From the sequence record MW388002.1: a DNA stretch of 64,000 bases. One strand, 5' to 3'. Below, piece by piece: positions 1 through 64,000 of the stretch (within the stretch, counting starts at the first letter, position 1; each line of letters opens with the position of its first letter). The notes under the pieces are model-generated. The model was not told the DNA's origin. It saw nothing but the letters and a program-made list of their open reading frames with translations, and made no database searches. This DNA is from Acinetobacter phage Mokit. Position numbers and translations under genes: made by a program.

Positions 1-2
1 TA

Positions 3-995
3 CAAGGTACAGGTATTGCCGATAGGGTTGATGCAATTGATCTCAAAGTCACAAATTTAGATAAGGTAGTAAATGATCCAACTACTGGATTAGTTCAAGC
101 AAATATCTTTTTGCGAGATACAATAGGGGTTGATAATGCAAATTCTACAAGTGTCCTAGGGCGTCTGAATATTCTAGAAGACAACTCGTCTGGTACTGCC
201 AATGCCGTTCAAGATTTACAGTTAGTTGTAGGCAATACAACTACAGGTCTTGTCGCAGATTCAAGTAAGCACGGCAAATCATTATATGGCGATTCTACTG
301 CATCCGATCCCGTAGATAAAGCCGGTGTCGTAAGTGCAACTAAAAGCGTTTATACAGGCCTTAATGATGCAAATGTTGCAATCAAAGGTTTATATGATAG
401 GATGAAATATAATGGGCTGAAATACTCTAGTTTATCTGATGCTACAGTAGATGCAAATGACATCACAATATCATCTATGCTGAATATGACTCTTGCAAAA
501 TCTGTTAAATCTCCTAATGGTATTGCTAATATTTCACAACAAAATGATTTTGCCGATGCGATTAAGTCGGATGTTGTATTAGTCAATATTGGCACATGGG
601 ACTATGCGTTCAACACGCCATTAGGTTCTAAAGCTGATGCATCAAGTGAATATAGCGGATCAGTGTCATTCTATAATGAAGTATTCAAACTTTTTGATAA
701 AATCTTGACTGCAACATCAAAAACGCGGGTATTTGTTACTAATGGATATAGATCTACATTATTTACTGATGGAGTCAAGTATCCAGAGGCTAATAGCGAA
801 TCACATACATTAGATGATTACTCTACAGCTATTAGTGAAGTCGCTAAAATGTTCGGGATTCCTGTTATAGATACTAATAACGAATTTGGTCTTTATCATA
901 AGAACTCTGCGTTATTTTTAACTGCATCTGGATTTACAAATGCTGGCTCACAAAGATTTGTTAACCTTGTTGTTGGCCAAATAAATTCTAAATAA
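3..995 (+). CDS. wac: fibritin/neck-whisker (Wac)-like protein, C-terminal portion (5' end outside window)
   Basis: The frame is open from the window edge. The N-part has a segmented, repeat-like sequence (…[29 protein letters not shown]…) as in fibritin coiled-coil segments. The gene sits directly upstream of 13/14, as wac does in T4. The C-terminal ~150 aa is not a T4 foldon. Confidence 0.5.
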
Positions 996-999
996 AAAT

Positions 1000-1019
1000 A
1001 AGGCCTTCGGGCCTTTTGA
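1000..1019 (+). terminator. rho-independent terminator after wac (AAGGCC-TTCG-GGCCTT + T-run)
   Basis: Perfect 6-bp GC-rich stem with a UUCG loop, followed by TTTT, just after the stop codon. Confidence 0.6.
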
Positions 1020-1945
1020 GGTATTACATGTTTACAGAACCTAAAACACCTAAACAACTTAAAGATCACATTTTGATGCGTTTAGGTGCGCCAATTATTA
1101 AAATAGAAGTAACAGAACAGCAGATAATGCACTGTATTCAACGAGCATTAGAGTTATATGGCGAGTATCATTACAACGGACTGAACAAAACCTTTATGTG
1201 GGTTTATGTAGGAGATGATGAACAATACAAAAATGGAGTTTTTGATTTATCAAATGAAAATATTTTTGCTATAACACAAGTCATTAGAGGCAATACTGGT
1301 GCATTATTAACAATGGATGGTTCTGCTACTTATCCATGGGTAACTGACTTTATTCTAGGATTAGCTGGTGTAAACGGATGTTCTTCTGCACAATCATTTG
1401 GTCCAAATGCATATGGCGCAAATCTTAGTTACTACACATCGGTTATGCAATACTGGACAATACTTCAGAATATGCTTAATCCCGTGCCAGACTATTGGTT
1501 TAATGATGACACCGGGCAATTGAAATTATCCGGAAATTTTAAAAAGGGCGATTTTATGTTCCTTGAAGTATGGACAAAATCATTTGTTGACACAGGTCCA
1601 TCCGTTGGCACATATGCAGGATATGCATATGCTCAACCTGAACAAGACCCATGGACATTATCTGAAACATATAATAATGCAAATCGACGAGTTGCGGGAT
1701 ATAGAGCAGGTGAAAATGCAGGTGTCAAACAAGGTGCATTTAATAATCGCTGGGTAAAAGATTATGCAACGGCATTAGTCAAAGAACTCAATGGCCAAAT
1801 TTTAGCCAAGCACCAAGGCATGCAATTAGCTGGTGGTACCACAGTAGATGGATTGCGTCTTATCGAAGAATCACGAATAGAAAAAGAACGCTTACGTGAC
1901 GAATTAGATTTATTAGCAGCTCCACCTGGAATTTTAATGGGGTAA
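1016..1945 (+). CDS. 13: neck protein gp13 (head completion)
   Basis: 309 aa, the same length as T4 gp13; position between wac and gene 14; T4 synteny. Confidence 0.8.
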
Positions 1946-1948
1946 GAT

Positions 1949-2719
1949 ATGACTACATTCGATAGTAGCTTGTTTGCTAAGCTAGAAGACGGTACAGGAT
2001 ATGATAAAACAAATACGTCTGAAGTACTTAACCCATATGTAAATTTCTATCATCATGAAAATACACAAACTCTCCAAGACGTACTTGTTGCAGAAAGCAT
2101 TCAAATGCGAGGAGTTGAGTGCTACTATTTGCCATCAGAATTTGTCAATAAAGATGAACTATTTGGTGAAGACCCATCAAGAAAATTCAACAAAGCTTGG
2201 AAATTTGCGGCATACTTGGATTCATTTGAAGGATATTCAGGAAGCAATACATTCTTCAGCAAATTTGGTATGACTGTTAATGATGAAGTTACAATAACTG
2301 TCAATCCAAATTTATTCAAACATCAAGTCAATGGTGCAGAGCCTAAAGAAGGTGATTTGTTCTATTTTGCAATGGACAAATCATTGTTTGAAATTACATG
2401 GGTTGAGCCATACACTCCATTTTATCAGGTAGGCTCTAATGCAATGCGTCGGATTACTGCACAGAAATTTGTTTATTCTGGAGAAGAGATCAAACCCGTC
2501 CTACAGGTTAATGAAGGCATCAACATCCCCGAATTTAGTGAGCTTGATTTAGATCCTATTCATGCGCTTAATGGCATTCATGATATTAAGACTGACCAGT
2601 ATATAGAATCGGATGAAATCAATAATGAAGGTAAAGAAATCATAGAACCTTATGTTGTCATAAACAACAAAGGGATTATGGGAGACGGAACGCCTTTTGA
2701 CGATTTTATGGACTCATAA
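1949..2719 (+). CDS. 14: neck protein gp14
   Basis: 256 aa, the same length as T4 gp14; synteny. Confidence 0.8.
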
Positions 2720-2740
2720 ATACATTTATCATAGAGGGCA

Positions 2741-3595
2741 TTGCCCTCTCACGGAATAAGGAGAATCAAAATTTTTGGTTATTGGTACAACTCGTCTATT
2801 AGGCGCTATTGCGTCTTGATGGGAGATTTATTTTCCCATGTTCAAGTCATGAGACAACGAGATAATGACAAGATTGACTTGATCAAAGTTCCTATTACGT
2901 TTTCGTCGAAGGAACGATTCATAGAAAAATTAGATACAGTGACTTCTGTTAACAATAATGGACCTGTAGCAAAAGTAGAAACTATTTTGCCTAGAATGTG
3001 TTTAAATTTAGTTGATATACTTTACAATGGGCAGTATAAAACAAGCGTTACTAACAGAACGGTTAAAACGCCAGCAAAGGCTCAAAATTTAGTATCTCAA
3101 TATAACCCGGTCCCAGTTAAATTTATTTTTGAACTCGGCATATACACTCGTCATCAAGATGACATGTTCCAAATAATTGAACAAATTTGGCCATATTTCC
3201 AACCGCATTTTTCAACTCAAATGAAAGAACTATTTGGAAATGACATCACATTTGACAGAAATATCCGAGTTGTGCTCCAGTCATTATCATTTGATAATCA
3301 AATTGACACGGATAAAACTACTCGACGGCGCCTTCAAACAGATTTTATCTTTGAGGTCAATGGATGGTTATATCCACCTGTAGCAGAAATAAAAGGTGAA
3401 ATTAAAACGATCTATTTAGATTTGTTTGCCAATGAAAAGACTCTAACACATGACGGCGTATTTGAATCAGTGGACACTCAAATTAGACCTATTGATGCAA
3501 CAAAAGACAATTGGGATGGCGAGTTTGCTCAAGGACAATCAGTTGGTATACCTATTCCTACTGCACCAGAAGAGCCCCATATAAGGAGAAATTAA
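2741..3595 (+). CDS. 15: tail sheath stabilizer/tail completion gp15
   Basis: …[21 protein letters not shown]… aligns with the T4 gp15 N-terminus MFGYFYNSSFRRYATLMGDLFS. The ORF-track start is a TTG. The probable true start is the AUU at 2771 (RBS AGGAGA 6 nt upstream) or the AUG at 2819. Confidence 0.85.
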
Positions 3596-4076
3596 TGCAA
3601 GACATCATGGCGCAAATCATGGATTGTACTGATTTGCCTGGAATGGAAGGAGAAGAGTTAGTAGTTTATAAGCCCTTGGAACTTGAAGAAGTAATAAGCA
3701 ATCCGACGAACCGGACTCCTGATCTAGAGTCAGATTATTCCATTGTACGAAAAAATATGCACTTCCAGCAACAAATGTTAATGGACGCAGCAAAAATATT
3801 CTTAGAAACTGCAAAAAATGCAGACAGCCCAAGACATATGGAAGTTTTTGCTACACTTATGGGGCAAATGACTACAACTAATAAAGAAATCCTTAAACTC
3901 CACAAAGAGATGAAGGATATTACAAACGAGACTACAACAGCTGGCAAAGGCGATGAGAAGCCTAATGTCAACATTGAAAATGCACATGTCTTCGTCGGTG
4001 GTCCAACGGATATGATGGACAAATTTGGCGATGGATTTGAAACTAGAACCCGTAATATGCAAGTGGTAGATGAACA

Positions 4077-4080
<4 letters not shown>
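3595..4080 (+). CDS. 16: terminase small subunit gp16
   Basis: [22 protein letters not shown]…[22 protein letters not shown] is almost identical to a T4 gp16 block. An AAGGAG RBS lies upstream and the ATG overlaps the gp15 stop. Confidence 0.9.
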
Positions 4081-6322
<2,242 letters not shown>

Positions 6323-6324
<2 letters not shown>

Positions 6325-6330
6325 ATATTG
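6323..6330 (+). promoter_or_regulatory. T4-type late promoter TATAAATA upstream of gene 18
   Basis: Exact TATAAATA ~26 nt upstream of the gp18 ATG. Confidence 0.55.
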
Positions 6331-6355
6331 AAAAATAAAATAAACAGGAGTCAAA

Positions 6356-8332
6356 ATGGCTTTATTATCACCTGGTATTGAACTAAAAGAGAATACCACA
6401 CAAAGTACAGTAGTACAGAATGCCACTGGGCGTGCTGCAATGGCCGGCAAGTTCCAATGGGGACCTGCATATCAAGTAATTCAAGTTACAAATGAAGTAG
6501 AATTAGTAGATTTATTCGGTCGCCCTAACAACCTCACATCAGAATATTTTATGTCTGCTGCGAATTTCTTACAGTACGGTAATGATCTGCGCCTTGTACG
6601 TGCAGTTAACGAAGAAGTGGCCAAAAACTCAAGCCCTATTGCAGGCAATGTTAAATTCACAATTTCCTCTGCTGGTAACAACTATAAAGTCGGGGACAAA
6701 ATTACCGTTAAGTATACATCTACTACAATCGAATCTGATGGACGTGTAACTAAAGTAGACGCAGACGGCAAAATTACTGGAATCTTTATTCCTACTGATA
6801 AAATTATTGCATATTCAAAATCAATCGGGCAGTATCCTGCACTTAGCGATGCATGGGTTACTGAAGTTACTTCAGTAACAGGTATACAAGGTGCAATTAA
6901 CCTAGGATCAATTGAAACTGACTCTGGTATCATTCTCACCGACCCGGACAATGCCGTACCTCGCATGACATCAACATCATTCCAAGAGTCGTTGAAAAAA
7001 TATGGTATGCCTGGTGTAGTTGCTTTATATCCAGGTGAAACTGGTGATCAACTTGAAATTGAAATTGTTTCTAAAGCCGATTATGACAAAGGCTCACCAA
7101 TTTTAAATGTATATCCTTCAGGCGGTACTCGAGTATCTGTCGCTAAAGGTGTATTTGGGTATGGTCCGCAAACTGATGACCAGTACGCTTTCATTGTAAG
7201 ACGTAATGGTGAAGTCGTAGAAAATTATATTCTTTCTACTAAGCAAGGTGACAAAGACATCTATGGAAGCAATATTTTCCTCGATGATTATTTTGCTCGT
7301 GGCTCAAGTAATTACATCTTTGCAACTTCTACTGGATTTCCTAAAGGCTTCTCAGGTATCATTAAACTTAATGGTGGCCTTTCTGCAAATGAAGCCGTAA
7401 CCGCTGGAGATTTAATGCTTGCATGGGATAAATTTGCTGACGCTGAAGCACTTCATGTCAACCTAATGATTGCCGGATCATGTGCAGGTGAATCCCCTGA
7501 AATCGCTTCTACTGTACAAAAACATGTAGTGTCATTGGCCGACGAACGACGTGACTGTTTAGTACTTATTTCTCCGCCTCGTGAAACAATTGTAGACGTT
7601 GGTCCAACTCGCGCAGTAGATAATCTTATTGCATGGCGTGAAGGTACTGGCGAATATGACACTGCAAACATGAACATTAGTTCAACATATGCATTTATTG
7701 ATGGCAACTACAAATATCAATATGACAAATACAATGATGTTAACCGCTGGGTGCCATTAGCCGGTGATATCGCTGGATTATGTGCTCGTACTGATGATAT
7801 TTCTCAACCGTGGATGTCTCCAGCAGGCTATCAACGTGGTCAATTGTTGAATGTTGTCAAGTTGGCTATCGAACCTCGTAAAGCACAACGTGACCGTATG
7901 TATCAAGATGCAATCAATCCGGTTATTGGTGCAAATGGCGGAGACGGATTCGTGTTGTTTGGTGACAAAACTGCAACAAAAGTTCCTTCACCGTTTGACC
8001 GAGTAAACGTTCGTCGTTTATTCAATATGCTTAAAAAGAATATTGGTGATGCTTCTAAATTCCGTTTATTCGAAATTAACGATGCATTCACACGTAGTGC
8101 CTTCCGCATGGAAACTTCGCAATATCTTTCAGGCATTCGTTCTTTGGGCGGTGTATATGATTTCCGAGTAGTTTGTAATGAGACTAATAACACACCGGCG
8201 GTTATTGATCGAAATGAATTTGTTGCAACATTCTACATCAAACCGGCGCGGTCGATAAATTTTATTCAATTGAATTTTGTAGCTACTGCTACATCTGCAG
8301 ATTTTGATGAATTGATTGGCAAACAACAATAA
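6356..8332 (+). CDS. 18: tail sheath protein gp18
   Basis: MALLSPGIELKENTTQSTVV…GKFQWGPAYQV aligns with the T4 gp18 N-terminus; 658 aa versus 659 in T4. Confidence 0.95.
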   Translation: MALLSPGIELKENTTQSTVVQNATGRAAMAGKFQWGPAYQVIQVTNEVELVDLFGRPNNLTSEYFMSAANFLQYGNDLRLVRAVNEEVAKNSSPIAGNVKFTISSAGNNYKVGDKITVKYTSTTIESDGRVTKVDADGKITGIFIPTDKIIAYSKSIGQYPALSDAWVTEVTSVTGIQGAINLGSIETDSGIILTDPDNAVPRMTSTSFQESLKKYGMPGVVALYPGETGDQLEIEIVSKADYDKGSPILNVYPSGGTRVSVAKGVFGYGPQTDDQYAFIVRRNGEVVENYILSTKQGDKDIYGSNIFLDDYFARGSSNYIFATSTGFPKGFSGIIKLNGGLSANEAVTAGDLMLAWDKFADAEALHVNLMIAGSCAGESPEIASTVQKHVVSLADERRDCLVLISPPRETIVDVGPTRAVDNLIAWREGTGEYDTANMNISSTYAFIDGNYKYQYDKYNDVNRWVPLAGDIAGLCARTDDISQPWMSPAGYQRGQLLNVVKLAIEPRKAQRDRMYQDAINPVIGANGGDGFVLFGDKTATKVPSPFDRVNVRRLFNMLKKNIGDASKFRLFEINDAFTRSAFRMETSQYLSGIRSLGGVYDFRVVCNETNNTPAVIDRNEFVATFYIKPARSINFIQLNFVATATSADFDELIGKQQ

Positions 8333-8338
8333 TCTTAT

Positions 8339-8367
8339 GGCTCTCTATAAATAAAAATATAGAGAGC
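8339..8367 (+). promoter_or_regulatory. hairpin (GGCTCTCTATA/TATAGAGAGC) with an embedded late promoter TATAAATA (8346-8353)
   Basis: 10-bp perfect inverted repeat right after the gp18 stop. The TATAAATA motif spans the stem and loop. Confidence 0.5.
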
Positions 8368-8383
8368 TAATATTGAGATAGAG

Positions 8384-8968
8384 ATGATTATTGATAAAAC
8401 TGTTAAAGTTAAAATTGTTGCAAGCAATTTCAAATATTTTTCTGAACTTGGGTACAAGTTGAAGAAACTTGAACGTCGTAATGCAAATCCGCAAATCATT
8501 GATGTTAAAATTGAGCATTTAAAACCGGGCTCTAACGTTAGAGTCTCATGTAAATGTGATAGATGCTCTGAAATATACACACAACGGGTCTGTCGAGACA
8601 CCGACATTTGTTATCCTTGTAGAAAACATCTAAGTTTGCTTGGAAACAAACACGGTGCGGGCGGCGGTTACACCATCCCTTCAATGCAAGGTGAAAAACA
8701 CCCTAGATGGAATCCTAATAAATCTGAAAAACGAAAGTATGTAAATGAGTGCAATAAGGTTACTGCACGATTTGATTTAAGTACACTTGAAAATTCAGAT
8801 AAACCTCGCGGATTGTGTGGAGTAGAAGGCGCATATCAATTAGATCATATCATTCCTATCCAATACGGATTTGACAATAATATCTCTCCAGAAATAATTG
8901 GGCATATTGACAACCTAAGGTTTATCCCTTGGGAAGAAAATAATGCAAAAAGAGACAAAATAATTTAA
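8384..8968 (+). CDS. HNH homing-endonuclease-like protein (N-terminal Cys-rich Zn-binding region + HNH motif)
   Basis: …YQLDHIIPIQYGFDNN…NLRFIPWEENNAKRDK matches the HNH signature. The N-terminal CxxC…CxxC cluster supports Zn-finger DNA binding. T4 has no gene at this position. Confidence 0.7.
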   Translation: MIIDKTVKVKIVASNFKYFSELGYKLKKLERRNANPQIIDVKIEHLKPGSNVRVSCKCDRCSEIYTQRVCRDTDICYPCRKHLSLLGNKHGAGGGYTIPSMQGEKHPRWNPNKSEKRKYVNECNKVTARFDLSTLENSDKPRGLCGVEGAYQLDHIIPIQYGFDNNISPEIIGHIDNLRFIPWEENNAKRDKII

Positions 8969-8977
8969 GGAAATATA

Positions 8978-9469
8978 ATGGAACTTACAGATTTACTCAG
9001 AGCATTTGAGTCTGGTGACTTTGCACGCCCAAACTTATTTGAAGTTGAAATTCCTTTCTTAGGCAAGAATTTTAGTTTCAAATGTAAAGCTGCTGCAATG
9101 CCTCCTGCAAACGTAGACAAAATTGCAGTTGGCTTCCAAAACAGAAAATTGCATGTTGCTGGTGATAGAACATTTGATGATTGGTCGGTAACGATTTATT
9201 CAGATGATAAGCATGAAACTCGTCAGGCTATCCTTGATTGGCAAAATCTATGTCATGGTCAAGGAGCAGAAATTAGTGGTGCTACACCTGCTGATTACAA
9301 AAAGACAGCAGTTATTCGCCAATTTGGACGCGATGGCAAAACCATTACCAAAGAGCATACCATTTATGGGCTGTGGCCTACTATTGTAGGCGAAGTGCAA
9401 CTTGACTGGGATACAAACTCAGAAGTAGAAACATTTGAAACTACATTTGCATTAGATTATTGGCTATAA
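8978..9469 (+). CDS. 19: tail tube protein gp19
   Basis: 163 aa, the same as T4. RAFESGDFARPNLFEVEIPF…DRTFDDWSVT aligns with T4 gp19. Confidence 0.95.
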   Translation: MELTDLLRAFESGDFARPNLFEVEIPFLGKNFSFKCKAAAMPPANVDKIAVGFQNRKLHVAGDRTFDDWSVTIYSDDKHETRQAILDWQNLCHGQGAEISGATPADYKKTAVIRQFGRDGKTITKEHTIYGLWPTIVGEVQLDWDTNSEVETFETTFALDYWL

Positions 9470-9478
9470 GTGAAAATC

Positions 9479-9510
9479 CGATTGGTATAAATAACTTTAT
9501 ATCAATCGGA
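9479..9510 (+). promoter_or_regulatory. hairpin (CCGATTG…CAATCGG) whose loop carries the late promoter TATAAATA (9487-9494)
   Basis: 7-bp inverted repeat flanking an exact TATAAATA, ~37 nt upstream of the gene 20 ATG. Confidence 0.5.
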
Positions 9511-9530
9511 ACCACTCTGTAGGAGGATTT

Positions 9531-11084
9531 ATGCAAGATGTGAACGATTTGAAAATGTTCGCCTTTTGGCAAAAAGTTGACACCACAGAATACGATCAGA
9601 TTATTAACGATAAAGCAGAGTCTATCACCGCTCCAAAATTTGATGATGGCGCTACAGAGATTGAATCATCTGACGCATCATACAATGGTGTATTTAGACA
9701 ATTATACGGTAATCAAGACCCTAATGTTACTTCGACAAAGGAATTGATTAACACTTATCGAAGCATGCTTAATAACTATGAAGTCGATAATGCCGTACAA
9801 GAAATTGTTTCAGATGCAATCGTGTATGAAGATGGCTATGATGTAGTATCTCTTGATTTAGAACAAACAAAATTTTCGCCTAATATTCGTGAAAAAATAT
9901 TTGAAGAATTTTCAGAAATTCTCAATATGCTTAATTTCCAGCGTAAAGGTTCTGATCATTTTAGACGTTGGTATGTAGATTCACGTATATTTTATCATAA
10001 GATTATTAATCCGTCACGCCCAAAGGATGGCATCATAGAGTTAAGGCGTTTAGATCCACGTCAAGTTCAGTTTATACGTGAAATTGAAACTGTTACGGAA
10101 AAAGGGGTCAAAGTAGTAAAAGGTTATAAAGAATATTTCATTTATGACACGCAAAATGACACATACAACTGCAATGGTAGACAATTTGCCGCAGGTTCTA
10201 AAGTTAGAATCCCGTATTCTGCAATGGTTTATGCTCATTCAGGGCTTGTGGATTGCTGTGGCAAAAACATTATCGGCTATTTGCATAGAGCAGTTAAACC
10301 AGCCAACCAGCTGAAATTGCTTGAAGATGCAATGATGATTTATCGTCTTACTCGCGCGCCCGATCGTCGTGTTTTTTATATTGATACAGGTAACATGCCG
10401 GCTCGCAAAGCAGCACAACATATGCAACACATTATGAATTCTCATCGAAATAGAATTTCATATGATGCATCTACAGGAAAAATTAAAAATCAGGCGAATA
10501 TGATGGCCCTCACCGAGGACTATTGGCTACAACGTCGTGATGGTAAAGCAGTTACCGAAGTTGATACATTGCCGGGCATGTCTGGTATGAATGAAATGGA
10601 TGACATTTTATACTTCCGTAAAGCACTGTACATGGCACTTCGGGTACCATTATCTCGAATACCCGATGAACAGTCTCAAAATGTGTTTGATATGAGCACA
10701 GCCATATCACGTGATGAGCTTAGATTTGATAAGTTCATTATGGAACTTCAACATAAGTTTGAAGAAATTTTCCTTAATCCACTCAAAAGTAATTTGCTTT
10801 TAAAACGCATTATTAGCGAAGACGAGTGGGAGAACGAAATAAATAATATTAAAGTTGTATTCCACAAAAATTCCTATTTCACTGAAATGAAAGAAATGGA
10901 AATTATGGAACGACGTGTCAATGCACTTAATTTAGTTGAACCTTATGTTGGCAAATATATTTCTAATCAAACTGCAATGAAACAATTCTTGCATATGACT
11001 GATGAAGAAATTGCGGCTGAGCGTAAAATTATTGACAAAGAGCTTAAAGATAAAGTATATAACCCACCAGACGAGGAATTATAA
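9531..11084 (+). CDS. 20: portal vertex protein gp20
   Basis: Long identical blocks with T4 gp20 ([64 protein letters not shown]). Confidence 0.95.
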
Positions 11085-11299
11085 TGGACGATATTATTCA
11101 AGCCATTGCTTCCAACGACCTAGTAAAATTTAAGCGTTGCTTTAATGAAGCTATGGCAACAAAAGTTGGAAAAGTCTTACAAGAAGAAAAACTACAAATT
11201 GCTAAATCTGTCATGATTGAAGGTGAAGAAGCTGCCCTTGATGATGAAGACGATGAAGATGAAGGCGATGACAATCCTGAGCCAGATGAGGACGACTAA
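11084..11299 (+). CDS. 67: prohead core protein gp67
   Basis: 71 aa with an acidic C-terminal tail; position after gene 20. Confidence 0.75.
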
Positions 11300-11727
11300 T
11301 GTTGATTATTGTTGAAAACGAATTAGTTTTTGATGATGTTTCAAATCTCCTTCCTGAAGCAACAAAACAATATGAACAGCTCTCAAAACTTTTTGAGAAA
11401 GACGAAATTGTTAAAATTGTTGAAAATTTAGGTAAAACAGAGCCAGAACTTGCAGTTGCAATTGGCTCTCTTGTAGAAGATGTACCTTTAAATGAATTCA
11501 TGGTAAAACATGTAAGTGCAAAAGGCGAACTCACAAAAACTAAAGATCGCAAAACACGTGAACGTAATGCGTATCAAACTACTGGGTTATCAAAATCTGA
11601 ACGGCGCCGTATTGCTCGCAAGGCGGTAAAAACAAAAAAAGCGAATCCTTCCGGTCAGATTCGAGCTCAAAAGAAAATTAAAAAAGCTCGTGCTAAACGC
11701 AAGAGTATGTATGGACTTAAACCATGA
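11299..11727 (+). CDS. 68: prohead core protein gp68
   Basis: 142 aa with a basic C-terminus; synteny. Confidence 0.75.
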
Positions 11728-12371
11728 CTAATGAACCTCAATTGTTAATTGAGCATTGGGGCCAGGCAGCAGAAGTTACGGATGTTTTAACTAATCAGCT
11801 GGACGAGTCTTTAGGCAAAGGATTGCCACCAGGTTTGTATATTGAAGGTATCTTTCTTCAGGCAGATGTTGTCAACAGAAATAGAAGATACTATCCTAAG
11901 GCTGTTCTCGAAAAGGCTGTTGATAAGTACATCAAAGAACAAGTCAATACAAACCAGGCATTAGGCGAATTAAACCATCCGCCAAGAGCAAATGTCGACC
12001 CAATGCAGGCCGCCATTATTATCGAAGATATGTGGTGGAAAGGCAAAAATGTGATGGGACGTGCTAGAATTATTGAAGGCGACAATGGAGCCGGAGATAA
12101 ATTGGCAGCACTCATCAGATCAGGTTGGAAGCCTGGAGTATCAAGTCGAGGACTTGGTAATGTCAAAGATTCTGGACGTGGATATAATATCGTCCAAGAA
12201 GGATTCCGTCTAACAGTAGGTGTTGATGTTGTTTGGGGCCCTAGTGCGCCAGATGCATGGGTAAAACCGATGGAAATTACTGAAAGCGTAAATGAGGATG
12301 CAACTGTAGCAACAAATCAGAACGCTGATTCAGCATTCAAGAAATTAATTAGTAACTTGAGTGCGTTATAA
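11724..12371 (+). CDS. 21: prohead core protease gp21
   Basis: 215 aa (T4 212 aa); position; …LGELNHPP… region resembles the T4 gp21 serine protease. Confidence 0.85.
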
Positions 12372-12401
12372 ATAAAATTATATTAAAAACAGGAAATCAA
12401 A

Positions 12402-13229
12402 ATGCTGAAAGATCAATTACTCAAGGAAGCTCAAGAAATTGAAGTTTCTGTAGAATTAGACGGTATTTTTGAATCAGTAGAACTTTCTGAAGAAATGCAA
12501 CAGAATTTTAAAACTGTATTCGAAACAGCCGTTAAAAAGAATGCTTCTGCGCTAGCTGAATCTCACATCTTAGCCATTGCTGAAAAGGCTGATGAACGTG
12601 TTAATGAAGAAGTTGAAGCACAAGTTAAAGCAGTTGAAACAAAACTAGTTGAAGCCGCTGACAAATTGTTTGAACATACAGCAAAAGAATGGTTAGCTGA
12701 AAACAAACTTGAAGTTAGTCGTGGTATTAAAGCCGACCTATTCGAATCAATGTTCGAAGGCCTTAAATCACTAGTTGTAGAACATAACATTGTACTTCCT
12801 GAAGAATCTGTTGACGTTGTTACTGAAATGGAAGAAGAACTTCAAGAACACAAAGAAGAAAATTCTAAGTTGTTTACTGCTTTGACCGAAACACAAGATG
12901 AATTAAAATCATTAAAACGTGAAGTTGCAGTAAATGAAGCTACTAGCGAATTGACTGAAAGCCAAAAAGAAAAAGTTCATAGCCTAATCGAAGGTCTTGA
13001 ATATGGCGATACATTCGAAAGTAAATTAGCTGCTATTGTTGAAATGGCTACTGCTACTAAGACTCCTGCGCCGATTGTTGAAAGCGTTGAAGGACGTTCA
13101 GAACCCGAAATAAATAATACTAACAATGATGCATCTGGTTTGAATTACATTGCTGAAGAACACCCAGCCGAAGAACCTGCACCAAATGCAAAAATCAACT
13201 CTTATGTAGCAGCTGCAAAACGCTTCTAA
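12402..13229 (+). CDS. 22: prohead core scaffold protein gp22
   Basis: 275 aa, highly acidic and alpha-helical with low complexity; synteny. Confidence 0.8.
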   Translation: MLKDQLLKEAQEIEVSVELDGIFESVELSEEMQQNFKTVFETAVKKNASALAESHILAIAEKADERVNEEVEAQVKAVETKLVEAADKLFEHTAKEWLAENKLEVSRGIKADLFESMFEGLKSLVVEHNIVLPEESVDVVTEMEEELQEHKEENSKLFTALTETQDELKSLKREVAVNEATSELTESQKEKVHSLIEGLEYGDTFESKLAAIVEMATATKTPAPIVESVEGRSEPEINNTNNDASGLNYIAEEHPAEEPAPNAKINSYVAAAKRF

Positions 13230-13255
13230 TAAAATTTCCACAAAGGTAATAAAAC

Positions 13256-14836
13256 ATGTCTCAATTCAAACAAAAAACTAAAGAACAATTACTAGAAACT
13301 TGGGGAGATTTCCTCACAGCTGAAGGCCTTCCGGTAATTGACGAAAGCCGCCACGTAGTAATGGCAAAGATCTTTGAGAACCAAGAGCAAGATTTCCTTA
13401 CTGGCACAGAATACCGTGATCCCGAAATCGTTAAAGCATTCTCTGGATTCTTGACTGAAGCAGAAATTGGTGGTGACCATGGTTACGATGCAACAAATAT
13501 TGCTGCTGGTCAAACATCAGGTGCTGTAACTCAAATCGGTCCTGCTGTAATGGGTATGGTACGTCGTGCAATTCCTAACTTAATCGCATTTGATATTTGT
13601 GGTGTACAGCCTTTAAACGGTCCTACAGGCCAAATCTTCTCGTTACGCTCAGTATATGGTAAAGATCCATTAGCTGCTGGTGCTAAAGAAGCTTTCCACC
13701 CAATGCTATCTCCGGATACAATGCATTCAGGTCAAGGCGCTGCTGAAGCATTCCCAGTTGCTGCAGCAGGTGATGTACTTGCAATCGGTGACATTCGTCG
13801 TCATGACTTTGCTGATACCGGCCGTGTATACATTCAAGCAGTTAAAGCAGTAACAGTTGATGCAGATGCAACGACTCCTGAATTGTTAGACATCGAAGTT
13901 AAAAAACTAATGGAAGCAGGTACAATTGCCGAAATTGGTGAAGGTATGGCTACTTCGGTTGCTGAACTTCAAGAAGGTTTCAATGGTTCACAAAATAACC
14001 CTTGGAACGAAATGGGTTTCCGTATCGACAAACAATCAGTTGAAGTTAAATCTCGTCAATTAAAAGCTCAATACTCAATCGAACTTGCACAAGATTTGAA
14101 AGCTGTTCACGGTATGGATGCTGACGCTGAATTAGCTGGTATCCTTGCAACAGAAATTATGCTTGAAATCAACCGTGAAATCGTTGATTGGATCAACTTC
14201 TCAGCACAAGTTGGTAAAACTGGCTTCACACAAACAAGTGGTTCTAAAGCAGGTGTATTTGACTTCCAAGATCCGATCGATGTTAAAGGTGCACGTTGGG
14301 CTGGTGAAGCTTACAAAGCGTTGTTAATCCAAATCGATAAAGAAGCTTCAGAAATTGCTCGTCAAACTGGTCGTGGTATTGGTAACTTCATTATCGCTTC
14401 TCGTAACGTTGTAATGGCTCTTGCTCAAGTTGATGAACGTGTTAGCCCTGCCGCTCAAGGTCTTGCATCTGGCATGAACTATGACACAACTAAAGCAACA
14501 TTTGCTGGTGTACTTGGTGGTCGTTACCGTGTATATATTGACCAATATGCTCGTCAAGACTACTTCACAGTTGGTTTTAAAGGTTCAAGCGAATTGGATG
14601 CTGGTATTTACTACAGCCCATACGTTCCATTAACTCCATTACGTGGTTCTGATCCGAAAAACTTCCAACCAGTAATGGGCTTCAAAACTCGTTATGCAGT
14701 TGGTATCAACCCATTTGCAGATACATCAGCTCAAGCTCCTGCAGGTAATCGTCGTATTAGCAATGGTATGCCGACTATCGAGAATTCAGCTGGTAAAAAT
14801 GGTTACTTCCGCAAAGTTTTCGTTAAAGGAATCTAA
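13256..14836 (+). CDS. 23: major capsid protein gp23
   Basis: 526 aa; HK97-fold T4-type MCP; position. The strongest terminator in the window lies downstream. Confidence 0.9.
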   Translation: MSQFKQKTKEQLLETWGDFLTAEGLPVIDESRHVVMAKIFENQEQDFLTGTEYRDPEIVKAFSGFLTEAEIGGDHGYDATNIAAGQTSGAVTQIGPAVMGMVRRAIPNLIAFDICGVQPLNGPTGQIFSLRSVYGKDPLAAGAKEAFHPMLSPDTMHSGQGAAEAFPVAAAGDVLAIGDIRRHDFADTGRVYIQAVKAVTVDADATTPELLDIEVKKLMEAGTIAEIGEGMATSVAELQEGFNGSQNNPWNEMGFRIDKQSVEVKSRQLKAQYSIELAQDLKAVHGMDADAELAGILATEIMLEINREIVDWINFSAQVGKTGFTQTSGSKAGVFDFQDPIDVKGARWAGEAYKALLIQIDKEASEIARQTGRGIGNFIIASRNVVMALAQVDERVSPAAQGLASGMNYDTTKATFAGVLGGRYRVYIDQYARQDYFTVGFKGSSELDAGIYYSPYVPLTPLRGSDPKNFQPVMGFKTRYAVGINPFADTSAQAPAGNRRISNGMPTIENSAGKNGYFRKVFVKGI

Positions 14837-14862
14837 GGTTCCTTTAACCTTAACTTAAAAAG

Positions 14863-14890
14863 AAAGGAGTCTCATATGACTCCTTTTTTA
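14863..14890 (+). terminator. rho-independent terminator after gene 23 (AAAGGAGTC-TCATAT-GACTCCTTT + T6)
   Basis: 9-bp perfect stem plus a TTTTTT run. Confidence 0.8.
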
Positions 14891-14902
14891 TTGATCTCTG
14901 AA

Positions 14903-14910
14903 TATAAATA
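14903..14910 (+). promoter_or_regulatory. late promoter TATAAATA for gene 24
   Basis: Exact motif between the terminator and the gp24 start. Confidence 0.55.
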
Positions 14911-14956
14911 TTATAGAAAAATCAATAATGGTAAGTGGTCTATATAGGAAAACAAC

Positions 14957-16225
14957 ATGAAATATATCGATAAAATTATTCGAGAGTCTACAACATCGCA
15001 AGATAATGTCGATTCTAGACCTTCGCTTTTAGCATTAACAAGAGCTACAACAAATTTAGTTTATCACGATTTAGTCGCTACACAATATACAGATCAGCCT
15101 ATTGCCGCTTTATATGGTGTAAAATATTTGAATCCTAATAAAGAATTAACATTTGTTACAGGTGCAACTTATTCAGGTGCAATCGGCACAGAAGATAGAA
15201 AAACCATGCCTGAGTTGACTGGAGCTACTCCTATGTCAAAAGGCACTTTATTCAAGTATACCGATGTCGTCTTCAAGGCACTAGTAGATAATCCTTTTGC
15301 TGGAACTACAGAAACAGACGTATTTGATATTTTATCAGAAGCGGTTGCGGCAAACAATGTCAGAATGGTTCCAGAAGCCGCAGATACCGCCAAATTTGAA
15401 GGAGTAGAATCCGACATCGCTGAAGCGTCATTTGAAATTAATAAATGGCAAGCTCCAGTAAAATCTAGAAAATTTAAAGCTGAATTAACGGTTGAACTTG
15501 CGCAAGATATGGAAGCATCAGGATTTGATGCACCTGAAACCATTGAGGATTTACTTGCCACTCAAATGGCAGAAGAAATCAACAAAGACATTTTACAATC
15601 ATTGGTAACAGTATCATCAAGATTTAAAGTGAAAGGTGTTTCTGATAAAGGAGTTTTAGATTTATCTGATCCTAATATCCCTTCAACAACACAAGGTCGT
15701 GAGTTATACCGCTTCATCTGCGAAATGAATGCTCAAATTCAAAGACAAACTTCATATTCAGCCACTTATGTTGTAGCAAGCTCTAGAGTTGCAGCACTGT
15801 TAACGGCTTCAGGGTGGTTGAAAAAAGAAGATGACCAACCTTACGCATCTGCAGGAATTCTTAATAATGGTTTAGTACTTTATTGCGACAACAATAGCCC
15901 AGTTGAATATGTTGTTGTTGGAGTTAAAGCTGAATACGGTGATAATGAAATGGTAGGATCTTTGTTCTATGCTCCATACGCCGAAGGTTTTAATAAAGAA
16001 GCTGATCCTACTGACCACATTGGAATGTATAAAGTTATCAATGATTCTAGCAGCTTACAACCACGAGTTGCTCTATTGGTAAGATATGCTCTGTGCGTAA
16101 ATCCATACACAGTAGGTTTAAATGATCAAGAAGCTCGAGTTGTTGATGCGAGCGACATGGATCAATTCGCAGGTCAAAGTAAAATGTCAGTTTTATTAGG
16201 TTTAAAATTGCCTAAGTTGGTATAA
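14957..16225 (+). CDS. 24: head vertex protein gp24
   Basis: 422 aa (T4 427 aa); paralogous to gp23 (shared …ELAQD… block); synteny. Confidence 0.9.
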   Translation: MKYIDKIIRESTTSQDNVDSRPSLLALTRATTNLVYHDLVATQYTDQPIAALYGVKYLNPNKELTFVTGATYSGAIGTEDRKTMPELTGATPMSKGTLFKYTDVVFKALVDNPFAGTTETDVFDILSEAVAANNVRMVPEAADTAKFEGVESDIAEASFEINKWQAPVKSRKFKAELTVELAQDMEASGFDAPETIEDLLATQMAEEINKDILQSLVTVSSRFKVKGVSDKGVLDLSDPNIPSTTQGRELYRFICEMNAQIQRQTSYSATYVVASSRVAALLTASGWLKKEDDQPYASAGILNNGLVLYCDNNSPVEYVVVGVKAEYGDNEMVGSLFYAPYAEGFNKEADPTDHIGMYKVINDSSSLQPRVALLVRYALCVNPYTVGLNDQEARVVDASDMDQFAGQSKMSVLLGLKLPKLV

Positions 16226-16242
16226 TATAAAAATTAAACACA

Positions 16243-16270
16243 AAAGGGACTCATATGAGTCCCTTTTTAA
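16243..16270. terminator. bidirectional terminator between gene 24 and hoc (AAAGGGACTCATATGAGTCCCTTT)
   Basis: Palindromic 10-bp stem with an A-run on one side and a T-run on the other; lies between convergent genes. Confidence 0.75.
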
Positions 16271-16280
16271 GGTTTTGATA

Positions 16281-19200
16281 TTAGTAAATTATTCCAATAT
16301 CGATTTGATTCTTTGTGATAATCCAACCGTGTCTAGATTCTTGAATTTCGACATTAGGATAATCTTGAATCATTTTAGCAATTGTCAATAATTCACAGGC
16401 ATATTTTAATCCATTAGCTTCAGGATTTTTCCAATCTATTCCTTTGGCAACAGCTTCCTGTAATTCATCCAATACCCAATATCCACACCAAATAAATGAT
16501 GAGTCTCTTGAATCAAGTGGATGAATGTGTCTAATACAATCGCCTTCGATTGGAGGACTCGCAACTGAAATCTCTACACTAAGTTCAATAACTCTATCCA
16601 AATAATCAGGATGCTTAAATGTTACTGTAACACTAGATGTAGATTTTCCTGGAGCAGTAGGAGTAACTGATACCGCCTGTGTAGTAGCTCCATTGTTCCA
16701 AAGATATGTTATCGAAGTCCCATCAACAGATGTCATCGCATCAACTGTAGCTTCATAAGATTCACCCAAAGTAATAGATTCTTTATCAACTGATATATTA
16801 GCTACTCCTTGTACAACAATCTTCTCAACTTTGATTTTGACACCATTTGATGAAACAATCGCTTCATCATAATCTGGATGAGTTGCAGTAACCACACAAT
16901 TTAGTGTATAGTCGCCGGCCAAATGCTCAGATCTAGTAACAGTTTTTGAAGTTTCTCCTGTTGACCATTTATATGCAAATGTTGATCCATTTGGAGCATT
17001 TTTAACATCGACACTAACACTGAAGGATTCATCCTGCTTTACTGTTGTTTTAGTTGCACTAGCTTCAGCAGTAATACTCATTACCATTTTATTGGCAGTC
17101 ATTTCAACTTCTTTTGTCAGAACTACATTATCAGCACCCTCTGCTACAGTGGTAGAGGTTACTTTAATTTTATGTTTTCCTGCTACAGTTGGAGTATAAT
17201 CAAGGTAGTTTGTTGTCGAAGGATTTTTCGTTCCATCAACTTCCCACGCATATGTTGTGCTAGAATCTGCGGGTGCACCTTCTACTAAAGCTGTAAATCT
17301 TTGTGAGTCCTTTATTGTTACTACTGCGTCAGTAGGTAACAGACTTAATGTAATGGCCATTTCTCGTTTTTCCGTTGTTACGTTAAATTTTTCATCTAAT
17401 ATTAAATCTCCATCATAATCAGGATGGCTAAGTCGAGCTTTAGTAGAAATCTCATGTTGTCCTGGATTTACCGCTGCCACTGTGAATGAGTCCTTAATAT
17501 CAGAGAGTGATATAAATTTATCATCGATAAACCATGACACAGAATCAACAGATAATTGATCAAAATTTTCTACTAATTCTTTTCCTACTATTGAAGCGCT
17601 AACAATTAGATTTTCACCCCATTTCAGTAATGTCTTATTTGGAACTAAATCTAAACTAAGATTAGGCCAAGCCTTCCTATTAATATCAATTGTAGATTCA
17701 TGTGAACTCACAGGAGTATCATTAAATCCATCTTTCTTAACTATAGCGGATGCCGATATTGTATAGTTAAAATTTTCGGCTTTCATTGTTATCTCAGGAG
17801 ATGTCACAATTTTGCCATTTATTTTCCAAGTGATATTCTCAGTAGTTGCTCCATCAGGTAAATTAGTCCACTTAGGTTTAATCGTGAAAGTCTGATCCAA
17901 AGTTATATTAGTTGGAACAGTTTCAAAATCCAAAATGGGTGTAGGATCAATAGGATTGTCTAGCACCTCTAAAATAATATCAGATTCTGCTACAAGAGGA
18001 ACGGCATCCACATACATATCATCAGTAAATGTATGTCTAATTTTACCGACTAATTGTTTAGATTCATTCGGTAATGTATAAGAGAATTTTCCATTTACTG
18101 CTTCAACTACAGGATTGCCTTGGAAGTCAATAAGTTCATATTTACCCTTTTTAGATAAAGTTTCAATCTCTTGGGCATACTCTGCTGGGGTATCTTTTAT
18201 GTAATCCAATAAATTAATAACATCAAATTCAATAAGATTACCTTTGGCACCAGAGAAGTAGAAATTGTTTGAAGCTGTTAAGAATTTACCATCTACTCTA
18301 AAAATACCTTTAGCATTCCACTCAGGTTGTTTTCCAATAGTGACAGTTTTAGAAATCTCAAAATCTTGTTGTTCAAAATATGGATTCTCTTTTGATTTAC
18401 CTGATACTTTAATCTCTACCGTTTTACCGCATAAAGAAGGTTCGATATATTCCATTGAATAAAAATTAGGAGTAGTTGGAATTCCTGAGAAAACTTCTAC
18501 ACCGTCTATAGTTACTTTTGCGACATCCTTATCTGAAATTTCAAATGGATAATTTTTATAATCAGGAACACCAGAATATGTACCGTTTACACCAATGCTT
18601 TCACCTGATCCGTGACCCCAATACATTTTTTCAAAGTAATATAGGCCAACGATTTCAGCTGAATGTGGCGCAGCAATCATCTTAACAAATTCAATTGGAA
18701 CTTCAGGTGATGTTACAGTAACACCTTCATAGTCATCAGATTTAACGGATACTATGCACTTGACGTTATATGTGCCAACTTCTTTCCTAGTAAAAATTAG
18801 ATCCTTTTCACTTCCGGCGTGGTCACCATTAACAGACCAATCATAAGATATAGATACTCCCGCAGGTGCTCCAGTTACATTGGCAGTAAAATTAGCAGAT
18901 GAAGTGATCTCTGCTGAAGGAGAACTTGAATTTACAGTTACTGAAATTCCATCCATTGTACTTTTTACACTGTTTACTACAGTTTCATCAGTTATAACAA
19001 TAGTTTCGGAACCTTTGGTAACAGTAACTTCAACTTTAAATGTATCAGTTCCCACTTTCTCATATGGATATGTTACAGGTTTATCTTCAGAAAATAACAC
19101 TCCATTTTTATACCATTTTTGAGTGGCAGTATAAGGTAATGCAACACCAGTAACAGTATAATCTAATACGGCAGATTGACCTATACTAATAGTAACATTA

Positions 19201-19559
19201 CGTGGAGAAATAGATACTTTTCCTCGCAAAGGTTCATATACAGTAAAGGTCTCTGAAATATTTCTAGAAATATCATAGTTACCAGAATCTTTTGCATAGA
19301 TTTGATAATCTACTCTCCATTTACCTAATTCATCTAAAACAGGAGATTCTCTGAAAACAGTCTCTCCACTGGAATCATCATTATTAATTGTAAGAGACAT
19401 ACTAGTTCTCTTACCAGAAGGCGAATAATACGCCTGAACAACTTGGTTCACCGAATCGCCGTAATATTTATTCCAAGAGACTTTAGTATTAGCAGTTTTG
19501 CCTTGGGCTATCCTTTTATCTTCAGGTAACCCAACAATTTTTAAATATGATAATGACAT
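16281..19559 (-). CDS. hoc: Hoc-like outer capsid protein, expanded to ~1092 aa with multiple Ig-like domains
   Basis: The C-terminal capsid-binding domain (HPLDSRDSSFIWCGYWVLDELQ…GIDWK…DYPNVEIQESRHGWIITKNQIDIGIIY) aligns with the T4 Hoc C-terminus (HPLPHRSSAYIWCGWWVMDEIQ…). The body consists of roughly 90-aa Thr/Ser-rich beta repeats with a recurring (S/H)PDYD motif. Confidence 0.85.
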   Translation of the reverse strand: MSLSYLKIVGLPEDKRIAQGKTANTKVSWNKYYGDSVNQVVQAYYSPSGKRTSMSLTINNDDSSGETVFRESPVLDELGKWRVDYQIYAKDSGNYDISRNISETFTVYEPLRGKVSISPRNVTISIGQSAVLDYTVTGVALPYTATQKWYKNGVLFSEDKPVTYPYEKVGTDTFKVEVTVTKGSETIVITDETVVNSVKSTMDGISVTVNSSSPSAEITSSANFTANVTGAPAGVSISYDWSVNGDHAGSEKDLIFTRKEVGTYNVKCIVSVKSDDYEGVTVTSPEVPIEFVKMIAAPHSAEIVGLYYFEKMYWGHGSGESIGVNGTYSGVPDYKNYPFEISDKDVAKVTIDGVEVFSGIPTTPNFYSMEYIEPSLCGKTVEIKVSGKSKENPYFEQQDFEISKTVTIGKQPEWNAKGIFRVDGKFLTASNNFYFSGAKGNLIEFDVINLLDYIKDTPAEYAQEIETLSKKGKYELIDFQGNPVVEAVNGKFSYTLPNESKQLVGKIRHTFTDDMYVDAVPLVAESDIILEVLDNPIDPTPILDFETVPTNITLDQTFTIKPKWTNLPDGATTENITWKINGKIVTSPEITMKAENFNYTISASAIVKKDGFNDTPVSSHESTIDINRKAWPNLSLDLVPNKTLLKWGENLIVSASIVGKELVENFDQLSVDSVSWFIDDKFISLSDIKDSFTVAAVNPGQHEISTKARLSHPDYDGDLILDEKFNVTTEKREMAITLSLLPTDAVVTIKDSQRFTALVEGAPADSSTTYAWEVDGTKNPSTTNYLDYTPTVAGKHKIKVTSTTVAEGADNVVLTKEVEMTANKMVMSITAEASATKTTVKQDESFSVSVDVKNAPNGSTFAYKWSTGETSKTVTRSEHLAGDYTLNCVVTATHPDYDEAIVSSNGVKIKVEKIVVQGVANISVDKESITLGESYEATVDAMTSVDGTSITYLWNNGATTQAVSVTPTAPGKSTSSVTVTFKHPDYLDRVIELSVEISVASPPIEGDCIRHIHPLDSRDSSFIWCGYWVLDELQEAVAKGIDWKNPEANGLKYACELLTIAKMIQDYPNVEIQESRHGWIITKNQIDIGIIY

Positions 19560-19584
19560 TTAATTCCTCTGATTAAATAATGTG

Positions 19585-20256
19585 TTACTCTAACACATGA
19601 AACTTCGAATTTCGAGTTTCGCGGATCATAACACTACCATCTCTATTAATGTAATAAATCAAACTATAGAGTGTATCCATACCGTAGTGATGCGGAAATT
19701 TTCCTGTATTTTCTTTCCAATCCGAGTTTTTTGTGATCCATTCATAAATCCACCAAGGTAATGTGCAGTACCCTGGAGATCTACCTAAGAGAGTTATCTT
19801 AGGAGAAAAGTTTTCAGGCAATTTAAATTTTTTGGATTTGACCTCAACTTCAGGCTCACTATTTTCAACTTTTAATTTTTCGGTAACATTAGATTCAATA
19901 TTAGCAGTAACAACTGATTCAACTACAACTTCTTTAATATCATCGACGATTTCCTCGATAGATAACATCTTAGACGCTGTTAAATTGAGATCAATATCAC
20001 CAGCAAATTGAATATTTTTTCCATTTTTTTGATCACTTGCAGTGATCAAATCTGAAATGGTAAATCCTTCATTATCATCAGGCATAGGCTCATTCGATAG
20101 CTCCAATAATTTATCAGAGAGATCTGATACCATATTGTCAAATGATTTAGTTTTCTTTACCGTAATTCCAAATGTTTCAGCATATTCAGCTAATTTCTCT
20201 TTCGCTTCTTTTCCGCCTAATTCTTTTAATTCTTTAATATATTCATTGTCGATCAT
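19585..20256 (-). CDS. hypothetical protein, Inh-like by position (inhibitor of prohead protease?)
   Basis: 223 aa (T4 Inh 226 aa); same strand and position as inh downstream of hoc. No sequence-level confirmation. Confidence 0.35.
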   Translation of the reverse strand: MIDNEYIKELKELGGKEAKEKLAEYAETFGITVKKTKSFDNMVSDLSDKLLELSNEPMPDDNEGFTISDLITASDQKNGKNIQFAGDIDLNLTASKMLSIEEIVDDIKEVVVESVVTANIESNVTEKLKVENSEPEVEVKSKKFKLPENFSPKITLLGRSPGYCTLPWWIYEWITKNSDWKENTGKFPHHYGMDTLYSLIYYINRDGSVMIRETRNSKFHVLE

Positions 20257-20276
20257 ATCGTCTTCCTATATAGGGT

Positions 20277-20297
20277 TAATTTATTTTATTTATAACA
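20277..20297. promoter_or_regulatory. back-to-back late promoters: minus-strand TATAAATA (20277-20284) and plus-strand TATAAATA (20290-20297)
   Basis: Exact motifs in the divergent inh/uvsW intergenic region. Confidence 0.5.
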
Positions 20298-20321
20298 CGT
20301 ATAAATAACTTTATACTATTT

Positions 20322-21845
20322 GTGCAGGTAAATATCATGAGTGACATCAACGTAATTTTTTACGATTATAGCCACGTCAAGATCAGTACCCAACAATCAA
20401 TTTTTAGAGAATTGCGTGAATATTTTTCATTTTACGTAGATGGCTACCAATTTTCGCCAAAGTATGTTTATGGCATGTGGGACGGTAAGTTGAAGTTGAT
20501 GGATACTGATGGACTTTTGCCATACGGGTTATTAAACCAAGTGGTGAAATTCGCAAATAATAATGGTCTATCAATTTCATTACACCCAGACCTAAATGAC
20601 AAAAATAATATTTCAAGAAGTACATTTGATCACTGGATAAGTTCAAAGAAATATTATTCAGGCTCAGAAGAAATTTTTCCATACTGGTATCAACTTGATG
20701 CGGTATATGAGGCAATGGTAAACAAACGCAGAATTTTGAATTTGCCTACATCCGCAGGTAAATCATTAATCCAAGCGTTATTGACCAAATATTTGCTAGA
20801 AACAACAGATCGTTCGATTTTAATCTTAGTTCCTACTACATCTCTCGTTACTCAAATGAAAGATGACTTTGTAGACTATCGCCTTTTCGAAGAATCTGAA
20901 ATTGCAGAAGTTCGTTCTGGGCACAAACAGAAACATGAACGTGTTGTTATTTCAACATGGCAATCGGCTATTAAAAAGCCAAAAGAATGGTTCAACCAAT
21001 TTGGCATGCTATTGTGCGATGAGATGCATTTAGCCATTGGTAAGTCGATTTCTACAATCATTAATAAATTAAATTATTGTGAGTATAAAATCGGTTTGTC
21101 TGGATCACTTCGTGATGGCAAAGCAAATTTGATGCAATACATTGGATTATTTGGTGAAATTTTCAGCCCAGTCAAAACTCGCGATTTGATGGATGCCGGT
21201 CAAGTATCTCAATTACGAATCAATGCATTATTTTTGAAATATCCTGAAGTAGTTTCAAATGCTATAGCAAAACACGACTATGCATCAGAAATTAAATTCA
21301 TTACAACATTTCAAAAACGAACACAATGGGTCTCAAACCTGTCACTTAGGCTTGCTTCAAGAAAAGAAAATGTTTTTGTTATGTTTAAAAATATTGAACA
21401 CGGCAAAATGATTTATGATTCGATCAAAGCAACCAGACATGAGCATGTTTACTATGTTTCTGGTGAAGTTAGTTCAGATGAACGAACATACTTAAAGAAA
21501 ATGGCAGAAGAGCACACTGGCGTAATTATTATCGCGTCATACGGAGTTTTCTCTACTGGTATTTCGGTCAAGAATTTGCACCATGTTGTATTGGCTCACC
21601 CAGTGAAATCAAAGGTCATTGTATTGCAAACCGTTGGACGTGTTTTACGAAAACATAGTTCTAAAGCAACTGCAATGATTTGGGACATCATTGATGATAT
21701 GTCAATAACTGTAGACAAAAACGGCACTAAACAACGCAAAAATGTCAACTATGCTCTAAAGCATGGTATCGAACGAATAGAACGATATGCTATAGAGCAA
21801 TTTGATTACATCATGAAAGATGTATATTTTCTAAGTGGGACCTAA
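20322..21845 (+). CDS. uvsW: UvsW SF2 DNA/RNA helicase
   Basis: Walker A LNLPTSAGKS and DExH box LLCDEMH. Blocks nearly identical to T4 UvsW (GLSGSLRDGKANLMQY, YGVFSTGISVKNLHHVVLAH). Confidence 0.95.
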   Translation: MQVNIMSDINVIFYDYSHVKISTQQSIFRELREYFSFYVDGYQFSPKYVYGMWDGKLKLMDTDGLLPYGLLNQVVKFANNNGLSISLHPDLNDKNNISRSTFDHWISSKKYYSGSEEIFPYWYQLDAVYEAMVNKRRILNLPTSAGKSLIQALLTKYLLETTDRSILILVPTTSLVTQMKDDFVDYRLFEESEIAEVRSGHKQKHERVVISTWQSAIKKPKEWFNQFGMLLCDEMHLAIGKSISTIINKLNYCEYKIGLSGSLRDGKANLMQYIGLFGEIFSPVKTRDLMDAGQVSQLRINALFLKYPEVVSNAIAKHDYASEIKFITTFQKRTQWVSNLSLRLASRKENVFVMFKNIEHGKMIYDSIKATRHEHVYYVSGEVSSDERTYLKKMAEEHTGVIIIASYGVFSTGISVKNLHHVVLAHPVKSKVIVLQTVGRVLRKHSSKATAMIWDIIDDMSITVDKNGTKQRKNVNYALKHGIERIERYAIEQFDYIMKDVYFLSGT

Positions 21846-21861
21846 TGGTCCCTTTGCGGTT
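21837..21861. terminator. terminator hairpin GGGACC-TAAT-GGTCCC that overlaps the uvsW stop codon
   Basis: 6-bp GC stem followed by TTTGCGGTTT; lies between convergent genes. Confidence 0.55.
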
Positions 21862-22130
21862 TAGTAATTTTCATCACAGTCCTCACACATTTTGCGTTCG
21901 GCGATTGGATTATATACACGAACTTCAATACGTTTCCAACAATCACAATCTTCGCAATGAAAAATATGATCTTCTAACATATCAGTGAAATTTACCGAAT
22001 GCTTTAAGTCTGCATCAAGTCCTAATGACTCAAGTGTCTTAACTAGGGTATTGCCCCAAGTTTCTTCCATGCCATCTAACATATCAGCAAGTTCTTCAAA
22101 TTGGTCATCGGTAGGCATATCAAATTTCAT
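21861..22130 (-). CDS. hypothetical acidic protein with C-terminal CxxC…CxxC
   Basis: 89-aa ORF in the position where T4 has uvsY.-2. Confidence 0.5.
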   Translation of the reverse strand: MKFDMPTDDQFEELADMLDGMEETWGNTLVKTLESLGLDADLKHSVNFTDMLEDHIFHCEDCDCWKRIEVRVYNPIAERKMCEDCDENY

Positions 22131-22392
22131 AAGGTTTGCTCCAGAATGTTAGAATTTTGCCACATAGCTCGTCGTCACCTAAACTAAAGATGACTGAACA
22201 AATTTTATCATGATCTTCCTCATCAAAATATGCCAATAATTTAATCATTGACTCCTTTGTACCATCGGAAAATACTAAACATTTTCCAGCTTTATTACGC
22301 AAAGTAATTTCTTGGCACCAGTTATGTACTTCAAGTTTAAGTATGCCATGGTTTGTGTTGAGTGTCAATGCAGCTGTAGGTATAGTAAGCAT
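22120..22392 (-). CDS. hypothetical protein
   Basis: 90-aa ORF that overlaps its neighbours by a few nt (a coupled operon). Confidence 0.5.
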   Translation of the reverse strand: MLTIPTAALTLNTNHGILKLEVHNWCQEITLRNKAGKCLVFSDGTKESMIKLLAYFDEEDHDKICSVIFSLGDDELCGKILTFWSKPYEI

Positions 22393-22715
22393 TACTTGTA
22401 CTCCTTTTCATCAACATAAAATTCAATGTATTTTTCGGTATCCTTGGAACTTGCGTATGCTATTACAACACCACGTTCAAAATCAAAATCTTTGACCAAT
22501 AAGCGCTCATGCCATGGATCAATAGCCCAACCAAATGGAAATTTGCGGTATGGGCAAACGTAATGTACGTTACATTCTTCAACACCATTGAATTTTAGCC
22601 CAGGCGAACCTACAAATTGAACTACCCAACGTTCAGATGCATTACGTACCGATGGTACGTCGCATGTCAATTTTGTTGTTTCAGCGCGAAATGAAGTAAT
22701 TTTACGGTTGCTCAT
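22392..22715 (-). CDS. hypothetical protein (not UvsY-like)
   Basis: 107-aa ORF; no similarity to T4 UvsY. Confidence 0.5.
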   Translation of the reverse strand: MSNRKITSFRAETTKLTCDVPSVRNASERWVVQFVGSPGLKFNGVEECNVHYVCPYRKFPFGWAIDPWHERLLVKDFDFERGVVIAYASSKDTEKYIEFYVDEKEYK

Positions 22716-22790
22716 AATATTTTACTCATAATTATTAAGATAGAAGCATTATATACCACAAAAGGACCATAGTAAATAGTCCTTTTGTAG

Positions 22791-22958
22791 TTATTTTAGC
22801 TTTTTATCAGTGTATTTGCAACAAGGTACAAAATGAGAAATGTAGACACCTTGATCATGACAAGGACAACCACATTTCTTAATAATCTCATTCTGCTGTG
22901 CTGTTAGCACAGGTTTCCCAATTTTAAAAATCTTTCCAATCAACTTTACTAGCTTCAT
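22791..22958 (-). CDS. small Cys-rich protein (55 aa; CGCPCH…CCKY)
   Basis: Below the ORF-track threshold; hand-translated. Its ATG overlaps the stop of the upstream mini-ORF. Confidence 0.3.
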   Translation of the reverse strand: MKLVKLIGKIFKIGKPVLTAQQNEIIKKCGCPCHDQGVYISHFVPCCKYTDKKLK

Positions 22959-23122
22959 AGCAATAACTCAGTCTCTAGCAAAATGTCATCATTAGATTCC
23001 AAAACAGGTAAATCTTGAATGTGCTGCAAGCAGTGTCCAGGATGGACAGGTCCTTGATCAGTTTCAACTACCAGTGCTTCATCAATCGGCATCTTACATA
23101 CCGAACAAATACGTGTTTCCAT
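22955..23122 (-). CDS. small Zn-ribbon-like protein (55 aa; CSVCKMP…HPGHCLQH)
   Basis: Hand-translated; sits downstream of a middle-promoter-like element. Confidence 0.3.
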   Translation of the reverse strand: METRICSVCKMPIDEALVVETDQGPVHPGHCLQHIQDLPVLESNDDILLETELLL

Positions 23123-23187
23123 TATTATTCTCCTATATCGTATATATATTTATAGACTCTATACATCTAAATCATCAGAAACTCTAT

Positions 23188-23239
23188 CTTCTCCGACCAA
23201 ATAGATAAATTTAGAGCGGTGAACCGTAGAACCATTATA
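23188..23239. repeat. copy A of a ~53-nt dispersed repeat (CTTCTCCGACCAAATAGATAAATTTAGAGCGGTGAACC-GTAGAACCATTATA)
   Basis: Near-identical copy at 55199-55251 (one 1-nt indel). On the minus strand the repeat begins with TATAAT. Confidence 0.85.
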
Positions 23240-23303
23240 CCATACAAATTTTGTAAAGCATTTTATGCTTATAAATAAGGCGATTTATATGATCAAATTT
23301 TAA

Positions 23304-23702
23304 TCACTCTGATCTATCACCGCTTAATTGTATTTTAATTTGTTCTAATGTGTCAGGGTTATCTAGAATGCTAAATGTAACCGTAACAATTATTGCGTTA
23401 TTGTCATATTGTGCTTGCACTGCAACATTAAGTCTAACTATACGAGGTTCGTAGGTTCTAATTGCAGATGTTATGCTTTTTTCTACTGTGTTGACAGTCA
23501 GTGGTGACATATTTTCAAAAAGCGCGTTGCCAATGTCGCATCCAAATTCTGGATCAAATGGGCGAGAGCCTTTAGGTGTGGTAATAATTCCTAATAAGGA
23601 GTTTTTAACTGCTCTTGCTCCTACAGACGCTGCGACATCCATATTCCATGCACGAGTAAGTTCAGGAGAAATATCCGTGTAGAGGTCATTAATATTTTGC
23701 AT
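23304..23702 (-). CDS. 25: baseplate wedge protein gp25
   Basis: 132 aa, as in T4. SLLGIITTPKGSRPFDPEFGCDIGNALFENMSPLT is nearly identical to T4 gp25. Confidence 0.95.
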   Translation of the reverse strand: MQNINDLYTDISPELTRAWNMDVAASVGARAVKNSLLGIITTPKGSRPFDPEFGCDIGNALFENMSPLTVNTVEKSITSAIRTYEPRIVRLNVAVQAQYDNNAIIVTVTFSILDNPDTLEQIKIQLSGDRSE

Positions 23703-24346
23703 TATAAAATCTCGACAAATTCTTTGAAGCCTTTAATAACATGTACATGAGCCTTGCCGCATTGTGCGCAAGTTATTGGTACTACTAAAACCGGCATAGG
23801 AGCTAATAAGAATTTTTTGATATAATTAATATCATCTTCTGTTATTGCATTGTACAAGTCTTCAATTTCTAATTCATTTAAGTCTTCAATCAAAATTTTC
23901 TCATTGCCAACGTAAATTGATTCTATAGACTTTGCAATCATTGTAGGAACGTCATCGTCATCCCATAGTTCAGGCCATTTAAACGCGAGTTTAAATTTTC
24001 TAAATGGGTACAATTTTTCTAATGAAGATTCACCATAGTCAATTTGTGCTTTAGACACATCTAAATTGACTGGCTGTGTATGTCCACACTCACAAACATA
24101 ATCTTGTTTGACTTCACCAAAATGTTCAGAATTTGCAATAAGATTTATGAGAACTAATTCCGCATCATGTTTAGGAAGGTTTGTTAAGCCAGTACACTTA
24201 TTAATTATTTCCGTGTAAACAGATTTCATTGCATCAGATGTCGGAGAATCCTTAGAAATAATTAGTTTAGTGTAGTCGTGTAGCGTATATGATTTACATT
24301 TGACAAGTTGGCCGTTTAATTTAACATCAAAAGTTTTTTCAAACAT
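23702..24346 (-). CDS. 26: baseplate hub protein gp26
   Basis: 214 aa (T4 208 aa); synteny; co-oriented with gene 25 as in T4. Confidence 0.75.
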   Translation of the reverse strand: MFEKTFDVKLNGQLVKCKSYTLHDYTKLIISKDSPTSDAMKSVYTEIINKCTGLTNLPKHDAELVLINLIANSEHFGEVKQDYVCECGHTQPVNLDVSKAQIDYGESSLEKLYPFRKFKLAFKWPELWDDDDVPTMIAKSIESIYVGNEKILIEDLNELEIEDLYNAITEDDINYIKKFLLAPMPVLVVPITCAQCGKAHVHVIKGFKEFVEIL

Positions 24347-24376
24347 GTTTTAGCCTACAAAAAGTTTTATTAAAGG

Positions 24377-24388
24377 TATTTATAAATA
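24377..24388. promoter_or_regulatory. overlapping palindromic late promoters TATTTATAAATA (minus-strand TATAAATA 24377-24384, plus-strand 24381-24388)
   Basis: Sits in the divergent 26/51 intergenic region, 23 nt upstream of the gp51 ATG. Confidence 0.55.
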
Positions 24389-24411
24389 TTTTTAATAAAA
24401 AGGAGGCTTAT

Positions 24412-25167
24412 ATGGCTAATATTATCAGATGTAGATTGCCTGATAGCATTCATCGATTCAAGCCGTTTAACGTAGCTGACTATAGAGATTTCTTATTAGT
24501 TCGAAATGATATGATGACAAAAGATGCATCAGAACAATTAGAAATAGTTAACGAGTTAGCTGAAGATTATTTCGGTGAATATCCAAAATCCTGGCAACAA
24601 TACTTATTTCTAAATGTGTTTACTGGGTCTGTTGGCAAAACTAAAGTTCCTATTATTTTCGAGTGTCCGACTTGCGGCAAAACACAAAAACGATTATTTA
24701 ATTTATCTCAAGATGAATTAGTTGCGCCTTTAGTTAAATTAGATGATACTACAGAATTAGAGTTCAAATTTCCGGACAAAGTTTATTCTGACAATGCAAA
24801 GCTTGTTCTTGAAAATATAGACAATGTAAAATATAACGGCGAAGAGTACAAATGGGAAGACTTAGATACTGACACTCAAGACACTATTATCGAGATGTTA
24901 GATTTTGAAAAGTTTGAGCATATCGTCAAAAAGCTGAAGCCATTGCACTTTGAAATGAATATATCGTGTTGTGAAAGTCATGTTATAGTATTTGACGACT
25001 TGGCATCGATTTTTAGACTTTTAATAAATCCAGATGAAGTATTTCCGTTTTATGAGATCAACAACATTTTGATCAAAAATAATTATGATTGGAATTCTAT
25101 AATGAATATGCTGCCGGCTGAAAGAAGTATTGCTCTTTCAATGATAGAAAAGGATAGTAAACAATGA
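24412..25167 (+). CDS. 51: baseplate hub assembly catalyst gp51
   Basis: 251 aa (T4 249 aa); CxxC pair; synteny. Confidence 0.75.
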   Translation: MANIIRCRLPDSIHRFKPFNVADYRDFLLVRNDMMTKDASEQLEIVNELAEDYFGEYPKSWQQYLFLNVFTGSVGKTKVPIIFECPTCGKTQKRLFNLSQDELVAPLVKLDDTTELEFKFPDKVYSDNAKLVLENIDNVKYNGEEYKWEDLDTDTQDTIIEMLDFEKFEHIVKKLKPLHFEMNISCCESHVIVFDDLASIFRLLINPDEVFPFYEINNILIKNNYDWNSIMNMLPAERSIALSMIEKDSKQ

Positions 25168-26747
25168 CAATGCAAAAACCCGGGTATCCTAACGTAAGCA
25201 TAAAACTATATGAAGATTATGATGCTTGGAAAGAAAATAGATTTGTTGAATTAGCTGCCACATTTACTACTCTCACATTAAGAGATGGGTTATATGGTAT
25301 CAATGAAGGAGTTCTCCAGTTTTATGACTCCAAGAATTTGCATGCTAAACTCAATGGCGAACAAATAATTCAAATATCGCTATCAAATGCAAATTCCAAA
25401 GATGTTATTACACGTATCTATGGGTGCAACGATACTGCAGTATCAGTTGATGAAAAGGGAGACAATATACTTGCATTTAATTTAAGACCATTGCATGTTG
25501 TCGAAGATGTTAAATTTAGCCGAGCATTTTTTGCTAATGCTACTGAATCTATTGAGACAATGATAAAATCGATTTATAACAATAAAGCACAGCTTGCGCC
25601 TAAAGTTAAAGGTCTTAACGTATATGTTCCTCGAGTGGCTTGGGTAAGCACGATTACCGATTATTTCGAATATGTAAGAGAAGTTGGCCTTTCTGTTGAA
25701 TCTGAAACTCATCCATTTGTATGGGAAGATTTCACAGGCATTAATATTTCTGATTACAAATTCATGATTGATCAGAAGCCAAGAGTCATGGTAGTCGGTG
25801 ATCCAGCACAAATTGGTGCGTATATCGCAAACATGAAAGAGCAATTGGCTTATGACTTTACATGGCTAGCTAAAACTAACAGAAATGTCAGAAATCCATT
25901 AGAAAATGTTACAGTGTATAGTCATTCATTTAACGATAAAGAAATTCAACGAATTTCAATCGGAGAAGGAACTAATTCTGTTGTTGTATCTCGTTCAGGC
26001 GGATATTCGGAAATGACATACCGTAATGGATATGAAGAAGCATTTCGATTGCTAACAATGGCTCAATATGACGGATATGCAACATGTAAGGTTATAGGTG
26101 ATTTTACTTTGACGCCGCTCCAAAAAATCGTATTTGGCGACAAGAAGGGACAATTTAAAACTGAATTCTATATCGATGAGGTAGTTCATGTTATTACAAA
26201 CAACTCATCTGAAACTCATCTTTATGTTTTTACAAACGGGAAGGATTTAGTTCCAGTAAATATCGAAAAAATAAAAAATGAAATTGAGACAATTACACCT
26301 CCTTCAGACACCGTTCAGCCTGAAGCATCTGCCGACAAGAAAGGTGCACAATGGGATTTAGATAAGCTCGCCGAAGTTGTCACAAAGAACGCACAAGGGC
26401 GTAAATCCACAGGTGAATGTGCGTTATATGTTCGTAAAGCACTCCAAGCTGCACAACTTGAAAATTTCTTTGCTGGTGGCCTAGGGAATGCAAATGAAAT
26501 GCCACCGCGTCTAGTCCAAATGGGGTGGATTGCAGTCGGTCAAAACGTAAAAAATGTAAAGAAAGGCGATATCGCAGTTTTCCAAAGAACAAATACACGC
26601 CTTGGTCAGAAATATGGACATGTTTGTATTTTCACAGGTACACAATGGGTCTCTGATTTTATCCAATCAGGAGTTCAGCCAAATAGAAGTGATAATTTAA
26701 CATATACAGTATATAGAGCACGTTATGGGTATAGTGCAGGAGGATAA
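25164..26747 (+). CDS. 27: baseplate hub protein gp27 with a C-terminal CHAP-type peptidase domain
   Basis: The first ~390 aa align with T4 gp27 (RPGYPN, NRFVELAAT, IVVSRSG.YSEMTYRNGYEEA, HLYVFTN). An extra ~135 aa (GECALYVRKAL…GNA…KGDIAVF…YGHVCIF) carries the Cys/His CHAP signature. Confidence 0.85.
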   Translation: MTMQKPGYPNVSIKLYEDYDAWKENRFVELAATFTTLTLRDGLYGINEGVLQFYDSKNLHAKLNGEQIIQISLSNANSKDVITRIYGCNDTAVSVDEKGDNILAFNLRPLHVVEDVKFSRAFFANATESIETMIKSIYNNKAQLAPKVKGLNVYVPRVAWVSTITDYFEYVREVGLSVESETHPFVWEDFTGINISDYKFMIDQKPRVMVVGDPAQIGAYIANMKEQLAYDFTWLAKTNRNVRNPLENVTVYSHSFNDKEIQRISIGEGTNSVVVSRSGGYSEMTYRNGYEEAFRLLTMAQYDGYATCKVIGDFTLTPLQKIVFGDKKGQFKTEFYIDEVVHVITNNSSETHLYVFTNGKDLVPVNIEKIKNEIETITPPSDTVQPEASADKKGAQWDLDKLAEVVTKNAQGRKSTGECALYVRKALQAAQLENFFAGGLGNANEMPPRLVQMGWIAVGQNVKNVKKGDIAVFQRTNTRLGQKYGHVCIFTGTQWVSDFIQSGVQPNRSDNLTYTVYRARYGYSAGG

Positions 26748-27300
26748 AATGGGAAATATTAAATTAGATTTAGTTCCAAAAACTAAAGTTATTGAAGTTA
26801 ATGGTAAGCAAATAAAAGTACCTAAGCTTGGACTAAAACATAGAATGCTCATAAAAGACGCTTCAAACCATGAAGAAACTATGAAAGTGTTATTAAATTA
26901 TATTCAGCCTAATTTGTCTTTAGCTGAACGAGATATATTAACACTTCATCTATTAGAGTACAATGGGAGATTAAAACAATCTGTTGAAAAGGATGGATTT
27001 GTATATAAGCTCGATGATGTTTATATTTGCCAACAATTAAAGTTTTCTTATGGTGAGTATGAATTTAAATTTAGATCGCCATCGTTTGAATTGCTTAAAG
27101 GGCCATTAGATATTCTTCTAAATCAATGTTGTGTAAGTGTGAAGCACAAAGGCAAGAAAATTGATACTCCGGATTTTATGCAAATGCCGGCATTTGTGCA
27201 TAGATGGGGAGAAATGATAACAAATACAGTCGCAATAAAGGGCCCTAATGGTACTGAAATAAAAGGATTGTATAAAATAGTGGAGCTATTAAGTGAATAA
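26725..27300 (+). CDS. 28: baseplate distal hub protein gp28
   Basis: ~180-190 aa; position after gene 27. Confidence 0.7.
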   Translation: MGIVQEDKMGNIKLDLVPKTKVIEVNGKQIKVPKLGLKHRMLIKDASNHEETMKVLLNYIQPNLSLAERDILTLHLLEYNGRLKQSVEKDGFVYKLDDVYICQQLKFSYGEYEFKFRSPSFELLKGPLDILLNQCCVSVKHKGKKIDTPDFMQMPAFVHRWGEMITNTVAIKGPNGTEIKGLYKIVELLSE

Positions 27301-28999
27301 TACGTTTTCTCAAAATAAACTTCCGTCTGAGCAAACCAGTCTCAGACGAGCTCCTAAGCCTTCTGAAGACGCTCCGGCAAATGATGAGAATTTTGATACA
27401 GTGCCTGAACCGGAGGCAATTGATGGCGCAAGTATTTCAGGAATTGAAAATAATACTTCAGCTCAAGTAGAAGTGTCAAAACTATCATTGGGGCTTCAGG
27501 ATTATCAAACTCAACAACTACAAGAAATAGCTAATTCAGCTGTTGAAATCTCATCAAAACTTAGCATACTAAGTGATCGTCTTAAGCAGAAATATGAAGC
27601 ATCCATACCTGTAGCTGACGCGCCTATTGCAAATGCAGATTCAACATCAGAGGTGTTAGCAAATAAATTAAAGCCTGAAGCCAAAGAACAAGTTGCACCT
27701 GCGCCTATTGAAATTGCTCCAAAAGAGAAAAAACCATCAGAAGATTTATTATCGGGTGGCCCTAAAGTAGATGGTGCACCTAATGTTGGGCCTGCATTAG
27801 TAGTAAACGCTATAAGTTCGGTCAAGGGTGCAATAGTAGAAGGATTTAAAAAGTCTACAAGTATCGCGGATAAAATTTCTGGGATGCTATTTAAATTTAC
27901 GGTATCTCAAGCCGTAGGTGCGGCTAAGATTGCTCTAGCTATTGCTGCGATAATTCTTGGTATCGACTTGCTAAAAATTGCATGGCAGGTCTGGGGCGAC
28001 AAAATCATGAAAAAATTCGAAGAGTGGACAGAAACTTTTTCGAAATGGTGGGATGGGTTTAAAGAATGGTCATCATATTTCTCTGACATGAAAGATTCAT
28101 TTGAAGGCATGAAAGGCGATTTGACCGGCATTAGAAATGCATGGGAATCCGGCGATTGGCCTGCATTAGCTTCAGCAATAGGCACTGCGTTCATAGATGG
28201 AATCAAAACACTTAGTGGAATACTTGATAGAGTAATTACAAAATTAATCTCAACTATTTTGGATAAATTAGGGTTCTCTAAAGCAGCAAAAGCTATTGAA
28301 GCTGAAGGCTTGCAAAATTACCAAAACATGACAAATAATAGATTGTCTCCTGAAAATCAGAGAAAACTAGCCGAAGAGCAACTCAGACGTGAAAAATCGG
28401 ATGGGCTCACTCCTACTCAACGCGGTAAGACATCATTTTTACCAGACTCTTGGAGAAAAAGCTTAGGTTTAATTTCAAAGGATGAGTATTCGCAAATCCA
28501 AGCAGAAAAGAAAGATCAAGCGGCTCGTAGAGGTTTAAGCCATGAAGATCAGATAAAGGCAATTGCGGCATCAAATGAAGCAAGAGAATCTATAGCAAGA
28601 TTTAAAAATATTGCAGATAACGTCAATCCAAATGACGCAAAACAAGTTGCAGAAGCCGATAAATACAAGAAAGAAGCACAACAGTATATTAATAGTCCAG
28701 GATTAGCGCTAGTCCCAAGTGTCAAAGCTGAATTGCAGTCACAATTAGATAATTATAAAATGAAGTCTAGTACAAATACTGCAGTTAAACCTGATAAATC
28801 TGCTAATACTAAAGATACTCAACTTGTCCAGAACATTAAAGTTGCAGAAGCTCAAAAGGCTGCAGCACAAACCAAAGCTTCAACATCCACTGCTAATGTT
28901 CAAACAAACATTGTTAAAACCAATAAGAGTTATAACGTCCAAACTCCAATAACTGGAACTAGAGCTCCAGGCGTATTTAGAGCTACAGGCGTCAATTAA
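27293..28999 (+). CDS. 29: baseplate hub / tail length determinator gp29
   Basis: 568 aa (T4 590 aa); low-complexity and helical; synteny. Confidence 0.75.
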   Translation: MNNTFSQNKLPSEQTSLRRAPKPSEDAPANDENFDTVPEPEAIDGASISGIENNTSAQVEVSKLSLGLQDYQTQQLQEIANSAVEISSKLSILSDRLKQKYEASIPVADAPIANADSTSEVLANKLKPEAKEQVAPAPIEIAPKEKKPSEDLLSGGPKVDGAPNVGPALVVNAISSVKGAIVEGFKKSTSIADKISGMLFKFTVSQAVGAAKIALAIAAIILGIDLLKIAWQVWGDKIMKKFEEWTETFSKWWDGFKEWSSYFSDMKDSFEGMKGDLTGIRNAWESGDWPALASAIGTAFIDGIKTLSGILDRVITKLISTILDKLGFSKAAKAIEAEGLQNYQNMTNNRLSPENQRKLAEEQLRREKSDGLTPTQRGKTSFLPDSWRKSLGLISKDEYSQIQAEKKDQAARRGLSHEDQIKAIAASNEARESIARFKNIADNVNPNDAKQVAEADKYKKEAQQYINSPGLALVPSVKAELQSQLDNYKMKSSTNTAVKPDKSANTKDTQLVQNIKVAEAQKAAAQTKASTSTANVQTNIVKTNKSYNVQTPITGTRAPGVFRATGVN

Positions 29000-29008
29000 G
29001 GTACTAAA

Positions 29009-30100
29009 ATGAATTTTAAAGAATTAGATACTAATTTTTTGGCAAAGGCTGGGTCGATCATTTCGGCCGGCCAAAGCCAAAAGTCTAAAGAGACTCAAGT
29101 AAAAACATTAACCGCACAATATCCTGCTGAACGTTCTTCTGGATATGATAGCACTGGGGATTCTAGAGAATTCGATCAATTGTATCAAAATGGATTATTG
29201 TTTACCGCATACGAGTATTCTTCACGAGTAACACCAAACTTACGAGATATGCGTACTGCTATGCAGAAACAATATAACATTAGTAAAACTATTGAAAAGA
29301 TTAGCACGGCAGTAATGAGTGTCCGTGGTGGATCCACGTCAACCGAATCAGATTTAGCAAAAAAACCTGTAGCAAACTTATTGTTGCCACGTTCAAAAAG
29401 CGACTCAGATATGACTAATCATAAGTTTAATGATGTAGGAGAATCGCTTGTTACACGTGGCAATGGTTCAATTACAGGCATTCTGTCGAACATGGCATCT
29501 ACTGCCGTATTTGGGGCTATTGAATCCGTCACACAAGGTATTATGGCTGACAGTGGCGAGCAAATTTATAATACAGCACGTTCTATGTATGCCGGTGCAG
29601 AAAACAGAACAAAAACATACACCTGGGAATTTACTCCACGTACACCAGAGGATTTGACACAAATTCTTAAAATATATGAAATTTTTAACTTTTTCTCATA
29701 TGGTATTACTGGAAATTCTCAATTTGCAAAAGACGTCAAAAAACGAATTGATGATTGGTACAAAACTACAATTATCAATAAAGTAAATGAAGAAGTTGGA
29801 GCAAAGACTCAGAAAACCTTTATGGAATCGGTTACTTCGTTTTTGTCAAACGTGATTGTTGTATCAAATCCTACAGTATGGTTTATACAAAACTTTGGCA
29901 CTCAATCAAAGTATGACGGCATCGCAGATATATTTGGCCCGGCTCAAATATCGAGTATTCGTTTTGATAAAGCCCCTGATGGGAATTTCAATGGTTTATC
30001 GATTGCCCCAAATATGCCATCTACATTCATTCTTGAAGTTACCTTCAGGGAAATCTTAACTCAAAACCGTGCATCAATTTATGGAGAAGATGTTCTATGA
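29009..30100 (+). CDS. 48: baseplate tail-tube junction protein gp48
   Basis: 363 aa (T4 364 aa); synteny. Confidence 0.75.
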   Translation: MNFKELDTNFLAKAGSIISAGQSQKSKETQVKTLTAQYPAERSSGYDSTGDSREFDQLYQNGLLFTAYEYSSRVTPNLRDMRTAMQKQYNISKTIEKISTAVMSVRGGSTSTESDLAKKPVANLLLPRSKSDSDMTNHKFNDVGESLVTRGNGSITGILSNMASTAVFGAIESVTQGIMADSGEQIYNTARSMYAGAENRTKTYTWEFTPRTPEDLTQILKIYEIFNFFSYGITGNSQFAKDVKKRIDDWYKTTIINKVNEEVGAKTQKTFMESVTSFLSNVIVVSNPTVWFIQNFGTQSKYDGIADIFGPAQISSIRFDKAPDGNFNGLSIAPNMPSTFILEVTFREILTQNRASIYGEDVL

Positions 30101-30975
30101 AAAATACTGCTATTGCATTGACATTAGACGAGTTTAATAGTCAAATTGCAAATCATGATTTCCAGCGGACCAACATGTTCTCTATGCATTTTGCGACTAG
30201 ACCTTCATCTAAGTCGCAACAGTATCTTGGACAGATTGCAAACCGAAGAGACGATAGTATTGCTTCTACGTTAGATGCACTAGGAATCACCAATGAAAAT
30301 ATACAAAATGCTATCACTTCAATCATAACTATCGGGACACAAAAGGTCATTCGAAAGGCAGGTGTATCTAAAGTACTTATGGGTGCGATGACAAATCGTG
30401 TAGTTCAGTCACTTTTAGGTGAACTTAATGTAGGTACATATTTACTCGAATATTTTGATATGGCCTTTCCTACATCAGGCTTATTAGTTCAATCGTGTAA
30501 AATACCTGACAATCATCTAAATTATGAAATGGATCGCCAGCATAATGCTCCAAGTGTAAAAATCACAGGCCGAGACTTTGAGCCACTTGTAATTACATTT
30601 AGAATGGATTCAAAGTCTGCAAACTATCGTGCCATGATAGATTGGGTTAATGCAGTAGAAGATCCTATTACTGGGCTTCGTGGGTTACCAATTGATGTAG
30701 AAGCTGACATTCAAATCAATTTGCACGGGCGTGACGGATATCCACACACTGCATATATGTTTACTGGATGTATCCCTATGGTAGTAGGTGGTCCACAGTT
30801 ATCGTATGAAGATAATAACCAAATAACTACATTTGATGTAACTTATGCATATAGAACTATGCAAGTCGGTGCAATTAGTCTGAATGCCGCAAAAGAATGG
30901 ATGGAAAATTCAGCAATAGGCTTGCAAAAAACTCAATTGGATACAAATATGAACTTTACATCAAGATTGGCATAA
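30097..30975 (+). CDS. 54: baseplate tail-tube initiator gp54
   Basis: 292 aa; start coupled to the gp48 stop; synteny. Confidence 0.75.
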   Translation: MKNTAIALTLDEFNSQIANHDFQRTNMFSMHFATRPSSKSQQYLGQIANRRDDSIASTLDALGITNENIQNAITSIITIGTQKVIRKAGVSKVLMGAMTNRVVQSLLGELNVGTYLLEYFDMAFPTSGLLVQSCKIPDNHLNYEMDRQHNAPSVKITGRDFEPLVITFRMDSKSANYRAMIDWVNAVEDPITGLRGLPIDVEADIQINLHGRDGYPHTAYMFTGCIPMVVGGPQLSYEDNNQITTFDVTYAYRTMQVGAISLNAAKEWMENSAIGLQKTQLDTNMNFTSRLA

Positions 30976-30997
30976 ATACAATCATTAGGAGATACTT

Positions 30998-33079
30998 ATG
31001 TTAGATATGTTAACCGAATCACAATTAAATGAAGCGTTTGAAAGTGAAGATACTTATGACGTTATTGATCTTATGCCAAAGGCAAAAACTCCACAAATGT
31101 TTCTGCTCAAAGGTGAAGGGATCAGCAACTTAGTTGTCCGTTTAATGGGGCAAAAAGAAAATGGCGATACTTTGCGTAATTTATTGCCGACTGACAAAAA
31201 TGTTGTTGCGTTTATTATGACACTCAACGATAAAGGTAACTTAAGCGAACTCAAAGGTGGTCTTGGGGCAAATCCACTTAAATCTCTTGTGAGCATTTTT
31301 GATGCAGTTTATCATGCAATCAATGTGCCGATGGTACAAACAGTTATGTTCAGATTTCCTGCAAAGAAAATGGCAGGACAAGAGAAAAGTGTTCGTCGAA
31401 TTATGGAACGTTTGATTCAAATTCGCGGAAAAAGTAAATTTTCTGTACTTTCAGAATTAGCTAGTTATTCAGCAAAATATTCATATGTAGTAGCATATAA
31501 GAAAAATATCGAATTGACTGATATCCCTGGCGGGAAAATTGATCAAGAACGATTTAAACGTGTGGACACTAAAGTTGGCGAAGTATATGTTGACAACGAG
31601 ACAGGTAAAGAAACTTCTAAGGCTGAAGCTGTAGCTCAAGCAATTTCGACAGCTGTAAGTAAAATTACTACACAATCGGTTATTACTAAATCAAAAATTA
31701 GCCGACGTGAAGCTATGGCTGCAATGTATTCATCTTCACAATTTAAAACTCACGGTAAGGTTGACCCGGATGTTCTAAAATATGACAATACACATTCTGT
31801 TTATGCAGCAACAGGAAATAAAACTGAAATTCAGCAATTGATTAGTAAAGCTGATCTAAGTGAAGTAGGATCTTACTTAAAACAGTATGACCATAGAACA
31901 TGGGATGAAAATTTCACTTCGGCAAAACATATAACACACGTTCGTGATATGATCACGTCTAATATCAAAGAAATGCTTGGACATAGTTCGTCATCGGCTG
32001 AAGGTAAAGTCATTACTGCAAATGTTATTAAAGGCATTGGCAATATTGTTGCAGAATCAAATATCAAAGATTTACAATCAATGATGGTAAAAATTTCTGA
32101 ATTTATCTCTGCAACAGAGTTTGGCGCAATTGATAAACATTCTAGAATCATGTTTGTTAGAGGCATCATCTCTGCTCTTCTTTCAGGTCCTATCGGTAGC
32201 AAAATGCGTGAAGCATATACGTCTAAAACTGCAGAAAGAGATATTATTCGACAGTATTCTAAAGAGCAAATTGATGCCATTGTTGCATATACAGGGTTTA
32301 GCTATTCAGATATGAATGGATTCTTGCTAGGACGCAGTGAATCAGACGGTGAAATGCCTAAAATTGATATGTTAGATTCTGCATTTGCAAATGGTACAAC
32401 ATTAGAAAAGGGCACAATTTTGTATCGTGGGCAACGTGTTGCTATTGGACAGCTTAAATCAATTATGGACAACAAAACGTTGTATTTCCGTAATTTTGTT
32501 TCTACTTCACTTTATCCGGTAATTTATGGTGCCTTTGCAAATGCAACTGCAAACATTGAACCTACTGCACAAGACCAAACTACCTTCACTTCTGCTGATT
32601 TAGTAAAATCTACTGCATTTACGGATTCTCAACGCAATATTATTGCTTCTGGTGATGTTGGTGACACTAGTATGACTGCATCAATTGCGTTGGTAATTAA
32701 AGGTGCTGATAAAATTAATGTCATTGTGCCAGGTGCGGTTTCTTCATATCCTAATGAATGTGAAGTCATTTTGCCTCGTGGGACAATATTAAAAATCAAT
32801 AAGATTGTCGGTGAAACTGCTGATGAATATGTTGACAATACAATACTTATGGAAACAGTAGTAGTTGGACCTGATCAAATTGATGAGAGTGAAGATTTGT
32901 ATGACGGCGATTTATTCTTATCTGAAGGGAAATTAGAAAAGATTTCACCATCATTTGCAAATTTCTATACAAATGATGTAGAACTGAATGAAGCAGTTGT
33001 TCCGAATTCAGTCGAAGCTACAGAAATTTTATTATCGTTAATTAATCTTAAAGGACTTCCTGACAAGTTCTTGGATTAA
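30998..33079 (+). CDS. alt: Alt-like ADP-ribosyltransferase
   Basis: 693 aa (T4 Alt 682 aa). The R…STS…ExE triad is present (ILYRGQR; FVSTSLYP; NECEVILP). Position after gene 54. Confidence 0.85.
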   Translation: MLDMLTESQLNEAFESEDTYDVIDLMPKAKTPQMFLLKGEGISNLVVRLMGQKENGDTLRNLLPTDKNVVAFIMTLNDKGNLSELKGGLGANPLKSLVSIFDAVYHAINVPMVQTVMFRFPAKKMAGQEKSVRRIMERLIQIRGKSKFSVLSELASYSAKYSYVVAYKKNIELTDIPGGKIDQERFKRVDTKVGEVYVDNETGKETSKAEAVAQAISTAVSKITTQSVITKSKISRREAMAAMYSSSQFKTHGKVDPDVLKYDNTHSVYAATGNKTEIQQLISKADLSEVGSYLKQYDHRTWDENFTSAKHITHVRDMITSNIKEMLGHSSSSAEGKVITANVIKGIGNIVAESNIKDLQSMMVKISEFISATEFGAIDKHSRIMFVRGIISALLSGPIGSKMREAYTSKTAERDIIRQYSKEQIDAIVAYTGFSYSDMNGFLLGRSESDGEMPKIDMLDSAFANGTTLEKGTILYRGQRVAIGQLKSIMDNKTLYFRNFVSTSLYPVIYGAFANATANIEPTAQDQTTFTSADLVKSTAFTDSQRNIIASGDVGDTSMTASIALVIKGADKINVIVPGAVSSYPNECEVILPRGTILKINKIVGETADEYVDNTILMETVVVGPDQIDESEDLYDGDLFLSEGKLEKISPSFANFYTNDVELNEAVVPNSVEATEILLSLINLKGLPDKFLD

Positions 33080-33086
33080 AACCGCA

Positions 33087-33115
33087 AAAAGGAGCCATTT
33101 GGCTCCTTTTTTGTT
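33087..33115 (+). terminator. rho-independent terminator after alt (AAAAGGAGCC-ATTT-GGCTCCTTTT)
   Basis: 10-bp stem plus a T-run. Confidence 0.8.
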
Positions 33116-33308
33116 ATAATGTACGTGCAATTCTATTGACTTCAATACCATTAACGTTTTCATGCTCTATCAAGTTTTCGAGAAACCTGTCACGAGCGAA
33201 AGTACTATCAAATTCAAGTATAACTGCAGATGAAGATACTCCAACACCATTGGCTTGAGTTCTTTTGCTATGGATTTCTAAAAGGACTTTGTACATGTTA
33301 TGCCTCAA
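33114..33308 (-). CDS. hypothetical protein
   Basis: 64-aa ORF that overlaps the ligase stop. Confidence 0.35.
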   Translation of the reverse strand: MRHNMYKVLLEIHSKRTQANGVGVSSSAVILEFDSTFARDRFLENLIEHENVNGIEVNRIARTL

Positions 33309-34791
33309 TTACATTTAACGCTTCAGGGAATAAATTAGCCAATGAATTTGTCTCGTTTTTGTCATGACGTAGACGTTCGATTACTGGCAGGAATAATGAA
33401 ACATATTCGGTACGTCCTTCAGCGGCAATCCAACCATTACATTTGATTTCGACGACTGTACCAATAAGTTCATCTTGTGTTAACCAAAGTTTAGAACGAT
33501 TTAGTTCATCTAACTCTTCAAATGGAATAGGAACCCATTCACCTTTAACTTTAACTGCATTTGTATCGGTGAATCCAGAACCACATTTGACTCGAATTAA
33601 ATTATCGTCTGAACGTAAGAATACTGCACCAAGTTTTGTTGGATCTTTACTATGTTCTTGAACTGCAACAATACGTAAATCCACCATGATTTCTTCTTTA
33701 AATTTAACTTGGTTTTTAGAACGTTTATTTTCCCAAAGGCCATCGGTATTTTTAAGAATAATACCTTCGAGTCCTTGTTCAACATATTTTTTGTAGATTG
33801 CTCGAGCTTCATCAAGATTGTTAACTACAGTAGATTCAATTACTAATACACGATCAGAATGTTTGAATAATGCTTGTAGTTGTTCAAAACGGTTTTCATA
33901 TCGAAGACTAGTTTTGCCGTCATAAATCACATCAAGTGGAACTAAATCCCAGACTTGGAAACTCATTGCATTAGCTTCTTGAGCTGAAATTGTACCTTTA
34001 AGTGATTTATTTGCTAGCCCATTTGATTCAGAACGAAGTACTACATTTTTTTGATCGGCTTTATGAGATTCATCAATTTCAATTGGTGCAGAAAACATTT
34101 CATCGACCGAAACTTTATTTTTTACAGGACGACTAACTGCAACTAATTCGCCGTCTACCATACAGGGACCATTTGCTGCACGATATTCACGTGTTGCTGC
34201 AATTAATTCTCGAGCTAAATTATCAAGACCTTGATATTCGTTACCTGCACGACTCAAGAATTTTACATCTGCAATTGATTCACCACGAATTTCAGCAAAG
34301 CATCGAGCACCATCAGCTTTAAGTTGAGCTAATGCAGGGAATTTGATAAAGCTTAATGCTTTTTCACTCATTGAAGAAGCAAGCATTTGTGGTTGAGATG
34401 GAATTAAACCTTTCCAAACTTTATTAGCTAGAGTTGCTGATGCTCCGCATTCAAGATCACGTTTAATAACTCGACGAATAACTTCCGAATCCCATGGTTG
34501 AAGTGCAGATAATTTCTGCGATAATGCTTGAATTGCAGTATTACCAGTAAAAACTCGTGTAGCTAAATCACGTTCAAGGAATTCAAGAACAGATTCAATT
34601 TCAACATTTACAAGTTTTGTGGCATCATCGAATTCAGGGATTTTTTTAATGCCATATTGAAGGCGTGGATGGTATGCCATACGATACACAGTTTTGAGTG
34701 TTTCATTTTCAGCATTTGCTTTTAGTATTGCCAGCTTTTCGTTTGTAGAATCAGTTGCAGCAATTGAATTTAAAATGTCTAAAATATTCAT
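33298..34791 (-). CDS. 30: ATP-dependent DNA ligase gp30
   Basis: 497 aa. The adenylation motif KADGARC is present (T4 K159 motif KADGAR). Confidence 0.9.
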   Translation of the reverse strand: MNILDILNSIAATDSTNEKLAILKANAENETLKTVYRMAYHPRLQYGIKKIPEFDDATKLVNVEIESVLEFLERDLATRVFTGNTAIQALSQKLSALQPWDSEVIRRVIKRDLECGASATLANKVWKGLIPSQPQMLASSMSEKALSFIKFPALAQLKADGARCFAEIRGESIADVKFLSRAGNEYQGLDNLARELIAATREYRAANGPCMVDGELVAVSRPVKNKVSVDEMFSAPIEIDESHKADQKNVVLRSESNGLANKSLKGTISAQEANAMSFQVWDLVPLDVIYDGKTSLRYENRFEQLQALFKHSDRVLVIESTVVNNLDEARAIYKKYVEQGLEGIILKNTDGLWENKRSKNQVKFKEEIMVDLRIVAVQEHSKDPTKLGAVFLRSDDNLIRVKCGSGFTDTNAVKVKGEWVPIPFEELDELNRSKLWLTQDELIGTVVEIKCNGWIAAEGRTEYVSLFLPVIERLRHDKNETNSLANLFPEALNVIEA

Positions 34792-34820
34792 ACTATACTC
34801 CAGTTTATGAGTCTATTATA

Positions 34821-35483
34821 TCATACTTCGTCGATAATGTTAACATAAGATGGCAATAATTTTGCTAAATAATGTAACCGAACTTCATTTAGATCCTTAG
34901 CAACAAAATGCGGTACATTTACTACTGGGCGAGGACCACGTTGAATATAATATCGTGGAATATCCGGCAATACGCGTGCGGCAGATTCAATATTCGATCC
35001 TAAATCGTCAATAAACATTACAATATTTTGGTGTTTCTGTCTTACTCGCTCTAGTACTTTATCTTTACTTTCACCAAAATCACATACAAAAATGTCTTTG
35101 AATGCGCCAGGAAATAATGCGTTAAGGTTGAATAATCTATTCATTACAGTTTCTTTATCTGTACCTAAAGCAGTAACTGCTACAAAATCCCAGTGTTCTT
35201 TCATCGTATTGATCATTTCAAGCGCATCATCATATGGTGCAAGATATTTAATAAAGTTTGATTTATTATAGTCTTCAACAAATGTTTTTGCAATAGAAGG
35301 ATCACAGCCAAATAATTGTGATGGCGACATGAATTCTTCAGTTAAAATACATTCAAGAGCTTTTTCTGTTGGTATCGCATGTTTTGCCATGAAGTAAGGT
35401 AGCCCAGATTGCCATTTAACACATACACCATCAACATCGATTGCAACTACAGGGCGTGCGCCATCATTACGAGCAAATTTCAT
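34821..35483 (-). CDS. HAD-superfamily hydrolase (DxDGV phosphatase-like)
   Basis: Motif I VVAIDVDGV; motif II (VAVTALG, Thr); motif III (…ESKDK, Lys); motif IV (MFIDDLGSN, acidic). Confidence 0.6.
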   Translation of the reverse strand: MKFARNDGARPVVAIDVDGVCVKWQSGLPYFMAKHAIPTEKALECILTEEFMSPSQLFGCDPSIAKTFVEDYNKSNFIKYLAPYDDALEMINTMKEHWDFVAVTALGTDKETVMNRLFNLNALFPGAFKDIFVCDFGESKDKVLERVRQKHQNIVMFIDDLGSNIESAARVLPDIPRYYIQRGPRPVVNVPHFVAKDLNEVRLHYLAKLLPSYVNIIDEV

Positions 35484-35496
35484 TTCATTTTCCTTA

Positions 35497-35988
35497 TTAG
35501 GTTAAAGGGTTATAGCCGTATTTTAATTCCAGATAACGAGAATATTTAGTGCGAATTCTATCAAGGTTTCCAATAAATTCTTGTTCAGTAAGAATAGTAT
35601 CAAATGGATCGGATTTGCCTATGCTATGAATTAATTTTTTACCAAGAGTTTCATATAATGCCTTTTGGTATTTTTCATTTTGCACAAAGCAATTCATATA
35701 CATGCGATGCAACAATTCTTGGTAAAATTCTGAATGTCTATCAAATGGGCGGCCTTGCCAATAAAGTGTTTGGTTTTTGATAGGGCGAATAGCACCTGAC
35801 TTTTTAGCTTTGACGCCATCTAATGCAAAAATTTCTTTCTGGATTTCTGGATTCTTTTCTCGAAGCCCTTGTAAAAAGCCTTCAGTGGAGCCAAAGAAGA
35901 TCTTATCCATTATGAATGGATTTTTAGTTAAATTGCTTAGCTGACCGGCTGGTCCTGCATGCCTAAAATATATGTCTATTACATCCAT
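35497..35988 (-). CDS. NADAR (YbiA/DUF1768)-like domain protein
   Basis: IDIYFRHAGPAGQLSNLTKNPF…FGSTEGFLQ…K parallels E. coli YbiA (INFYSTSDDYGDFSNFAAWPI…WPTSEHYFQAQK). The later F.QN…L.TG.KL.H block is also present. Confidence 0.55.
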   Translation of the reverse strand: MDVIDIYFRHAGPAGQLSNLTKNPFIMDKIFFGSTEGFLQGLREKNPEIQKEIFALDGVKAKKSGAIRPIKNQTLYWQGRPFDRHSEFYQELLHRMYMNCFVQNEKYQKALYETLGKKLIHSIGKSDPFDTILTEQEFIGNLDRIRTKYSRYLELKYGYNPLT

Positions 35989-36081
35989 ACCATGTGCCTA
36001 AGTATTAATGATATATGAATATTATACCACAAATTTGACAAGATGTAAACAGCAAAATGGGCTCAATTGAGCCCATTTATT

Positions 36082-36450
36082 TTAATACGGTACAAAATAT
36101 GATTCGGAACTCGGAATTTTAATATCGTGAGCCCAACTCATTTGTTTGTTAGCTTTTGCTGCAATGGCATCTTTGTACCATTTAGCAAAATTATCATATC
36201 CTTTTACAGTAATAGAGGAATTGTTACTTTTTTCATAGCCATCAGATTCAAGGTTGCGTTTAAATCTAGCTAACTGCGCTGCAGTAAACCACTCGTCTCT
36301 ATGCTGGACACGTGTAATACCATCCTTTCCTACACGTGTTATTAACACATAAAATTTTTTGTCTATGCTTTCTGTCAAAGGAAAGTTTACTTCTCTTGCA
36401 AATTGAGAAAATGCTTTCATTTTATAGATCCATATGAATTTTATTATCAA
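36082..36450 (-). CDS. hypothetical protein (likely starts at MKAFSQ, 36420)
   Basis: An ATG at 36418-36420 abuts the upstream stop codon. Confidence 0.5.
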   Translation of the reverse strand: MIIKFIWIYKMKAFSQFAREVNFPLTESIDKKFYVLITRVGKDGITRVQHRDEWFTAAQLARFKRNLESDGYEKSNNSSITVKGYDNFAKWYKDAIAAKANKQMSWAHDIKIPSSESYFVPY

Positions 36451-36661
36451 TTTCTTGAAGTTTGGCTAACATATGAGACACCATTACGCCAATTTCAGTG
36501 TATACACGTTTTTCATTAGGTGTTTTTACGGTTTTTTGTTCTGCGCTTACATCTCGCAAAAATAATTCAATTTGTTTACGAAGATTTGTGCTTTTTGCGG
36601 TAAGAGCCGTTGCTTCATCAAGTTGGGTAGATTCCGATAATACTTGTTTAAAAGATTTCAT
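36422..36661 (-). CDS. hypothetical protein
   Basis: 79-aa ORF in a tightly packed leftward operon. Confidence 0.5.
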   Translation of the reverse strand: MKSFKQVLSESTQLDEATALTAKSTNLRKQIELFLRDVSAEQKTVKTPNEKRVYTEIGVMVSHMLAKLQEIDNKIHMDL

Positions 36662-36662
36662 T

Positions 36663-36983
36663 TTAATTTCCTATAAATTTAGTGCTTTGTAGAGGAATAT
36701 GGATCGAGTTCCAGAGATTTCTGTACATTTCGACGGATTCAATATGATATTCATTTTCTTCACTTTCTATGTGTGAATACTGAAAAATTCTATCGGTATT
36801 TTGCAAAACACAACTTCCTATAAGTTCTGTTCCGTCATATTTGAGAGCAGTTTGACCAAGCGCACGATTTGAATTAATTTTAACAAAATTTAAATCTTTG
36901 GCGCCTAATGGTCTTGGAGTATATAACTCGTGAGGATAACCAGCATCGCGAGCATCTTCATATATTGAGCTAAATAATTTCAT
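36663..36983 (-). CDS. hypothetical protein
   Basis: 106-aa ORF. Confidence 0.5.
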   Translation of the reverse strand: MKLFSSIYEDARDAGYPHELYTPRPLGAKDLNFVKINSNRALGQTALKYDGTELIGSCVLQNTDRIFQYSHIESEENEYHIESVEMYRNLWNSIHIPLQSTKFIGN

Positions 36984-37222
36984 TTAAGTGTTACCACTAA
37001 ACGACGAACTTCTTTATTTGCACGAGAACACAAAGGCTTTGCAAATTTAACTGCATCAATAGATTCAATCGAGTCAAATAACCGTTTTTGTGCCGGATTT
37101 AAATGTTTAAATCGATCTAAAATTACTTTGGCTGCACCTAAAATGTCAAGCTCAGTGCCATAATTTTCATGACCTCTATTCCAAGCTTCGCGTTGTATTG
37201 CTAAGATATTTTGAATGTCCAT
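36980..37222 (-). CDS. hypothetical protein
   Basis: 80-aa ORF; ATGA overlap with the downstream gene. Confidence 0.5.
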   Translation of the reverse strand: MDIQNILAIQREAWNRGHENYGTELDILGAAKVILDRFKHLNPAQKRLFDSIESIDAVKFAKPLCSRANKEVRRLVVTLK

Positions 37223-37303
37223 TCTATTTCTCGTTTATAAGTTGTAGTATGAAAATATTTATAAACGAGACAAGGCGCCGAAGCGCCTTAATTACTACTG
37301 TTA

Positions 37304-37630
37304 TTATTTGTATACACAAGCAATATTTGAAAAATGCGTAGTGATAAATTTATCATCTCGATCTTTAGCTTCACAAATACCTGCAACTACATCCGGATGA
37401 GGAACATTTAATTTTTCACCTAGCGGGAATGGAGTTTTGTCACCAATTTCAAATAATCCAAATGGAACTGTAGGTCCAATAGCAAAGATTTCACACATAT
37501 TAGGGATTTCACTTTCCTTTCTAGGAGGCAATAGGAACCCAGATGCAGTTTTTTCTGGAGCACCAGCAGATTTTGCAACAGCTTTAAGAATTACATGTGA
37601 ACCTAATGCAACGATTTTATGTTGAGACAT
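37304..37630 (-). CDS. 31: co-chaperonin gp31 (GroES-like, for gp23 folding)
   Basis: 108 aa (T4 111 aa). The C-terminus KFITTHFSNIACVYK matches T4 KFVTCHYKAIPCLYK. Confidence 0.8.
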   Translation of the reverse strand: MSQHKIVALGSHVILKAVAKSAGAPEKTASGFLLPPRKESEIPNMCEIFAIGPTVPFGLFEIGDKTPFPLGEKLNVPHPDVVAGICEAKDRDDKFITTHFSNIACVYK

Positions 37631-37632
37631 TT

Positions 37633-38007
37633 TTATTCCTCTTCAAGATTAATTTGAGCATGCTTTAATAATGTATTGATATTTATACCATCAATACCAA
37701 TTACATTATCAAGAGAGAACGAACGCCAATCATTTAATTCAATGTCGTAGACCGGCAAAGATGTTTTTACACTTTCGTCAATAACTCGAACAGAAGTTTC
37801 ATCAAATGCATCACCGAGTTTTTGAGCTAGCACTCCTGGATCAAGAGTACCTTGAATAACTCTGATGTCACCATTTTTCTTTTGAAAAACGATTTGATGT
37901 GTTCCACTATGTAATACTGTTGCAATATGAGAGTGAAGTTTTCTATACCCAAGTTGGGTCAAATTTAAACTCATTGTAAACCTCCATAATTTACGATATT
38001 TGTCCAA
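37633..38007 (-). CDS. hypothetical small phage protein (F.KK.GD.RV…GTL motif; DUF2693/SH3-fold-like?)
   Basis: HQIVFQKKNGDIRVIQGTLD resembles a widespread small phage protein family. The ORF probably starts at the internal MSLNL. Confidence 0.4.
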   Translation of the reverse strand: MDKYRKLWRFTMSLNLTQLGYRKLHSHIATVLHSGTHQIVFQKKNGDIRVIQGTLDPGVLAQKLGDAFDETSVRVIDESVKTSLPVYDIELNDWRSFSLDNVIGIDGININTLLKHAQINLEEE

Positions 38008-38522
38008 TCAAGATTCTTTAACGCTTGCTTGTTGATTTGAAAGACTTTAATTCCTGCAGCTTCGAGTATTTTTTCCCAACCTTCGATGTTGCGATCATAT
38101 GTCTCTGAGTAGACCAGTTGTTTAATGCCACTGTTGGCAATAGCTTTTGCGCAATCAGGACACGGGCTAAGAGTGACGTACATTGTCGCACCGTCAATTG
38201 ACGTTCCATTTTTTGCTGCGTATAAGATTGCATTAAGTTCTGCATGAATCTCATTAATTGCAGACCAGGTGCTGTGCGAGACACGACATTCACTTTTAAG
38301 TAAGACTGTGTTGTTGTGTGGAGGGACCGGATTGTATCGGTTAGTTGTCCATCCTTCTTGTTCGGCATGATCACAGCAATTTACTCCTCCGGCAGGTGAG
38401 CCGTTATATCCAGTTGAAATAATACGTCCATTTTTGGCAATAACTGCACCAACTTTCCAAGATACACATTTAGATTCTTGTGAAACTAAATAAGCGATTT
38501 GCATAAACGTAGTAGCTTTCAT
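37971..38522 (-). CDS. cd: dCMP deaminase
   Basis: HAELNAI (HAE) and SPCPDCAKAI (PCxxC) zinc-binding motifs; position between genes 31 and pseT as in T4. Confidence 0.85.
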   Translation of the reverse strand: MKATTFMQIAYLVSQESKCVSWKVGAVIAKNGRIISTGYNGSPAGGVNCCDHAEQEGWTTNRYNPVPPHNNTVLLKSECRVSHSTWSAINEIHAELNAILYAAKNGTSIDGATMYVTLSPCPDCAKAIANSGIKQLVYSETYDRNIEGWEKILEAAGIKVFQINKQALKNLDWTNIVNYGGLQ

Positions 38523-38573
38523 ATCATTACCTCGAGTATAAGGTTATTATATTTCAAATATCCCTATAGCAGT

Positions 38574-38888
38574 TTAGCCTAAACAAATGTATCGAGTATT
38601 GCGAGTTTGTACTACGCTAAATTCGCCATCAATACTATCAATTGATTTTACTAATGAAGTTCGAACTACATCGCCAGGTGCAAATCGTTCATCGCGATCA
38701 AAAAAGATTCGTCCACCGAAAGAAAAACCTGGTGTCACAAATAAAAATGCATTACAATTATGTTCTTGCATATATTTTTTACATCGCCCGTCTTCTTCAA
38801 GCAACACTTCAATTTTGCTTGCCTCTTCCTTTGGCATAATAGCGTTATGCATAACATGAATGTCTTTGATTTTTTGATAAAGGTTCAT
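38574..38888 (-). CDS. hypothetical protein
   Basis: 104-aa ORF. Confidence 0.45.
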   Translation of the reverse strand: MNLYQKIKDIHVMHNAIMPKEEASKIEVLLEEDGRCKKYMQEHNCNAFLFVTPGFSFGGRIFFDRDERFAPGDVVRTSLVKSIDSIDGEFSVVQTRNTRYICLG

Positions 38889-39448
38889 TGTATTTCCTCG
38901 ACATGGTGTACGTAATATTGACCAGCAGAAGCTTTAAGAAATTTCTTGATTGCTTCAACTGCTGAAGTTGCATAAAATTCATCTTGTGGTGGATATTTTA
39001 GCTTAGTGTCATGAGTATACCAAATTTGATATTTTTTAATATACCCAAAATGAATTAAAGCATCGCGATTATATTTACCAAATGTGCCTTCCATTAGCTT
39101 ATCAGCAGTAACCCATTCTACTAAACCTGTTTCAGATTCAGCTAAAGGCTGGTAAGGTTCTTTCATGCTTGATGGAATTGCATGAAATGTGCTAACTTCG
39201 AAATCGCCATCAATTGCAACATATGGATCACTTAAGTCAAGAACTGTAGGCCAGATGCCAGTCTCTTCAAGGCATTCACGTTTTGCACCTTCAACAATTG
39301 TTTCGCCTAAGTCGATTTTGCCGCCAGGCAGTCCAAAATCAGTTAGGTCATCCTTGCGACTAACCGCAAGGAATTTTCCATTATTTTCAATAAGTATACA
39401 TGCGGCATAACGCATATCAAAACTCCCCGAATTGCACTTGAGCTGCAT
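38885..39448 (-). CDS. Nudix hydrolase
   Basis: Canonical Nudix box GGKIDLGETIVEGAKRECLEETGI (Gx5Ex7REUxEExGU). Confidence 0.8.
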   Translation of the reverse strand: MQLKCNSGSFDMRYAACILIENNGKFLAVSRKDDLTDFGLPGGKIDLGETIVEGAKRECLEETGIWPTVLDLSDPYVAIDGDFEVSTFHAIPSSMKEPYQPLAESETGLVEWVTADKLMEGTFGKYNRDALIHFGYIKKYQIWYTHDTKLKYPPQDEFYATSAVEAIKKFLKASAGQYYVHHVEEIQ

Positions 39449-40349
39449 TTACACCAATTCGTCGCCAAAGTTCAATGACGCGATCGCGGTCGTCAAAAGC
39501 GCATTCAACATTATAGTTGTCCGCAATATGAGTCCAGAAGATTTCTTCCTTAGTAATATCATCTTTGCGACGATCATCGTGAGCTCGCATGTACAAGTTG
39601 TCCCATGGGATTGCATTATACGACAACCAATCTGCAGTCATGTTATAGTACTTTAGATTATCATCTTTGGTACCAGCATTACGCCCAGATACACAGAGAA
39701 TTTTATAGCCGTTTTGTTTGTACATTTTAAGAATATTAACCACGAATTCTACTGGAGTATCTTTATCGAGTTTCCAGTATGCAAATGCATCACGATGATC
39801 ATTATTGGCTAATGTGCCATCAAGATCAAAAATGACCGCCTTTGGTAATTCAGGATTTGGCACATATTGGCGATGCTTTCCTAAGTACTTTTGCATTCGT
39901 AAATACATGTCACGAAGTACTGGTTTTGGAACTGCTTTGATCCCACGAGTCAAGTTACGTTTTTCGAGTTCTACCCATGATTCATCAAATGGTTTTTCTT
40001 CATATGTAATTTTGCCATCATGGTGCTCTTGTTCTTTAATCAAGAAATTATAGATTGTCTTGCGTGTTGATTCATTTAGGTTTGTATCTGCGATAATAAT
40101 GCGATCTGTAACTTTGTCTGCTAACGCAAGTTTTAAAGTGTGCATTAAGGATTGAGTTACTAGTGCTTCATTTTCACGTGAGTATTTGTATTTACCACCA
40201 AATAATAGTGCTCGCATATCATCACGCGTTAATGTGATAGTTTTATTACCCTTTCGAGACTTTTCAACTTGTTCTAAGGCCCAAGTTGATTTGCCAGAAC
40301 CAGGCGCGCCTACAGTTAAAATTACTTTCTTGTCCATTATCGGCTCCAT
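39417..40349 (-). CDS. pseT: polynucleotide 5'-kinase/3'-phosphatase (Pnk/PseT)
   Basis: Kinase P-loop GAPGSGKST (T4 GCPGSGKST) and phosphatase motif VIFDLDGTLA (DxDGT); 310 aa. Confidence 0.9.
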   Translation of the reverse strand: MEPIMDKKVILTVGAPGSGKSTWALEQVEKSRKGNKTITLTRDDMRALLFGGKYKYSRENEALVTQSLMHTLKLALADKVTDRIIIADTNLNESTRKTIYNFLIKEQEHHDGKITYEEKPFDESWVELEKRNLTRGIKAVPKPVLRDMYLRMQKYLGKHRQYVPNPELPKAVIFDLDGTLANNDHRDAFAYWKLDKDTPVEFVVNILKMYKQNGYKILCVSGRNAGTKDDNLKYYNMTADWLSYNAIPWDNLYMRAHDDRRKDDITKEEIFWTHIADNYNVECAFDDRDRVIELWRRIGVNAAQVQFGEF

Positions 40350-40651
40350 TCAATGTGTAAAAGGGCTTGAGTTATGTATGCATCATATCCGATTTCACGA
40401 AGTGCGGCAATTACTGAATTTTGCACTTCATTTGGGGTCAGAGTTGAGCGATGAAGCTCGATGATATTTCGTGCAATAATTATTGCATTGACTCGTACAT
40501 GCCATTCGCCTTTTTCAGTGCGATGAGTAATCGACTTATCAATTTCTTCAAGTACAAGTTTAGTCAATTTAGTTAGCTCTAGTTTAATAGAGGTTTGTGC
40601 TTCTTTTGTTAGTTTAGCACGTTCTTCTGCAGTAATCATTACACCCACCAT
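40337..40651 (-). CDS. hypothetical protein
   Basis: 104-aa ORF. Confidence 0.45.
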   Translation of the reverse strand: MVGVMITAEERAKLTKEAQTSIKLELTKLTKLVLEEIDKSITHRTEKGEWHVRVNAIIIARNIIELHRSTLTPNEVQNSVIAALREIGYDAYITQALLHIEWSR

Positions 40652-40959
40652 ATTTTAAGTTGTTTGTATTCATCATCGACTGCAATTTTGAAGCCATTAT
40701 TAGAAAACATGTTAATCAATAAACGACGCCTAAAGTCACAGATTTCCTGTTCAGTTTGTGTAAATGTAACTAAAGTCTCTACATCACCAAACATGTACAT
40801 TGGTAATTCAGATTGCCGTAGAATTAAATATGAACGCCCGTTGTACGCTGCTGCGTCACATAACTTATACAGTACAGAATAATCTTCACTTACAACTGAA
40901 TGATTGTTCACAGGATTCCAAAATCCTTGATATGTACGTAGTACTTGATTTACTTTCAT
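40639..40959 (-). CDS. hypothetical protein
   Basis: 106-aa ORF. Confidence 0.45.
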   Translation of the reverse strand: MKVNQVLRTYQGFWNPVNNHSVVSEDYSVLYKLCDAAAYNGRSYLILRQSELPMYMFGDVETLVTFTQTEQEICDFRRRLLINMFSNNGFKIAVDDEYKQLKIWWV

Positions 40960-41136
40960 GATTTTCTCACACAGGTATAAGTGGCTTTAGATACAAATTT
41001 CTTTGTATGTTCATCTTTAAATTGTTCGCCTGCTATTTGGCAAATCTGTTGGCTCTTGAATCCATCAATAGTAAGAGTAGTCTTATCATCAGTGAACCAA
41101 CCAAATGTAGTAATAGTCAAAAGTAATACATACATG

Positions 41137-41622
41137 TTATTTACCTGCTAGTAATTCGATCAATTGTGCAGCTTCTTCAAGATCAAGGTTACTAAATAAT
41201 GCATGACGCTTAGAAGATGATTGGCGAGCTTCACGCTCCGCTAATTGAACAATTTCATCAAAGTCTAATTCTTTGTGAGTTACGCCCATACGAATTTTAG
41301 GAGTTGCTCCACAAATAATGTAAAATTTTGATCCATTTAAATGAACATTAGGCTGAGTTTCATTAATGAAAACATGAGCATTTTTCAAACGAGATTCTAG
41401 GAAACGCTTTGCTTCACGGATATTGTCATTAAGCATCAACCCATCATGGAATTTTTTACGTTCCTTTTTATCTGCAAGAGTTTGTCGTTTTAACACTTCT
41501 TTGCGAAGATCAGCAAAATATCCAACGCGTTTGCCGTCTTTAAAAACACTACACCAATCCTTGGAATCACCAAACATTTCAACTAAGACATCTTCAGTTA
41601 ATGTATGTACGGTGTGTTTCAT
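41137..41622 (-). CDS. hypothetical protein, Alc-like by position only
   Basis: 161 aa (T4 Alc 167 aa) immediately upstream of rnlA, as alc is in T4. No sequence confirmation. Confidence 0.3.
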   Translation of the reverse strand: MKHTVHTLTEDVLVEMFGDSKDWCSVFKDGKRVGYFADLRKEVLKRQTLADKKERKKFHDGLMLNDNIREAKRFLESRLKNAHVFINETQPNVHLNGSKFYIICGATPKIRMGVTHKELDFDEIVQLAEREARQSSSKRHALFSNLDLEEAAQLIELLAGK

Positions 41623-41688
41623 ATTAATTTCCTCATTCTACAATATTTTTGATAAGACCATTATATCAATAGTCTTATCAAAAGTAAA

Positions 41689-41925
41689 CTACTTATTGAA
41701 AAAATTTAATGCGATTTTATCAAATCCTATGAACTCTAATTTCTTAAGAGATGACAAATCCGGCAAAGGGTTTTTGATGCGATTTAACTCATTTTTAACT
41801 CGATAAAATTTAAGCTTCCCACAGAACACATCATATTTCAATTTAGAAATCGCCTTAGCCTGTTGACGATTTCTACGAAATAGAGCACCTAGTAAAACAA
41901 TGAGTAGTATTACTATGCCAATCAT
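41689..41925 (-). CDS. small membrane protein (N-terminal TM helix IGIVILLIVLLGALF)
   Basis: 78-aa ORF with a hydrophobic N-terminus and a basic remainder. Confidence 0.45.
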   Translation of the reverse strand: MIGIVILLIVLLGALFRRNRQQAKAISKLKYDVFCGKLKFYRVKNELNRIKNPLPDLSSLKKLEFIGFDKIALNFFNK

Positions 41926-43073
41926 TATGACTCCATAGAAAACTCGCTGAGTTTATATCGATCGGTATTTTTCATAAAGACTTTATTAATTTCTTTGACT
42001 AAATCGTCTTGTGACATTGTGCCACTGAAGTTTGCCATAGAAATTCCAAATAATTCTGGCTTCCCAAGCGCCTGGAATTTTGCTTGCGAATTAATTGCAA
42101 ATGTTTTACGATCAGAACCTGCAAATTCTTTATGATACGCTAATAATTCCTTTAAAGAGTCTCGCAAATAATCAAAGAATATTTTTTCATATGCTTCGAT
42201 TTTTGATCGCGAGTAGTCATCTTCAAATAATGATTTCAAATCATCTGAACCGCCGGCTACAATTACACCAAATAAGTCTTTATCGTTATTGATTGTATCT
42301 TTAACACGATGAAGATTTGAATACCATGCTGTCTTCAGTTTAAATGTGAGACCGTCTTCCATTACGAACACATAGCCTTCAATATTTTCAGAAGCACGAA
42401 TTTCTTCAACCATTGCAGCACGATCCGAACCTTCGGCTAGTGGGAAGCCTTCTACTAAATATTTGCGAAGCACAGGATCACGTTTCAATTCTGAATATGG
42501 GACATATTTGCCTGTTTCATTATTGCGTACGTTTAGTAGTACTAACGCTCGTTTAGGATAAGCAATTACAATACGATTGCCCGGCGAAACATATTCAAAA
42601 TTACAAGTATACCCTTCATTGGCAAGTTCGAGGCAGCGATCATGCAAATCGACATGGTCAATATTAGACAATAACATTTGTGCTTCAATTGCTTGTGTAG
42701 AGAAAATTGATGCTTTTGATTTAGTACGTAAATATCCACGATCCGTATATGTTGATACTAATGATCCGTCTTCCTTTACCATGCCATATGCAATTTTAGA
42801 TAAATCAAGATTTTGTGTAAATGGTGTTTCATCTAAGTTAAAGAATTTTTCCATTGGGCGTGACATGATACGAACCGGAGTCTCACCGTCCATTTCAAAC
42901 ATGATGCCACGTGCTTCTAGTGCATCTTCGTTTAACCAATCGGAGTATGATGCATAGTTATATGAAAAGATTCGCACTGAAGTGCCTATTGGCGTAACGA
43001 AGTCTTTATAAAAGAATTTTGAGAAATCTTCTGGATCAACTAACGCCATTAGATTTTTGAAAAGTTTGTCCAT
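41925..43073 (-). CDS. rnlA: RNA ligase 1 (gp63)
   Basis: 382 aa (T4 374 aa). The lysine adenylation motif MVKEDGSLVS matches T4 Rnl1 K99 (KEDGSL). Confidence 0.85.
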   Translation of the reverse strand: MDKLFKNLMALVDPEDFSKFFYKDFVTPIGTSVRIFSYNYASYSDWLNEDALEARGIMFEMDGETPVRIMSRPMEKFFNLDETPFTQNLDLSKIAYGMVKEDGSLVSTYTDRGYLRTKSKASIFSTQAIEAQMLLSNIDHVDLHDRCLELANEGYTCNFEYVSPGNRIVIAYPKRALVLLNVRNNETGKYVPYSELKRDPVLRKYLVEGFPLAEGSDRAAMVEEIRASENIEGYVFVMEDGLTFKLKTAWYSNLHRVKDTINNDKDLFGVIVAGGSDDLKSLFEDDYSRSKIEAYEKIFFDYLRDSLKELLAYHKEFAGSDRKTFAINSQAKFQALGKPELFGISMANFSGTMSQDDLVKEINKVFMKNTDRYKLSEFSMES

Positions 43074-43108
43074 GGTAATCTCCTAGTTTATAGTGCCATT
43101 ATACTATT

Positions 43109-43159
43109 AGAAAATAGAAAGCACTGTTGAGTAGTGGCAAAGCCACGTTTCTATTTTCT
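43109..43159. repeat. perfect 12-bp inverted repeat AGAAAATAGAAA…TTTCTATTTTCT enclosing an inner hairpin GTGGC-AAA-GCCAC
   Basis: Seen directly in the sequence, just upstream of a TATAAT element and the rnlA start. Confidence 0.7.
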
Positions 43160-43165
43160 TTAATC

Positions 43166-43191
43166 AAAAAGAAAGGAGCACTAAGCTCCTT
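43166..43191 (-). terminator. minus-strand terminator after nrdB (AAGGAGC-UUAGU-GCUCCUU + UUUCUUUUU)
   Basis: 7-bp stem followed by a T-rich run on the minus strand. Confidence 0.65.
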
Positions 43192-43365
43192 ATAATCAAA
43201 TGCATCTGCAGCAGACTGGTCCGGGAACCGGACCAGATAACCAACGTAATAACAAATAACGTTGTTATTTATAACTTTTTGAAGTGGCACTCTAGAAAAT
43301 TACTTCAAATATCAATAACTTAGAGTGCCATAGTTACAAATCTATTAATATTTTTGTAACTAGGA

Positions 43366-44517
43366 TTACTTACGCTTAGGTAAATATTTCTCTCTAAATT
43401 GTGCAATAATATTATCATCAACATCATTGTCAATTTGTGAAATTAAGTAAGAACTTAATTCTGCCTCTTGTTTTGCAACTTGGACAGACGATGCCATTAA
43501 GTATTTGTTTACCCAAGGCAGAGGGTGTCGTTTAGGGCGTTCGATAGGACAAGTTAGTCCTACATTATTCATCGCCGGTACTAATTGGTAGTCAATGAAA
43601 TCCCAAACTAATTCAACGGTTAAGCCATCTGGGCACCCATTACGATAAACATATGAAGCCCAAGCACGTTCTTGATTGCGAACTTCAATGAATAACTGTT
43701 CTGCATCATCTTTACATTCAAGCGCAATTTCGCGCCATTCTGTACCATCGATGCCTTTATTCATTTGTTGAAGAATATAACGTGTACCTTGGTGGTGCAA
43801 GTTCTCATCTCGTGCAATGAATTGCATGATTTTCATGTTACCTTCCATGATTTTCATGTTTTCAAAGAAGTTCCAAGTTGAGATGAATGAAACATAAAAC
43901 CGAATAGCTTCAAGAGCATTGATTGCATGAAGACACATGTATAATGCTTTCTTAACTTCACGTAACTGGCCTGGGCGTACTTGATCACGAATTTTGTCAG
44001 CTTGATATAAAATTACTAATTCGTGTAATTTGTCATATCGTTCACAAATTGCTGTAGCACGAGCCATAATTTCTTTATTAGCAACAACACCATCAAAGAT
44101 TTTAGAAGGATCAGAGTACAAATTACGAATAATATGAGTATATGAACGAGAGTGAATTGTTTCACTAAATGTCCATGTCATAATCCATGTTTCTAATGCA
44201 ACATCAGAACATATTGATGCTAAAACAATCGCAGGTGCTCTTCCTTGTACCGAATCCATAAGGATTTGATAACCTAAATTGTTTGTAAAGATTTCTTGCA
44301 GGTAACCTCTGCCTGACTCCCAGAGTTTATCAAATTGGGCTTTGTCGGTGGTTAGATTTACCTCTTCAGGACGCCAAAATTGAGCAAGTTGTTTTGTCGT
44401 TAGTTCTTCAAACTTTTCATGTTTTACTACTTCGTATCTTGCAACACCTGTAGAATCGCCAAAGAACATAGGCTGATCGATATTAAATTCAGCTTGGTTG
44501 AAAATAGTATTACTCAT
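43366..44517 (-). CDS. nrdB: ribonucleotide reductase small subunit NrdB (class Ia), uninterrupted
   Basis: 383 aa (T4 388 aa); R2-type ferritin-like protein; position. No intron. Confidence 0.8.
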   Translation of the reverse strand: MSNTIFNQAEFNIDQPMFFGDSTGVARYEVVKHEKFEELTTKQLAQFWRPEEVNLTTDKAQFDKLWESGRGYLQEIFTNNLGYQILMDSVQGRAPAIVLASICSDVALETWIMTWTFSETIHSRSYTHIIRNLYSDPSKIFDGVVANKEIMARATAICERYDKLHELVILYQADKIRDQVRPGQLREVKKALYMCLHAINALEAIRFYVSFISTWNFFENMKIMEGNMKIMQFIARDENLHHQGTRYILQQMNKGIDGTEWREIALECKDDAEQLFIEVRNQERAWASYVYRNGCPDGLTVELVWDFIDYQLVPAMNNVGLTCPIERPKRHPLPWVNKYLMASSVQVAKQEAELSSYLISQIDNDVDDNIIAQFREKYLPKRK

Positions 44518-45150
44518 TTAATTTACCTTAAATTTACAGTTGTCATAGTGCCAACGAAGAGCATTGCCTTTGTTAACTTTCTTTCCACAGTGCGGACATG
44601 CTGGAAAATCTGTAGCAGCTTTAGTCCTTTCAGATATTAATGCTCTAGACTTATCAGAGTGTGGAATGTCCCTAGTAGGAGATATTGTACCATACATTGG
44701 GTTTAAAGCGCCAACTTTAGATAGTGAAATGTTCTTAGCATGCTCTTTGGTTTTTGGTTTTCGCATTCGTTCGATTGTATCTTCTGACAAACGTTTACCC
44801 TTTGACCCAGCACTTATGGCTTTACGATGTTCATCACTCAACGGTACGCCAGTCCGAGCTTCAGATATTAGACGTTTGCCTAACTCATAATCTCGTGATG
44901 AAACTTTAATATTTTTACGTGTATGAGACATCATTGCAAATGCAAATTGTAATGATCTAGATGTAGGATTAATTGCATATAGCAATTTATGCGCAATGAA
45001 ATGCTCACGTGGAGTTAAAAATACAAGATTTTCTCTTTCATCTGAACCGCCTAATGAACGTGGAAGGATATGATGCCATTCACCGTATCCTTCCAAATTG
45101 CGAGAAACGGCTCTAGAAATAAGTTGATCATATATTCTAGAGTAGTTCAT
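44518..45150 (-). CDS. MobE-like HNH homing endonuclease between nrdA and nrdB
   Basis: N-terminal HNH GEWHHILPRSLGGSDERENLVFLTPREHFIAH; C-terminal NUMOD-like basic repeats. Same location as T4 mobE. Confidence 0.75.
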   Translation of the reverse strand: MNYSRIYDQLISRAVSRNLEGYGEWHHILPRSLGGSDERENLVFLTPREHFIAHKLLYAINPTSRSLQFAFAMMSHTRKNIKVSSRDYELGKRLISEARTGVPLSDEHRKAISAGSKGKRLSEDTIERMRKPKTKEHAKNISLSKVGALNPMYGTISPTRDIPHSDKSRALISERTKAATDFPACPHCGKKVNKGNALRWHYDNCKFKVN

Positions 45151-45159
45151 TGCAACACC

Positions 45160-47571
45160 TTATAGTTTGCATGCATCACAATCGGCAGAATTCGAATCAT
45201 CTGCACCAGAGCCATCGTCTGTGTTGTGATAATACATGTTTTTGTTTCCGTAATAGAAACAGAATAACATATCATCCATCATTTGTGACATAGGAACTTT
45301 ACCGTTTTCATAACTAACAGGCACGTAATATGTATTGATCGAAATCGCTTGATCTGTCCATTTTTGCTCAATAGCCATTTGTGTTAAGTAACCTTTGTTG
45401 CCATCACGAGCTGCAGATTCCCATGCAAAGTCATAAAATAATTGATTAACTTCATAGTTTGGAACTACTTGGTTAAATGATCCATCTTTAGACTGCTTGT
45501 ATGAGACAGGCTTCAGAGGTTTTTCAATGCCATTAGTTGAGTTTGATACTTGGCTTGATGATTCACAAGGCATTTGAGCTGATAATGTCACATTACGCAT
45601 ACCGAATTGTTTGAGGTCAATTCGTAATTCTTCCCAATCTAAGACATAGTTTGGTGCAACTAATTCATCAACATTTTTACAATACCAATCGATAGGCAAT
45701 TCACCACGTCCATATTTTGTTTTCCAAAGTTGAGGAGATGGACCTTTTTCTTTGGCTAACTCAATAGATGCTTTAATCAATGCATATTGTAAACGTTCGA
45801 ATAATTCATGCGTTAACTCATTGCCATCTTCATATGACGCTGCATTTGATGCTAACCATGCTGCATAGTTTGTAACGCCAATACCAAGCGAACGGTATTC
45901 TTTTGCTTTCAATGCATTTTTATGAGGGTAGTCTTGATAGTCTAATAAGTTGTCAAGTGCACGTACCATTACCATACCAATGCGATTGATTTCTTCTTGA
46001 TTTTTCCAATCAAAGTTATCAAGGACCCATGCACTTAAAGTACAGAGAGCAATTTCGCCGAGGTCTTCTTGAATGTTAAACGCGAGCTCATCTTTATCTG
46101 CTGCATAGTCTTTATCTACTCGTTTGAATAAATCAGAGTTTGTAGGTAATACAACTTGATTAGTACCGTAAGTTTCGATAAACTTAACAATATCACCAGT
46201 AGCAACTGCAAGACGTTGATCTTTATATGTACCTAATGCAACAGTATGTAGAGCAATTTCTGCACACAAGTTAGACATTTTTACAGGTGCAACTTGGCGA
46301 ATCCAAGGGCCGTAGTTATTGGTATTGTCAACATGAGATGGATATAAACGAGCTGTGTTAGCACGTTCTGTCATAAACAAGCCCATGAATAATTCAGATG
46401 CTTTAATACGTTTTTTGCGTACAGTTGGATCTTTCTCTAGTTTTTCATAGAGTTCACGGAATAGATTTTCATCTCGGAAAAATGCATCATAGAGTTTACC
46501 ACCCAATACATCTGGGCTAAACAGTGTAACATAATCATTAAGTAAATAACGCTCAATCATTAGGTTATTAATTTGGATGCCATAATCCATGTGACGGATA
46601 CGGTTTTCTTCAATACCTTTGTTGTTCTTAAGAACCATAAGGTTTTCGCATTCTAAGTGCCAAATTGGCCAATACATTGTAGCAGAACCTTTACGAATAC
46701 CACCTTGAGAACATGAATGTACTGCAGCATTTTTAAGTTTCCAGAAAGGTGTTACACCAGTATGTTTAACTTCGCCAGGACCAATCTTAGAACCTTCAGC
46801 ACGAATTGCACCACCCGCAATACCAATACCGGCACGTTTAGAAACATATTTTACAATTGCTGAAGTGCTTTCGGTAATTGAATCTAGGCTATCGCCAGTT
46901 TCAATGAGAACACATGAACTAAATTGGCGAGTCGGAGTACGAACACCTGCAAGAATTGGTGTTGGCAAAGAAATTTGTTTTAATGACGCTGCATCATAAA
47001 AATCTTTTACGTATTTGAAACGAAGAGATTGAGGCTCATCTTGATGCAAACACATGCCAATAAGCATGAACATAAATTGTGGTGTTTCGTAAATTTTACC
47101 AGAAGATCGATCTTTTACAAGATACTTATCTTTTACTTGCATTGCACCAGCATACGTAAAATTAAAATCACGGTCATGATCAAGAATACTTTCTAAAATT
47201 TCATAATCATCAGCTGTCCATTTTGTGAGCAATTCAGGATCGTATACGCCTTGCTCAACACCACTTTTAACATGATCAAATAATTTAGGTGGATCAAATT
47301 GCCCAAAGACATCTTTACGAAGTCCAAACAGCGCCAAGTTAGATGCAACATATTGGTAATCAGATTCTTCTGCACTAATAGAATCCGCTGCAACCTTTAC
47401 AATAGCACGTTGAATTTCTGTCGTCGACATGCCATCTTTAAAAAATGGACGGCATCGTTCAAATAATTCATACGGGTTGATTTGGGTACTTTCACAGGAC
47501 CATTCTAAAACTTGAATAATTTTAGATGAATCGAACTCTTGCGCAATACCACTTGACTTAATAACTTTCAT
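45160..47571 (-). CDS. nrdA: ribonucleotide reductase large subunit NrdA with N-terminal ATP-cone
   Basis: 803 aa; ATP-cone (VIKSSGIAQEFDSSKI); C-terminal Cys pair CDAC; synteny. Confidence 0.85.
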   Translation of the reverse strand: MKVIKSSGIAQEFDSSKIIQVLEWSCESTQINPYELFERCRPFFKDGMSTTEIQRAIVKVAADSISAEESDYQYVASNLALFGLRKDVFGQFDPPKLFDHVKSGVEQGVYDPELLTKWTADDYEILESILDHDRDFNFTYAGAMQVKDKYLVKDRSSGKIYETPQFMFMLIGMCLHQDEPQSLRFKYVKDFYDAASLKQISLPTPILAGVRTPTRQFSSCVLIETGDSLDSITESTSAIVKYVSKRAGIGIAGGAIRAEGSKIGPGEVKHTGVTPFWKLKNAAVHSCSQGGIRKGSATMYWPIWHLECENLMVLKNNKGIEENRIRHMDYGIQINNLMIERYLLNDYVTLFSPDVLGGKLYDAFFRDENLFRELYEKLEKDPTVRKKRIKASELFMGLFMTERANTARLYPSHVDNTNNYGPWIRQVAPVKMSNLCAEIALHTVALGTYKDQRLAVATGDIVKFIETYGTNQVVLPTNSDLFKRVDKDYAADKDELAFNIQEDLGEIALCTLSAWVLDNFDWKNQEEINRIGMVMVRALDNLLDYQDYPHKNALKAKEYRSLGIGVTNYAAWLASNAASYEDGNELTHELFERLQYALIKASIELAKEKGPSPQLWKTKYGRGELPIDWYCKNVDELVAPNYVLDWEELRIDLKQFGMRNVTLSAQMPCESSSQVSNSTNGIEKPLKPVSYKQSKDGSFNQVVPNYEVNQLFYDFAWESAARDGNKGYLTQMAIEQKWTDQAISINTYYVPVSYENGKVPMSQMMDDMLFCFYYGNKNMYYHNTDDGSGADDSNSADCDACKL

Positions 47572-47897
47572 AAATCCTCTATACTAAATTCGTCTTTAAA
47601 CAATTTGTTAACTACTGTAGCTATTATATCGCCATGACAAGCCTTTGGCTTACAAGTGCATCCTAAACGTTGACCACGTAAAACTTCTAAATGGTTACGA
47701 GTTATTTTACCATCTTTTATGAGATTGATAAAATATGCTTTAAATAGTGGAATTGCTTGATTTCCATGTTCCTCTACTGTAAATGGATTGCCCCAAATGG
47801 TGCCACGTTGTATATTAATATCATACTCGGATGAATATTTATTAACTACTCTACATACCTCAGATTTTCTCCAAAGGCGCATCTCAGTTGGTAACAT
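47568..47897 (-). CDS. DUF4326-family protein
   Basis: WGNPF…LGCTCKPKACHGD matches the DUF4326 signature (WGNPF…C.C.P..CHGD). Confidence 0.5.
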   Translation of the reverse strand: MLPTEMRLWRKSEVCRVVNKYSSEYDINIQRGTIWGNPFTVEEHGNQAIPLFKAYFINLIKDGKITRNHLEVLRGQRLGCTCKPKACHGDIIATVVNKLFKDEFSIEDL

Positions 47898-48114
47898 TTA
47901 TTTTCTCCTTTGTATCAGAAAAGTCAAGCAAGAAATATATAAATGCGGACCAGCAGAATGTAAATAATGCAGAAGTTTGGTCGGAGGTAGCGATGTATAC
48001 CAATGCGGCAAATCCACCTGCAATAGGAATCCCGAAGAACCAGAATTCCGTCATTGCAAATAAAATTTTAAGCAGCCATTTGAGCTTTGATTGCTTCATG
48101 ATGTTTGTATCCAA
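47884..48114 (-). CDS. small membrane protein (two predicted TM helices)
   Basis: 76 aa; FWFFGIPIAGGFAALVYIA and ALFTFCWSAFIYFLL hydrophobic segments. Confidence 0.45.
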   Translation of the reverse strand: MDTNIMKQSKLKWLLKILFAMTEFWFFGIPIAGGFAALVYIATSDQTSALFTFCWSAFIYFLLDFSDTKEKINVTN

Positions 48115-49018
48115 TTAAGGTGAAATCACCTACTACGGCCTTTTCAAAATCTTCAAGTGTCTTAAGATTTGGATTAATTGTAAGAATAGGCAAATCATAT
48201 TCTTCACGTGTCAATTGCTCTTTGACTTGCTCAATATGATTTTTGTAAATATGTACATCGCCAAGTTGTCCGGTTAAATAACGCGGTGTTTTGCCAAGAA
48301 TCTGAGCAAAAATTCGCAACAATGTAGCATAAGATGCAATATTAAATGGCAGCCCTAAGAATGTATCTACACTGCGCTGATGCCAAATCATATCAATAAA
48401 TTCGCCAGAAATATTAATTTGGAACCCAGTATGACATGGTGGCAAAATTGGCTTTTGGATTTCATAGTGTGACTCATAACCAGGTAGAGTTTTATGCTCC
48501 CAAATTAATTGTGGGTTCCATGCCTCGACAATTAGGCGTCGTGAGCCAGGATTGGCTTTTGCTTCTTTGATCATCTCGGCAAGCTGATCTACACCAGGAA
48601 CATCATGACAATATGTCCCGCCGAAATCTTCTTCAACATTGACACCGGTTGGCCCAAAGTTACGCCATTGAGTACCATACACTAATCCGCAATAACCATT
48701 AGAATAGCCAAGTTCTTTGCCTTGAACATTGTAATTGTCATCCCAAATTGTTTTCTTTTCATCATTAAATCGATGCTCTTCGCCGTGGGTCAATGCACGA
48801 AGATCATATAAATTTGATGAACCGCGGATGAACCATAATAATTCAGCGATCATCGATTTGAATGCAAGCTTTTTAGTCGTAACTGCCGGAAAGCCTTCAC
48901 GTAAGTCAAACTTAATTTGTTCGGCGAATATTGAAAGTGTACCTACGCCTGTGCGTTCATTGGTAACTTCTTCACCTTCATCAAGAATTTTTTGCAATAA
49001 ATCATGGTACGCTTTCAT
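48068..49018 (-). CDS. td: thymidylate synthase, uninterrupted (no intron)
   Basis: Active-site LPPCHTGFQI; YGTQWRNF folate-binding block; 316 aa. Confidence 0.85.
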   Translation of the reverse strand: MKAYHDLLQKILDEGEEVTNERTGVGTLSIFAEQIKFDLREGFPAVTTKKLAFKSMIAELLWFIRGSSNLYDLRALTHGEEHRFNDEKKTIWDDNYNVQGKELGYSNGYCGLVYGTQWRNFGPTGVNVEEDFGGTYCHDVPGVDQLAEMIKEAKANPGSRRLIVEAWNPQLIWEHKTLPGYESHYEIQKPILPPCHTGFQINISGEFIDMIWHQRSVDTFLGLPFNIASYATLLRIFAQILGKTPRYLTGQLGDVHIYKNHIEQVKEQLTREEYDLPILTINPNLKTLEDFEKAVVGDFTLIGYKHHEAIKAQMAA

Positions 49019-49063
49019 ATTTTGCTCCTAAACTATATACGACTATTATATACCAAAGAGCGC

Positions 49064-49309
49064 TTAAGCGCTCTCTAGAAAATTAAAAACGTCTAATCCA
49101 TTGAGTAAAGAAGCATTATTGATTGTAAGCTGCTCCATCGTCGACATGTTTGTTACAGTGTATCGAGGTGAAGTCGATTTATATGGGTGATTACTGGCAT
49201 TGTGCTCAATACGAATCTGATCGCCTTTACGAACAGAATTAAAGAATTTTGCAGTAGTGCGGCGTTTGATATCGACTACAGTAACGATTTTTGATAATTT
49301 AATAGACAT
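49064..49309 (-). CDS. hypothetical protein
   Basis: 81-aa ORF between frd and td. Confidence 0.4.
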   Translation of the reverse strand: MSIKLSKIVTVVDIKRRTTAKFFNSVRKGDQIRIEHNASNHPYKSTSPRYTVTNMSTMEQLTINNASLLNGLDVFNFLESA

Positions 49310-49844
49310 GAACGTTCTCCGAGTTAATTAATACATTTTCAGTAATAGAGGTTGTTTGGTCAATCTTGTACCAATGGCGCTCAACCTTTTCGCCAAAGTA
49401 CCATACGTCATTTAGAAACTCTTGATCTAAATGTTGAGTAACTTCTGTGCCTTCCATACGATCATACGAAATTTCAGTATGTATGATTTTAGCTGCATAT
49501 GGCAATGCTTGCTTTAAAAGGTCAGCACCGCCAATAACAGAATAGTATCCATTTTTCTTCCAATGCTGCAAATATGAATCTAATTCAGACAGGTCAATAT
49601 ATTCATCAGCCCAAGAGCCATTTTTGCATTTTGGAGTAGGGCGTGTTTTGTCAGCAATAACAATATGTTTGCGGTCTTCAAGTGGTGCAGGCAAAGACAT
49701 AAATGTTTTAGAGCCCATTACTAATATTGTACCAGAAGTTCGAGCTTTAAAATTCTTGAAATCTTGGCTGATTCGTGGCCATGGCATTCCATCATGTGAG
49801 CCAAATTCAGTTTTAGCATGAGCAAATACAAGTTGAATCATCAT
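49299..49844 (-). CDS. frd: dihydrofolate reductase
   Basis: MPW motif and VMGSKTFMSLP (GxxTFxSL); 181 aa; position upstream of td as in T4. Confidence 0.85.
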   Translation of the reverse strand: MMIQLVFAHAKTEFGSHDGMPWPRISQDFKNFKARTSGTILVMGSKTFMSLPAPLEDRKHIVIADKTRPTPKCKNGSWADEYIDLSELDSYLQHWKKNGYYSVIGGADLLKQALPYAAKIIHTEISYDRMEGTEVTQHLDQEFLNDVWYFGEKVERHWYKIDQTTSITENVLINSENVHVY

Positions 49845-49850
49845 TATTCC

Positions 49851-50129
49851 TTAGTTAACTAATTTGATAAAGCCTTTACGTTCTTCAGCTGCACTAAAGA
49901 AACTCCATACTAAATCTGCAATAGGGCAGTCTTCAATTTCATGATACTCGTTTGTATCCATATTGAGAATAGAGATTGCATCCGGTGCACTGCTGAGAAT
50001 AGATTCAGTTTCAATTACCTTGAACTTTGCACCGAGCTTAAACTCCGGCATACGCAAAGAGATTTTTGCGTTGAATGGCTCATCAAGCCATTCTTGTGTG
50101 ATTTCATAAACGTTTCCTACTTCAATCAT
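49851..50129 (-). CDS. hypothetical protein
   Basis: 92-aa ORF. Confidence 0.4.
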   Translation of the reverse strand: MIEVGNVYEITQEWLDEPFNAKISLRMPEFKLGAKFKVIETESILSSAPDAISILNMDTNEYHEIEDCPIADLVWSFFSAAEERKGFIKLVN

Positions 50130-50485
50130 TAGAGAAACTTCCTAGATAGATGGACATGACATGGTACTAAATTTGATCCGCGTTTGTGCACAGTTACTTT
50201 AGCATAATTATCGCTAAATTCACATGTTGTGTACTTACATGAATATTTTTTGTTAAAATCATGTCCTTTGATTTTAGGGAACATTTTAATACTCCATAGG
50301 ACCTTCAACGACTTAGGCACTAGATTCAACAAGATAAATTTGCGAATTCTACCATGATTAAGTGCTAATTGGAATTCTTCGAACCATTTAACACAGTCTT
50401 TGTACAATTCATCTTTAACTGACGAAAGTACTGTAGGGCGCATTGATGCAATTGCGTCACTAATAGCTTTTTCATGTTCGTTCAT
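50129..50485 (-). CDS. hypothetical protein
   Basis: 118-aa ORF; ATGA overlap with the downstream gene. Confidence 0.45.
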   Translation of the reverse strand: MNEHEKAISDAIASMRPTVLSSVKDELYKDCVKWFEEFQLALNHGRIRKFILLNLVPKSLKVLWSIKMFPKIKGHDFNKKYSCKYTTCEFSDNYAKVTVHKRGSNLVPCHVHLSRKFL

Positions 50486-50641
50486 GATAATTCCTTCATG
50501 TTCAAGTTGTTAAAACTATTATAACATGTTTGAAGTTCATTGTAAACTAACTTATCAAAATCTTTTAATAAATTTTCGACCTTAAATTTCGCTGCAACCT
50601 GTATGACATGCAAAGGCTGTTTAGAACGTCGAAGCATCAAC

Positions 50642-50914
50642 TCATGGTTTGATACTCTGGTTTGATACTCTACTGAATGCCCACAAATCGTTTAATGATT
50701 TATCAAATGCTGTAACGTCATATACTACTAGATAATCATAACGTCCTGGAGCAAACTTAGAATTGTTAAACATACCATCTGCAACACGTTTTAAGAAATC
50801 TAAGTTATCTGTGAACCATTTGAAATTCCCAGGCCAAGCCAACGGGAATTCTTCTGAAACTGCATCAAATTCTTCTTTACACATTAGGCGATATAAGCGC
50901 ATCAAAGCCTCCAA
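50642..50914 (-). CDS. hypothetical protein
   Basis: 90-aa ORF. Confidence 0.4.
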   Translation of the reverse strand: MEALMRLYRLMCKEEFDAVSEEFPLAWPGNFKWFTDNLDFLKRVADGMFNNSKFAPGRYDYLVVYDVTAFDKSLNDLWAFSRVSNQSIKP

Positions 50915-51194
50915 AATATTCTGAAGATAATTTTAGAATTCGTACCCAAGTATCTCGTGGATCATGGTATTCATCTAAATGATCAGTTATCAATCTAGTA
51001 GCTTGGCGAAAATCTTCATAAGCATATGATTTTTCTGGACTAAACGATGACATCTCTAAAACTACCCAAAGGATTCGTAGTAAATCTTCTGGGCGGTGCC
51101 ATTTGATAAAGTATGTATTATTGTCTGATGTATTCAATACAATAGATTGGTTGTCACGGTCAAACCCGACTGCTATATCATATACACTCATCAA
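50877..51194 (-). CDS. hypothetical protein
   Basis: 105-aa ORF. Confidence 0.4.
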   Translation of the reverse strand: MMSVYDIAVGFDRDNQSIVLNTSDNNTYFIKWHRPEDLLRILWVVLEMSSFSPEKSYAYEDFRQATRLITDHLDEYHDPRDTWVRILKLSSEYFGGFDALISPNV

Positions 51195-51399
51195 AAAATA
51201 TGGCTTTAGTTAAAATCATATGAGATTCAACTTTGTAAAAATTGCTATTAGAGTCTAAGCGTTGCACAAACCAAAACAGCCCTTCCCACTGATTATCATT
51301 ATTCAAGTATGATAAATCTACATTAAAATCTCGAACAATTAATTCATGATTACGTAGGACGTCCCTGAGAACCTTTAGACCAGTTATTTGAATAAGCAT
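51178..51399 (-). CDS. hypothetical protein
   Basis: 73-aa ORF. Confidence 0.35.
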   Translation of the reverse strand: MLIQITGLKVLRDVLRNHELIVRDFNVDLSYLNNDNQWEGLFWFVQRLDSNSNFYKVESHMILTKAIFFDECI

Positions 51400-51465
51400 A
51401 GTTTTCTCGCTTTTGAGTATTGATTCTTATTATATACAAAAACTTTTGATGTGTAAATAGCGTGC

Positions 51466-51492
51466 AACAAAAAAGAGAGCCGAAGCTCTCTT
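51466..51492 (-). terminator. minus-strand terminator after gene 32 (AAGAGAGC-UUCG-GCUCUCUU + U-run)
   Basis: 7/8-bp stem with a UUCG tetraloop and TTTTTTG on the minus strand, ~20 nt after the gp32 stop. Confidence 0.8.
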
Positions 51493-51508
51493 AGTTTATT
51501 TGTTTGAA

Positions 51509-52420
51509 TTATAGACCATTTAATAGGTCATTTAATTCTGGATCTTCTTTAACAGGTTCAGCTGATTGAACTGGATCAGGGGTAACTGATGTAGGTTCTG
51601 CTGTGAATTGTGACATTTGTTTTTCAAAATCTTCCAATTCGCTTGCTACTGCTTCTGCATTTTTTGATGCTTCTGCAGCTGCTCCGCCAAGAGCTGCTGT
51701 ACCCATAACACGATTAAATGATTCTAAGTTCTTTTCATAACTATTGAACTTGTCCTTTGCAATAATTGAATCAATATCAAACATATCTTCAATTAATTTT
51801 GCTTGGAACGCCGGATCGTCAATATTAGGGATTTTCGATTGTTTCTGGAATTTGCAATCATCATAGTTGCTAAAACCTGAAACTTTTTTCACTTTCATGA
51901 TGAAGTTTGCACCGTCAAATGGGCATGTAACATCGACTGGAACTTCACCGATATCTGTATCGACTTCAACCATAGAATTAATTTTATCCATGATTTTTTG
52001 TCCGAAACGATATTTAAACACTTTACCATCATTTTCTGGGTGAGCTGGATCTTTAACAACTAAGATGTTAGCCCAGAAAGAAGATTTACGTTTAAGTTTA
52101 CCATACATTGCGTTGTCTGTATTATACAGATCGTTTTCGCTAATATGTTTACAAACTGGGCATTCATCGAATTTGCCATGTGTAGATGTACAATTTTCGA
52201 TATACCATTTTGATCCAATTTTAAAGCCGTGGTTAATCAATTTAACAAATGGCATAGAATCTGGAGTTTTGCCTGGAAGAAAACGAATAACAGCGGAGCC
52301 ATTACCAGCAGTATCGAGCGTCAATTTCCATTCTTTACCATCAGCTTCATTGAAACTTGAACCACCTTTAAGTTCTTGAAGGTGAGCGGCTAATTGAGCT
52401 GGGTCTTTACGTTGAAACAT
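51509..52420 (-). CDS. 32: single-stranded DNA-binding protein gp32
   Basis: LKLDTAGNGSAVIRFLP, Zn site CTSTHGKFDECPVC and WANILVVKDPA.PEN.GKVFKYRFG are nearly identical to T4 gp32; acidic C-terminus. Confidence 0.95.
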   Translation of the reverse strand: MFQRKDPAQLAAHLQELKGGSSFNEADGKEWKLTLDTAGNGSAVIRFLPGKTPDSMPFVKLINHGFKIGSKWYIENCTSTHGKFDECPVCKHISENDLYNTDNAMYGKLKRKSSFWANILVVKDPAHPENDGKVFKYRFGQKIMDKINSMVEVDTDIGEVPVDVTCPFDGANFIMKVKKVSGFSNYDDCKFQKQSKIPNIDDPAFQAKLIEDMFDIDSIIAKDKFNSYEKNLESFNRVMGTAALGGAAAEASKNAEAVASELEDFEKQMSQFTAEPTSVTPDPVQSAEPVKEDPELNDLLNGL

Positions 52421-52555
52421 AATATTATCCTTTAAGTTTTTAACAGTTGGTGATGTACCGTGTTTATTAAACTCTTATAAATTGTACACCTAAAATATAA
52501 GAGAGATTAATTTAATACCAAAATGATTTAAGCAAATTGATATTTTTATTTATAC

Positions 52556-53206
52556 TCAGAATTTCGCAGCCTTTATGCTACTGATAAATTTTGACTTACA
52601 TTTATCAGGATCTACAGTAAAAAGTTTGCGATATGCCTTAAGGCGAACTGAATATGACGACCAAATAATGTTGTCATGTTTATCATGTTCCTCAATTATA
52701 TTGAGGAAGCTATCAAGCATAATAAATGTTTCAAATGAAATTATTCCACTTTGAAGGAGTTTAAAAATATACGAAGATTTGATAGATTCATTATAAACAA
52801 AAATATCATTAAGCGACTTGATATTTACCTTTTTTGAAAAATAGTAAATGTTCTTCACATCGTCTTCATACCTGGCAGTAACAATTCGTAACCTAGCAAG
52901 ATACGTTTTGTAAAAATTTACTGCATCAGAATCACTGATCTCACCAATCCATGCGTCTTGGTTTGCCACTAAGTTACTAATGAAGATCAAGCATAATTCC
53001 TTCAAAGTAAATTTTTCAGACAACTTCTGGAAAAAGAATTTATCTTTACGTTTGGCGAATGAATCATCAGAGACTTTCATTCGCCAATCAGATTTAATTA
53101 CACAACGTCTGCCGTTGAAATGGTTTTTCAGCTGAAGGTATAAGTTATATACACTTTTTGCGTCAATACGAATGTTATTGTTTGGCGGCAATAACAATTT
53201 AACCAT
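52556..53206 (-). CDS. 59: helicase loader gp59
   Basis: 216 aa (T4 217 aa). DKFFFQKLSEKFTLKELCLIFISNLVANQDAWIGEISDSDA is nearly identical to T4 gp59. Confidence 0.95.
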   Translation of the reverse strand: MVKLLLPPNNNIRIDAKSVYNLYLQLKNHFNGRRCVIKSDWRMKVSDDSFAKRKDKFFFQKLSEKFTLKELCLIFISNLVANQDAWIGEISDSDAVNFYKTYLARLRIVTARYEDDVKNIYYFSKKVNIKSLNDIFVYNESIKSSYIFKLLQSGIISFETFIMLDSFLNIIEEHDKHDNIIWSSYSVRLKAYRKLFTVDPDKCKSKFISSIKAAKF

Positions 53207-53498
53207 ACATAAAATCCAATGTAGAATACTTGTTTTGTTTTGCCATTGAAGGCTTCAAAAGGTTGTCATCTAGGGCCTCGGATTTGAGCTGTTCGATAAT
53301 AGTTTCAGGAATATACTTAGCAAACTGATTTTCAGGGATGCTTCGTTCTTCCATCCACCATGACACTGCTTCTAAATAACTAAGCCCTTCGGTGTTAACG
53401 AGTGCAGTAATTTCAGCAGAAGTAGTTTGTTTGTCATATGCTGCAGCAGTTTTCTGCTGCAGGACTTCCATAAGATTATTTTCTAAAGACTGCATCAT
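53199..53498 (-). CDS. 33: late transcription co-activator gp33
   Basis: 99 aa; position between genes 59 and dsbA as in T4. Confidence 0.7.
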   Translation of the reverse strand: MMQSLENNLMEVLQQKTAAAYDKQTTSAEITALVNTEGLSYLEAVSWWMEERSIPENQFAKYIPETIIEQLKSEALDDNLLKPSMAKQNKYSTLDFMYG

Positions 53499-53742
53499 AC
53501 TTCTCTAATAGTTCTTCATTTTCAGTTTCGAGTTTTTCGCGTTCGTCTTTATGGAAGATTCGAAGCATTTGGTTAAAATCTTTACCAGATACACCGAGTT
53601 CCTCACATGCAGTTTTGCGAATTTCACGAATTGCTTCGTTTGCGCCTTCGATAATTGCTTTGTGATCTGAGCATTGCTTGATGCAATGTTCTAGTTGTTC
53701 ACCATGAAGTGCTGGATTAAATTCAACTTTCTCTTTAGCCAT
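53476..53742 (-). CDS. dsbA: DsbA dsDNA-binding late transcription enhancer
   Basis: 88 aa (T4 89 aa); position. Confidence 0.7.
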   Translation of the reverse strand: MAKEKVEFNPALHGEQLEHCIKQCSDHKAIIEGANEAIREIRKTACEELGVSGKDFNQMLRIFHKDEREKLETENEELLEKYDAVFRK

Positions 53743-53800
53743 TTCAATTACCTCTTATGTATTTGGTATGAGTATATTTTAACACAGAAAATATAAAGCA

Positions 53801-54031
53801 TTAAACGTTATATTTTCCTTCAAGTTCTTGGCGACGTTTGCAATTGTTAATTGGGCCGCCGTATGGCACATCTTTAAAATGTTCATACATGTCTTCCATT
53901 ACAGGAAAATCTCGAGACATCCATTTAGTGTAGTCATTGAAATAACCACGCCAAATCCATTTATCTCGAATTTCGTCCTCCAGGACCCACCAAGCAAGTC
54001 CTGATAATAATCGCTTAATAAACTTTTTCAT
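53801..54031 (-). CDS. hypothetical protein
   Basis: 76-aa ORF. Confidence 0.4.
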   Translation of the reverse strand: MKKFIKRLLSGLAWWVLEDEIRDKWIWRGYFNDYTKWMSRDFPVMEDMYEHFKDVPYGGPINNCKRRQELEGKYNV

Positions 54032-54038
54032 TTGCGCC

Positions 54039-55109
54039 TCAAATGCAGTTGAGATCTTTAAGAAGTTTGGTTAACTTGTTTTTAACCATATATGAATATG
54101 TTTTGCCGCGTGGAGCAGGTGTGTATGATTTATATGCATCAATAATTGATTCACGAATATCATCACGAATATAATCAAAGTCAATTAATACACGATTGCG
54201 TTTGAAACGATGCATCCATAAGTCTGCGATTTTTGTTGTCATAACTGTAGTGTCGGTATATAATTCAGGAGATTGATCAACATCAATGCCTTGTAATTTT
54301 AGCAGTTTATGGCAATTTTCAACACCTACTTTTTTGTTTGATGTTTTTTTGGAAATTTCAGCCATAAATGCATTATACACTTCATCATCCGATTTGCCAA
54401 CAAGAGATTTAACAAAATCCGCAGATGTTGATGGGGTGCGTTCAGTGTCTTGGTCATATGTTAACCAGAAGTCGCCACGAACTTTAATCGATGCAACACA
54501 GTCTTTGCGATCGCCTTTTAAAACTTTAGTTAGACAATCTTCTTGTGGCGAGCCGGTCTTGACTTTTACAAATTTTTTCTGGACTGGTGAATATTGATCT
54601 AAATCTTCAATTTTATGAAGTTGTGTAAAGTCACCATCAGATGAAATAACACGGACCTTATAGCCATGAAGTGATAAATATTTAGATAGCACTGCAATAC
54701 AATCGTCTGCTTCACAATGGCGGACATCGATAATAATCCAAGGCATATTATCTTTTAATTCTTGAATAACAATTCCAAGAGCTTCAAAATAGCCTTCCCA
54801 ATCAAATGAATCAGATTCTTGTGCTTCAGCACGTGCAATCGCACGATTGCGTTTATAATAATCTTCTTCTTGTCGTCGCCAATATCCATAACGTGCATTA
54901 TCAATTGTGATAATGACTTTTTCATAGCCATCAGCTTTAAATTTTAATGCATTATGTTTAATTGTTGAGAGTACAAGTTGACGAACAATATCGGTAGTGA
55001 ATTTCATACCAGGTTCATGTGTAACTGCAACAGTTGCTAAAGCGATTTGTGACAAATCGATAAGTAGTGCACCAGGCTTTTCTGGTTCAAAAAAGTGGTC
55101 TAAACTCAT
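54039..55109 (-). CDS. rnh: RNase H / 5'-3' flap exonuclease
   Basis: From MSLDHFFEPEKPGALLIDLSQIALATV the protein aligns along its length with T4 RNase H (ICLIDFSQIALSTA…SSDGDFTQLHK…KKDNVASVKVR). The ORF-track start at 55163 is probably 18 codons too long; the ATG at 55107-55109 has an AAGGA RBS. Confidence 0.9.
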   Translation of the reverse strand: MSLDHFFEPEKPGALLIDLSQIALATVAVTHEPGMKFTTDIVRQLVLSTIKHNALKFKADGYEKVIITIDNARYGYWRRQEEDYYKRNRAIARAEAQESDSFDWEGYFEALGIVIQELKDNMPWIIIDVRHCEADDCIAVLSKYLSLHGYKVRVISSDGDFTQLHKIEDLDQYSPVQKKFVKVKTGSPQEDCLTKVLKGDRKDCVASIKVRGDFWLTYDQDTERTPSTSADFVKSLVGKSDDEVYNAFMAEISKKTSNKKVGVENCHKLLKLQGIDVDQSPELYTDTTVMTTKIADLWMHRFKRNRVLIDFDYIRDDIRESIIDAYKSYTPAPRGKTYSYMVKNKLTKLLKDLNCI

Positions 55110-55198
55110 ACTATTATCCTTCTTAAATGATAGAAATATTGTAAACAAAATATAATGAAGCAATCTGGATTATTCAGAAACACTGCGCAGCAGCTATA

Positions 55199-55251
55199 CT
55201 TCTCCGACCAAATAGATAAATTTAGAGCGGTGAACCGGTAGAACCATTATA
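55199..55251. repeat. copy B of the ~53-nt dispersed repeat (see 23188-23239)
   Basis: Identical to copy A except for one extra G. On the minus strand it begins with TATAAT, ~90 nt upstream of the rnh start. Confidence 0.85.
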
Positions 55252-55366
55252 ACATCAAAAAATACAGTTGTACACTATGCTTTACACAAATATGATTAAT
55301 AAATAATCATAAGAACCAATACTCGGCTTTTAATAAATATATGATAAGATAATCAAAGGAAATCGC

Positions 55367-58300
55367 ATGTCTGAAGTAAAAACAAGTTTCCGTGCGTCAT
55401 ACGGGTTGGACGCAGCTGGTGAAAAAGTAATCAATGTAGCAAAGGCTGACAAAACTGTCATGTCTGATGGTGTAAACGTTGAATACCTCATCCAAGAAAA
55501 CACAACCCAACAATATGACCCTTCTCGTGCATATGAGAAAGGATTTATTGTAGAATTTAACGGCCGTCTTTGGATGGCCGAACAGAATATTGCTAAACCT
55601 GCAGGAACATTCTTTGAAGGTTACTGGAAGCCATTGCGTACCGACCCTAAATGGTACCCATTTGATTCTGGCAAGTATCAATTAAAGGTTGGTGATTATA
55701 TTTCTGTTGATACACGTGCAGGTTTAGACGTAGAATTAACTTTACCAACATCCCCAGCACCACAAGAAGGCGACACTATTTCCATTAAAGATATTGGCGG
55801 CTTGACTGGGTATACTTCTGTTATTGTTATTGCCCCTGTTGAATCTATTGTTGATAAAGGCGCAAGCATCCCACAAAAACGTATGACTATTCCATTTTCT
55901 GAATGGACATTTGTTTATACGAAGAAGCAATGGTCATTATTCGACGGTGACGAGGCACCTGTGGCTCGCACAGTTGTACCAGGGGGACCAATTCGTGTTC
56001 AATCAGGTGAAACAATTATTCGTAATTATGATCGCCTTGCGCCTATTGTGTTGACATTCCCAAAATTCGCTAATAATGGCGATATTATCCACTTTGTAGG
56101 CATGAATCAAAATTCGGTACCATATTACCACCTAGAATTGAACACATTTGATTCTAATACAAGTATAATGTCTCCTGGCGTACACAAAGAGATATTCTAT
56201 CGTTCACTAAGTGGCTATTTTATTTACAATAGCTCATCGTCTACTTGGGTACTTTTTGACACAGATACAGTAGATCGACTACGAACTGTTAGTACTGATA
56301 CTGATTTGTTCCCTAATGAAACTGTCGCAGTAGTCGGTAAAGATAATGTAACTGCGCAAACAATTAAATTGACTCTGCCTGATAATGTGCAACCTGGTGA
56401 CCAAATCACTATTGCATTGAATTATATGCGAAAGGCTCAAACAGTTAATATCGTCCCTAAAGGGTCTGATATGATTTTGACTAATAAAAATCTTACACAG
56501 TTCCCTAAGCGTTCGAGTTATCCACCTGATGGCAATTGGGTCAATACCAACATTTTGTCATATAATGGAAACAGCGATTATCCGCCTGTGATTAAGTTTG
56601 CATACATTGATATGGGGCCTATTAAACAGTGGTTAATGGTCGACTGTATTCCTGCATTAGAACGCGTAGACCCTTCATCAGATGCAACACGTGGAAGATT
56701 AGGTGTCATTGCATTAGCTACCCAAGCTCAAGCGAATTTAGATAAATCTGCTATAACCGAGGCGGCTAAAGAAGTAGCTATTACGCCTGAAACTTTATCA
56801 AATAGAACTGCTACCGAGGCTCGCCAAGGTATAGCTAAAATTTCAACTAGGGCGCAGAACCAACTTAATACTGATGACGCTAATTATAACGATTTTGACA
56901 TAGTTACTCCTCTCAAGTTGAATCAAAAACAAGCCACTGAAACTATGCGTGGTCTTGCTGAAATTGCCACTCAAGCTGAAACGAATAGCAACACCGACGA
57001 CACAAGAATTATTACATCTAAGAAATTGGATGGACGTAGAGCTAGAACAGATCTTGCAGGCGTAGCTAAACTCGTTGCTGCTGGTGGTGTGGCACCGGTT
57101 AAGAATGGTACAAATACTCGAGATACTGTTGGTACTGGCATCTATGACCATACAGATTATGTTAACATTGTAACGCCAAAAACATTAAGAGAATTTTATT
57201 CTACCGAAATGGCTTTAGGTACAGTGTACTTAGCAAATTCTGCTGAAGTTATTTCTGGCGCTTCATCAGCAGCGAAGTACCCATTAGCTGTTACTCCAGA
57301 AACATTGCACACAAAAACTGCTACAGACGGTAGAATCGGTTTTACTCAGGTTGCGAATCAAACTGAAGTTAATGCCGGCACCGATTATTTTAAATATGTT
57401 ACGCCAAAAACATTAAATGATCGTAAAGCTACAGAAGCTTTGACCGGTATTGCTAAACTTGCAACTCAAGCCGAGTTTAATGCTGGCACTGCAGGACTAA
57501 TCTCTGGCCCAGATAAAATTAAAGCATATTTGTCTACACCTTCACGTACTGCGGTAGTTGCCGCATCTGGTTTGACACAGGCCGGCAACCTTTGGACTAC
57601 AACAACATTTGATATTGTTGCACCTACTGAAACACAACGTGGTACAACACGATTAGCTACTCAAACTGAAGTTAATGCCGGCACTGATGACATCACTGTT
57701 GTTACTCCTAAAAAGTTACATGCTAAAAAGGCTACAACTGCTGCAGAAGGTATTATTAGAATTGCTAATACTGCAGAGACTATAGCTGGAACTTCTGGCA
57801 CTACCGCTGTATGTCCAGTAAACTTAAAGCAAGTAATACAAGTCGAGACGTCTTGGGAGGCTTCAGCTTCTTTGCGTGGTCCGGTAAAAATCTCTAGCGG
57901 TTCGATTACATTTGTAGGAAATGATACTGTTGGATCAACAGCAGATATTGAAACTTATGCTAAGTCCGGATATGCGATTTCACCATATGAGTTGAATAAA
58001 ACTCTTGTGAATTACATGCCATTGAAAGCTAAGGCTGTAGATTCCGATAAATTAGATGGAATTGACTCTACTCAGTTCATCCGTAGAGATATTAATCAGA
58101 CTGTTGAAGGAAGTTTAACATTCACTAGTCCTACATTGTTTAATGATCGTGTTGACATACGTGAAATGTTAGAAGTGGGCAAAACTTCAGGTGAATCACT
58201 TAACACAGACAATGGCAAGCTACGTATGGTTTCTGGTGCTGTAGCTCCTCGAGCTTGGGCATTTGCGATACATGACGGTAATGTTAATGGTGTTGGCTCA

Positions 58301-59245
58301 TCTACACTTAAATTTGGCTATAAGTATCTTAGCGCTCAACCAGGTCCTATTGACATTGTTGCATATGAAATTCATCATTCCGGTGCAATTAAATTCAACA
58401 ATACTTTAAATGTAGTTGGTGCGACGACAATAAACAACACACTAAATGTTTCAGGTATCGTAAGTACAGACTCTGTCGGATTCCGAATTGCTGGATTTGA
58501 TGCGTTGACGGCAGTCTCAGGACAAACTAAAGTAGGTACTACTACACGTGGTCTAGACTTGATTGCAACTGATGCTGCATTTATCCGAGCTTTGGATTCA
58601 GGCACAGTATATACTGTAATGACAACAAAAAATCGTGCAGGGATTTTAGATCCATTATATGTCAAGAAGTCTGGTGACACTATGACTGGTAGATTAAACG
58701 TCAGCCAGCCTATTACTGCTACAATTCCTCAGTCTTTGGCTACGCCTAATGCTGTACCTAATTCTAACAACTTTGGTACATGGACAATCGATATTACTGA
58801 TCCTGCAATTTATAATACTATGCGCCCGTATCTTGTAGGTGTCTATGCCAAAAATGAAGAAACTGGTGCTACACTACCATGGTATGATAAGTATGATGAA
58901 TTCAACGGACCTGGTACGTTGTCTCAATTTGGATCATCTGCGTCTAATGGCTCAGGTACATATCAAATTTGGGCGCCACGCCCGCCAGCAGATAAAGCAA
59001 ATCTTCCTGGACATATTGCAGGAACTATGTGGTCCCGTCAATGGAATCCTGCAACAAATCATTGGGATGGCTGGGGTAGAATGTTTACAAACAATCATCC
59101 GCCGTTACCACAAGATATTGGTGCTATGAGTAACAATGGTTCGGTCTTTGATTCTATGCGCATCAGAGATTGGATACAAATTGGCAATTTAAGAATCTAT
59201 GCGAATCCGGAGACAAAAACTGTTCGCTTTGATTGGATAGAATAA
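55367..59245 (+). CDS. 34: long tail fibre proximal subunit gp34
   Basis: 1292 aa (T4 1289 aa). The N-terminus MSEVKTSFRASYGLDAAGEKVINVAKADKTVMSDGVNVEYLIQENTTQQYDPSRAY aligns with the T4 gp34 N-terminus. Confidence 0.9.
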   Translation: MSEVKTSFRASYGLDAAGEKVINVAKADKTVMSDGVNVEYLIQENTTQQYDPSRAYEKGFIVEFNGRLWMAEQNIAKPAGTFFEGYWKPLRTDPKWYPFDSGKYQLKVGDYISVDTRAGLDVELTLPTSPAPQEGDTISIKDIGGLTGYTSVIVIAPVESIVDKGASIPQKRMTIPFSEWTFVYTKKQWSLFDGDEAPVARTVVPGGPIRVQSGETIIRNYDRLAPIVLTFPKFANNGDIIHFVGMNQNSVPYYHLELNTFDSNTSIMSPGVHKEIFYRSLSGYFIYNSSSSTWVLFDTDTVDRLRTVSTDTDLFPNETVAVVGKDNVTAQTIKLTLPDNVQPGDQITIALNYMRKAQTVNIVPKGSDMILTNKNLTQFPKRSSYPPDGNWVNTNILSYNGNSDYPPVIKFAYIDMGPIKQWLMVDCIPALERVDPSSDATRGRLGVIALATQAQANLDKSAITEAAKEVAITPETLSNRTATEARQGIAKISTRAQNQLNTDDANYNDFDIVTPLKLNQKQATETMRGLAEIATQAETNSNTDDTRIITSKKLDGRRARTDLAGVAKLVAAGGVAPVKNGTNTRDTVGTGIYDHTDYVNIVTPKTLREFYSTEMALGTVYLANSAEVISGASSAAKYPLAVTPETLHTKTATDGRIGFTQVANQTEVNAGTDYFKYVTPKTLNDRKATEALTGIAKLATQAEFNAGTAGLISGPDKIKAYLSTPSRTAVVAASGLTQAGNLWTTTTFDIVAPTETQRGTTRLATQTEVNAGTDDITVVTPKKLHAKKATTAAEGIIRIANTAETIAGTSGTTAVCPVNLKQVIQVETSWEASASLRGPVKISSGSITFVGNDTVGSTADIETYAKSGYAISPYELNKTLVNYMPLKAKAVDSDKLDGIDSTQFIRRDINQTVEGSLTFTSPTLFNDRVDIREMLEVGKTSGESLNTDNGKLRMVSGAVAPRAWAFAIHDGNVNGVGSSTLKFGYKYLSAQPGPIDIVAYEIHHSGAIKFNNTLNVVGATTINNTLNVSGIVSTDSVGFRIAGFDALTAVSGQTKVGTTTRGLDLIATDAAFIRALDSGTVYTVMTTKNRAGILDPLYVKKSGDTMTGRLNVSQPITATIPQSLATPNAVPNSNNFGTWTIDITDPAIYNTMRPYLVGVYAKNEETGATLPWYDKYDEFNGPGTLSQFGSSASNGSGTYQIWAPRPPADKANLPGHIAGTMWSRQWNPATNHWDGWGRMFTNNHPPLPQDIGAMSNNGSVFDSMRIRDWIQIGNLRIYANPETKTVRFDWIE

Positions 59246-59254
59246 GGAGATAAT

Positions 59255-60388
59255 ATGGCAACTGCTACCTTTATGGCAGCATTCAGAAAAGACGCAGTAG
59301 AATCTGACGTCTTTTCTGAAGCGGATGCGGTCACATATAAATTTGAAGTTGGCGGTGCTACTAATTATTCTGGTGCACCATATCTTAAGCGCAATGGGAA
59401 AAATATTGAAGGAGTTACTTCGAATGGATTAAATCTTCGAGGTATGAATAATCCTGAAGACACAGGCGAAGTTAAATCGTTTGAGTTGACAACTACGGAC
59501 TCCACACTTAACAATACGTTCATACAATATATGAACGCTACAACTCATAAGATCATCGTAATATTTTCTGGTAGAAATTTAAGATCGTCGCCTGTGATTG
59601 ATGCTTGGTTTTCTGCTGCAGGCTCAGTTAATTGGCCTGGGCAATTTCTTTGCAACAACTATTCTGTCGGATATGTAGGCTTTTATAGTCCAGCCTTAAA
59701 GAAAATCGTAGGCGAAGTCATGATCTCTACTGATGGAGTTGACAAAGGCTATGCAAATTATACCACAGTTTACGATACATTTGCAGATATTGGAGCTCTT
59801 GGATTTCCTACACGTATAGTGTATGATCAGCAGACATATGCCGCAACAACTGGATACGAATACAAACGATTCCCTACTGCTAATACATACAATAAGCTTT
59901 CTGATTATGGTCTGAAGGTAGGCTCAGTAGTTATATTACAGGCTGACTTGGTTCATTCATCACAGATGCAATCAGCTGGTATGAAAACTCGTATGGACAT
60001 ACGGTGGTTAAAGGGTTCTACGGTGCTTGACGCTTCAGCAGTACTAGAATCTAATGGTGTAAACTGGGTCAACAAAACAACATATTCAACCGTTCCTGTA
60101 GGTGCGGATGGCTTCACTATTGTTGTTTCAAGGTATCCTAGAAATGATACTCTATCTGGTACTTCTATGGTCAGAAATGTAGTACTTTCTGAGGTTACAC
60201 GAGATGGAAGCAAACAAAGTACTAACGCTATGATTGGTGTTAATGGTATTAAAGCCGGTGAATTTGTTGAAAAACAAACTGGCGTACGATTAATGGATAT
60301 GGATATTAGAGTAAGCGCTCTCACAAATATAGTGCCAGTAGTAGGAATATATGAAGGAGATTCTAGTGGGCCGCCGCCTGCACCATAA
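59255..60388 (+). CDS. 35: long tail fibre hinge connector gp35
   Basis: 377 aa (T4 372 aa); synteny. Confidence 0.75.
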   Translation: MATATFMAAFRKDAVESDVFSEADAVTYKFEVGGATNYSGAPYLKRNGKNIEGVTSNGLNLRGMNNPEDTGEVKSFELTTTDSTLNNTFIQYMNATTHKIIVIFSGRNLRSSPVIDAWFSAAGSVNWPGQFLCNNYSVGYVGFYSPALKKIVGEVMISTDGVDKGYANYTTVYDTFADIGALGFPTRIVYDQQTYAATTGYEYKRFPTANTYNKLSDYGLKVGSVVILQADLVHSSQMQSAGMKTRMDIRWLKGSTVLDASAVLESNGVNWVNKTTYSTVPVGADGFTIVVSRYPRNDTLSGTSMVRNVVLSEVTRDGSKQSTNAMIGVNGIKAGEFVEKQTGVRLMDMDIRVSALTNIVPVVGIYEGDSSGPPPAP

Positions 60389-60390
60389 TA

Positions 60391-60412
60391 AAAGGCCCTT
60401 TAGGGCCTTTTA
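60391..60412 (+). terminator. hairpin AAAGGCCC-TTTA-GGGCCTTT after gene 35 (weak T-run)
   Basis: 8-bp stem; likely a partial terminator. Confidence 0.45.
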
Positions 60413-60415
60413 GCG

Positions 60416-60423
60416 TATAAATA
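60416..60423 (+). promoter_or_regulatory. late promoter TATAAATA for gene 36
   Basis: Exact motif 20 nt upstream of the gp36 ATG. Confidence 0.55.
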
Positions 60424-60443
60424 TTAAAATAAGAGGACATACT

Positions 60444-61148
60444 ATGGCAGATTTAAAAGCAGGTACAACGATTGGTGGAACACTCGTTTGGACCCAGGGA
60501 AATTTCCCGCTGTATCCAACAGGTGATACACTTCTATATAAAACATACAAAGTATATTCAGAAAATGACAAACCACAAGCTATTGACAATGACTTTGTTT
60601 CTAAGGCGCAAGGCGGCACATATAACGCACAAGTTGTATTTAATCAGAATATTGTTTTGCGTGCAGGTGGCGGCACAACTGGTAACTTGACGTCTATTAA
60701 TCTCTATGGCGGCATTGCAAATGGCGCTATGCCAACATATGGTTTTTTTGTTGGCAGTACGCTGGACGCGTCATTAGGGCGTCATGGTTCTATTGTTGGT
60801 AACTGGGCCGTTTATAATGTTGCTGCTAACGGCGGATGGATTTTTAGAACACAGTCAAGGAACGTGGCGTCTATTAACACTGATGGTACAGGTACATTCA
60901 ACGCGGTTAACATTGACTTAAATCCTACTATAGTGTCACATGCTACACGCAAAGACTACGTTGACAATTTAATAAATACCGTTACAAATAACGCAAATAA
61001 TAGAGTTTTACGATCTGGGGATACAATGACAGGTGTATTGACTGCACCAAACATTATATCGCAAAATGTTGCTACTGCGCCGGCACAAGTGCCTCAATTA
61101 GGACAAGTGGTTCAGCGAGGTATAATTCTAGATTACGGAACATTTTAA
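60444..61148 (+). CDS. 36: long tail fibre distal connector gp36
   Basis: MADLKAGTTIGGTLVWTQGNFPLYPTGDTLLYKTYKVYSENDKPQAIDNDFVSKAQGGTY aligns with T4 gp36 (MADLKVGSTTGGSVIWHQGNFPL…). Confidence 0.9.
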   Translation: MADLKAGTTIGGTLVWTQGNFPLYPTGDTLLYKTYKVYSENDKPQAIDNDFVSKAQGGTYNAQVVFNQNIVLRAGGGTTGNLTSINLYGGIANGAMPTYGFFVGSTLDASLGRHGSIVGNWAVYNVAANGGWIFRTQSRNVASINTDGTGTFNAVNIDLNPTIVSHATRKDYVDNLINTVTNNANNRVLRSGDTMTGVLTAPNIISQNVATAPAQVPQLGQVVQRGIILDYGTF

Positions 61149-61160
61149 GGAAATTATCAG

Positions 61161-64000
61161 ATGGCATTAGATCCAAATATTAACAGAATTAAACATCTAA
61201 GATCGAGCACTGCCGGTGCAGTGCCTGCACCGTCTTTATTGGATGAAGGCGAAATAGCGGTAAACTTAGTTGATCGTACAATATTTTCAAAGAATGGTGC
61301 AAATGTAGTAGAACTCGGTTTTGGAAAGGGTGGTACTGTAACAGGTCCAATCAATGTTACAGGCGGCAATGCAGTATCAGCTTCACAATTCAACGGCGCT
61401 CTAAATGGCAATGCTGCAACTGCATCAAGACTCCTTACTGGGAGAAAAATTAATGATGTAGTTTTTGATGGTACACGAGATATTACCATTGAAGATTCAA
61501 CTAAACTTTATAAAGAAAATGTATTAACAGAATCAGGCGATTCTCGTGTTATCCGTGATGTTGCTACTATTAGAGCGATGGGTACAGTAAATGGTGCACT
61601 TATTATCCATTTACCTAAGGCAGCTCGTAATGCATCAACAATGATGAAAATTATTGTTCAAGGTTTTGACTATTCTTCTGGGCTCTCTTCTCAAGGACCG
61701 TGGAGTGTGAACCTTACAGGATATAATTATTCTGGGCCAACTTGGCACTCGTATCAAGCTGTGTCTACCGGATCAAAGGCGCCATTTGAACATGTGAGAT
61801 ATGGGCAAGCGGCAGACCACAACGTAATAATTTTAGGTGGCACAAGCGGGGATGCTAGCATCCCTACATCATCTTGGACATATTACAATATATCAATTGA
61901 AAAAATTTATTTAACTGCGGGTAACACTACTCTTTATAATAATCCCGCAGATCCGATTTATCTCACTATTGAAGATTCATTGACTCCGTACAGTGTTCAA
62001 GTTACACTGCCTCTTGAAGGTGTTAACATGGCAGAGTCTTTGCGCACAAAACGTACATTCACTTTTACCGGTGATGCTACAGGTTCTTTAGCATTTGATG
62101 GCACAGCAAATGTTTCTACCGCGTTAACAATTAATTCTGCAACTACAGGACAAGCTGGTTTAGTTAAATTAAACAACACATTAACTTCTACGTCTGTCAC
62201 AGAAGCATTAACTGCTGCTCAAGGTAAAGCACTTCAAGACACTAAAGTCAATAGAAGTGGAGATACCATTTCAGGACGTTTAGTCGTTACTCAAGGTATT
62301 ACTACTCCTAGCATTAGTAATGATGTCACCGTACCAATTAGCTTTTTAGGGCCTAGTGTTAATAATTCAAATGCAGGTGGAATACGCGTAAGAAATTTAG
62401 AAGTAAATAACCAATATGGCGCAGCGACACGTGCATTTGGGATTTTTTCTAAAGAAGGTATAATCGCAGGCGATTCCGCATCATATGCTTCTTTAGCAGA
62501 TATAGGCACTGGCAACAATATCCCATTTAAAGTAAACAACACCAATGTTGTTACAACATATGGCTTTGTGCCTTTCCTTGGAGGTAATGTACAGAGCTCA
62601 TTGGGGTATATGAATGTCGTTTCTATTGGCGTCTATCGTCCAGATCCCCGATGGGATAATTCAGGGATGTACATGTCTATAGGAGCGAATGACAACTATT
62701 CAACAGAAGCTTTCTTGTTCAAAAACGGAAGAACTATTGAAAACACAAATGGGCCTATTATACTTAAAGGTAATGCAGATTCTGCTACTAAACTCCAAAC
62801 ACCTAGAACTATCAATGGTGTTGCTTTTGATGGAACTAGTAACATTCGAATACAGCAATTAGCTGAAGGTATTCCAGCTAATGCGGATTTGAATACATAC
62901 TTAACTGAAGGTTTTTACTACTGCGACACAAACGCAGTGGCTCAAACGATCAAAAATGGACCTTTTACTGGTGGTGCATTCTGCTTATTGGTAGAAAGAA
63001 CTGCTGGCGTTAAACAAACATTTACGATCTATAGTCCTAGTTCTAGTAGAACATGGATCCGTAATATCTACGGCGGTACTACAGGAGCTTGGAGAGAAGT
63101 GGCATATACAGATGCACCAACTTTCACAGGAGCTGGAAGATTTACCGGTGCTTTAACCGTAAATGGAATTACAAACACAACGGGATTAAATAATTCTGGC
63201 GATTTGAGAAGTTCCGGATCTAGTTATTTAGGTAATCAAACAGAATTAGGTACAATTGGTACTGCATCTCAAGTGTATATTGATTTCCATTCAGGCGCTA
63301 GTAATATAGATTATGATGCAAGAATTATGTCTTCTGGCGGAACTACTGCTATAGGAAATGGAGCATTGTCATATATTGCTGCTTCTCATACATTTAATGG
63401 CTCAATAGGCGCAGGAACTATTTCTGCTGCTAGTATTAGTGTATCTACTGGATTAGGTATTGCTAATACTTCTAATACAGTTTTAGCGGGTTTAAGTTTA
63501 TATGGTGGCGCTCAATCTGGTAAACCAAATTACGGCATTACTTTCGCTGGTACCGGTAATGCAGGAACTGGTAAACATGGTGATCTAGACAATGCGTCAT
63601 GGGCAGTATATTTAACTTGTGCCACTGCCGGTGCCGAAAAACGTGGTTGGATTTTCCAACGAAGTGACAACAACACAAATGTAGCATCTATTTCTACTAA
63701 TGGTGTGTTATCGACAAACGGCAATATCCAAACATTAAACGACAATACAATGATTAATGTCGGCAATGATAAAGATCTTGCGCTTGTCAAGAAAAGGGGT
63801 TCTAAAGGATTTATCGGCGTCGGGGCAGATACTCCATTTAGTGTATCTAAATCTAATGCAAATTGGGTTGATCCAACACATACATTTACAGAATTGTTTA
63901 CAGTAAGTTCTGCAGGTGTCGCTAATGCAGTTGGAGGATTCACCGGTACGTTCAGTGGTACATTCAACGGTACTATTAGCGGAACACTTACTGGTTCGCT
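61161..64000 (+). CDS. 37: long tail fibre distal subunit gp37 (3' truncated by window end)
   Basis: Starts MALDPNINRIKHLRSSTAGAVPAPSLLDEGEIAVNLVDRTIFSKNG (T4 gp37 N-terminus …[32 protein letters not shown]…). The frame is open to the window end. Confidence 0.85.
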   Translation, partial: MALDPNINRIKHLRSSTAGAVPAPSLLDEGEIAVNLVDRTIFSKNGANVVELGFGKGGTVTGPINVTGGNAVSASQFNGALNGNAATASRLLTGRKINDVVFDGTRDITIEDSTKLYKENVLTESGDSRVIRDVATIRAMGTVNGALIIHLPKAARNASTMMKIIVQGFDYSSGLSSQGPWSVNLTGYNYSGPTWHSYQAVSTGSKAPFEHVRYGQAADHNVIILGGTSGDASIPTSSWTYYNISIEKIYLTAGNTTLYNNPADPIYLTIEDSLTPYSVQVTLPLEGVNMAESLRTKRTFTFTGDATGSLAFDGTANVSTALTINSATTGQAGLVKLNNTLTSTSVTEALTAAQGKALQDTKVNRSGDTISGRLVVTQGITTPSISNDVTVPISFLGPSVNNSNAGGIRVRNLEVNNQYGAATRAFGIFSKEGIIAGDSASYASLADIGTGNNIPFKVNNTNVVTTYGFVPFLGGNVQSSLGYMNVVSIGVYRPDPRWDNSGMYMSIGANDNYSTEAFLFKNGRTIENTNGPIILKGNADSATKLQTPRTINGVAFDGTSNIRIQQLAEGIPANADLNTYLTEGFYYCDTNAVAQTIKNGPFTGGAFCLLVERTAGVKQTFTIYSPSSSRTWIRNIYGGTTGAWREVAYTDAPTFTGAGRFTGALTVNGITNTTGLNNSGDLRSSGSSYLGNQTELGTIGTASQVYIDFHSGASNIDYDARIMSSGGTTAIGNGALSYIAASHTFNGSIGAGTISAASISVSTGLGIANTSNTVLAGLSLYGGAQSGKPNYGITFAGTGNAGTGKHGDLDNASWAVYLTCATAGAEKRGWIFQRSDNNTNVASISTNGVLSTNGNIQTLNDNTMINVGNDKDLALVKKRGSKGFIGVGADTPFSVSKSNANWVDPTHTFTELFTVSSAGVANAVGGFTGTFSGTFNGTISGTLTGS

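Follow-up and report, generated by a model that had tools for sequence, protein, structure and literature searches.

Why does one sequence stand in two distant intergenic regions of the same phage DNA? The window (the whole 64,000-nucleotide [nt] stretch analyzed here) contains the 38-mer CTTCTCCGACCAAATAGATAAATTTAGAGCGGTGAACC exactly twice, at positions 23188-23225 and 55199-55236, and none of 100 dinucleotide-preserving shuffles contained a match to it. The two copies, A and B, run on to positions 23239 and 55251. They differ only by one G inserted on the plus strand (a C/G indel), and the window contains no other interspersed repeat that is both long and exact. A preliminary description, made from the letters alone, had reported the same string twice except for one G, and the exact search together with the shuffles bears this out. 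It had also worried that the repeat could be an assembly artifact. This worry is answered by 50 independently sequenced phage genomes, in which the repeat occurs five to six times per genome.

Two promoters with a shared leader

The gene context given in the preliminary description was correct. Gene 25 (gp25) and a Zn-ribbon open reading frame (ORF) flank copy A, and rnh and gene 34 flank copy B. The features of the two loci are as follows.

23304..23702, minus strand: gene 25 (gp25, baseplate wedge), directly upstream of copy A
23240..23274, minus strand: upstream part of the copy A promoter, in which TGG forms the extended -10 and a 14-nt spacer leads to the MotA-box-like TGCTTTA at 23254-23260
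23188..23239, minus strand: copy A (c4), TATAAT at 23234-23239 plus the conserved leader core GGTTCTAC-GGTTCACCGCTCTAAATTTATCTATTTGGTCGGAGAAG
23150..23187, minus strand: type II tail of copy A (ATAGAGTTTCTGATGATTTAGATGTATAGAGTC...), AT-rich and rich in TTAGATG/CTGATG motifs
23147..23154, minus strand: late-promoter-like TATAAATA, between copy A and the uvsY.-2-like ORF, kept in KARL-1
22955..23122, minus strand: Zn-ribbon ORF of 55 aa, downstream of copy A, a DUF2685 / UvsY.-2 homologue
55367..59245, plus strand: gene 34 (long tail fibre proximal subunit), divergent from copy B
55269..55274, minus strand: early-type -35 TGTACA of copy B, 17 nt upstream of TATAAT, TTTACA in KARL-1
55183..55255, minus strand: copy B (c5), with TGT-TATAAT at 55246-55254, the leader core, and the start of a type I tail (TATAGCTGCTGCGCAG)
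55138..55162, minus strand: rnh's own MotA-type promoter, TGCTTCA-N12-TACAAT, between copy B and the rnh start codon
54039..55109, minus strand: rnh (RNase H), downstream of copy B, with the start set at the MSLDHFF methionine

As the preliminary description had stated, TATAAT opens both copies when they are read on the minus strand. The promoter layouts that it had read around this hexamer also hold: copy A is of the MotA type (TGCTTTA), and copy B has an early-type -35 (TGTACA, 17-nt spacer). The copy B promoter, TGTACA-17 nt-TGn-TATAAT, fits 10 of 12 consensus positions and is the best sigma-70-type site of its region. The copy A promoter was not called in a sigma-70 scan, as expected for a promoter with a -30 box. 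A short inverted repeat (AAGCAT..ATGCTT) has this promoter's TGCTTTA box as its 3' arm. Relative to the other members of the family described below, copy A carries a 1-nt deletion. Its tail (+41..+100) has a GC content of 25%, and the first ~17 nt of this tail (window ~23171-23187) are shared with the antisense copy c3. A coding function of the repeat was considered and rejected: the ATG in TATAATG opens a 17-codon ORF in copy B, and this ORF, the sole small one that crosses the core, is frameshifted by the copy A indel.

The genes downstream of the two copies have promoters of their own. The 55-aa Zn-ribbon ORF matches PF10886 (E = 4e-23), and the annotation of phage ZZ1 names its counterpart UvsY.-2. 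It is preceded by TATAAATA, the T4 late promoter consensus (PMC1524935). Since this element is kept in KARL-1, the ORF appears to be independent of the repeat's promoter. At the other locus, the MotA-type promoter of rnh lies at record position 151543. The repeat is therefore not simply the leader of these genes. The earlier proposal of a 5' leader common to both transcripts stands insofar as the conserved block is predicted to be transcribed leader and not promoter DNA lying upstream, and is incomplete insofar as it made this the leader of rnh and the Zn-ribbon gene alone.

Five cassettes at fixed loci

The preliminary description had proposed a search for further copies. Using BLAST, we located five in the genome of Acinetobacter phage Melin, to which the window belongs (c1 to c5, near 14.3, 48.4, 79.9, 119.6, and 151.6 kb of the genome); the window contains two of them, A (c4) and B (c5). 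The 50 related genomes hold 255 placements of the repeat, five to six per genome. All five loci and orientations are identical in KARL-1, AbTZA1, and Kimel, and they are fixed across two genera. What had been described as an identical leader on two genes is actually a five-member family, in which c1 and c3 lack any downstream gene.

Each member consists of an extended -10 promoter, TGnTATAAT, followed by an untranslated leader that is conserved over 45-100 nt. Transcripts are predicted to start at the A of ACCGG, 7 nt beyond the TATAAT. This shows that the repeat is the core of five self-contained cassettes, each joining a strong promoter to a conserved untranslated leader. A MotA-like TGCTTTA box is present in c1, c2, and c4, and an early-type -35 in c5. 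The c3 box is degenerate in Melin and clear in KARL-1, where every copy but c5 has TGCTTTA with TGn-TATAAT. Melin encodes both MotA and AsiA.

The leader modules follow one order: an invariant box, GGTTCTACCGGTTCACCGCTCTAA; an AT-rich spacer; and a purine-rich second box (GGTCGGAGAAG..ATAGAG) or, instead of it, a small hairpin. The purine-rich box lies 36 nt from the -10 in Melin and in ZZ1 c3, and 34 nt in RB69. The tails are of two kinds: c1 and c2 have twin GC hairpins, whereas c3 and c4 have an AT tail rich in TTAGATG. Of the twin hairpins, the c5 tail has just the first in Melin and neither in KARL-1. Copy B and c1 are identical over 73 nt (window 55183-55255).

The placement of the cassettes also differs. 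Copy c1 lies in the srd gap and c3 in the gene 3 / gene 2 gap, both antisense to both neighbours. They end at terminators called by a prediction tool, and their predicted RNAs, of ~135 nt (c1) and ~115 nt (c3), contain no ORF. Copy c2 lies inside the split DNA polymerase locus and, like c4 and c5, is co-oriented with its neighbours. Several genome annotations put "hypothetical protein" ORFs across the repeat copies.

Identical leaders behind several promoters on both strands are the pattern of lambda nutL and nutR, and the string CGCTCTAA agrees at seven of eight positions with the lambda boxA consensus, CGCTCTTA. If the leader were of the lambda nut or HK022 put kind, it would recruit a factor that lets RNA polymerase pass through terminators. 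Such a function is hardly credible here. Copies c1 and c3 lack an operon to read into, and their terminators are conserved in ZZ1. Moreover, the sister lineages do not conserve the resemblance, since the boxA-like string is missing in ZZ1, T4, and RB69 alike, and no gene for a cognate antiterminator of the N or Q kind was found.

Conservation and concerted change of the leader

Between genera, positions +1 to +30 of the leader are 87-93% identical, compared with 52-66% for third codon positions and 55-74% for upstream noncoding DNA. This suggests that strong purifying selection acts on the part predicted to be transcribed and not on the DNA upstream of it. The leader differs between the genera by three substitutions, each of which is common to all copies within a genome; to judge by this pattern, the leader sequence changes in concert within each genome. 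The two palindromes singled out in the preliminary description, ACCGGT and AAATTT, are not conserved. A 1-nt indel destroys the first in copy A as well as in three copies of AbTZA1, and the AAATTT stretch reads AATTAT in every KARL-1 copy.

An exact search with the invariant 20-mer found nothing in 185,579 genomes of bacteria and archaea or in the JGI metagenomes, and on this basis mimicry of a host sequence and wider environmental spread were rejected. In IMG/VR, the repeat was found in AbTZA1 and Kimel only; the remaining matches were chance ones, in GC-rich or coding contexts. The start and the end of the KARL-1 record both lie inside one repeat copy.

The invariant box extends from just after the -10 hexamer to ~+18, which is repressor territory, and contains a direct repeat, GGTTCTACC / GGTTCACC. 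It could thus be a DNA operator over the start site, at which a phage regulator would switch the five strong promoters on or off jointly. The invariance of the box in every copy of both genera is consistent with such a site, and concerted change within genomes would fit co-evolution with a phage protein. However, the half-repeats tolerate the loss of 1 nt between them, as copy A and three copies of AbTZA1 show, and conservation reaches +45, and up to +100, beyond a protein-sized site. In addition, the first 9 nt of the repeat fit a generic promoter-proximal consensus, RGTYNTATCAAATCA, which ~30 ordinary early Melin promoters share downstream of the promoter, and no candidate regulator was identified. 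We consider an operator very unlikely.

Counterparts in T4, RB69, and ZZ1

In T4, the slot marked by gene 25 holds PuvsY and the replication origin oriF. The T4 record places oriF, with (-) direction, between gene 25 and uvsY and gives the uvsY transcript as its primer RNA. Copy A shares this slot and direction: like oriF, it stands directly after gene 25 and before genes of the uvsY cluster, so that PuvsY is the T4 member in the copy A slot. Copy A resembles oriF also in combining a Mot-box-like sequence with TGn-TATAAT, at a spacing of 14 nt.

T4 also contains two more copies of the PuvsY promoter and leader (TATAATGRRTCTAAGTCC), both antisense, one in the srd/modA gap (about 11.87-11.95 kb, plus strand) and the other in the gene 3 / gene 2 gap (about 75.97-76.06 kb, plus strand). 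These are the c1 and c3 slots. Neither copy appears in the published table of middle promoters (PMC2988021). T4-type genomes carry exactly three PuvsY-type copies each. RB69 shows the same slot pattern with a leader sequence of its own, and ZZ1 has its own versions at the c1, c3, c4, and c5 slots. The antisense orientation of c1 and c3 is thus kept from T4 to the Acinetobacter phages.

The similarity of the leaders was assessed by shuffle tests. It was significant for paralogues within a genome (p <= 0.0005), for Melin against the RB69 rnlB leader (p ~ 0.0015), and for the RB69 rnlB leader against the srd copy of T4 (p <= 0.0005). Direct similarity between the Melin and T4 leaders was not significant. 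The link between them is positional and transitive via RB69.

The cassettes were also compared with the mapped T4 origins. Copy c4 is the sole exact positional match. Copies c5 and c3 lie 2-3 kb from oriG and oriE, respectively, c1 lies several kb (within a 2-5 kb range) from oriA, and c2 matches none. T4 oriG is inside gene 34, and its primer RNA is co-directional with copy B. In the shuffle test, T4 oriG did not share the leader (p = 0.056). The T4 record gives the primer RNAs of oriG and oriE as antisense to genes 34 and 5, so noncoding antisense primer transcripts have a precedent. Literature searches on T4 oriB/oriD and antisense middle promoters, and on transcriptomes of or replication work on these Acinetobacter phages, returned no relevant match.

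Another known kind of element is the PeSL/PmSL cassettes, which consist of a stem-loop followed by a sigma-70 or Mot-box promoter and are repeated in T4-type genomes (Arbiol 2010; Comeau 2014; PMC2839356, PMC4122927). The five cassettes might be terminator-promoter modules of this kind, spread by recombination and homogenized by gene conversion. They would then merely insulate and restart transcription, with the leader a functionless by-product of duplication. A stem-loop with the Mot box as its 3' arm is present upstream of the -10 at c2 (both genera), KARL-1 c1, and c4, and similar sequences lie between two DNA polymerase cistrons in other phages (PMC2839356), which is the position of c2. 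The stem-loop is imperfect at c4, just a half-site at c5, and absent at Melin c1 and at c3. The fit of the first 9 nt of the repeat to the early promoter consensus also speaks for this reading. Homologous recombination and gene conversion could plausibly act on such composite motifs, and the concerted evolution of the copies is compatible with exchange between them. Several observations make this reading unlikely. The homology lies mostly downstream of the -10 and is far longer (45-100 nt). There are five copies, at slots that are fixed across genera and subfamilies and partly in the core genome, not dozens beside ORFans in hyperplastic regions. Copies c1 and c3 have no downstream Shine-Dalgarno sequence or start codon and no downstream gene, and their antisense orientation, conserved from T4, would not be predicted for a restart promoter. 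Finally, the conservation of the leader far exceeds that of neutral DNA, so that it is not a passive by-product. The earlier idea of a mobile promoter cassette or recombination hotspot came close to the known kinds of element that the cassettes resemble, PeSL/PmSL and T4 origins.

RNA structure and possible RNA-level function

The preliminary description had suggested a structured element. When the leader was folded, the 47-nt core hairpin was not significant (z = -1.07), and in KARL-1 two of its pairs can no longer form. Folding z-scores were weak throughout (-0.3 to -2.2). The middle hairpin, read from the sequences, is UAGCC/GGaCUA in Melin c2, UAGCU/GGaCUA in AbTZA1 c2, and CUGCC/GGuaCAG in KARL-1 c1 and c2, and these differences are compensatory. 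The twin GC hairpins retain their stems, although their second loop varies (UUC to UGU). A covariation test on the type I copies was uninformative because their stems never vary.

Known RNA families and target sites were sought with the following results. Rfam 15 at gathering thresholds gave no match in the window. Around c1 at E <= 1, it gave only weak matches (18-26 bits, far below each family's gathering score), which cover the terminator region and not the conserved leader. A similarity to SRP RNA, spotted by eye, had no support from Rfam. No complementarity longer than 11-13 nt to the rest of the phage genome was found. Type I-F CRISPR repeats also start with GTTCAC; mimicry of such a repeat was dismissed, as no repeat-like hairpin follows (judged by eye). 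A RegB site was rejected as well, since the consensus GGAGRAYARAA (PMC3014915) is matched at only 4 of 7 positions after GGAG.

These data bear on the possibility that the cassettes function through their RNA. Copies c1 and c3 would then be genes for small RNAs (sRNAs) of ~135 and ~115 nt, and the leader at c2, c4, and c5 would act in cis or be processed off the mRNA. The module may bind a shared protein or RNA partner, for example, of ribosome/S1 type or nuclease type at the purine-rich GGAG box. Roles in transcript stability, translation control, or titration of a host factor are possible, with the multiple strong promoters providing a high dosage. This reading is in line with the stand-alone nature of c1 and c3, each with promoter and terminator, with the selection on the transcribed part and not on upstream DNA, and with the fixed distance of the purine-rich box from the -10. 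The compensatory changes in the middle hairpin and the retention of the twin GC stems despite the loop change also point in this direction. A review finds no characterized trans-acting sRNA in T4 and notes that relatives might give candidates (PMC3014915). On the other hand, there is no Rfam family match, the folding z-scores are weak, and the consensus fold shows no covariation, its stems being invariant. In some copies, an unrelated hairpin stands in for the second box, and no motif after +25 is found in all five. The leader is wholly different between Melin, ZZ1, and T4, which a conserved host partner does not predict. The RegB consensus fits only in part, and complementarity within the phage genome is limited to the short stretches mentioned. 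Taken together, we regard an RNA-level function as the main rival to the origin reading given below, though less likely than not.

The cassettes as candidate origin-type units

T4 origins consist of a middle promoter and a downstream element, form a persistent R-loop, and involve processing by RNase H (PMC3016281). The oriF transcript stays annealed as an R-loop and is very likely processed by RNase H to prime the leading strand (PMC3016281). The promoters PuvsY and P34i drive origins in T4 (PMC2988021). Since the PuvsY of the copy A slot is oriF in T4, we take the five cassettes to be candidate origin-type primer or R-loop transcription units. We hold this reading tentatively, at a probability of about 0.4.

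If the cassettes are such units, their useful product would be a short untranslated transcript, or its making, and not the expression of a downstream gene. Early or middle transcription from each cassette would lay down a primer or R-loop RNA and would part the DNA strands so that a helicase can load. A shared factor would recognize the conserved boxes, or else these would stabilize the RNA-DNA hybrid. Transcription of the cassettes could incidentally create recombination hot spots, which would keep the copies alike through gene conversion.

Support for this reading by T4 includes the position, direction, and Mot-box-like promoter layout of copy A, the repetition of the PuvsY promoter and leader in antisense at the c1 and c3 slots, the noncoding antisense primer transcripts of oriG and oriE, and the shared direction of copy B and the oriG primer RNA. 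The cassettes also differ from T4 oriF. First, T4 origin function needs an A+T-rich unwinding element with no specific sequence (PMC3016281), whereas the leader core (+1 to +40) has a GC content of 42-50%, compared with 36% for the genome and 27 +/- 4% for ordinary early leaders. The tails of c1 and c2 are the most GC-rich 27-nt windows of the genome, and only the c4 tail is AT-rich. The core is thus not AT-rich, which counts against a simple unwinding element. Second, the MotA-like boxes lie 14 nt from the -10, unlike most other candidate middle promoters of Melin (12-13 nt) and the T4 Mot box consensus (12 +/- 1 nt; PMC2988021). Third, the leader is strongly conserved in sequence, whereas T4 origins are reported to work independently of the sequence that follows their promoter. 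The strong sequence conservation, together with small hairpins that carry compensatory changes, suits an RNA-level role at least as well.

Classic origin-plasmid screens in T4 recovered just oriF and oriG, and no motif is common to T4 origins (PMC3016281). The two antisense T4 copies were not among the sequences recovered by these screens.

Primer-RNA origins are also formed by ColE1 RNA II and by the mitochondrial light-strand promoter with its conserved sequence blocks. The likeness of the cassettes to these systems, which are mentioned in PMC3016281, is one of working principle only: a structured untranslated RNA is made from a strong promoter, and conserved blocks downstream would set a stable RNA-DNA hybrid that serves as a primer. 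There is no sequence or structural homology, and those systems have one origin per replicon.

Implications for T4-type phages

Extended to the whole group, the argument leads to a proposal that we consider possible but put forward with reserve. T4-like phages (Tevenvirinae and Twarogvirinae) may carry an unrecognized family of positionally conserved, paralogous cassettes made of a promoter and a noncoding leader, with oriF (PuvsY) as one member. These cassettes would be true transcription-primed origins or the first functional sRNA family of T4-type phages. In such a family, the two antisense units of T4 would be included, and the members would be kept alike by concerted evolution.

The exact repeats of 50-100 bp are points of recombination and misassembly in these genomes. 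T4-type replication initiation is settled in detail for just two T4 origins. The family supplies five candidate sites in therapeutic Acinetobacter phages and directs attention to two conserved antisense repeats, within T4, of the oriF promoter with its leader. Should the cassettes work at the RNA level, they would provide candidates for trans-acting or leader RNAs, a class with no characterized example in T4-type phages.

The repeat belongs to a five-copy family

Copies A and B of the repeat share the 38-mer CTTCTCCGACCAAATAGATAAATTTAGAGCGGTGAACC at window positions 23188-23225 and 55199-55236 (0 matches in 100 shuffles). They extend to 23239 and 55251, and their sole difference is one inserted G (+ strand), which confirms the two-copy repeat of the preliminary description. 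The gene context given there was also correct: copy A is flanked by gene 25 and a 55-amino-acid DUF2685/UvsY.-2-like ORF, and copy B by rnh and gene 34. No further long exact interspersed repeats were found in the window. A repeat scan also returned 39-nt direct repeats forming a family of three, D1 (window 4140-4178, 13179-13217, and 31460-31498; 67-82% identity), which probably reflects a peptide motif common to structural genes.

The proposed search for more copies was productive. A BLAST search of phage genomes with copy B gave 255 places in 50 records, all from Acinetobacter T4-likes, with 5-6 per genome. The window is part of Acinetobacter phage Melin (MW388003.1; Straboviridae, Twarogvirinae, Hadassahvirus), and the reconstructed whole genome of this phage (167,969 bp; window position = record position - 96,381) contains five copies. 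Thus, a leader is indeed shared, but its restriction to two genes was too narrow a view.

Copies of the repeat in Melin (record position of the first T of TATAAT, on the element's own strand)
c1: 14305, +, just past srd
c2: 48402, -, among ORFs splitting the DNA polymerase gene
c3: 79936, +, between genes 3 and 2
c4 (copy A): 119620, -, in the window
c5 (copy B): 151632, -, in the window

KARL-1, from a different genus (Lazarusvirus), has the same five loci with orientations relative to genes unchanged; the sixth "place" in KARL-1 arises from the terminal overlap of its record. Five copies each are also present in AbTZA1 and Kimel. The copies make up a family of self-contained promoter-plus-leader cassettes at conserved positions. 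Neither the bacterial/archaeal genome collection nor the metagenome collection contained an exact match to the invariant 20-mer, and other IMG/VR matches to substrings of the repeat were chance hits. The exact repeat sequence is therefore limited to the Hadassahvirus/Lazarusvirus clade.

The deposited linear KARL-1 record starts and ends within c1 (MH713599.1, 1-101 and 166445-166545). Since KARL-1 c1 and c2 are identical over about 100 nt, these ends are probably an assembly break at the repeat and not a physical genome end. The DNA polymerase locus is annotated in Melin (record 46198-50655, outside the window) as a single gene "interrupted by an intron" and in KARL-1 (134427-139114) as two "split DNA polymerase" cistrons separated by six small ORFs. 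The c2 cassette and a terminator sit among the ORFs between the polymerase parts, and the locus resembles a split gene more than an intron.

Anatomy of the cassettes

The minus-strand promoter reading proposed for copies A and B was right, and all copies have the extended -10 element TGnTATAAT. A TGCTTTA box lies 14 nt 5' of the -10 in Melin c1, c2, and c4 and also in KARL-1 c3. In several copies, this box forms the 3' arm of a stem-loop, which in c2 is an annotated terminator. The c5 cassette has an early-type -35 instead, with a 17-nt spacer (TGTACA in Melin, TTTACA in KARL-1). About 30 ordinary Melin early promoters have GTTTAC-N17-TGnTATAAT-RGTYNTATCAAATCA in common. The repeat's first 9 nt (GGTTCTACC) thus belong to generic promoter-proximal sequence, and the family-specific part starts at about +10. 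By analogy to the T4 promoter PuvsY, whose transcript starts 7 nt past its -10, the Melin transcript would start at the A of ACCGG.

Examples of early promoters lie on the (-) strand at Melin record 19428, 26164, and 34364, outside the window; window 35226 is a putative example within it. In many early promoters, an inverted repeat brackets the -10 hexamer (e.g., GATAGAAC…TATAAT…GTTCTATC), so that the spacer is complementary to the first transcribed bases.

The leader consists of an invariant box (…CCGGTTCACCGCTCTAA), an AT spacer, and a middle module, which is either purine-rich (X, GGTCGGAGAAG..ATAGAG; Melin c1, c3, c4, and c5) or a small hairpin (Y; Melin c2, KARL-1 c1 and c2). The type I tail of c1 and c2 has the adjacent GC hairpins GCTGC[TGC]GCAGC and CGGCGC[TTC or TGT]GCGCCG; c5 retains only the first of these in Melin and neither in KARL-1. 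The type II tail (c3 and c4) has a high AT content and an enrichment of TTAGATG-like motifs.

Two family members, c1 and c3, are non-coding and antisense. They are oriented against both flanking genes and end in a bidirectional terminator (c1, record 14426-14447) and a terminator (c3, record 80033-80058); the predicted RNAs are about 135 and about 115 nt long, respectively, and ORF-less. A late-type TATAAATA is located between c4 and the uvsY.-2-like ORF, and a TGCTTCA-N12-TACAAT promoter between c5 and rnh. Thus, the "leaders" are unnecessary for expressing the two window genes.

The hairpin of the 47-nt core was not significant (z = -1.07), and two of its pairs are lost in KARL-1. Folding of the full-length units gave z-scores between -0.7 and -2.2. 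When seven type I copies were folded to a consensus, the two GC hairpins alone were retained; since their stems are invariant, this is uninformative in either direction. The sequences of the three Y hairpin variants, read directly, differ by two double compensatory changes plus one wobble change. Rfam gave no match for the repeat.

Selection and concerted evolution

The transcribed part of the cassettes is under selection. Between Melin and KARL-1, leader positions +1 to +30 are 87-93% identical, compared with 55-74% for upstream non-coding DNA (-90 to -21) and 52-66% for third codon positions of gp25, gp3, and gp2. The family also evolves in concert within each genome, and its copies exchange sequence. 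The three genus-separating substitutions (AAATTTA to AATTATA; TTTGG to TTCGG) are present in all relevant copies per genome. Melin copy A and AbTZA1 c3, c4, and c5 have lost 1 nt (TACCGG to TACGG); the ACCGGT palindrome, previously put forward as part of a possible structured element, is dispensable.

Counterparts in ZZ1, RB69, and T4

The cassette architecture is far older than its sequence. ZZ1 (Zedzedvirus; NC_018087.3) has promoter-plus-leader units at four slots (c1, c3, c4, and c5). The c1 unit, in the srd/tk.4 gap, and the c3 unit, in the gene 3/gene 2 gap, are antisense; the c1 unit ends in a bidirectional terminator. There are two leader subtypes, c1~c4 (G-rich) and c3~c5 (CCCCTA repeats), each with p <= 0.0005. 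In ZZ1 c3, a second box, GGTCGGGAGAGATATAGG, is still recognizable 36 nt past the -10, as in Melin. A 10-mer of the c4 leader, TAGGGGATAG, is also the exact complement of one in the c3 leader, which is of the other subtype, CTATCCCCTA (locus L028 1400-1415 vs locus L029 3340-3360), so that RNAs of different ZZ1 cassettes could pair; this complementarity may be chance.

In T4, the counterpart in the copy A slot is PuvsY/oriF, with the promoter and leader AATGCTTCA-N13-TATAATGAATCTAAGTCCATCCAAT… PuvsY has two T4 paralogues, MotA-box/TGG-TATAAT promoters with leaders that copy that of PuvsY/oriF (TCTAAGTCC..TCCAWT).

T4 origins (as annotated in the T4 record) and PuvsY paralogues
oriF: 115321, between gene 25 and uvsY; primer RNA is the uvsY transcript (-)
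oriG: 152947, within gene 34; primer RNA opposite to gene 34
oriE: 79355, within gene 5; primer RNA antisense to gene 5
oriA: 16763, gene 56; primer RNA is the gene 56 transcript
Paralogue: NC_000866.4 75968-76060 (L033), +, antisense, gene 3/gene 2 gap; Mot box at 75968; …TATAATGGGTCTAAGTCCCTTCCATT…
Paralogue: NC_000866.4 11866-11950 (L034), +, antisense, srd/modA gap; …TATAATGAATCTAAGTCCTTCCATT…

Complete T4-type genomes in IMG/VR have exactly three TATAATGRRTCTAAGTCC matches each. The 99-nt gene 3/gene 2 gap, which carries no annotation, shows conservation of at least 95% across about 500 Tequatrovirus records. A published compilation of mapped T4 middle promoters (58 entries) includes PuvsY (115371) and P34i (153011) and has no entry at ~11.9 or ~76.0 kb. 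The T4 rnh/34 gap contains an ordinary early promoter only. The leader is not shared by oriG (p = 0.056), and direct comparison of the Melin and T4 leaders revealed no significant similarity.

For RB69, the pattern seen in T4 was predicted to recur with a sequence of its own, and this was borne out. An antisense GCTTTA-N12-TATAAT promoter occupies its gene 3/gene 2 gap; the leader of this promoter, GGTTTTAGGTCTCTTCCATT…, matches that of the gene 25/uvsY promoter (GGTTTTAGGTCCTTCCGAT…; p <= 0.0005). A third copy, 5' of rnlB, has GGTCGGAGATAGAG 34 nt past the -10; its leader resembles the Melin leader (p ~ 0.0015) and the T4 srd/modA copy (p <= 0.0005).

The gene 25 to uvsW cluster (window 21861-23122, -) comprises the gene of a DUF2685 protein homologous to UvsY.-2, along with four small ORFs without Pfam match. 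In contrast to T4 and RB69, no uvsY is recognizable there; it is therefore elsewhere in the genome or absent. In a T4 CRISPRi-ART study, uvsY.-2 was important for infection (PMC11879866). A "tRNA-Pyl" with anticodon CTA, possibly an amber suppressor tRNA, is annotated in Melin (record 77062-77136, outside the window) and ZZ1 (76199-76269).

Possible function of the cassettes

The Melin cassettes resemble T4 origin-type or PmSL-type promoter cassettes. By analogy to oriF, we tentatively propose, at a probability of roughly 40%, that they are origin or R-loop primer units. At oriF, the transcript persists as an R-loop and, probably after RNase H processing, primes leading-strand synthesis; the cassette transcripts would act likewise. 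PuvsY and P34i drive the T4 origins of this type. The non-coding, antisense, terminator-bounded c1 and c3 and the redundant promoters at c4 and c5 fit a role of the transcript or of transcription itself. High recombination expected at origins would account for the homogenized copies.

Several findings count against origins. The Melin leader core has 42-50% GC, vs 27 +/- 4% in ordinary early leaders, and c1 and c2 hold the most GC-rich 27-mers of the genome. Only c4 exactly matches a mapped T4 origin, and T4 origin-plasmid screens yielded oriF and oriG only. T4 origin function is reportedly independent of specific downstream sequence, so the strong leader conservation is unexplained by the origin model. 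The main rival, that the conserved module acts as RNA (leader, small RNA, or decoy), explains both this conservation and the small hairpins no less well; we consider it somewhat less likely than origins, and it leaves unexplained the wholesale sequence replacement between lineages with position and orientation kept. A DNA operator is very improbable, and an antitermination leader hardly credible.

The stem-loop-plus-Mot-box arrangement of c2 would suit a passive promoter-terminator cassette of the pure PeSL/PmSL kind. This is improbable for the family: copy number and location are wrong, c1 and c3 have no downstream genes, and the leader shows evidence of selection. It was unexpected that the five slots are fixed, that the copies evolve in concert, and that T4 itself has two uncharacterized antisense oriF paralogues.

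Follow-up and report, generated by a model that had tools for sequence, protein, structure and literature searches.

Gene 27 of Acinetobacter phage Mokit encodes a baseplate hub protein in which a complete T4-type gp27 is followed, in the same polypeptide chain, by a C-terminal domain related to the peptidase Tae3. The protein is likely to be a normal T4-type hub subunit to which a catalytically competent Tae3-type peptidase is tethered, where it would aid in penetration of the cell wall. Phage T4 is the textbook model of contractile injection; its gp27 is a structural adaptor while the lysozyme of gp5 is its sole wall enzyme. To our knowledge, T4-like gp27 has previously been regarded as enzyme-free.

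Gene 27 and its surroundings

The window analyzed, a stretch of 64,000 nucleotides from phage Mokit (MW388002.1), carries gene 27 at positions 25164-26747 of the plus strand as a single ORF of 527 amino acids, which starts with ATG, is free of internal stops and ends with the stop codon at 26745-26747. The product is 99 % identical to CPT_Melin_205 of phage Melin, annotated as "baseplate hub subunit". Upstream lies the gene of the hub assembly protein gp51 (24412-25167, plus strand), the stop of which overlaps the start of gene 27. The gene of the distal hub subunit gp28 (26749-27300, plus strand) begins directly after the gene 27 stop. It is followed on the same strand by the genes of the tape-measure/hub protein gp29 (27293-28999) and of the tail-tube cap and initiator proteins gp48 and gp54 (29009-30975), while the gene of the hub subunit gp26 (23702-24346, minus strand) is divergently oriented. 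Gene 27 is thus located in a complete T4-type hub gene cluster, 26 / 51-27-28-29-48-54. An alternative in-frame ATG for gp28 is present at 26725.

The gp27 hub module and the linker

Residues 1-373 (25164-26282, plus strand) constitute the gp27 hub module, in which all four domains of T4 gp27 were recognized by Pfam, phmmer and AF2/Foldseek. Both Pfam models were matched over their full lengths: Phage-tail_1 (PF09097) at residues 4-198 (E = 8e-77; 257.9 bits with a cut-off of 27; profile positions 1-196 of 196) and Phage-tail_2 (PF09096) at residues 201-373 (E = 6e-70; 235.1 bits with a cut-off of 25; profile positions 1-173 of 173). Using phmmer, residues 3-381 were found to be collinear with residues 4-383 of the 391 of T4 gp27 (1k28_D; E = 7e-150). 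The AF2 model of this part, predicted as a monomer, has a pLDDT of about 90. Foldseek aligned it to T4 gp27 in 9mkb with an rmsd of 1.4 Å and a target-normalized TM-score of 0.97; superposition on 9mkb and 1k28 gave rmsd values of 1.4-2.1 Å and TM-scores, again target-normalized, of 0.96-0.97. A preliminary description of this DNA had proposed one ORF at 25164-26747 of the plus strand with a complete T4-type gp27 in its first ~390 residues; the ORF is located exactly there, and the full-length Pfam, phmmer and fold matches bear out the second proposal.

The hub module is separated from the C-terminal domain by residues 374-397 (26283-26354, plus strand), a flexible segment rich in Pro, Ser, Thr, Asp and Glu that was modeled with a pLDDT of 43-58. 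Its length and sequence vary among relatives, and it evolves in a near-neutral manner (dN/dS 0.4-0.9 in most measurable pairs). The linker is a disordered, fast-evolving tether of ~24 residues.

Family and fold of the C-terminal domain

Residues 398-527 (26355-26744, plus strand) form a Tae3-like papain-fold cysteine peptidase domain of 130 amino acids that belongs to the CHAP/NlpC-P60 superfamily. Comparison of the domain with Tae3 (4hz9_A) by phmmer gave an E-value of 2e-6. A profile of the family matched residues 7-118 of the 119 of 4hz9 with an E-value of 1.5e-28 (103 bits), the next solved structure following at 0.03. As the full-length model retrieved mainly gp27 and VgrG in a fold search, the domain was modeled separately with AF2, which gave a pLDDT of 92.8. 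The best Foldseek match of this model is again 4hz9_A (E = 6.6e-8; TM-score 0.71 when normalized to the query and 0.82 to the target; rmsd 2.8 Å). Taken together, these comparisons put the homology well outside what chance would give. With Tae3 the domain shares only about 29 % identity, for which reason its bond specificity may differ from that of Tae3. The Pfam CHAP model (PF05257; gathering cut-off 26) gave 25.1 bits for the full protein and 28.3 bits for the isolated domain, and several homologues of the domain carry a precomputed PF05257 match. In NCBIfam nothing significant was found for the domain, the matches to TIGR02594 all being sub-threshold.

The domain is therefore firmly placed in the Tae3 clade of the CHAP/NlpC-P60 superfamily, its assignment to canonical Pfam CHAP being borderline. 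The preliminary description had spoken of a CHAP domain, which is right as regards the homology and needs to be amended as regards the clade. The motifs that it quoted are all present, GECALYVRKAL at residues 417-427, KGDIAVF at 467-473 and YGHVCIF at 484-490, as is the string GNA at 441-443. The latter, put forward as a CHAP signature, is not a recognized one; A443 is nonetheless invariant in the family. The Cys and His singled out in the first and third motif align with the dyad C23/H81 of Tae3, which has been defined experimentally.

Predicted active site and selection

The predicted nucleophile, Cys419 (codon TGT, 26418-26420, plus strand), aligns with C23 of Tae3, while the predicted general base, His486 (codon CAT, 26619-26621, plus strand), aligns with H81. 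In the model, C419 (domain residue 30) opens a helix spanning domain residues 30-41, and H486 (domain residue 97) opens a strand of residues 97-101, which is the papain-like topology of CHAP-type enzymes with the Cys at a helix start and the His at a strand start. Both residues are kept in 36 of 36 gp27 fusion clusters, down to an identity of 47 %. Among the other domains of the family, C419 is conserved in 163 of the 169 that align at this column and H486 in 178 of 179. Ser497 and Asp498 are part of a WVSDF motif (26652-26657, plus strand). The Ser, which aligns with S92 of Tae3, is the candidate third residue of a triad such as the "CHS" triad of Tae3; it is present in 34 of the 36 gp27 fusions and replaced by Ala only in two variants that carry a VanY domain. 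Asp498 is found in all 36 and is nearly invariant in the 179 other family domains.

The domain might have been kept as a noncatalytic module that binds peptidoglycan or has a structural task, for instance as a wall anchor of the hub or as an assembly plug. [quoted passage not shown] Inactive CHAP-like domains typically lack the Cys and His, however, as does the 812 clip, whereas both are present here in 36 of 36 clusters and aligned with the Tae3 dyad. We consider this explanation unlikely.

Values of dN/dS, calculated from unsaturated pairs only because many pairs were saturated at synonymous sites, were 0.06-0.19 for the peptidase domain and 0.03-0.17 for the gp27 body. Low values in the domain combined with near-neutral evolution of the linker are what is expected of a functional domain that hangs on a tether, and on these sequence grounds the C-terminal domain is probably functional. 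The same values bear on the idea that the domain is clipped off gp27 by a protease as the baseplate matures, or fails to reach the virion in some other way, and serves, for instance, as an intracellular aid in folding or assembly. The linker is exposed and disordered, and proteolysis has a parallel in T4, where gp5 itself is cleaved during assembly. Purifying selection on the domain is nevertheless as strong as that on the structural body, phage 812 retains its related hub enzyme in the virion, and conservation of a peptidase active site would make little sense if the role were confined to the cytoplasm. Removal or absence is accordingly still less likely than a noncatalytic function.

A third explanation holds that the domain does not act in genome entry but is an auxiliary lysis enzyme that acts late in infection, or that, at high multiplicity, it mediates lysis from without. 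Its matches in PHROG are to families annotated "endolysin", and its fold is common to CHAP endolysins. The domain is, on the other hand, devoid of a signal sequence and of holin linkage and is part of the same chain as an essential hub subunit, the gene of which lies in the late baseplate operon. For lysis there is another candidate enzyme, the SLT-domain protein CPT_Melin_138 of Melin. A role in lysis is thus the most doubtful of these three explanations.

Distribution of the fusion and relatives of the domain

An uninterrupted fusion ORF of 518-534 amino acids was found in 50 phage records with a DNA identity of at least 83 %. The fusion is present in all Acinetobacter T4-like matches, which amount to 71 Acinetobacter phage records from several genera, and in 34 metagenomic protein clusters with identities down to 51 %. 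That two genes had been joined by a sequencing or assembly artefact, through a missed stop or a frameshift, was raised as a refuting possibility in the preliminary description and can be dismissed: the same intact ORF is present in the 71 records and 34 clusters, at least 70 of the genomes having been sequenced independently (2010 to 2025), and the gene 27 stop abuts the gp28 start as in the T4-like gene order.

A word-indexed homologue search with the domain only returned 15 proteins, while an exhaustive search yielded 885 matches. Tae3-like domains occur in a protein of Campylobacter phage CP220 encoded at the tape-measure position, in a protein from BFVD with the annotation "tail tape measure", in giant proteins that combine them with VgrG3-like or tail-lysozyme domains, at the tip of an Rhs toxin (P0008) and in proteins of Moraxellaceae that begin with a signal-peptide-like leader. 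These occurrences point to a recurrence of the domain in proteins that act during infection or in the periplasm. In a divergent T4-like contig, gp27 is followed by the same domain and then by a VanY peptidase, which suggests that the C-terminus of gp27 is a docking site for wall enzymes.

Recent capture of the domain from a host was also considered and rejected. Chromosomal homologues from Moraxellaceae are only 33-42 % identical, while 45-56 % is reached by the large multidomain proteins that also contain VgrG3-like or tail-lysozyme domains. A sequence labeled "Acinetobacter phage MD-2021a" (H127) proved to be a bacterial chromosomal contig and is no evidence of another phage architecture.

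The gp5 lysozyme and a proposed role in wall penetration

As gene 5 lies outside the Mokit window, gp5 was examined in Melin, the gene 27 of which is 99 % identical. Melin gp5 is intact; it comprises an OB, a Phage_lysozyme and a beta-helix domain and has kept the E/D/T catalytic motif. The idea that the peptidase replaces a lost gp5 lysozyme was rejected on this basis, and the gp27 peptidase would be a second enzyme. The tail tip is thus probably equipped with two enzymes that cut the wall, the gp5 lysozyme and the peptidase. A second, nonmuramidase hydrolase next to gp5 is what the preliminary description had proposed, and the predicted peptidase together with the intact lysozyme of Melin gp5 agrees with it.

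Each virion would have three copies of the peptidase, suspended from the gp27 trimer beside three gp5 lysozyme domains. Upon sheath contraction, the gp5/gp27 tip would be driven through the outer membrane, after which the tethered peptidases could attack the Acinetobacter peptidoglycan at its peptide stems or cross-links while the gp5 lysozyme simultaneously cuts the glycan strands. Together, the two activities would perforate the wall locally and so let the tail tube pass. For the domain, we infer the activity, bond specificity, presence in the mature virion, position in the baseplate and timing of action.

Two properties of T4 are to be noted here. Its inner baseplate is crowded, so that three extra domains of 15 kDa would need room, which counts against the arrangement; also, T4 penetrates with the gp5 lysozyme alone, which counts against the need for a second enzyme.

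Comparison with other wall-degrading systems

In the hub protein of Staphylococcus phage 812/K, gp27-like channel domains are joined to a CHAP domain at the C-terminus, the "cleaver", for which zymograms have shown activity; according to a proposal, the enzyme digests the wall in front of the tail tube. The gene 27 product has the organization of such hub/Tal proteins, as gp27-like channel domains are followed by a C-terminal Cys/His peptidase in one chain. Both are trimeric gp27-homologous hubs with a C-terminal papain-fold Cys/His peptidase, in the case of Mokit by prediction. Peculiar to 812/K are the Gram-positive host, the Herelleviridae baseplate, a canonical CHAP domain with Cys-His-Glu, a saposin-like clamp domain and a "weld" protein that caps the active site. 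The Mokit domain, in contrast, is of the Tae3 clade (Cys-His-Ser/Asp); the phage infects a Gram-negative host and has, judging from Melin, a gp5 lysozyme besides. The structural match between the Mokit domain and 812/K (9eum) is weak (Foldseek E = 0.33). The 812 hub is also homologous to Tal. Siphophage Tal and lysin-bearing tape-measure proteins likewise combine an N-terminal gp27-like hub or an ejected tail protein with a peptidoglycan hydrolase located C-terminally or internally, although they differ from Mokit in tail type and host envelope.

A comparable solution is found in gp5 of T4 and of CBA120/ViI, where a subunit of the hub complex bears a wall hydrolase for tail penetration, gp5 of CBA120 carrying a peptidase of the NlpC/P60-CHAP type instead of a lysozyme. 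In these phages there is a single hub enzyme, inserted in gp5 and not in gp27, whereas in the Mokit group gp5 keeps its GH24 lysozyme (seen in Melin) and gp27 adds a chemically different predicted enzyme.

Tae3 is an amidase effector of the T6SS of Ralstonia pickettii (4HZ9); the bond specificity of Tae2 and Tae3 is known. It shares with the Mokit domain the family, the fold and the aligned Cys, His and Ser, together with the motifs GxCAxYVRKA, GD(V/I)xV, GH and W(V/I)SDFxQ and, as proposed here, a route into the Gram-negative periplasm through a contractile injection machine. Tae3 is a free cargo effector of 119 amino acids that kills competitors and has a cognate immunity protein, Tai3. The Mokit domain, by contrast, is fused to the hub, lacks an adjacent immunity gene and presumably opens the wall locally for DNA entry. 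Because it is fused to a phage hub gene, with gp51 and gp28 rather than a Tai3 gene encoded alongside, it is to be seen as a homologous domain and not as a T6SS effector. As gp27 is homologous to the N-terminal module of VgrG, the fusion does resemble an "evolved VgrG".

Previous records and significance

GenBank notes for phages 133, Ac42 and Acj9 have flagged the fusion since 2010 as "fused to Acinetobacter hypothetical protein", without a function. In a literature search that covered a minority of the subscription journals, no paper describing the Acinetobacter gp27 fusion was found, the genome papers of DLP1/2 and KARL-1 included; the same literature yielded no activity assay, virion proteomics covering residues 398-527 or baseplate structure. 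The architecture, called unfamiliar in the preliminary description, is indeed unusual for T4-like phages but was on record in GenBank and has a precedent in 812/K. The fusion is an uncharacterized version of an architecture that Staphylococcus phages have been proven to possess.

In this clade of phages, the C-terminus of gp27 emerges as a second place at which wall hydrolases are docked. The enzyme combinations include a Tae3-type peptidase, the same peptidase plus VanY in a relative, and a gp5 that swaps lysozyme for SLT, which suggests that different host walls select different combinations. The fusion also strengthens the parallel between phage hubs and the VgrG-effector fusions of the T6SS. 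Phages with the fusion are therapeutic against A. baumannii (AbTZA1, PhT2, KARL-1, Melin and others), and the domain, of only 130 amino acids, is a compact candidate enzybiotic against this WHO priority-1 pathogen. It possibly determines the efficiency of infection on stationary-phase or otherwise modified walls.

A more far-reaching reading, which we hold to be improbable albeit less so than the alternatives weighed above, is that the fusion is the phage counterpart of an evolved VgrG, the hub having an amidase effector domain of the T6SS type built permanently into it. If so, Tai3-like immunity proteins in the periplasm could block infection at the step of wall penetration, be they products of T6SS immunity genes of the host or superinfection-exclusion factors of phages, analogous to Spackle of T4. 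Cutting of peptides could in that case also adapt T4-like phages to O-acetylated, lysozyme-resistant peptidoglycan. The domain occurs in T4-like phages of both Acinetobacter and Campylobacter, and each of these genera has been listed among the bacteria known or predicted to O-acetylate their peptidoglycan.

The baseplate hub gene and its distribution

The segment at 25164-26747 (+) is a single open reading frame of 527 codons with an ATG start and no internal stops. Over aa 4-373 its product matched end to end both of the Pfam families that compose T4 gp27 (Phage-tail_1, E 8e-77; Phage-tail_2, E 6e-70), and residues 4-383 of the 391 of T4 gp27 were collinear with aa 3-381 (E 7e-150), in agreement with the preliminary description of the N-terminal part as a complete T4-type gp27. 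When the whole protein was modelled with AlphaFold2 (mean pLDDT 86), the gp27 body superposed on T4 gp27 with an rmsd of 1.4 Å and the C-terminal domain was compact, while the segment around aa 374-390 was disordered (pLDDT 43-58).

The gene is part of a hub cluster with the canonical T4 order (gp25 and gp26 are divergent and are followed by gp51-27-28-29-48-54) and is 99 % identical to its counterparts in the Acinetobacter phages Melin, AbTZA1, and PhT2 (Straboviridae, Twarogvirinae, Hadassahvirus). Longer gp27 homologues of the kind envisaged in the preliminary description were indeed found: an uninterrupted fusion gene of 518-534 aa was present in all Acinetobacter T4-like matches (71 records, including phages 133, Acj9, Acj61, Ac42, ZZ1, Lazarus, and KARL-1) and also in 34 protein clusters (90 % identity clustering), down to 51 % identity. 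A frameshift or missed stop joining two genes is excluded because the same uninterrupted gene occurs across these records and clusters. Enterobacterial gp27s are shorter (367-406 aa). One NCBI source gives the name 'LysM domain protein [Acinetobacter baumannii]' to P0016, the protein cluster that contains this exact gp27 type; this is apparently a misnomer for a phage protein deposited as part of a bacterial assembly. The downstream gp28 gene has two in-frame ATGs, one at 26725 (+), overlapping the final 23 nt of gene 27, and one at 26749 (+), the start annotated in Melin, with its ribosome-binding site within the end of gene 27.

Identity of the C-terminal domain

The motifs quoted for this domain in the preliminary description were all present (aa 417-427, 441-443, 467-473, and 484-490), and the superfamily membership read from them holds. 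The Pfam CHAP score was borderline (25.1 bits in the full protein and 28.3 bits for the isolated domain, with a cut-off of 26), with Tae4 as a weak second Pfam match. The sole solved structure reached by sequence search was 4HZ9 chain A, the type VI secretion amidase effector Tae3 of Ralstonia pickettii, which has a catalytic C23/H81 dyad and a serine as third catalytic residue. A family profile matched Tae3 over residues 7-118 of 119 with an E-value of 1.5e-28, the next structure being a CHAP endolysin (E 0.03). When the domain was modelled alone with a broader alignment (pLDDT 92.8), Foldseek also placed Tae3 first (E 6.6e-8, TM 0.71/0.82, identity 29 %), followed by CHAP endolysins and Tae4. 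C23, H81, and S92 of Tae3 were aligned with C419, H486, and S497, and in the model a helix begins at Cys419 and a β-strand at His486, which is a papain-like arrangement. As both searches rank Tae3 first and the catalytic residues align, the domain belongs to the Tae3 clade within the CHAP/NlpC-P60 superfamily. An architecture of gp27, linker, and Tae3-like domain can be regarded as practically certain.

The domain is homologous to Tae3 but is not a T6SS effector, since both a T6SS context and an adjacent immunity gene are missing.

Signs of function

Cys, His, and Asp498 were conserved in all 36 clusters of gp27 fusions; Ser497 was present in 34 of them and replaced by Ala only in the two variants that carry VanY. 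For 179 additional domains of the family, Cys was found in 163 of the 169 aligned at this column (six Ala; ten gaps), and His, Ser, and Asp were each present in 178. Nei-Gojobori dN/dS values from seven phages, many pairs of which were saturated at synonymous sites, were 0.06-0.19 for the C-terminal domain, 0.03-0.17 for the gp27 body, and 0.4-0.9 for the linker in most measurable pairs. This is the pattern that would be expected if an active domain were held by a flexible tether, and the domain is likely to be an active wall peptidase of the infection stage.

Gene 5 is located outside the window and Melin gp5 was taken as proxy. It contains Gp5_OB, Phage_lysozyme, and β-helix domains and retains the T4-lysozyme catalytic motif MLRGDEGVKNTVYWDHLGYPTIGIGH, with E, D, and T all in place. 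Replacement of the gp5 lysozyme by the gp27 domain was rejected, as the Melin lysozyme is intact; the gp27 domain is a predicted second enzyme, an addition to gp5 as originally proposed.

Relatives of the domain

An exhaustive search yielded 885 relatives. The closest outside gp27 (45-56 % identity) were proteins of 1,000-2,900 aa in which the domain is combined with VgrG3-like C-terminal or tail-lysozyme domains or with a tail-fibre PHROG family. In Campylobacter phage CP220 (L092), the domain (29-36 % identity) is part of the 1,159-aa 'hypothetical phage membrane protein' CPT_0185 (3769-7248), encoded just before the gp48-like tail tube cap, at the position of the gp29 tape measure; in some records of related Campylobacter phages it is labelled 'endolysin'. 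CPT_0185 is closely followed by long arrays of repeats of 85-97 bp. The domain also matched a BFVD protein with the annotation 'tail tape measure'. In the 194-aa fragment P0008, the domain directly follows the end of an Rhs/YD-repeat core (…YYRARYYDPGSGRFASEDPI…); the family therefore also serves as a polymorphic-toxin tip.

Free-standing homologues (33-42 % identical) with a hydrophobic, signal-peptide-like N-terminal leader are encoded by conserved chromosomal genes of Moraxellaceae that lie among housekeeping genes (lpxC, bolA). The phage-collection record labelled 'Acinetobacter phage MD-2021a' (L093; CAKLQF020000020.1) is a contig of a bacterial chromosome (dusA, acnA, LysR regulator, integrase), and its 169-aa 'Uncharacterised protein' (6803-7312) is such a free-standing Acinetobacter homologue, not a phage protein.

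A divergent T4-like metagenomic contig (L011; ENA ERZ27239165 k141_232034, 1-18235) encodes a 744-aa gp27 homologue (8001-10235) in which the Tae3-like domain is followed by a VanY D-Ala-D-Ala carboxypeptidase. Its gp5 (4407-5927) combines OB with an SLT transglycosylase in place of the GH24 lysozyme, the β-helix being a separate 237-aa ORF, and its 53-5-6 cluster directly adjoins 51-27-28-29, unlike in T4 and Melin. Taken together, these settings point to a family that is predicted to attack peptidoglycan from the periplasm and that phages have repeatedly recruited to their tail-tip or ejected proteins.

Possible role during infection

In VgrG, the gp27-like module runs straight into the gp5-like OB fold, and for this reason the gp27 C-terminus should exit near the gp5 OB and lysozyme collar. 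Three tethered peptidases would be suspended from the gp27 trimer. Upon contraction, the tip would enter the periplasm, where gp5 lysozyme would cut the glycan strands and the gp27 peptidase the peptide cross-links, making a gap in the wall through which the tube could pass. The enzymatic activity of the peptidase domain, the bond it cuts, its presence in the virion, and its placement are inferred. Muramidases are impaired by O-acetylation. A peptide-directed enzyme indifferent to this modification offers a possible rationale, albeit a hypothesis from two host genera only: the known or predicted producers of O-acetylated peptidoglycan include Acinetobacter and Campylobacter.

Comparison with other phages

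Functionally, the nearest precedent comes from Staphylococcus phage 812/K, whose hub protein has gp27-like channel domains followed by a C-terminal, zymogram-active CHAP 'cleaver', which a weld protein keeps capped until triggering. In the ViI-like phage CBA120, an NlpC/P60-CHAP domain inside gp5 replaces the lysozyme, and siphophage Tal proteins and many tape-measure proteins likewise carry lysin domains. Distinct in the gene 27 fusion are its placement on gp27 of a T4-type phage with a Gram-negative host, the intact gp5 lysozyme beside it, and the Tae3 clade of the enzyme. GenBank records from 2010 (phages 133, Ac42, and Acj9) already carry notes describing gene 27 as 'fused to (conserved) Acinetobacter hypothetical protein'; later records give 'baseplate hub' only. 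In a literature coverage that is incomplete and leaves absence unproven, no paper was found that attributes an enzymatic identity or a function to the fusion. The fusion is real, conserved, and probably functional, and neither categorically new nor a complete surprise.

Other features

A 1,092-aa ORF at the hoc position (16281-19559, -), of which the Melin counterpart is annotated head outer capsid protein (E 3e-10 to T4 Hoc), is about three times as long as T4 Hoc (~376 aa), suggestive of a capsid decoration protein that has been much enlarged. Between the genes for the gp18 tail sheath (6356-8332) and gp19 tail tube (8978-9469), a 194-aa ORF (8384-8968, +) is hypothetical in the Melin annotation. 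According to the same annotation, a 210-aa homing endonuclease gene (44518-45150, -) is flanked by those for the ribonucleotide reductase large (45160-47571) and small (43366-44517) subunits. One gene (11063-11137) in the tRNA cluster of the near-identical phage Melin (L002), beyond the limits of the window, is annotated 'tRNA-Pyl' and may encode an amber-suppressor-type tRNA.
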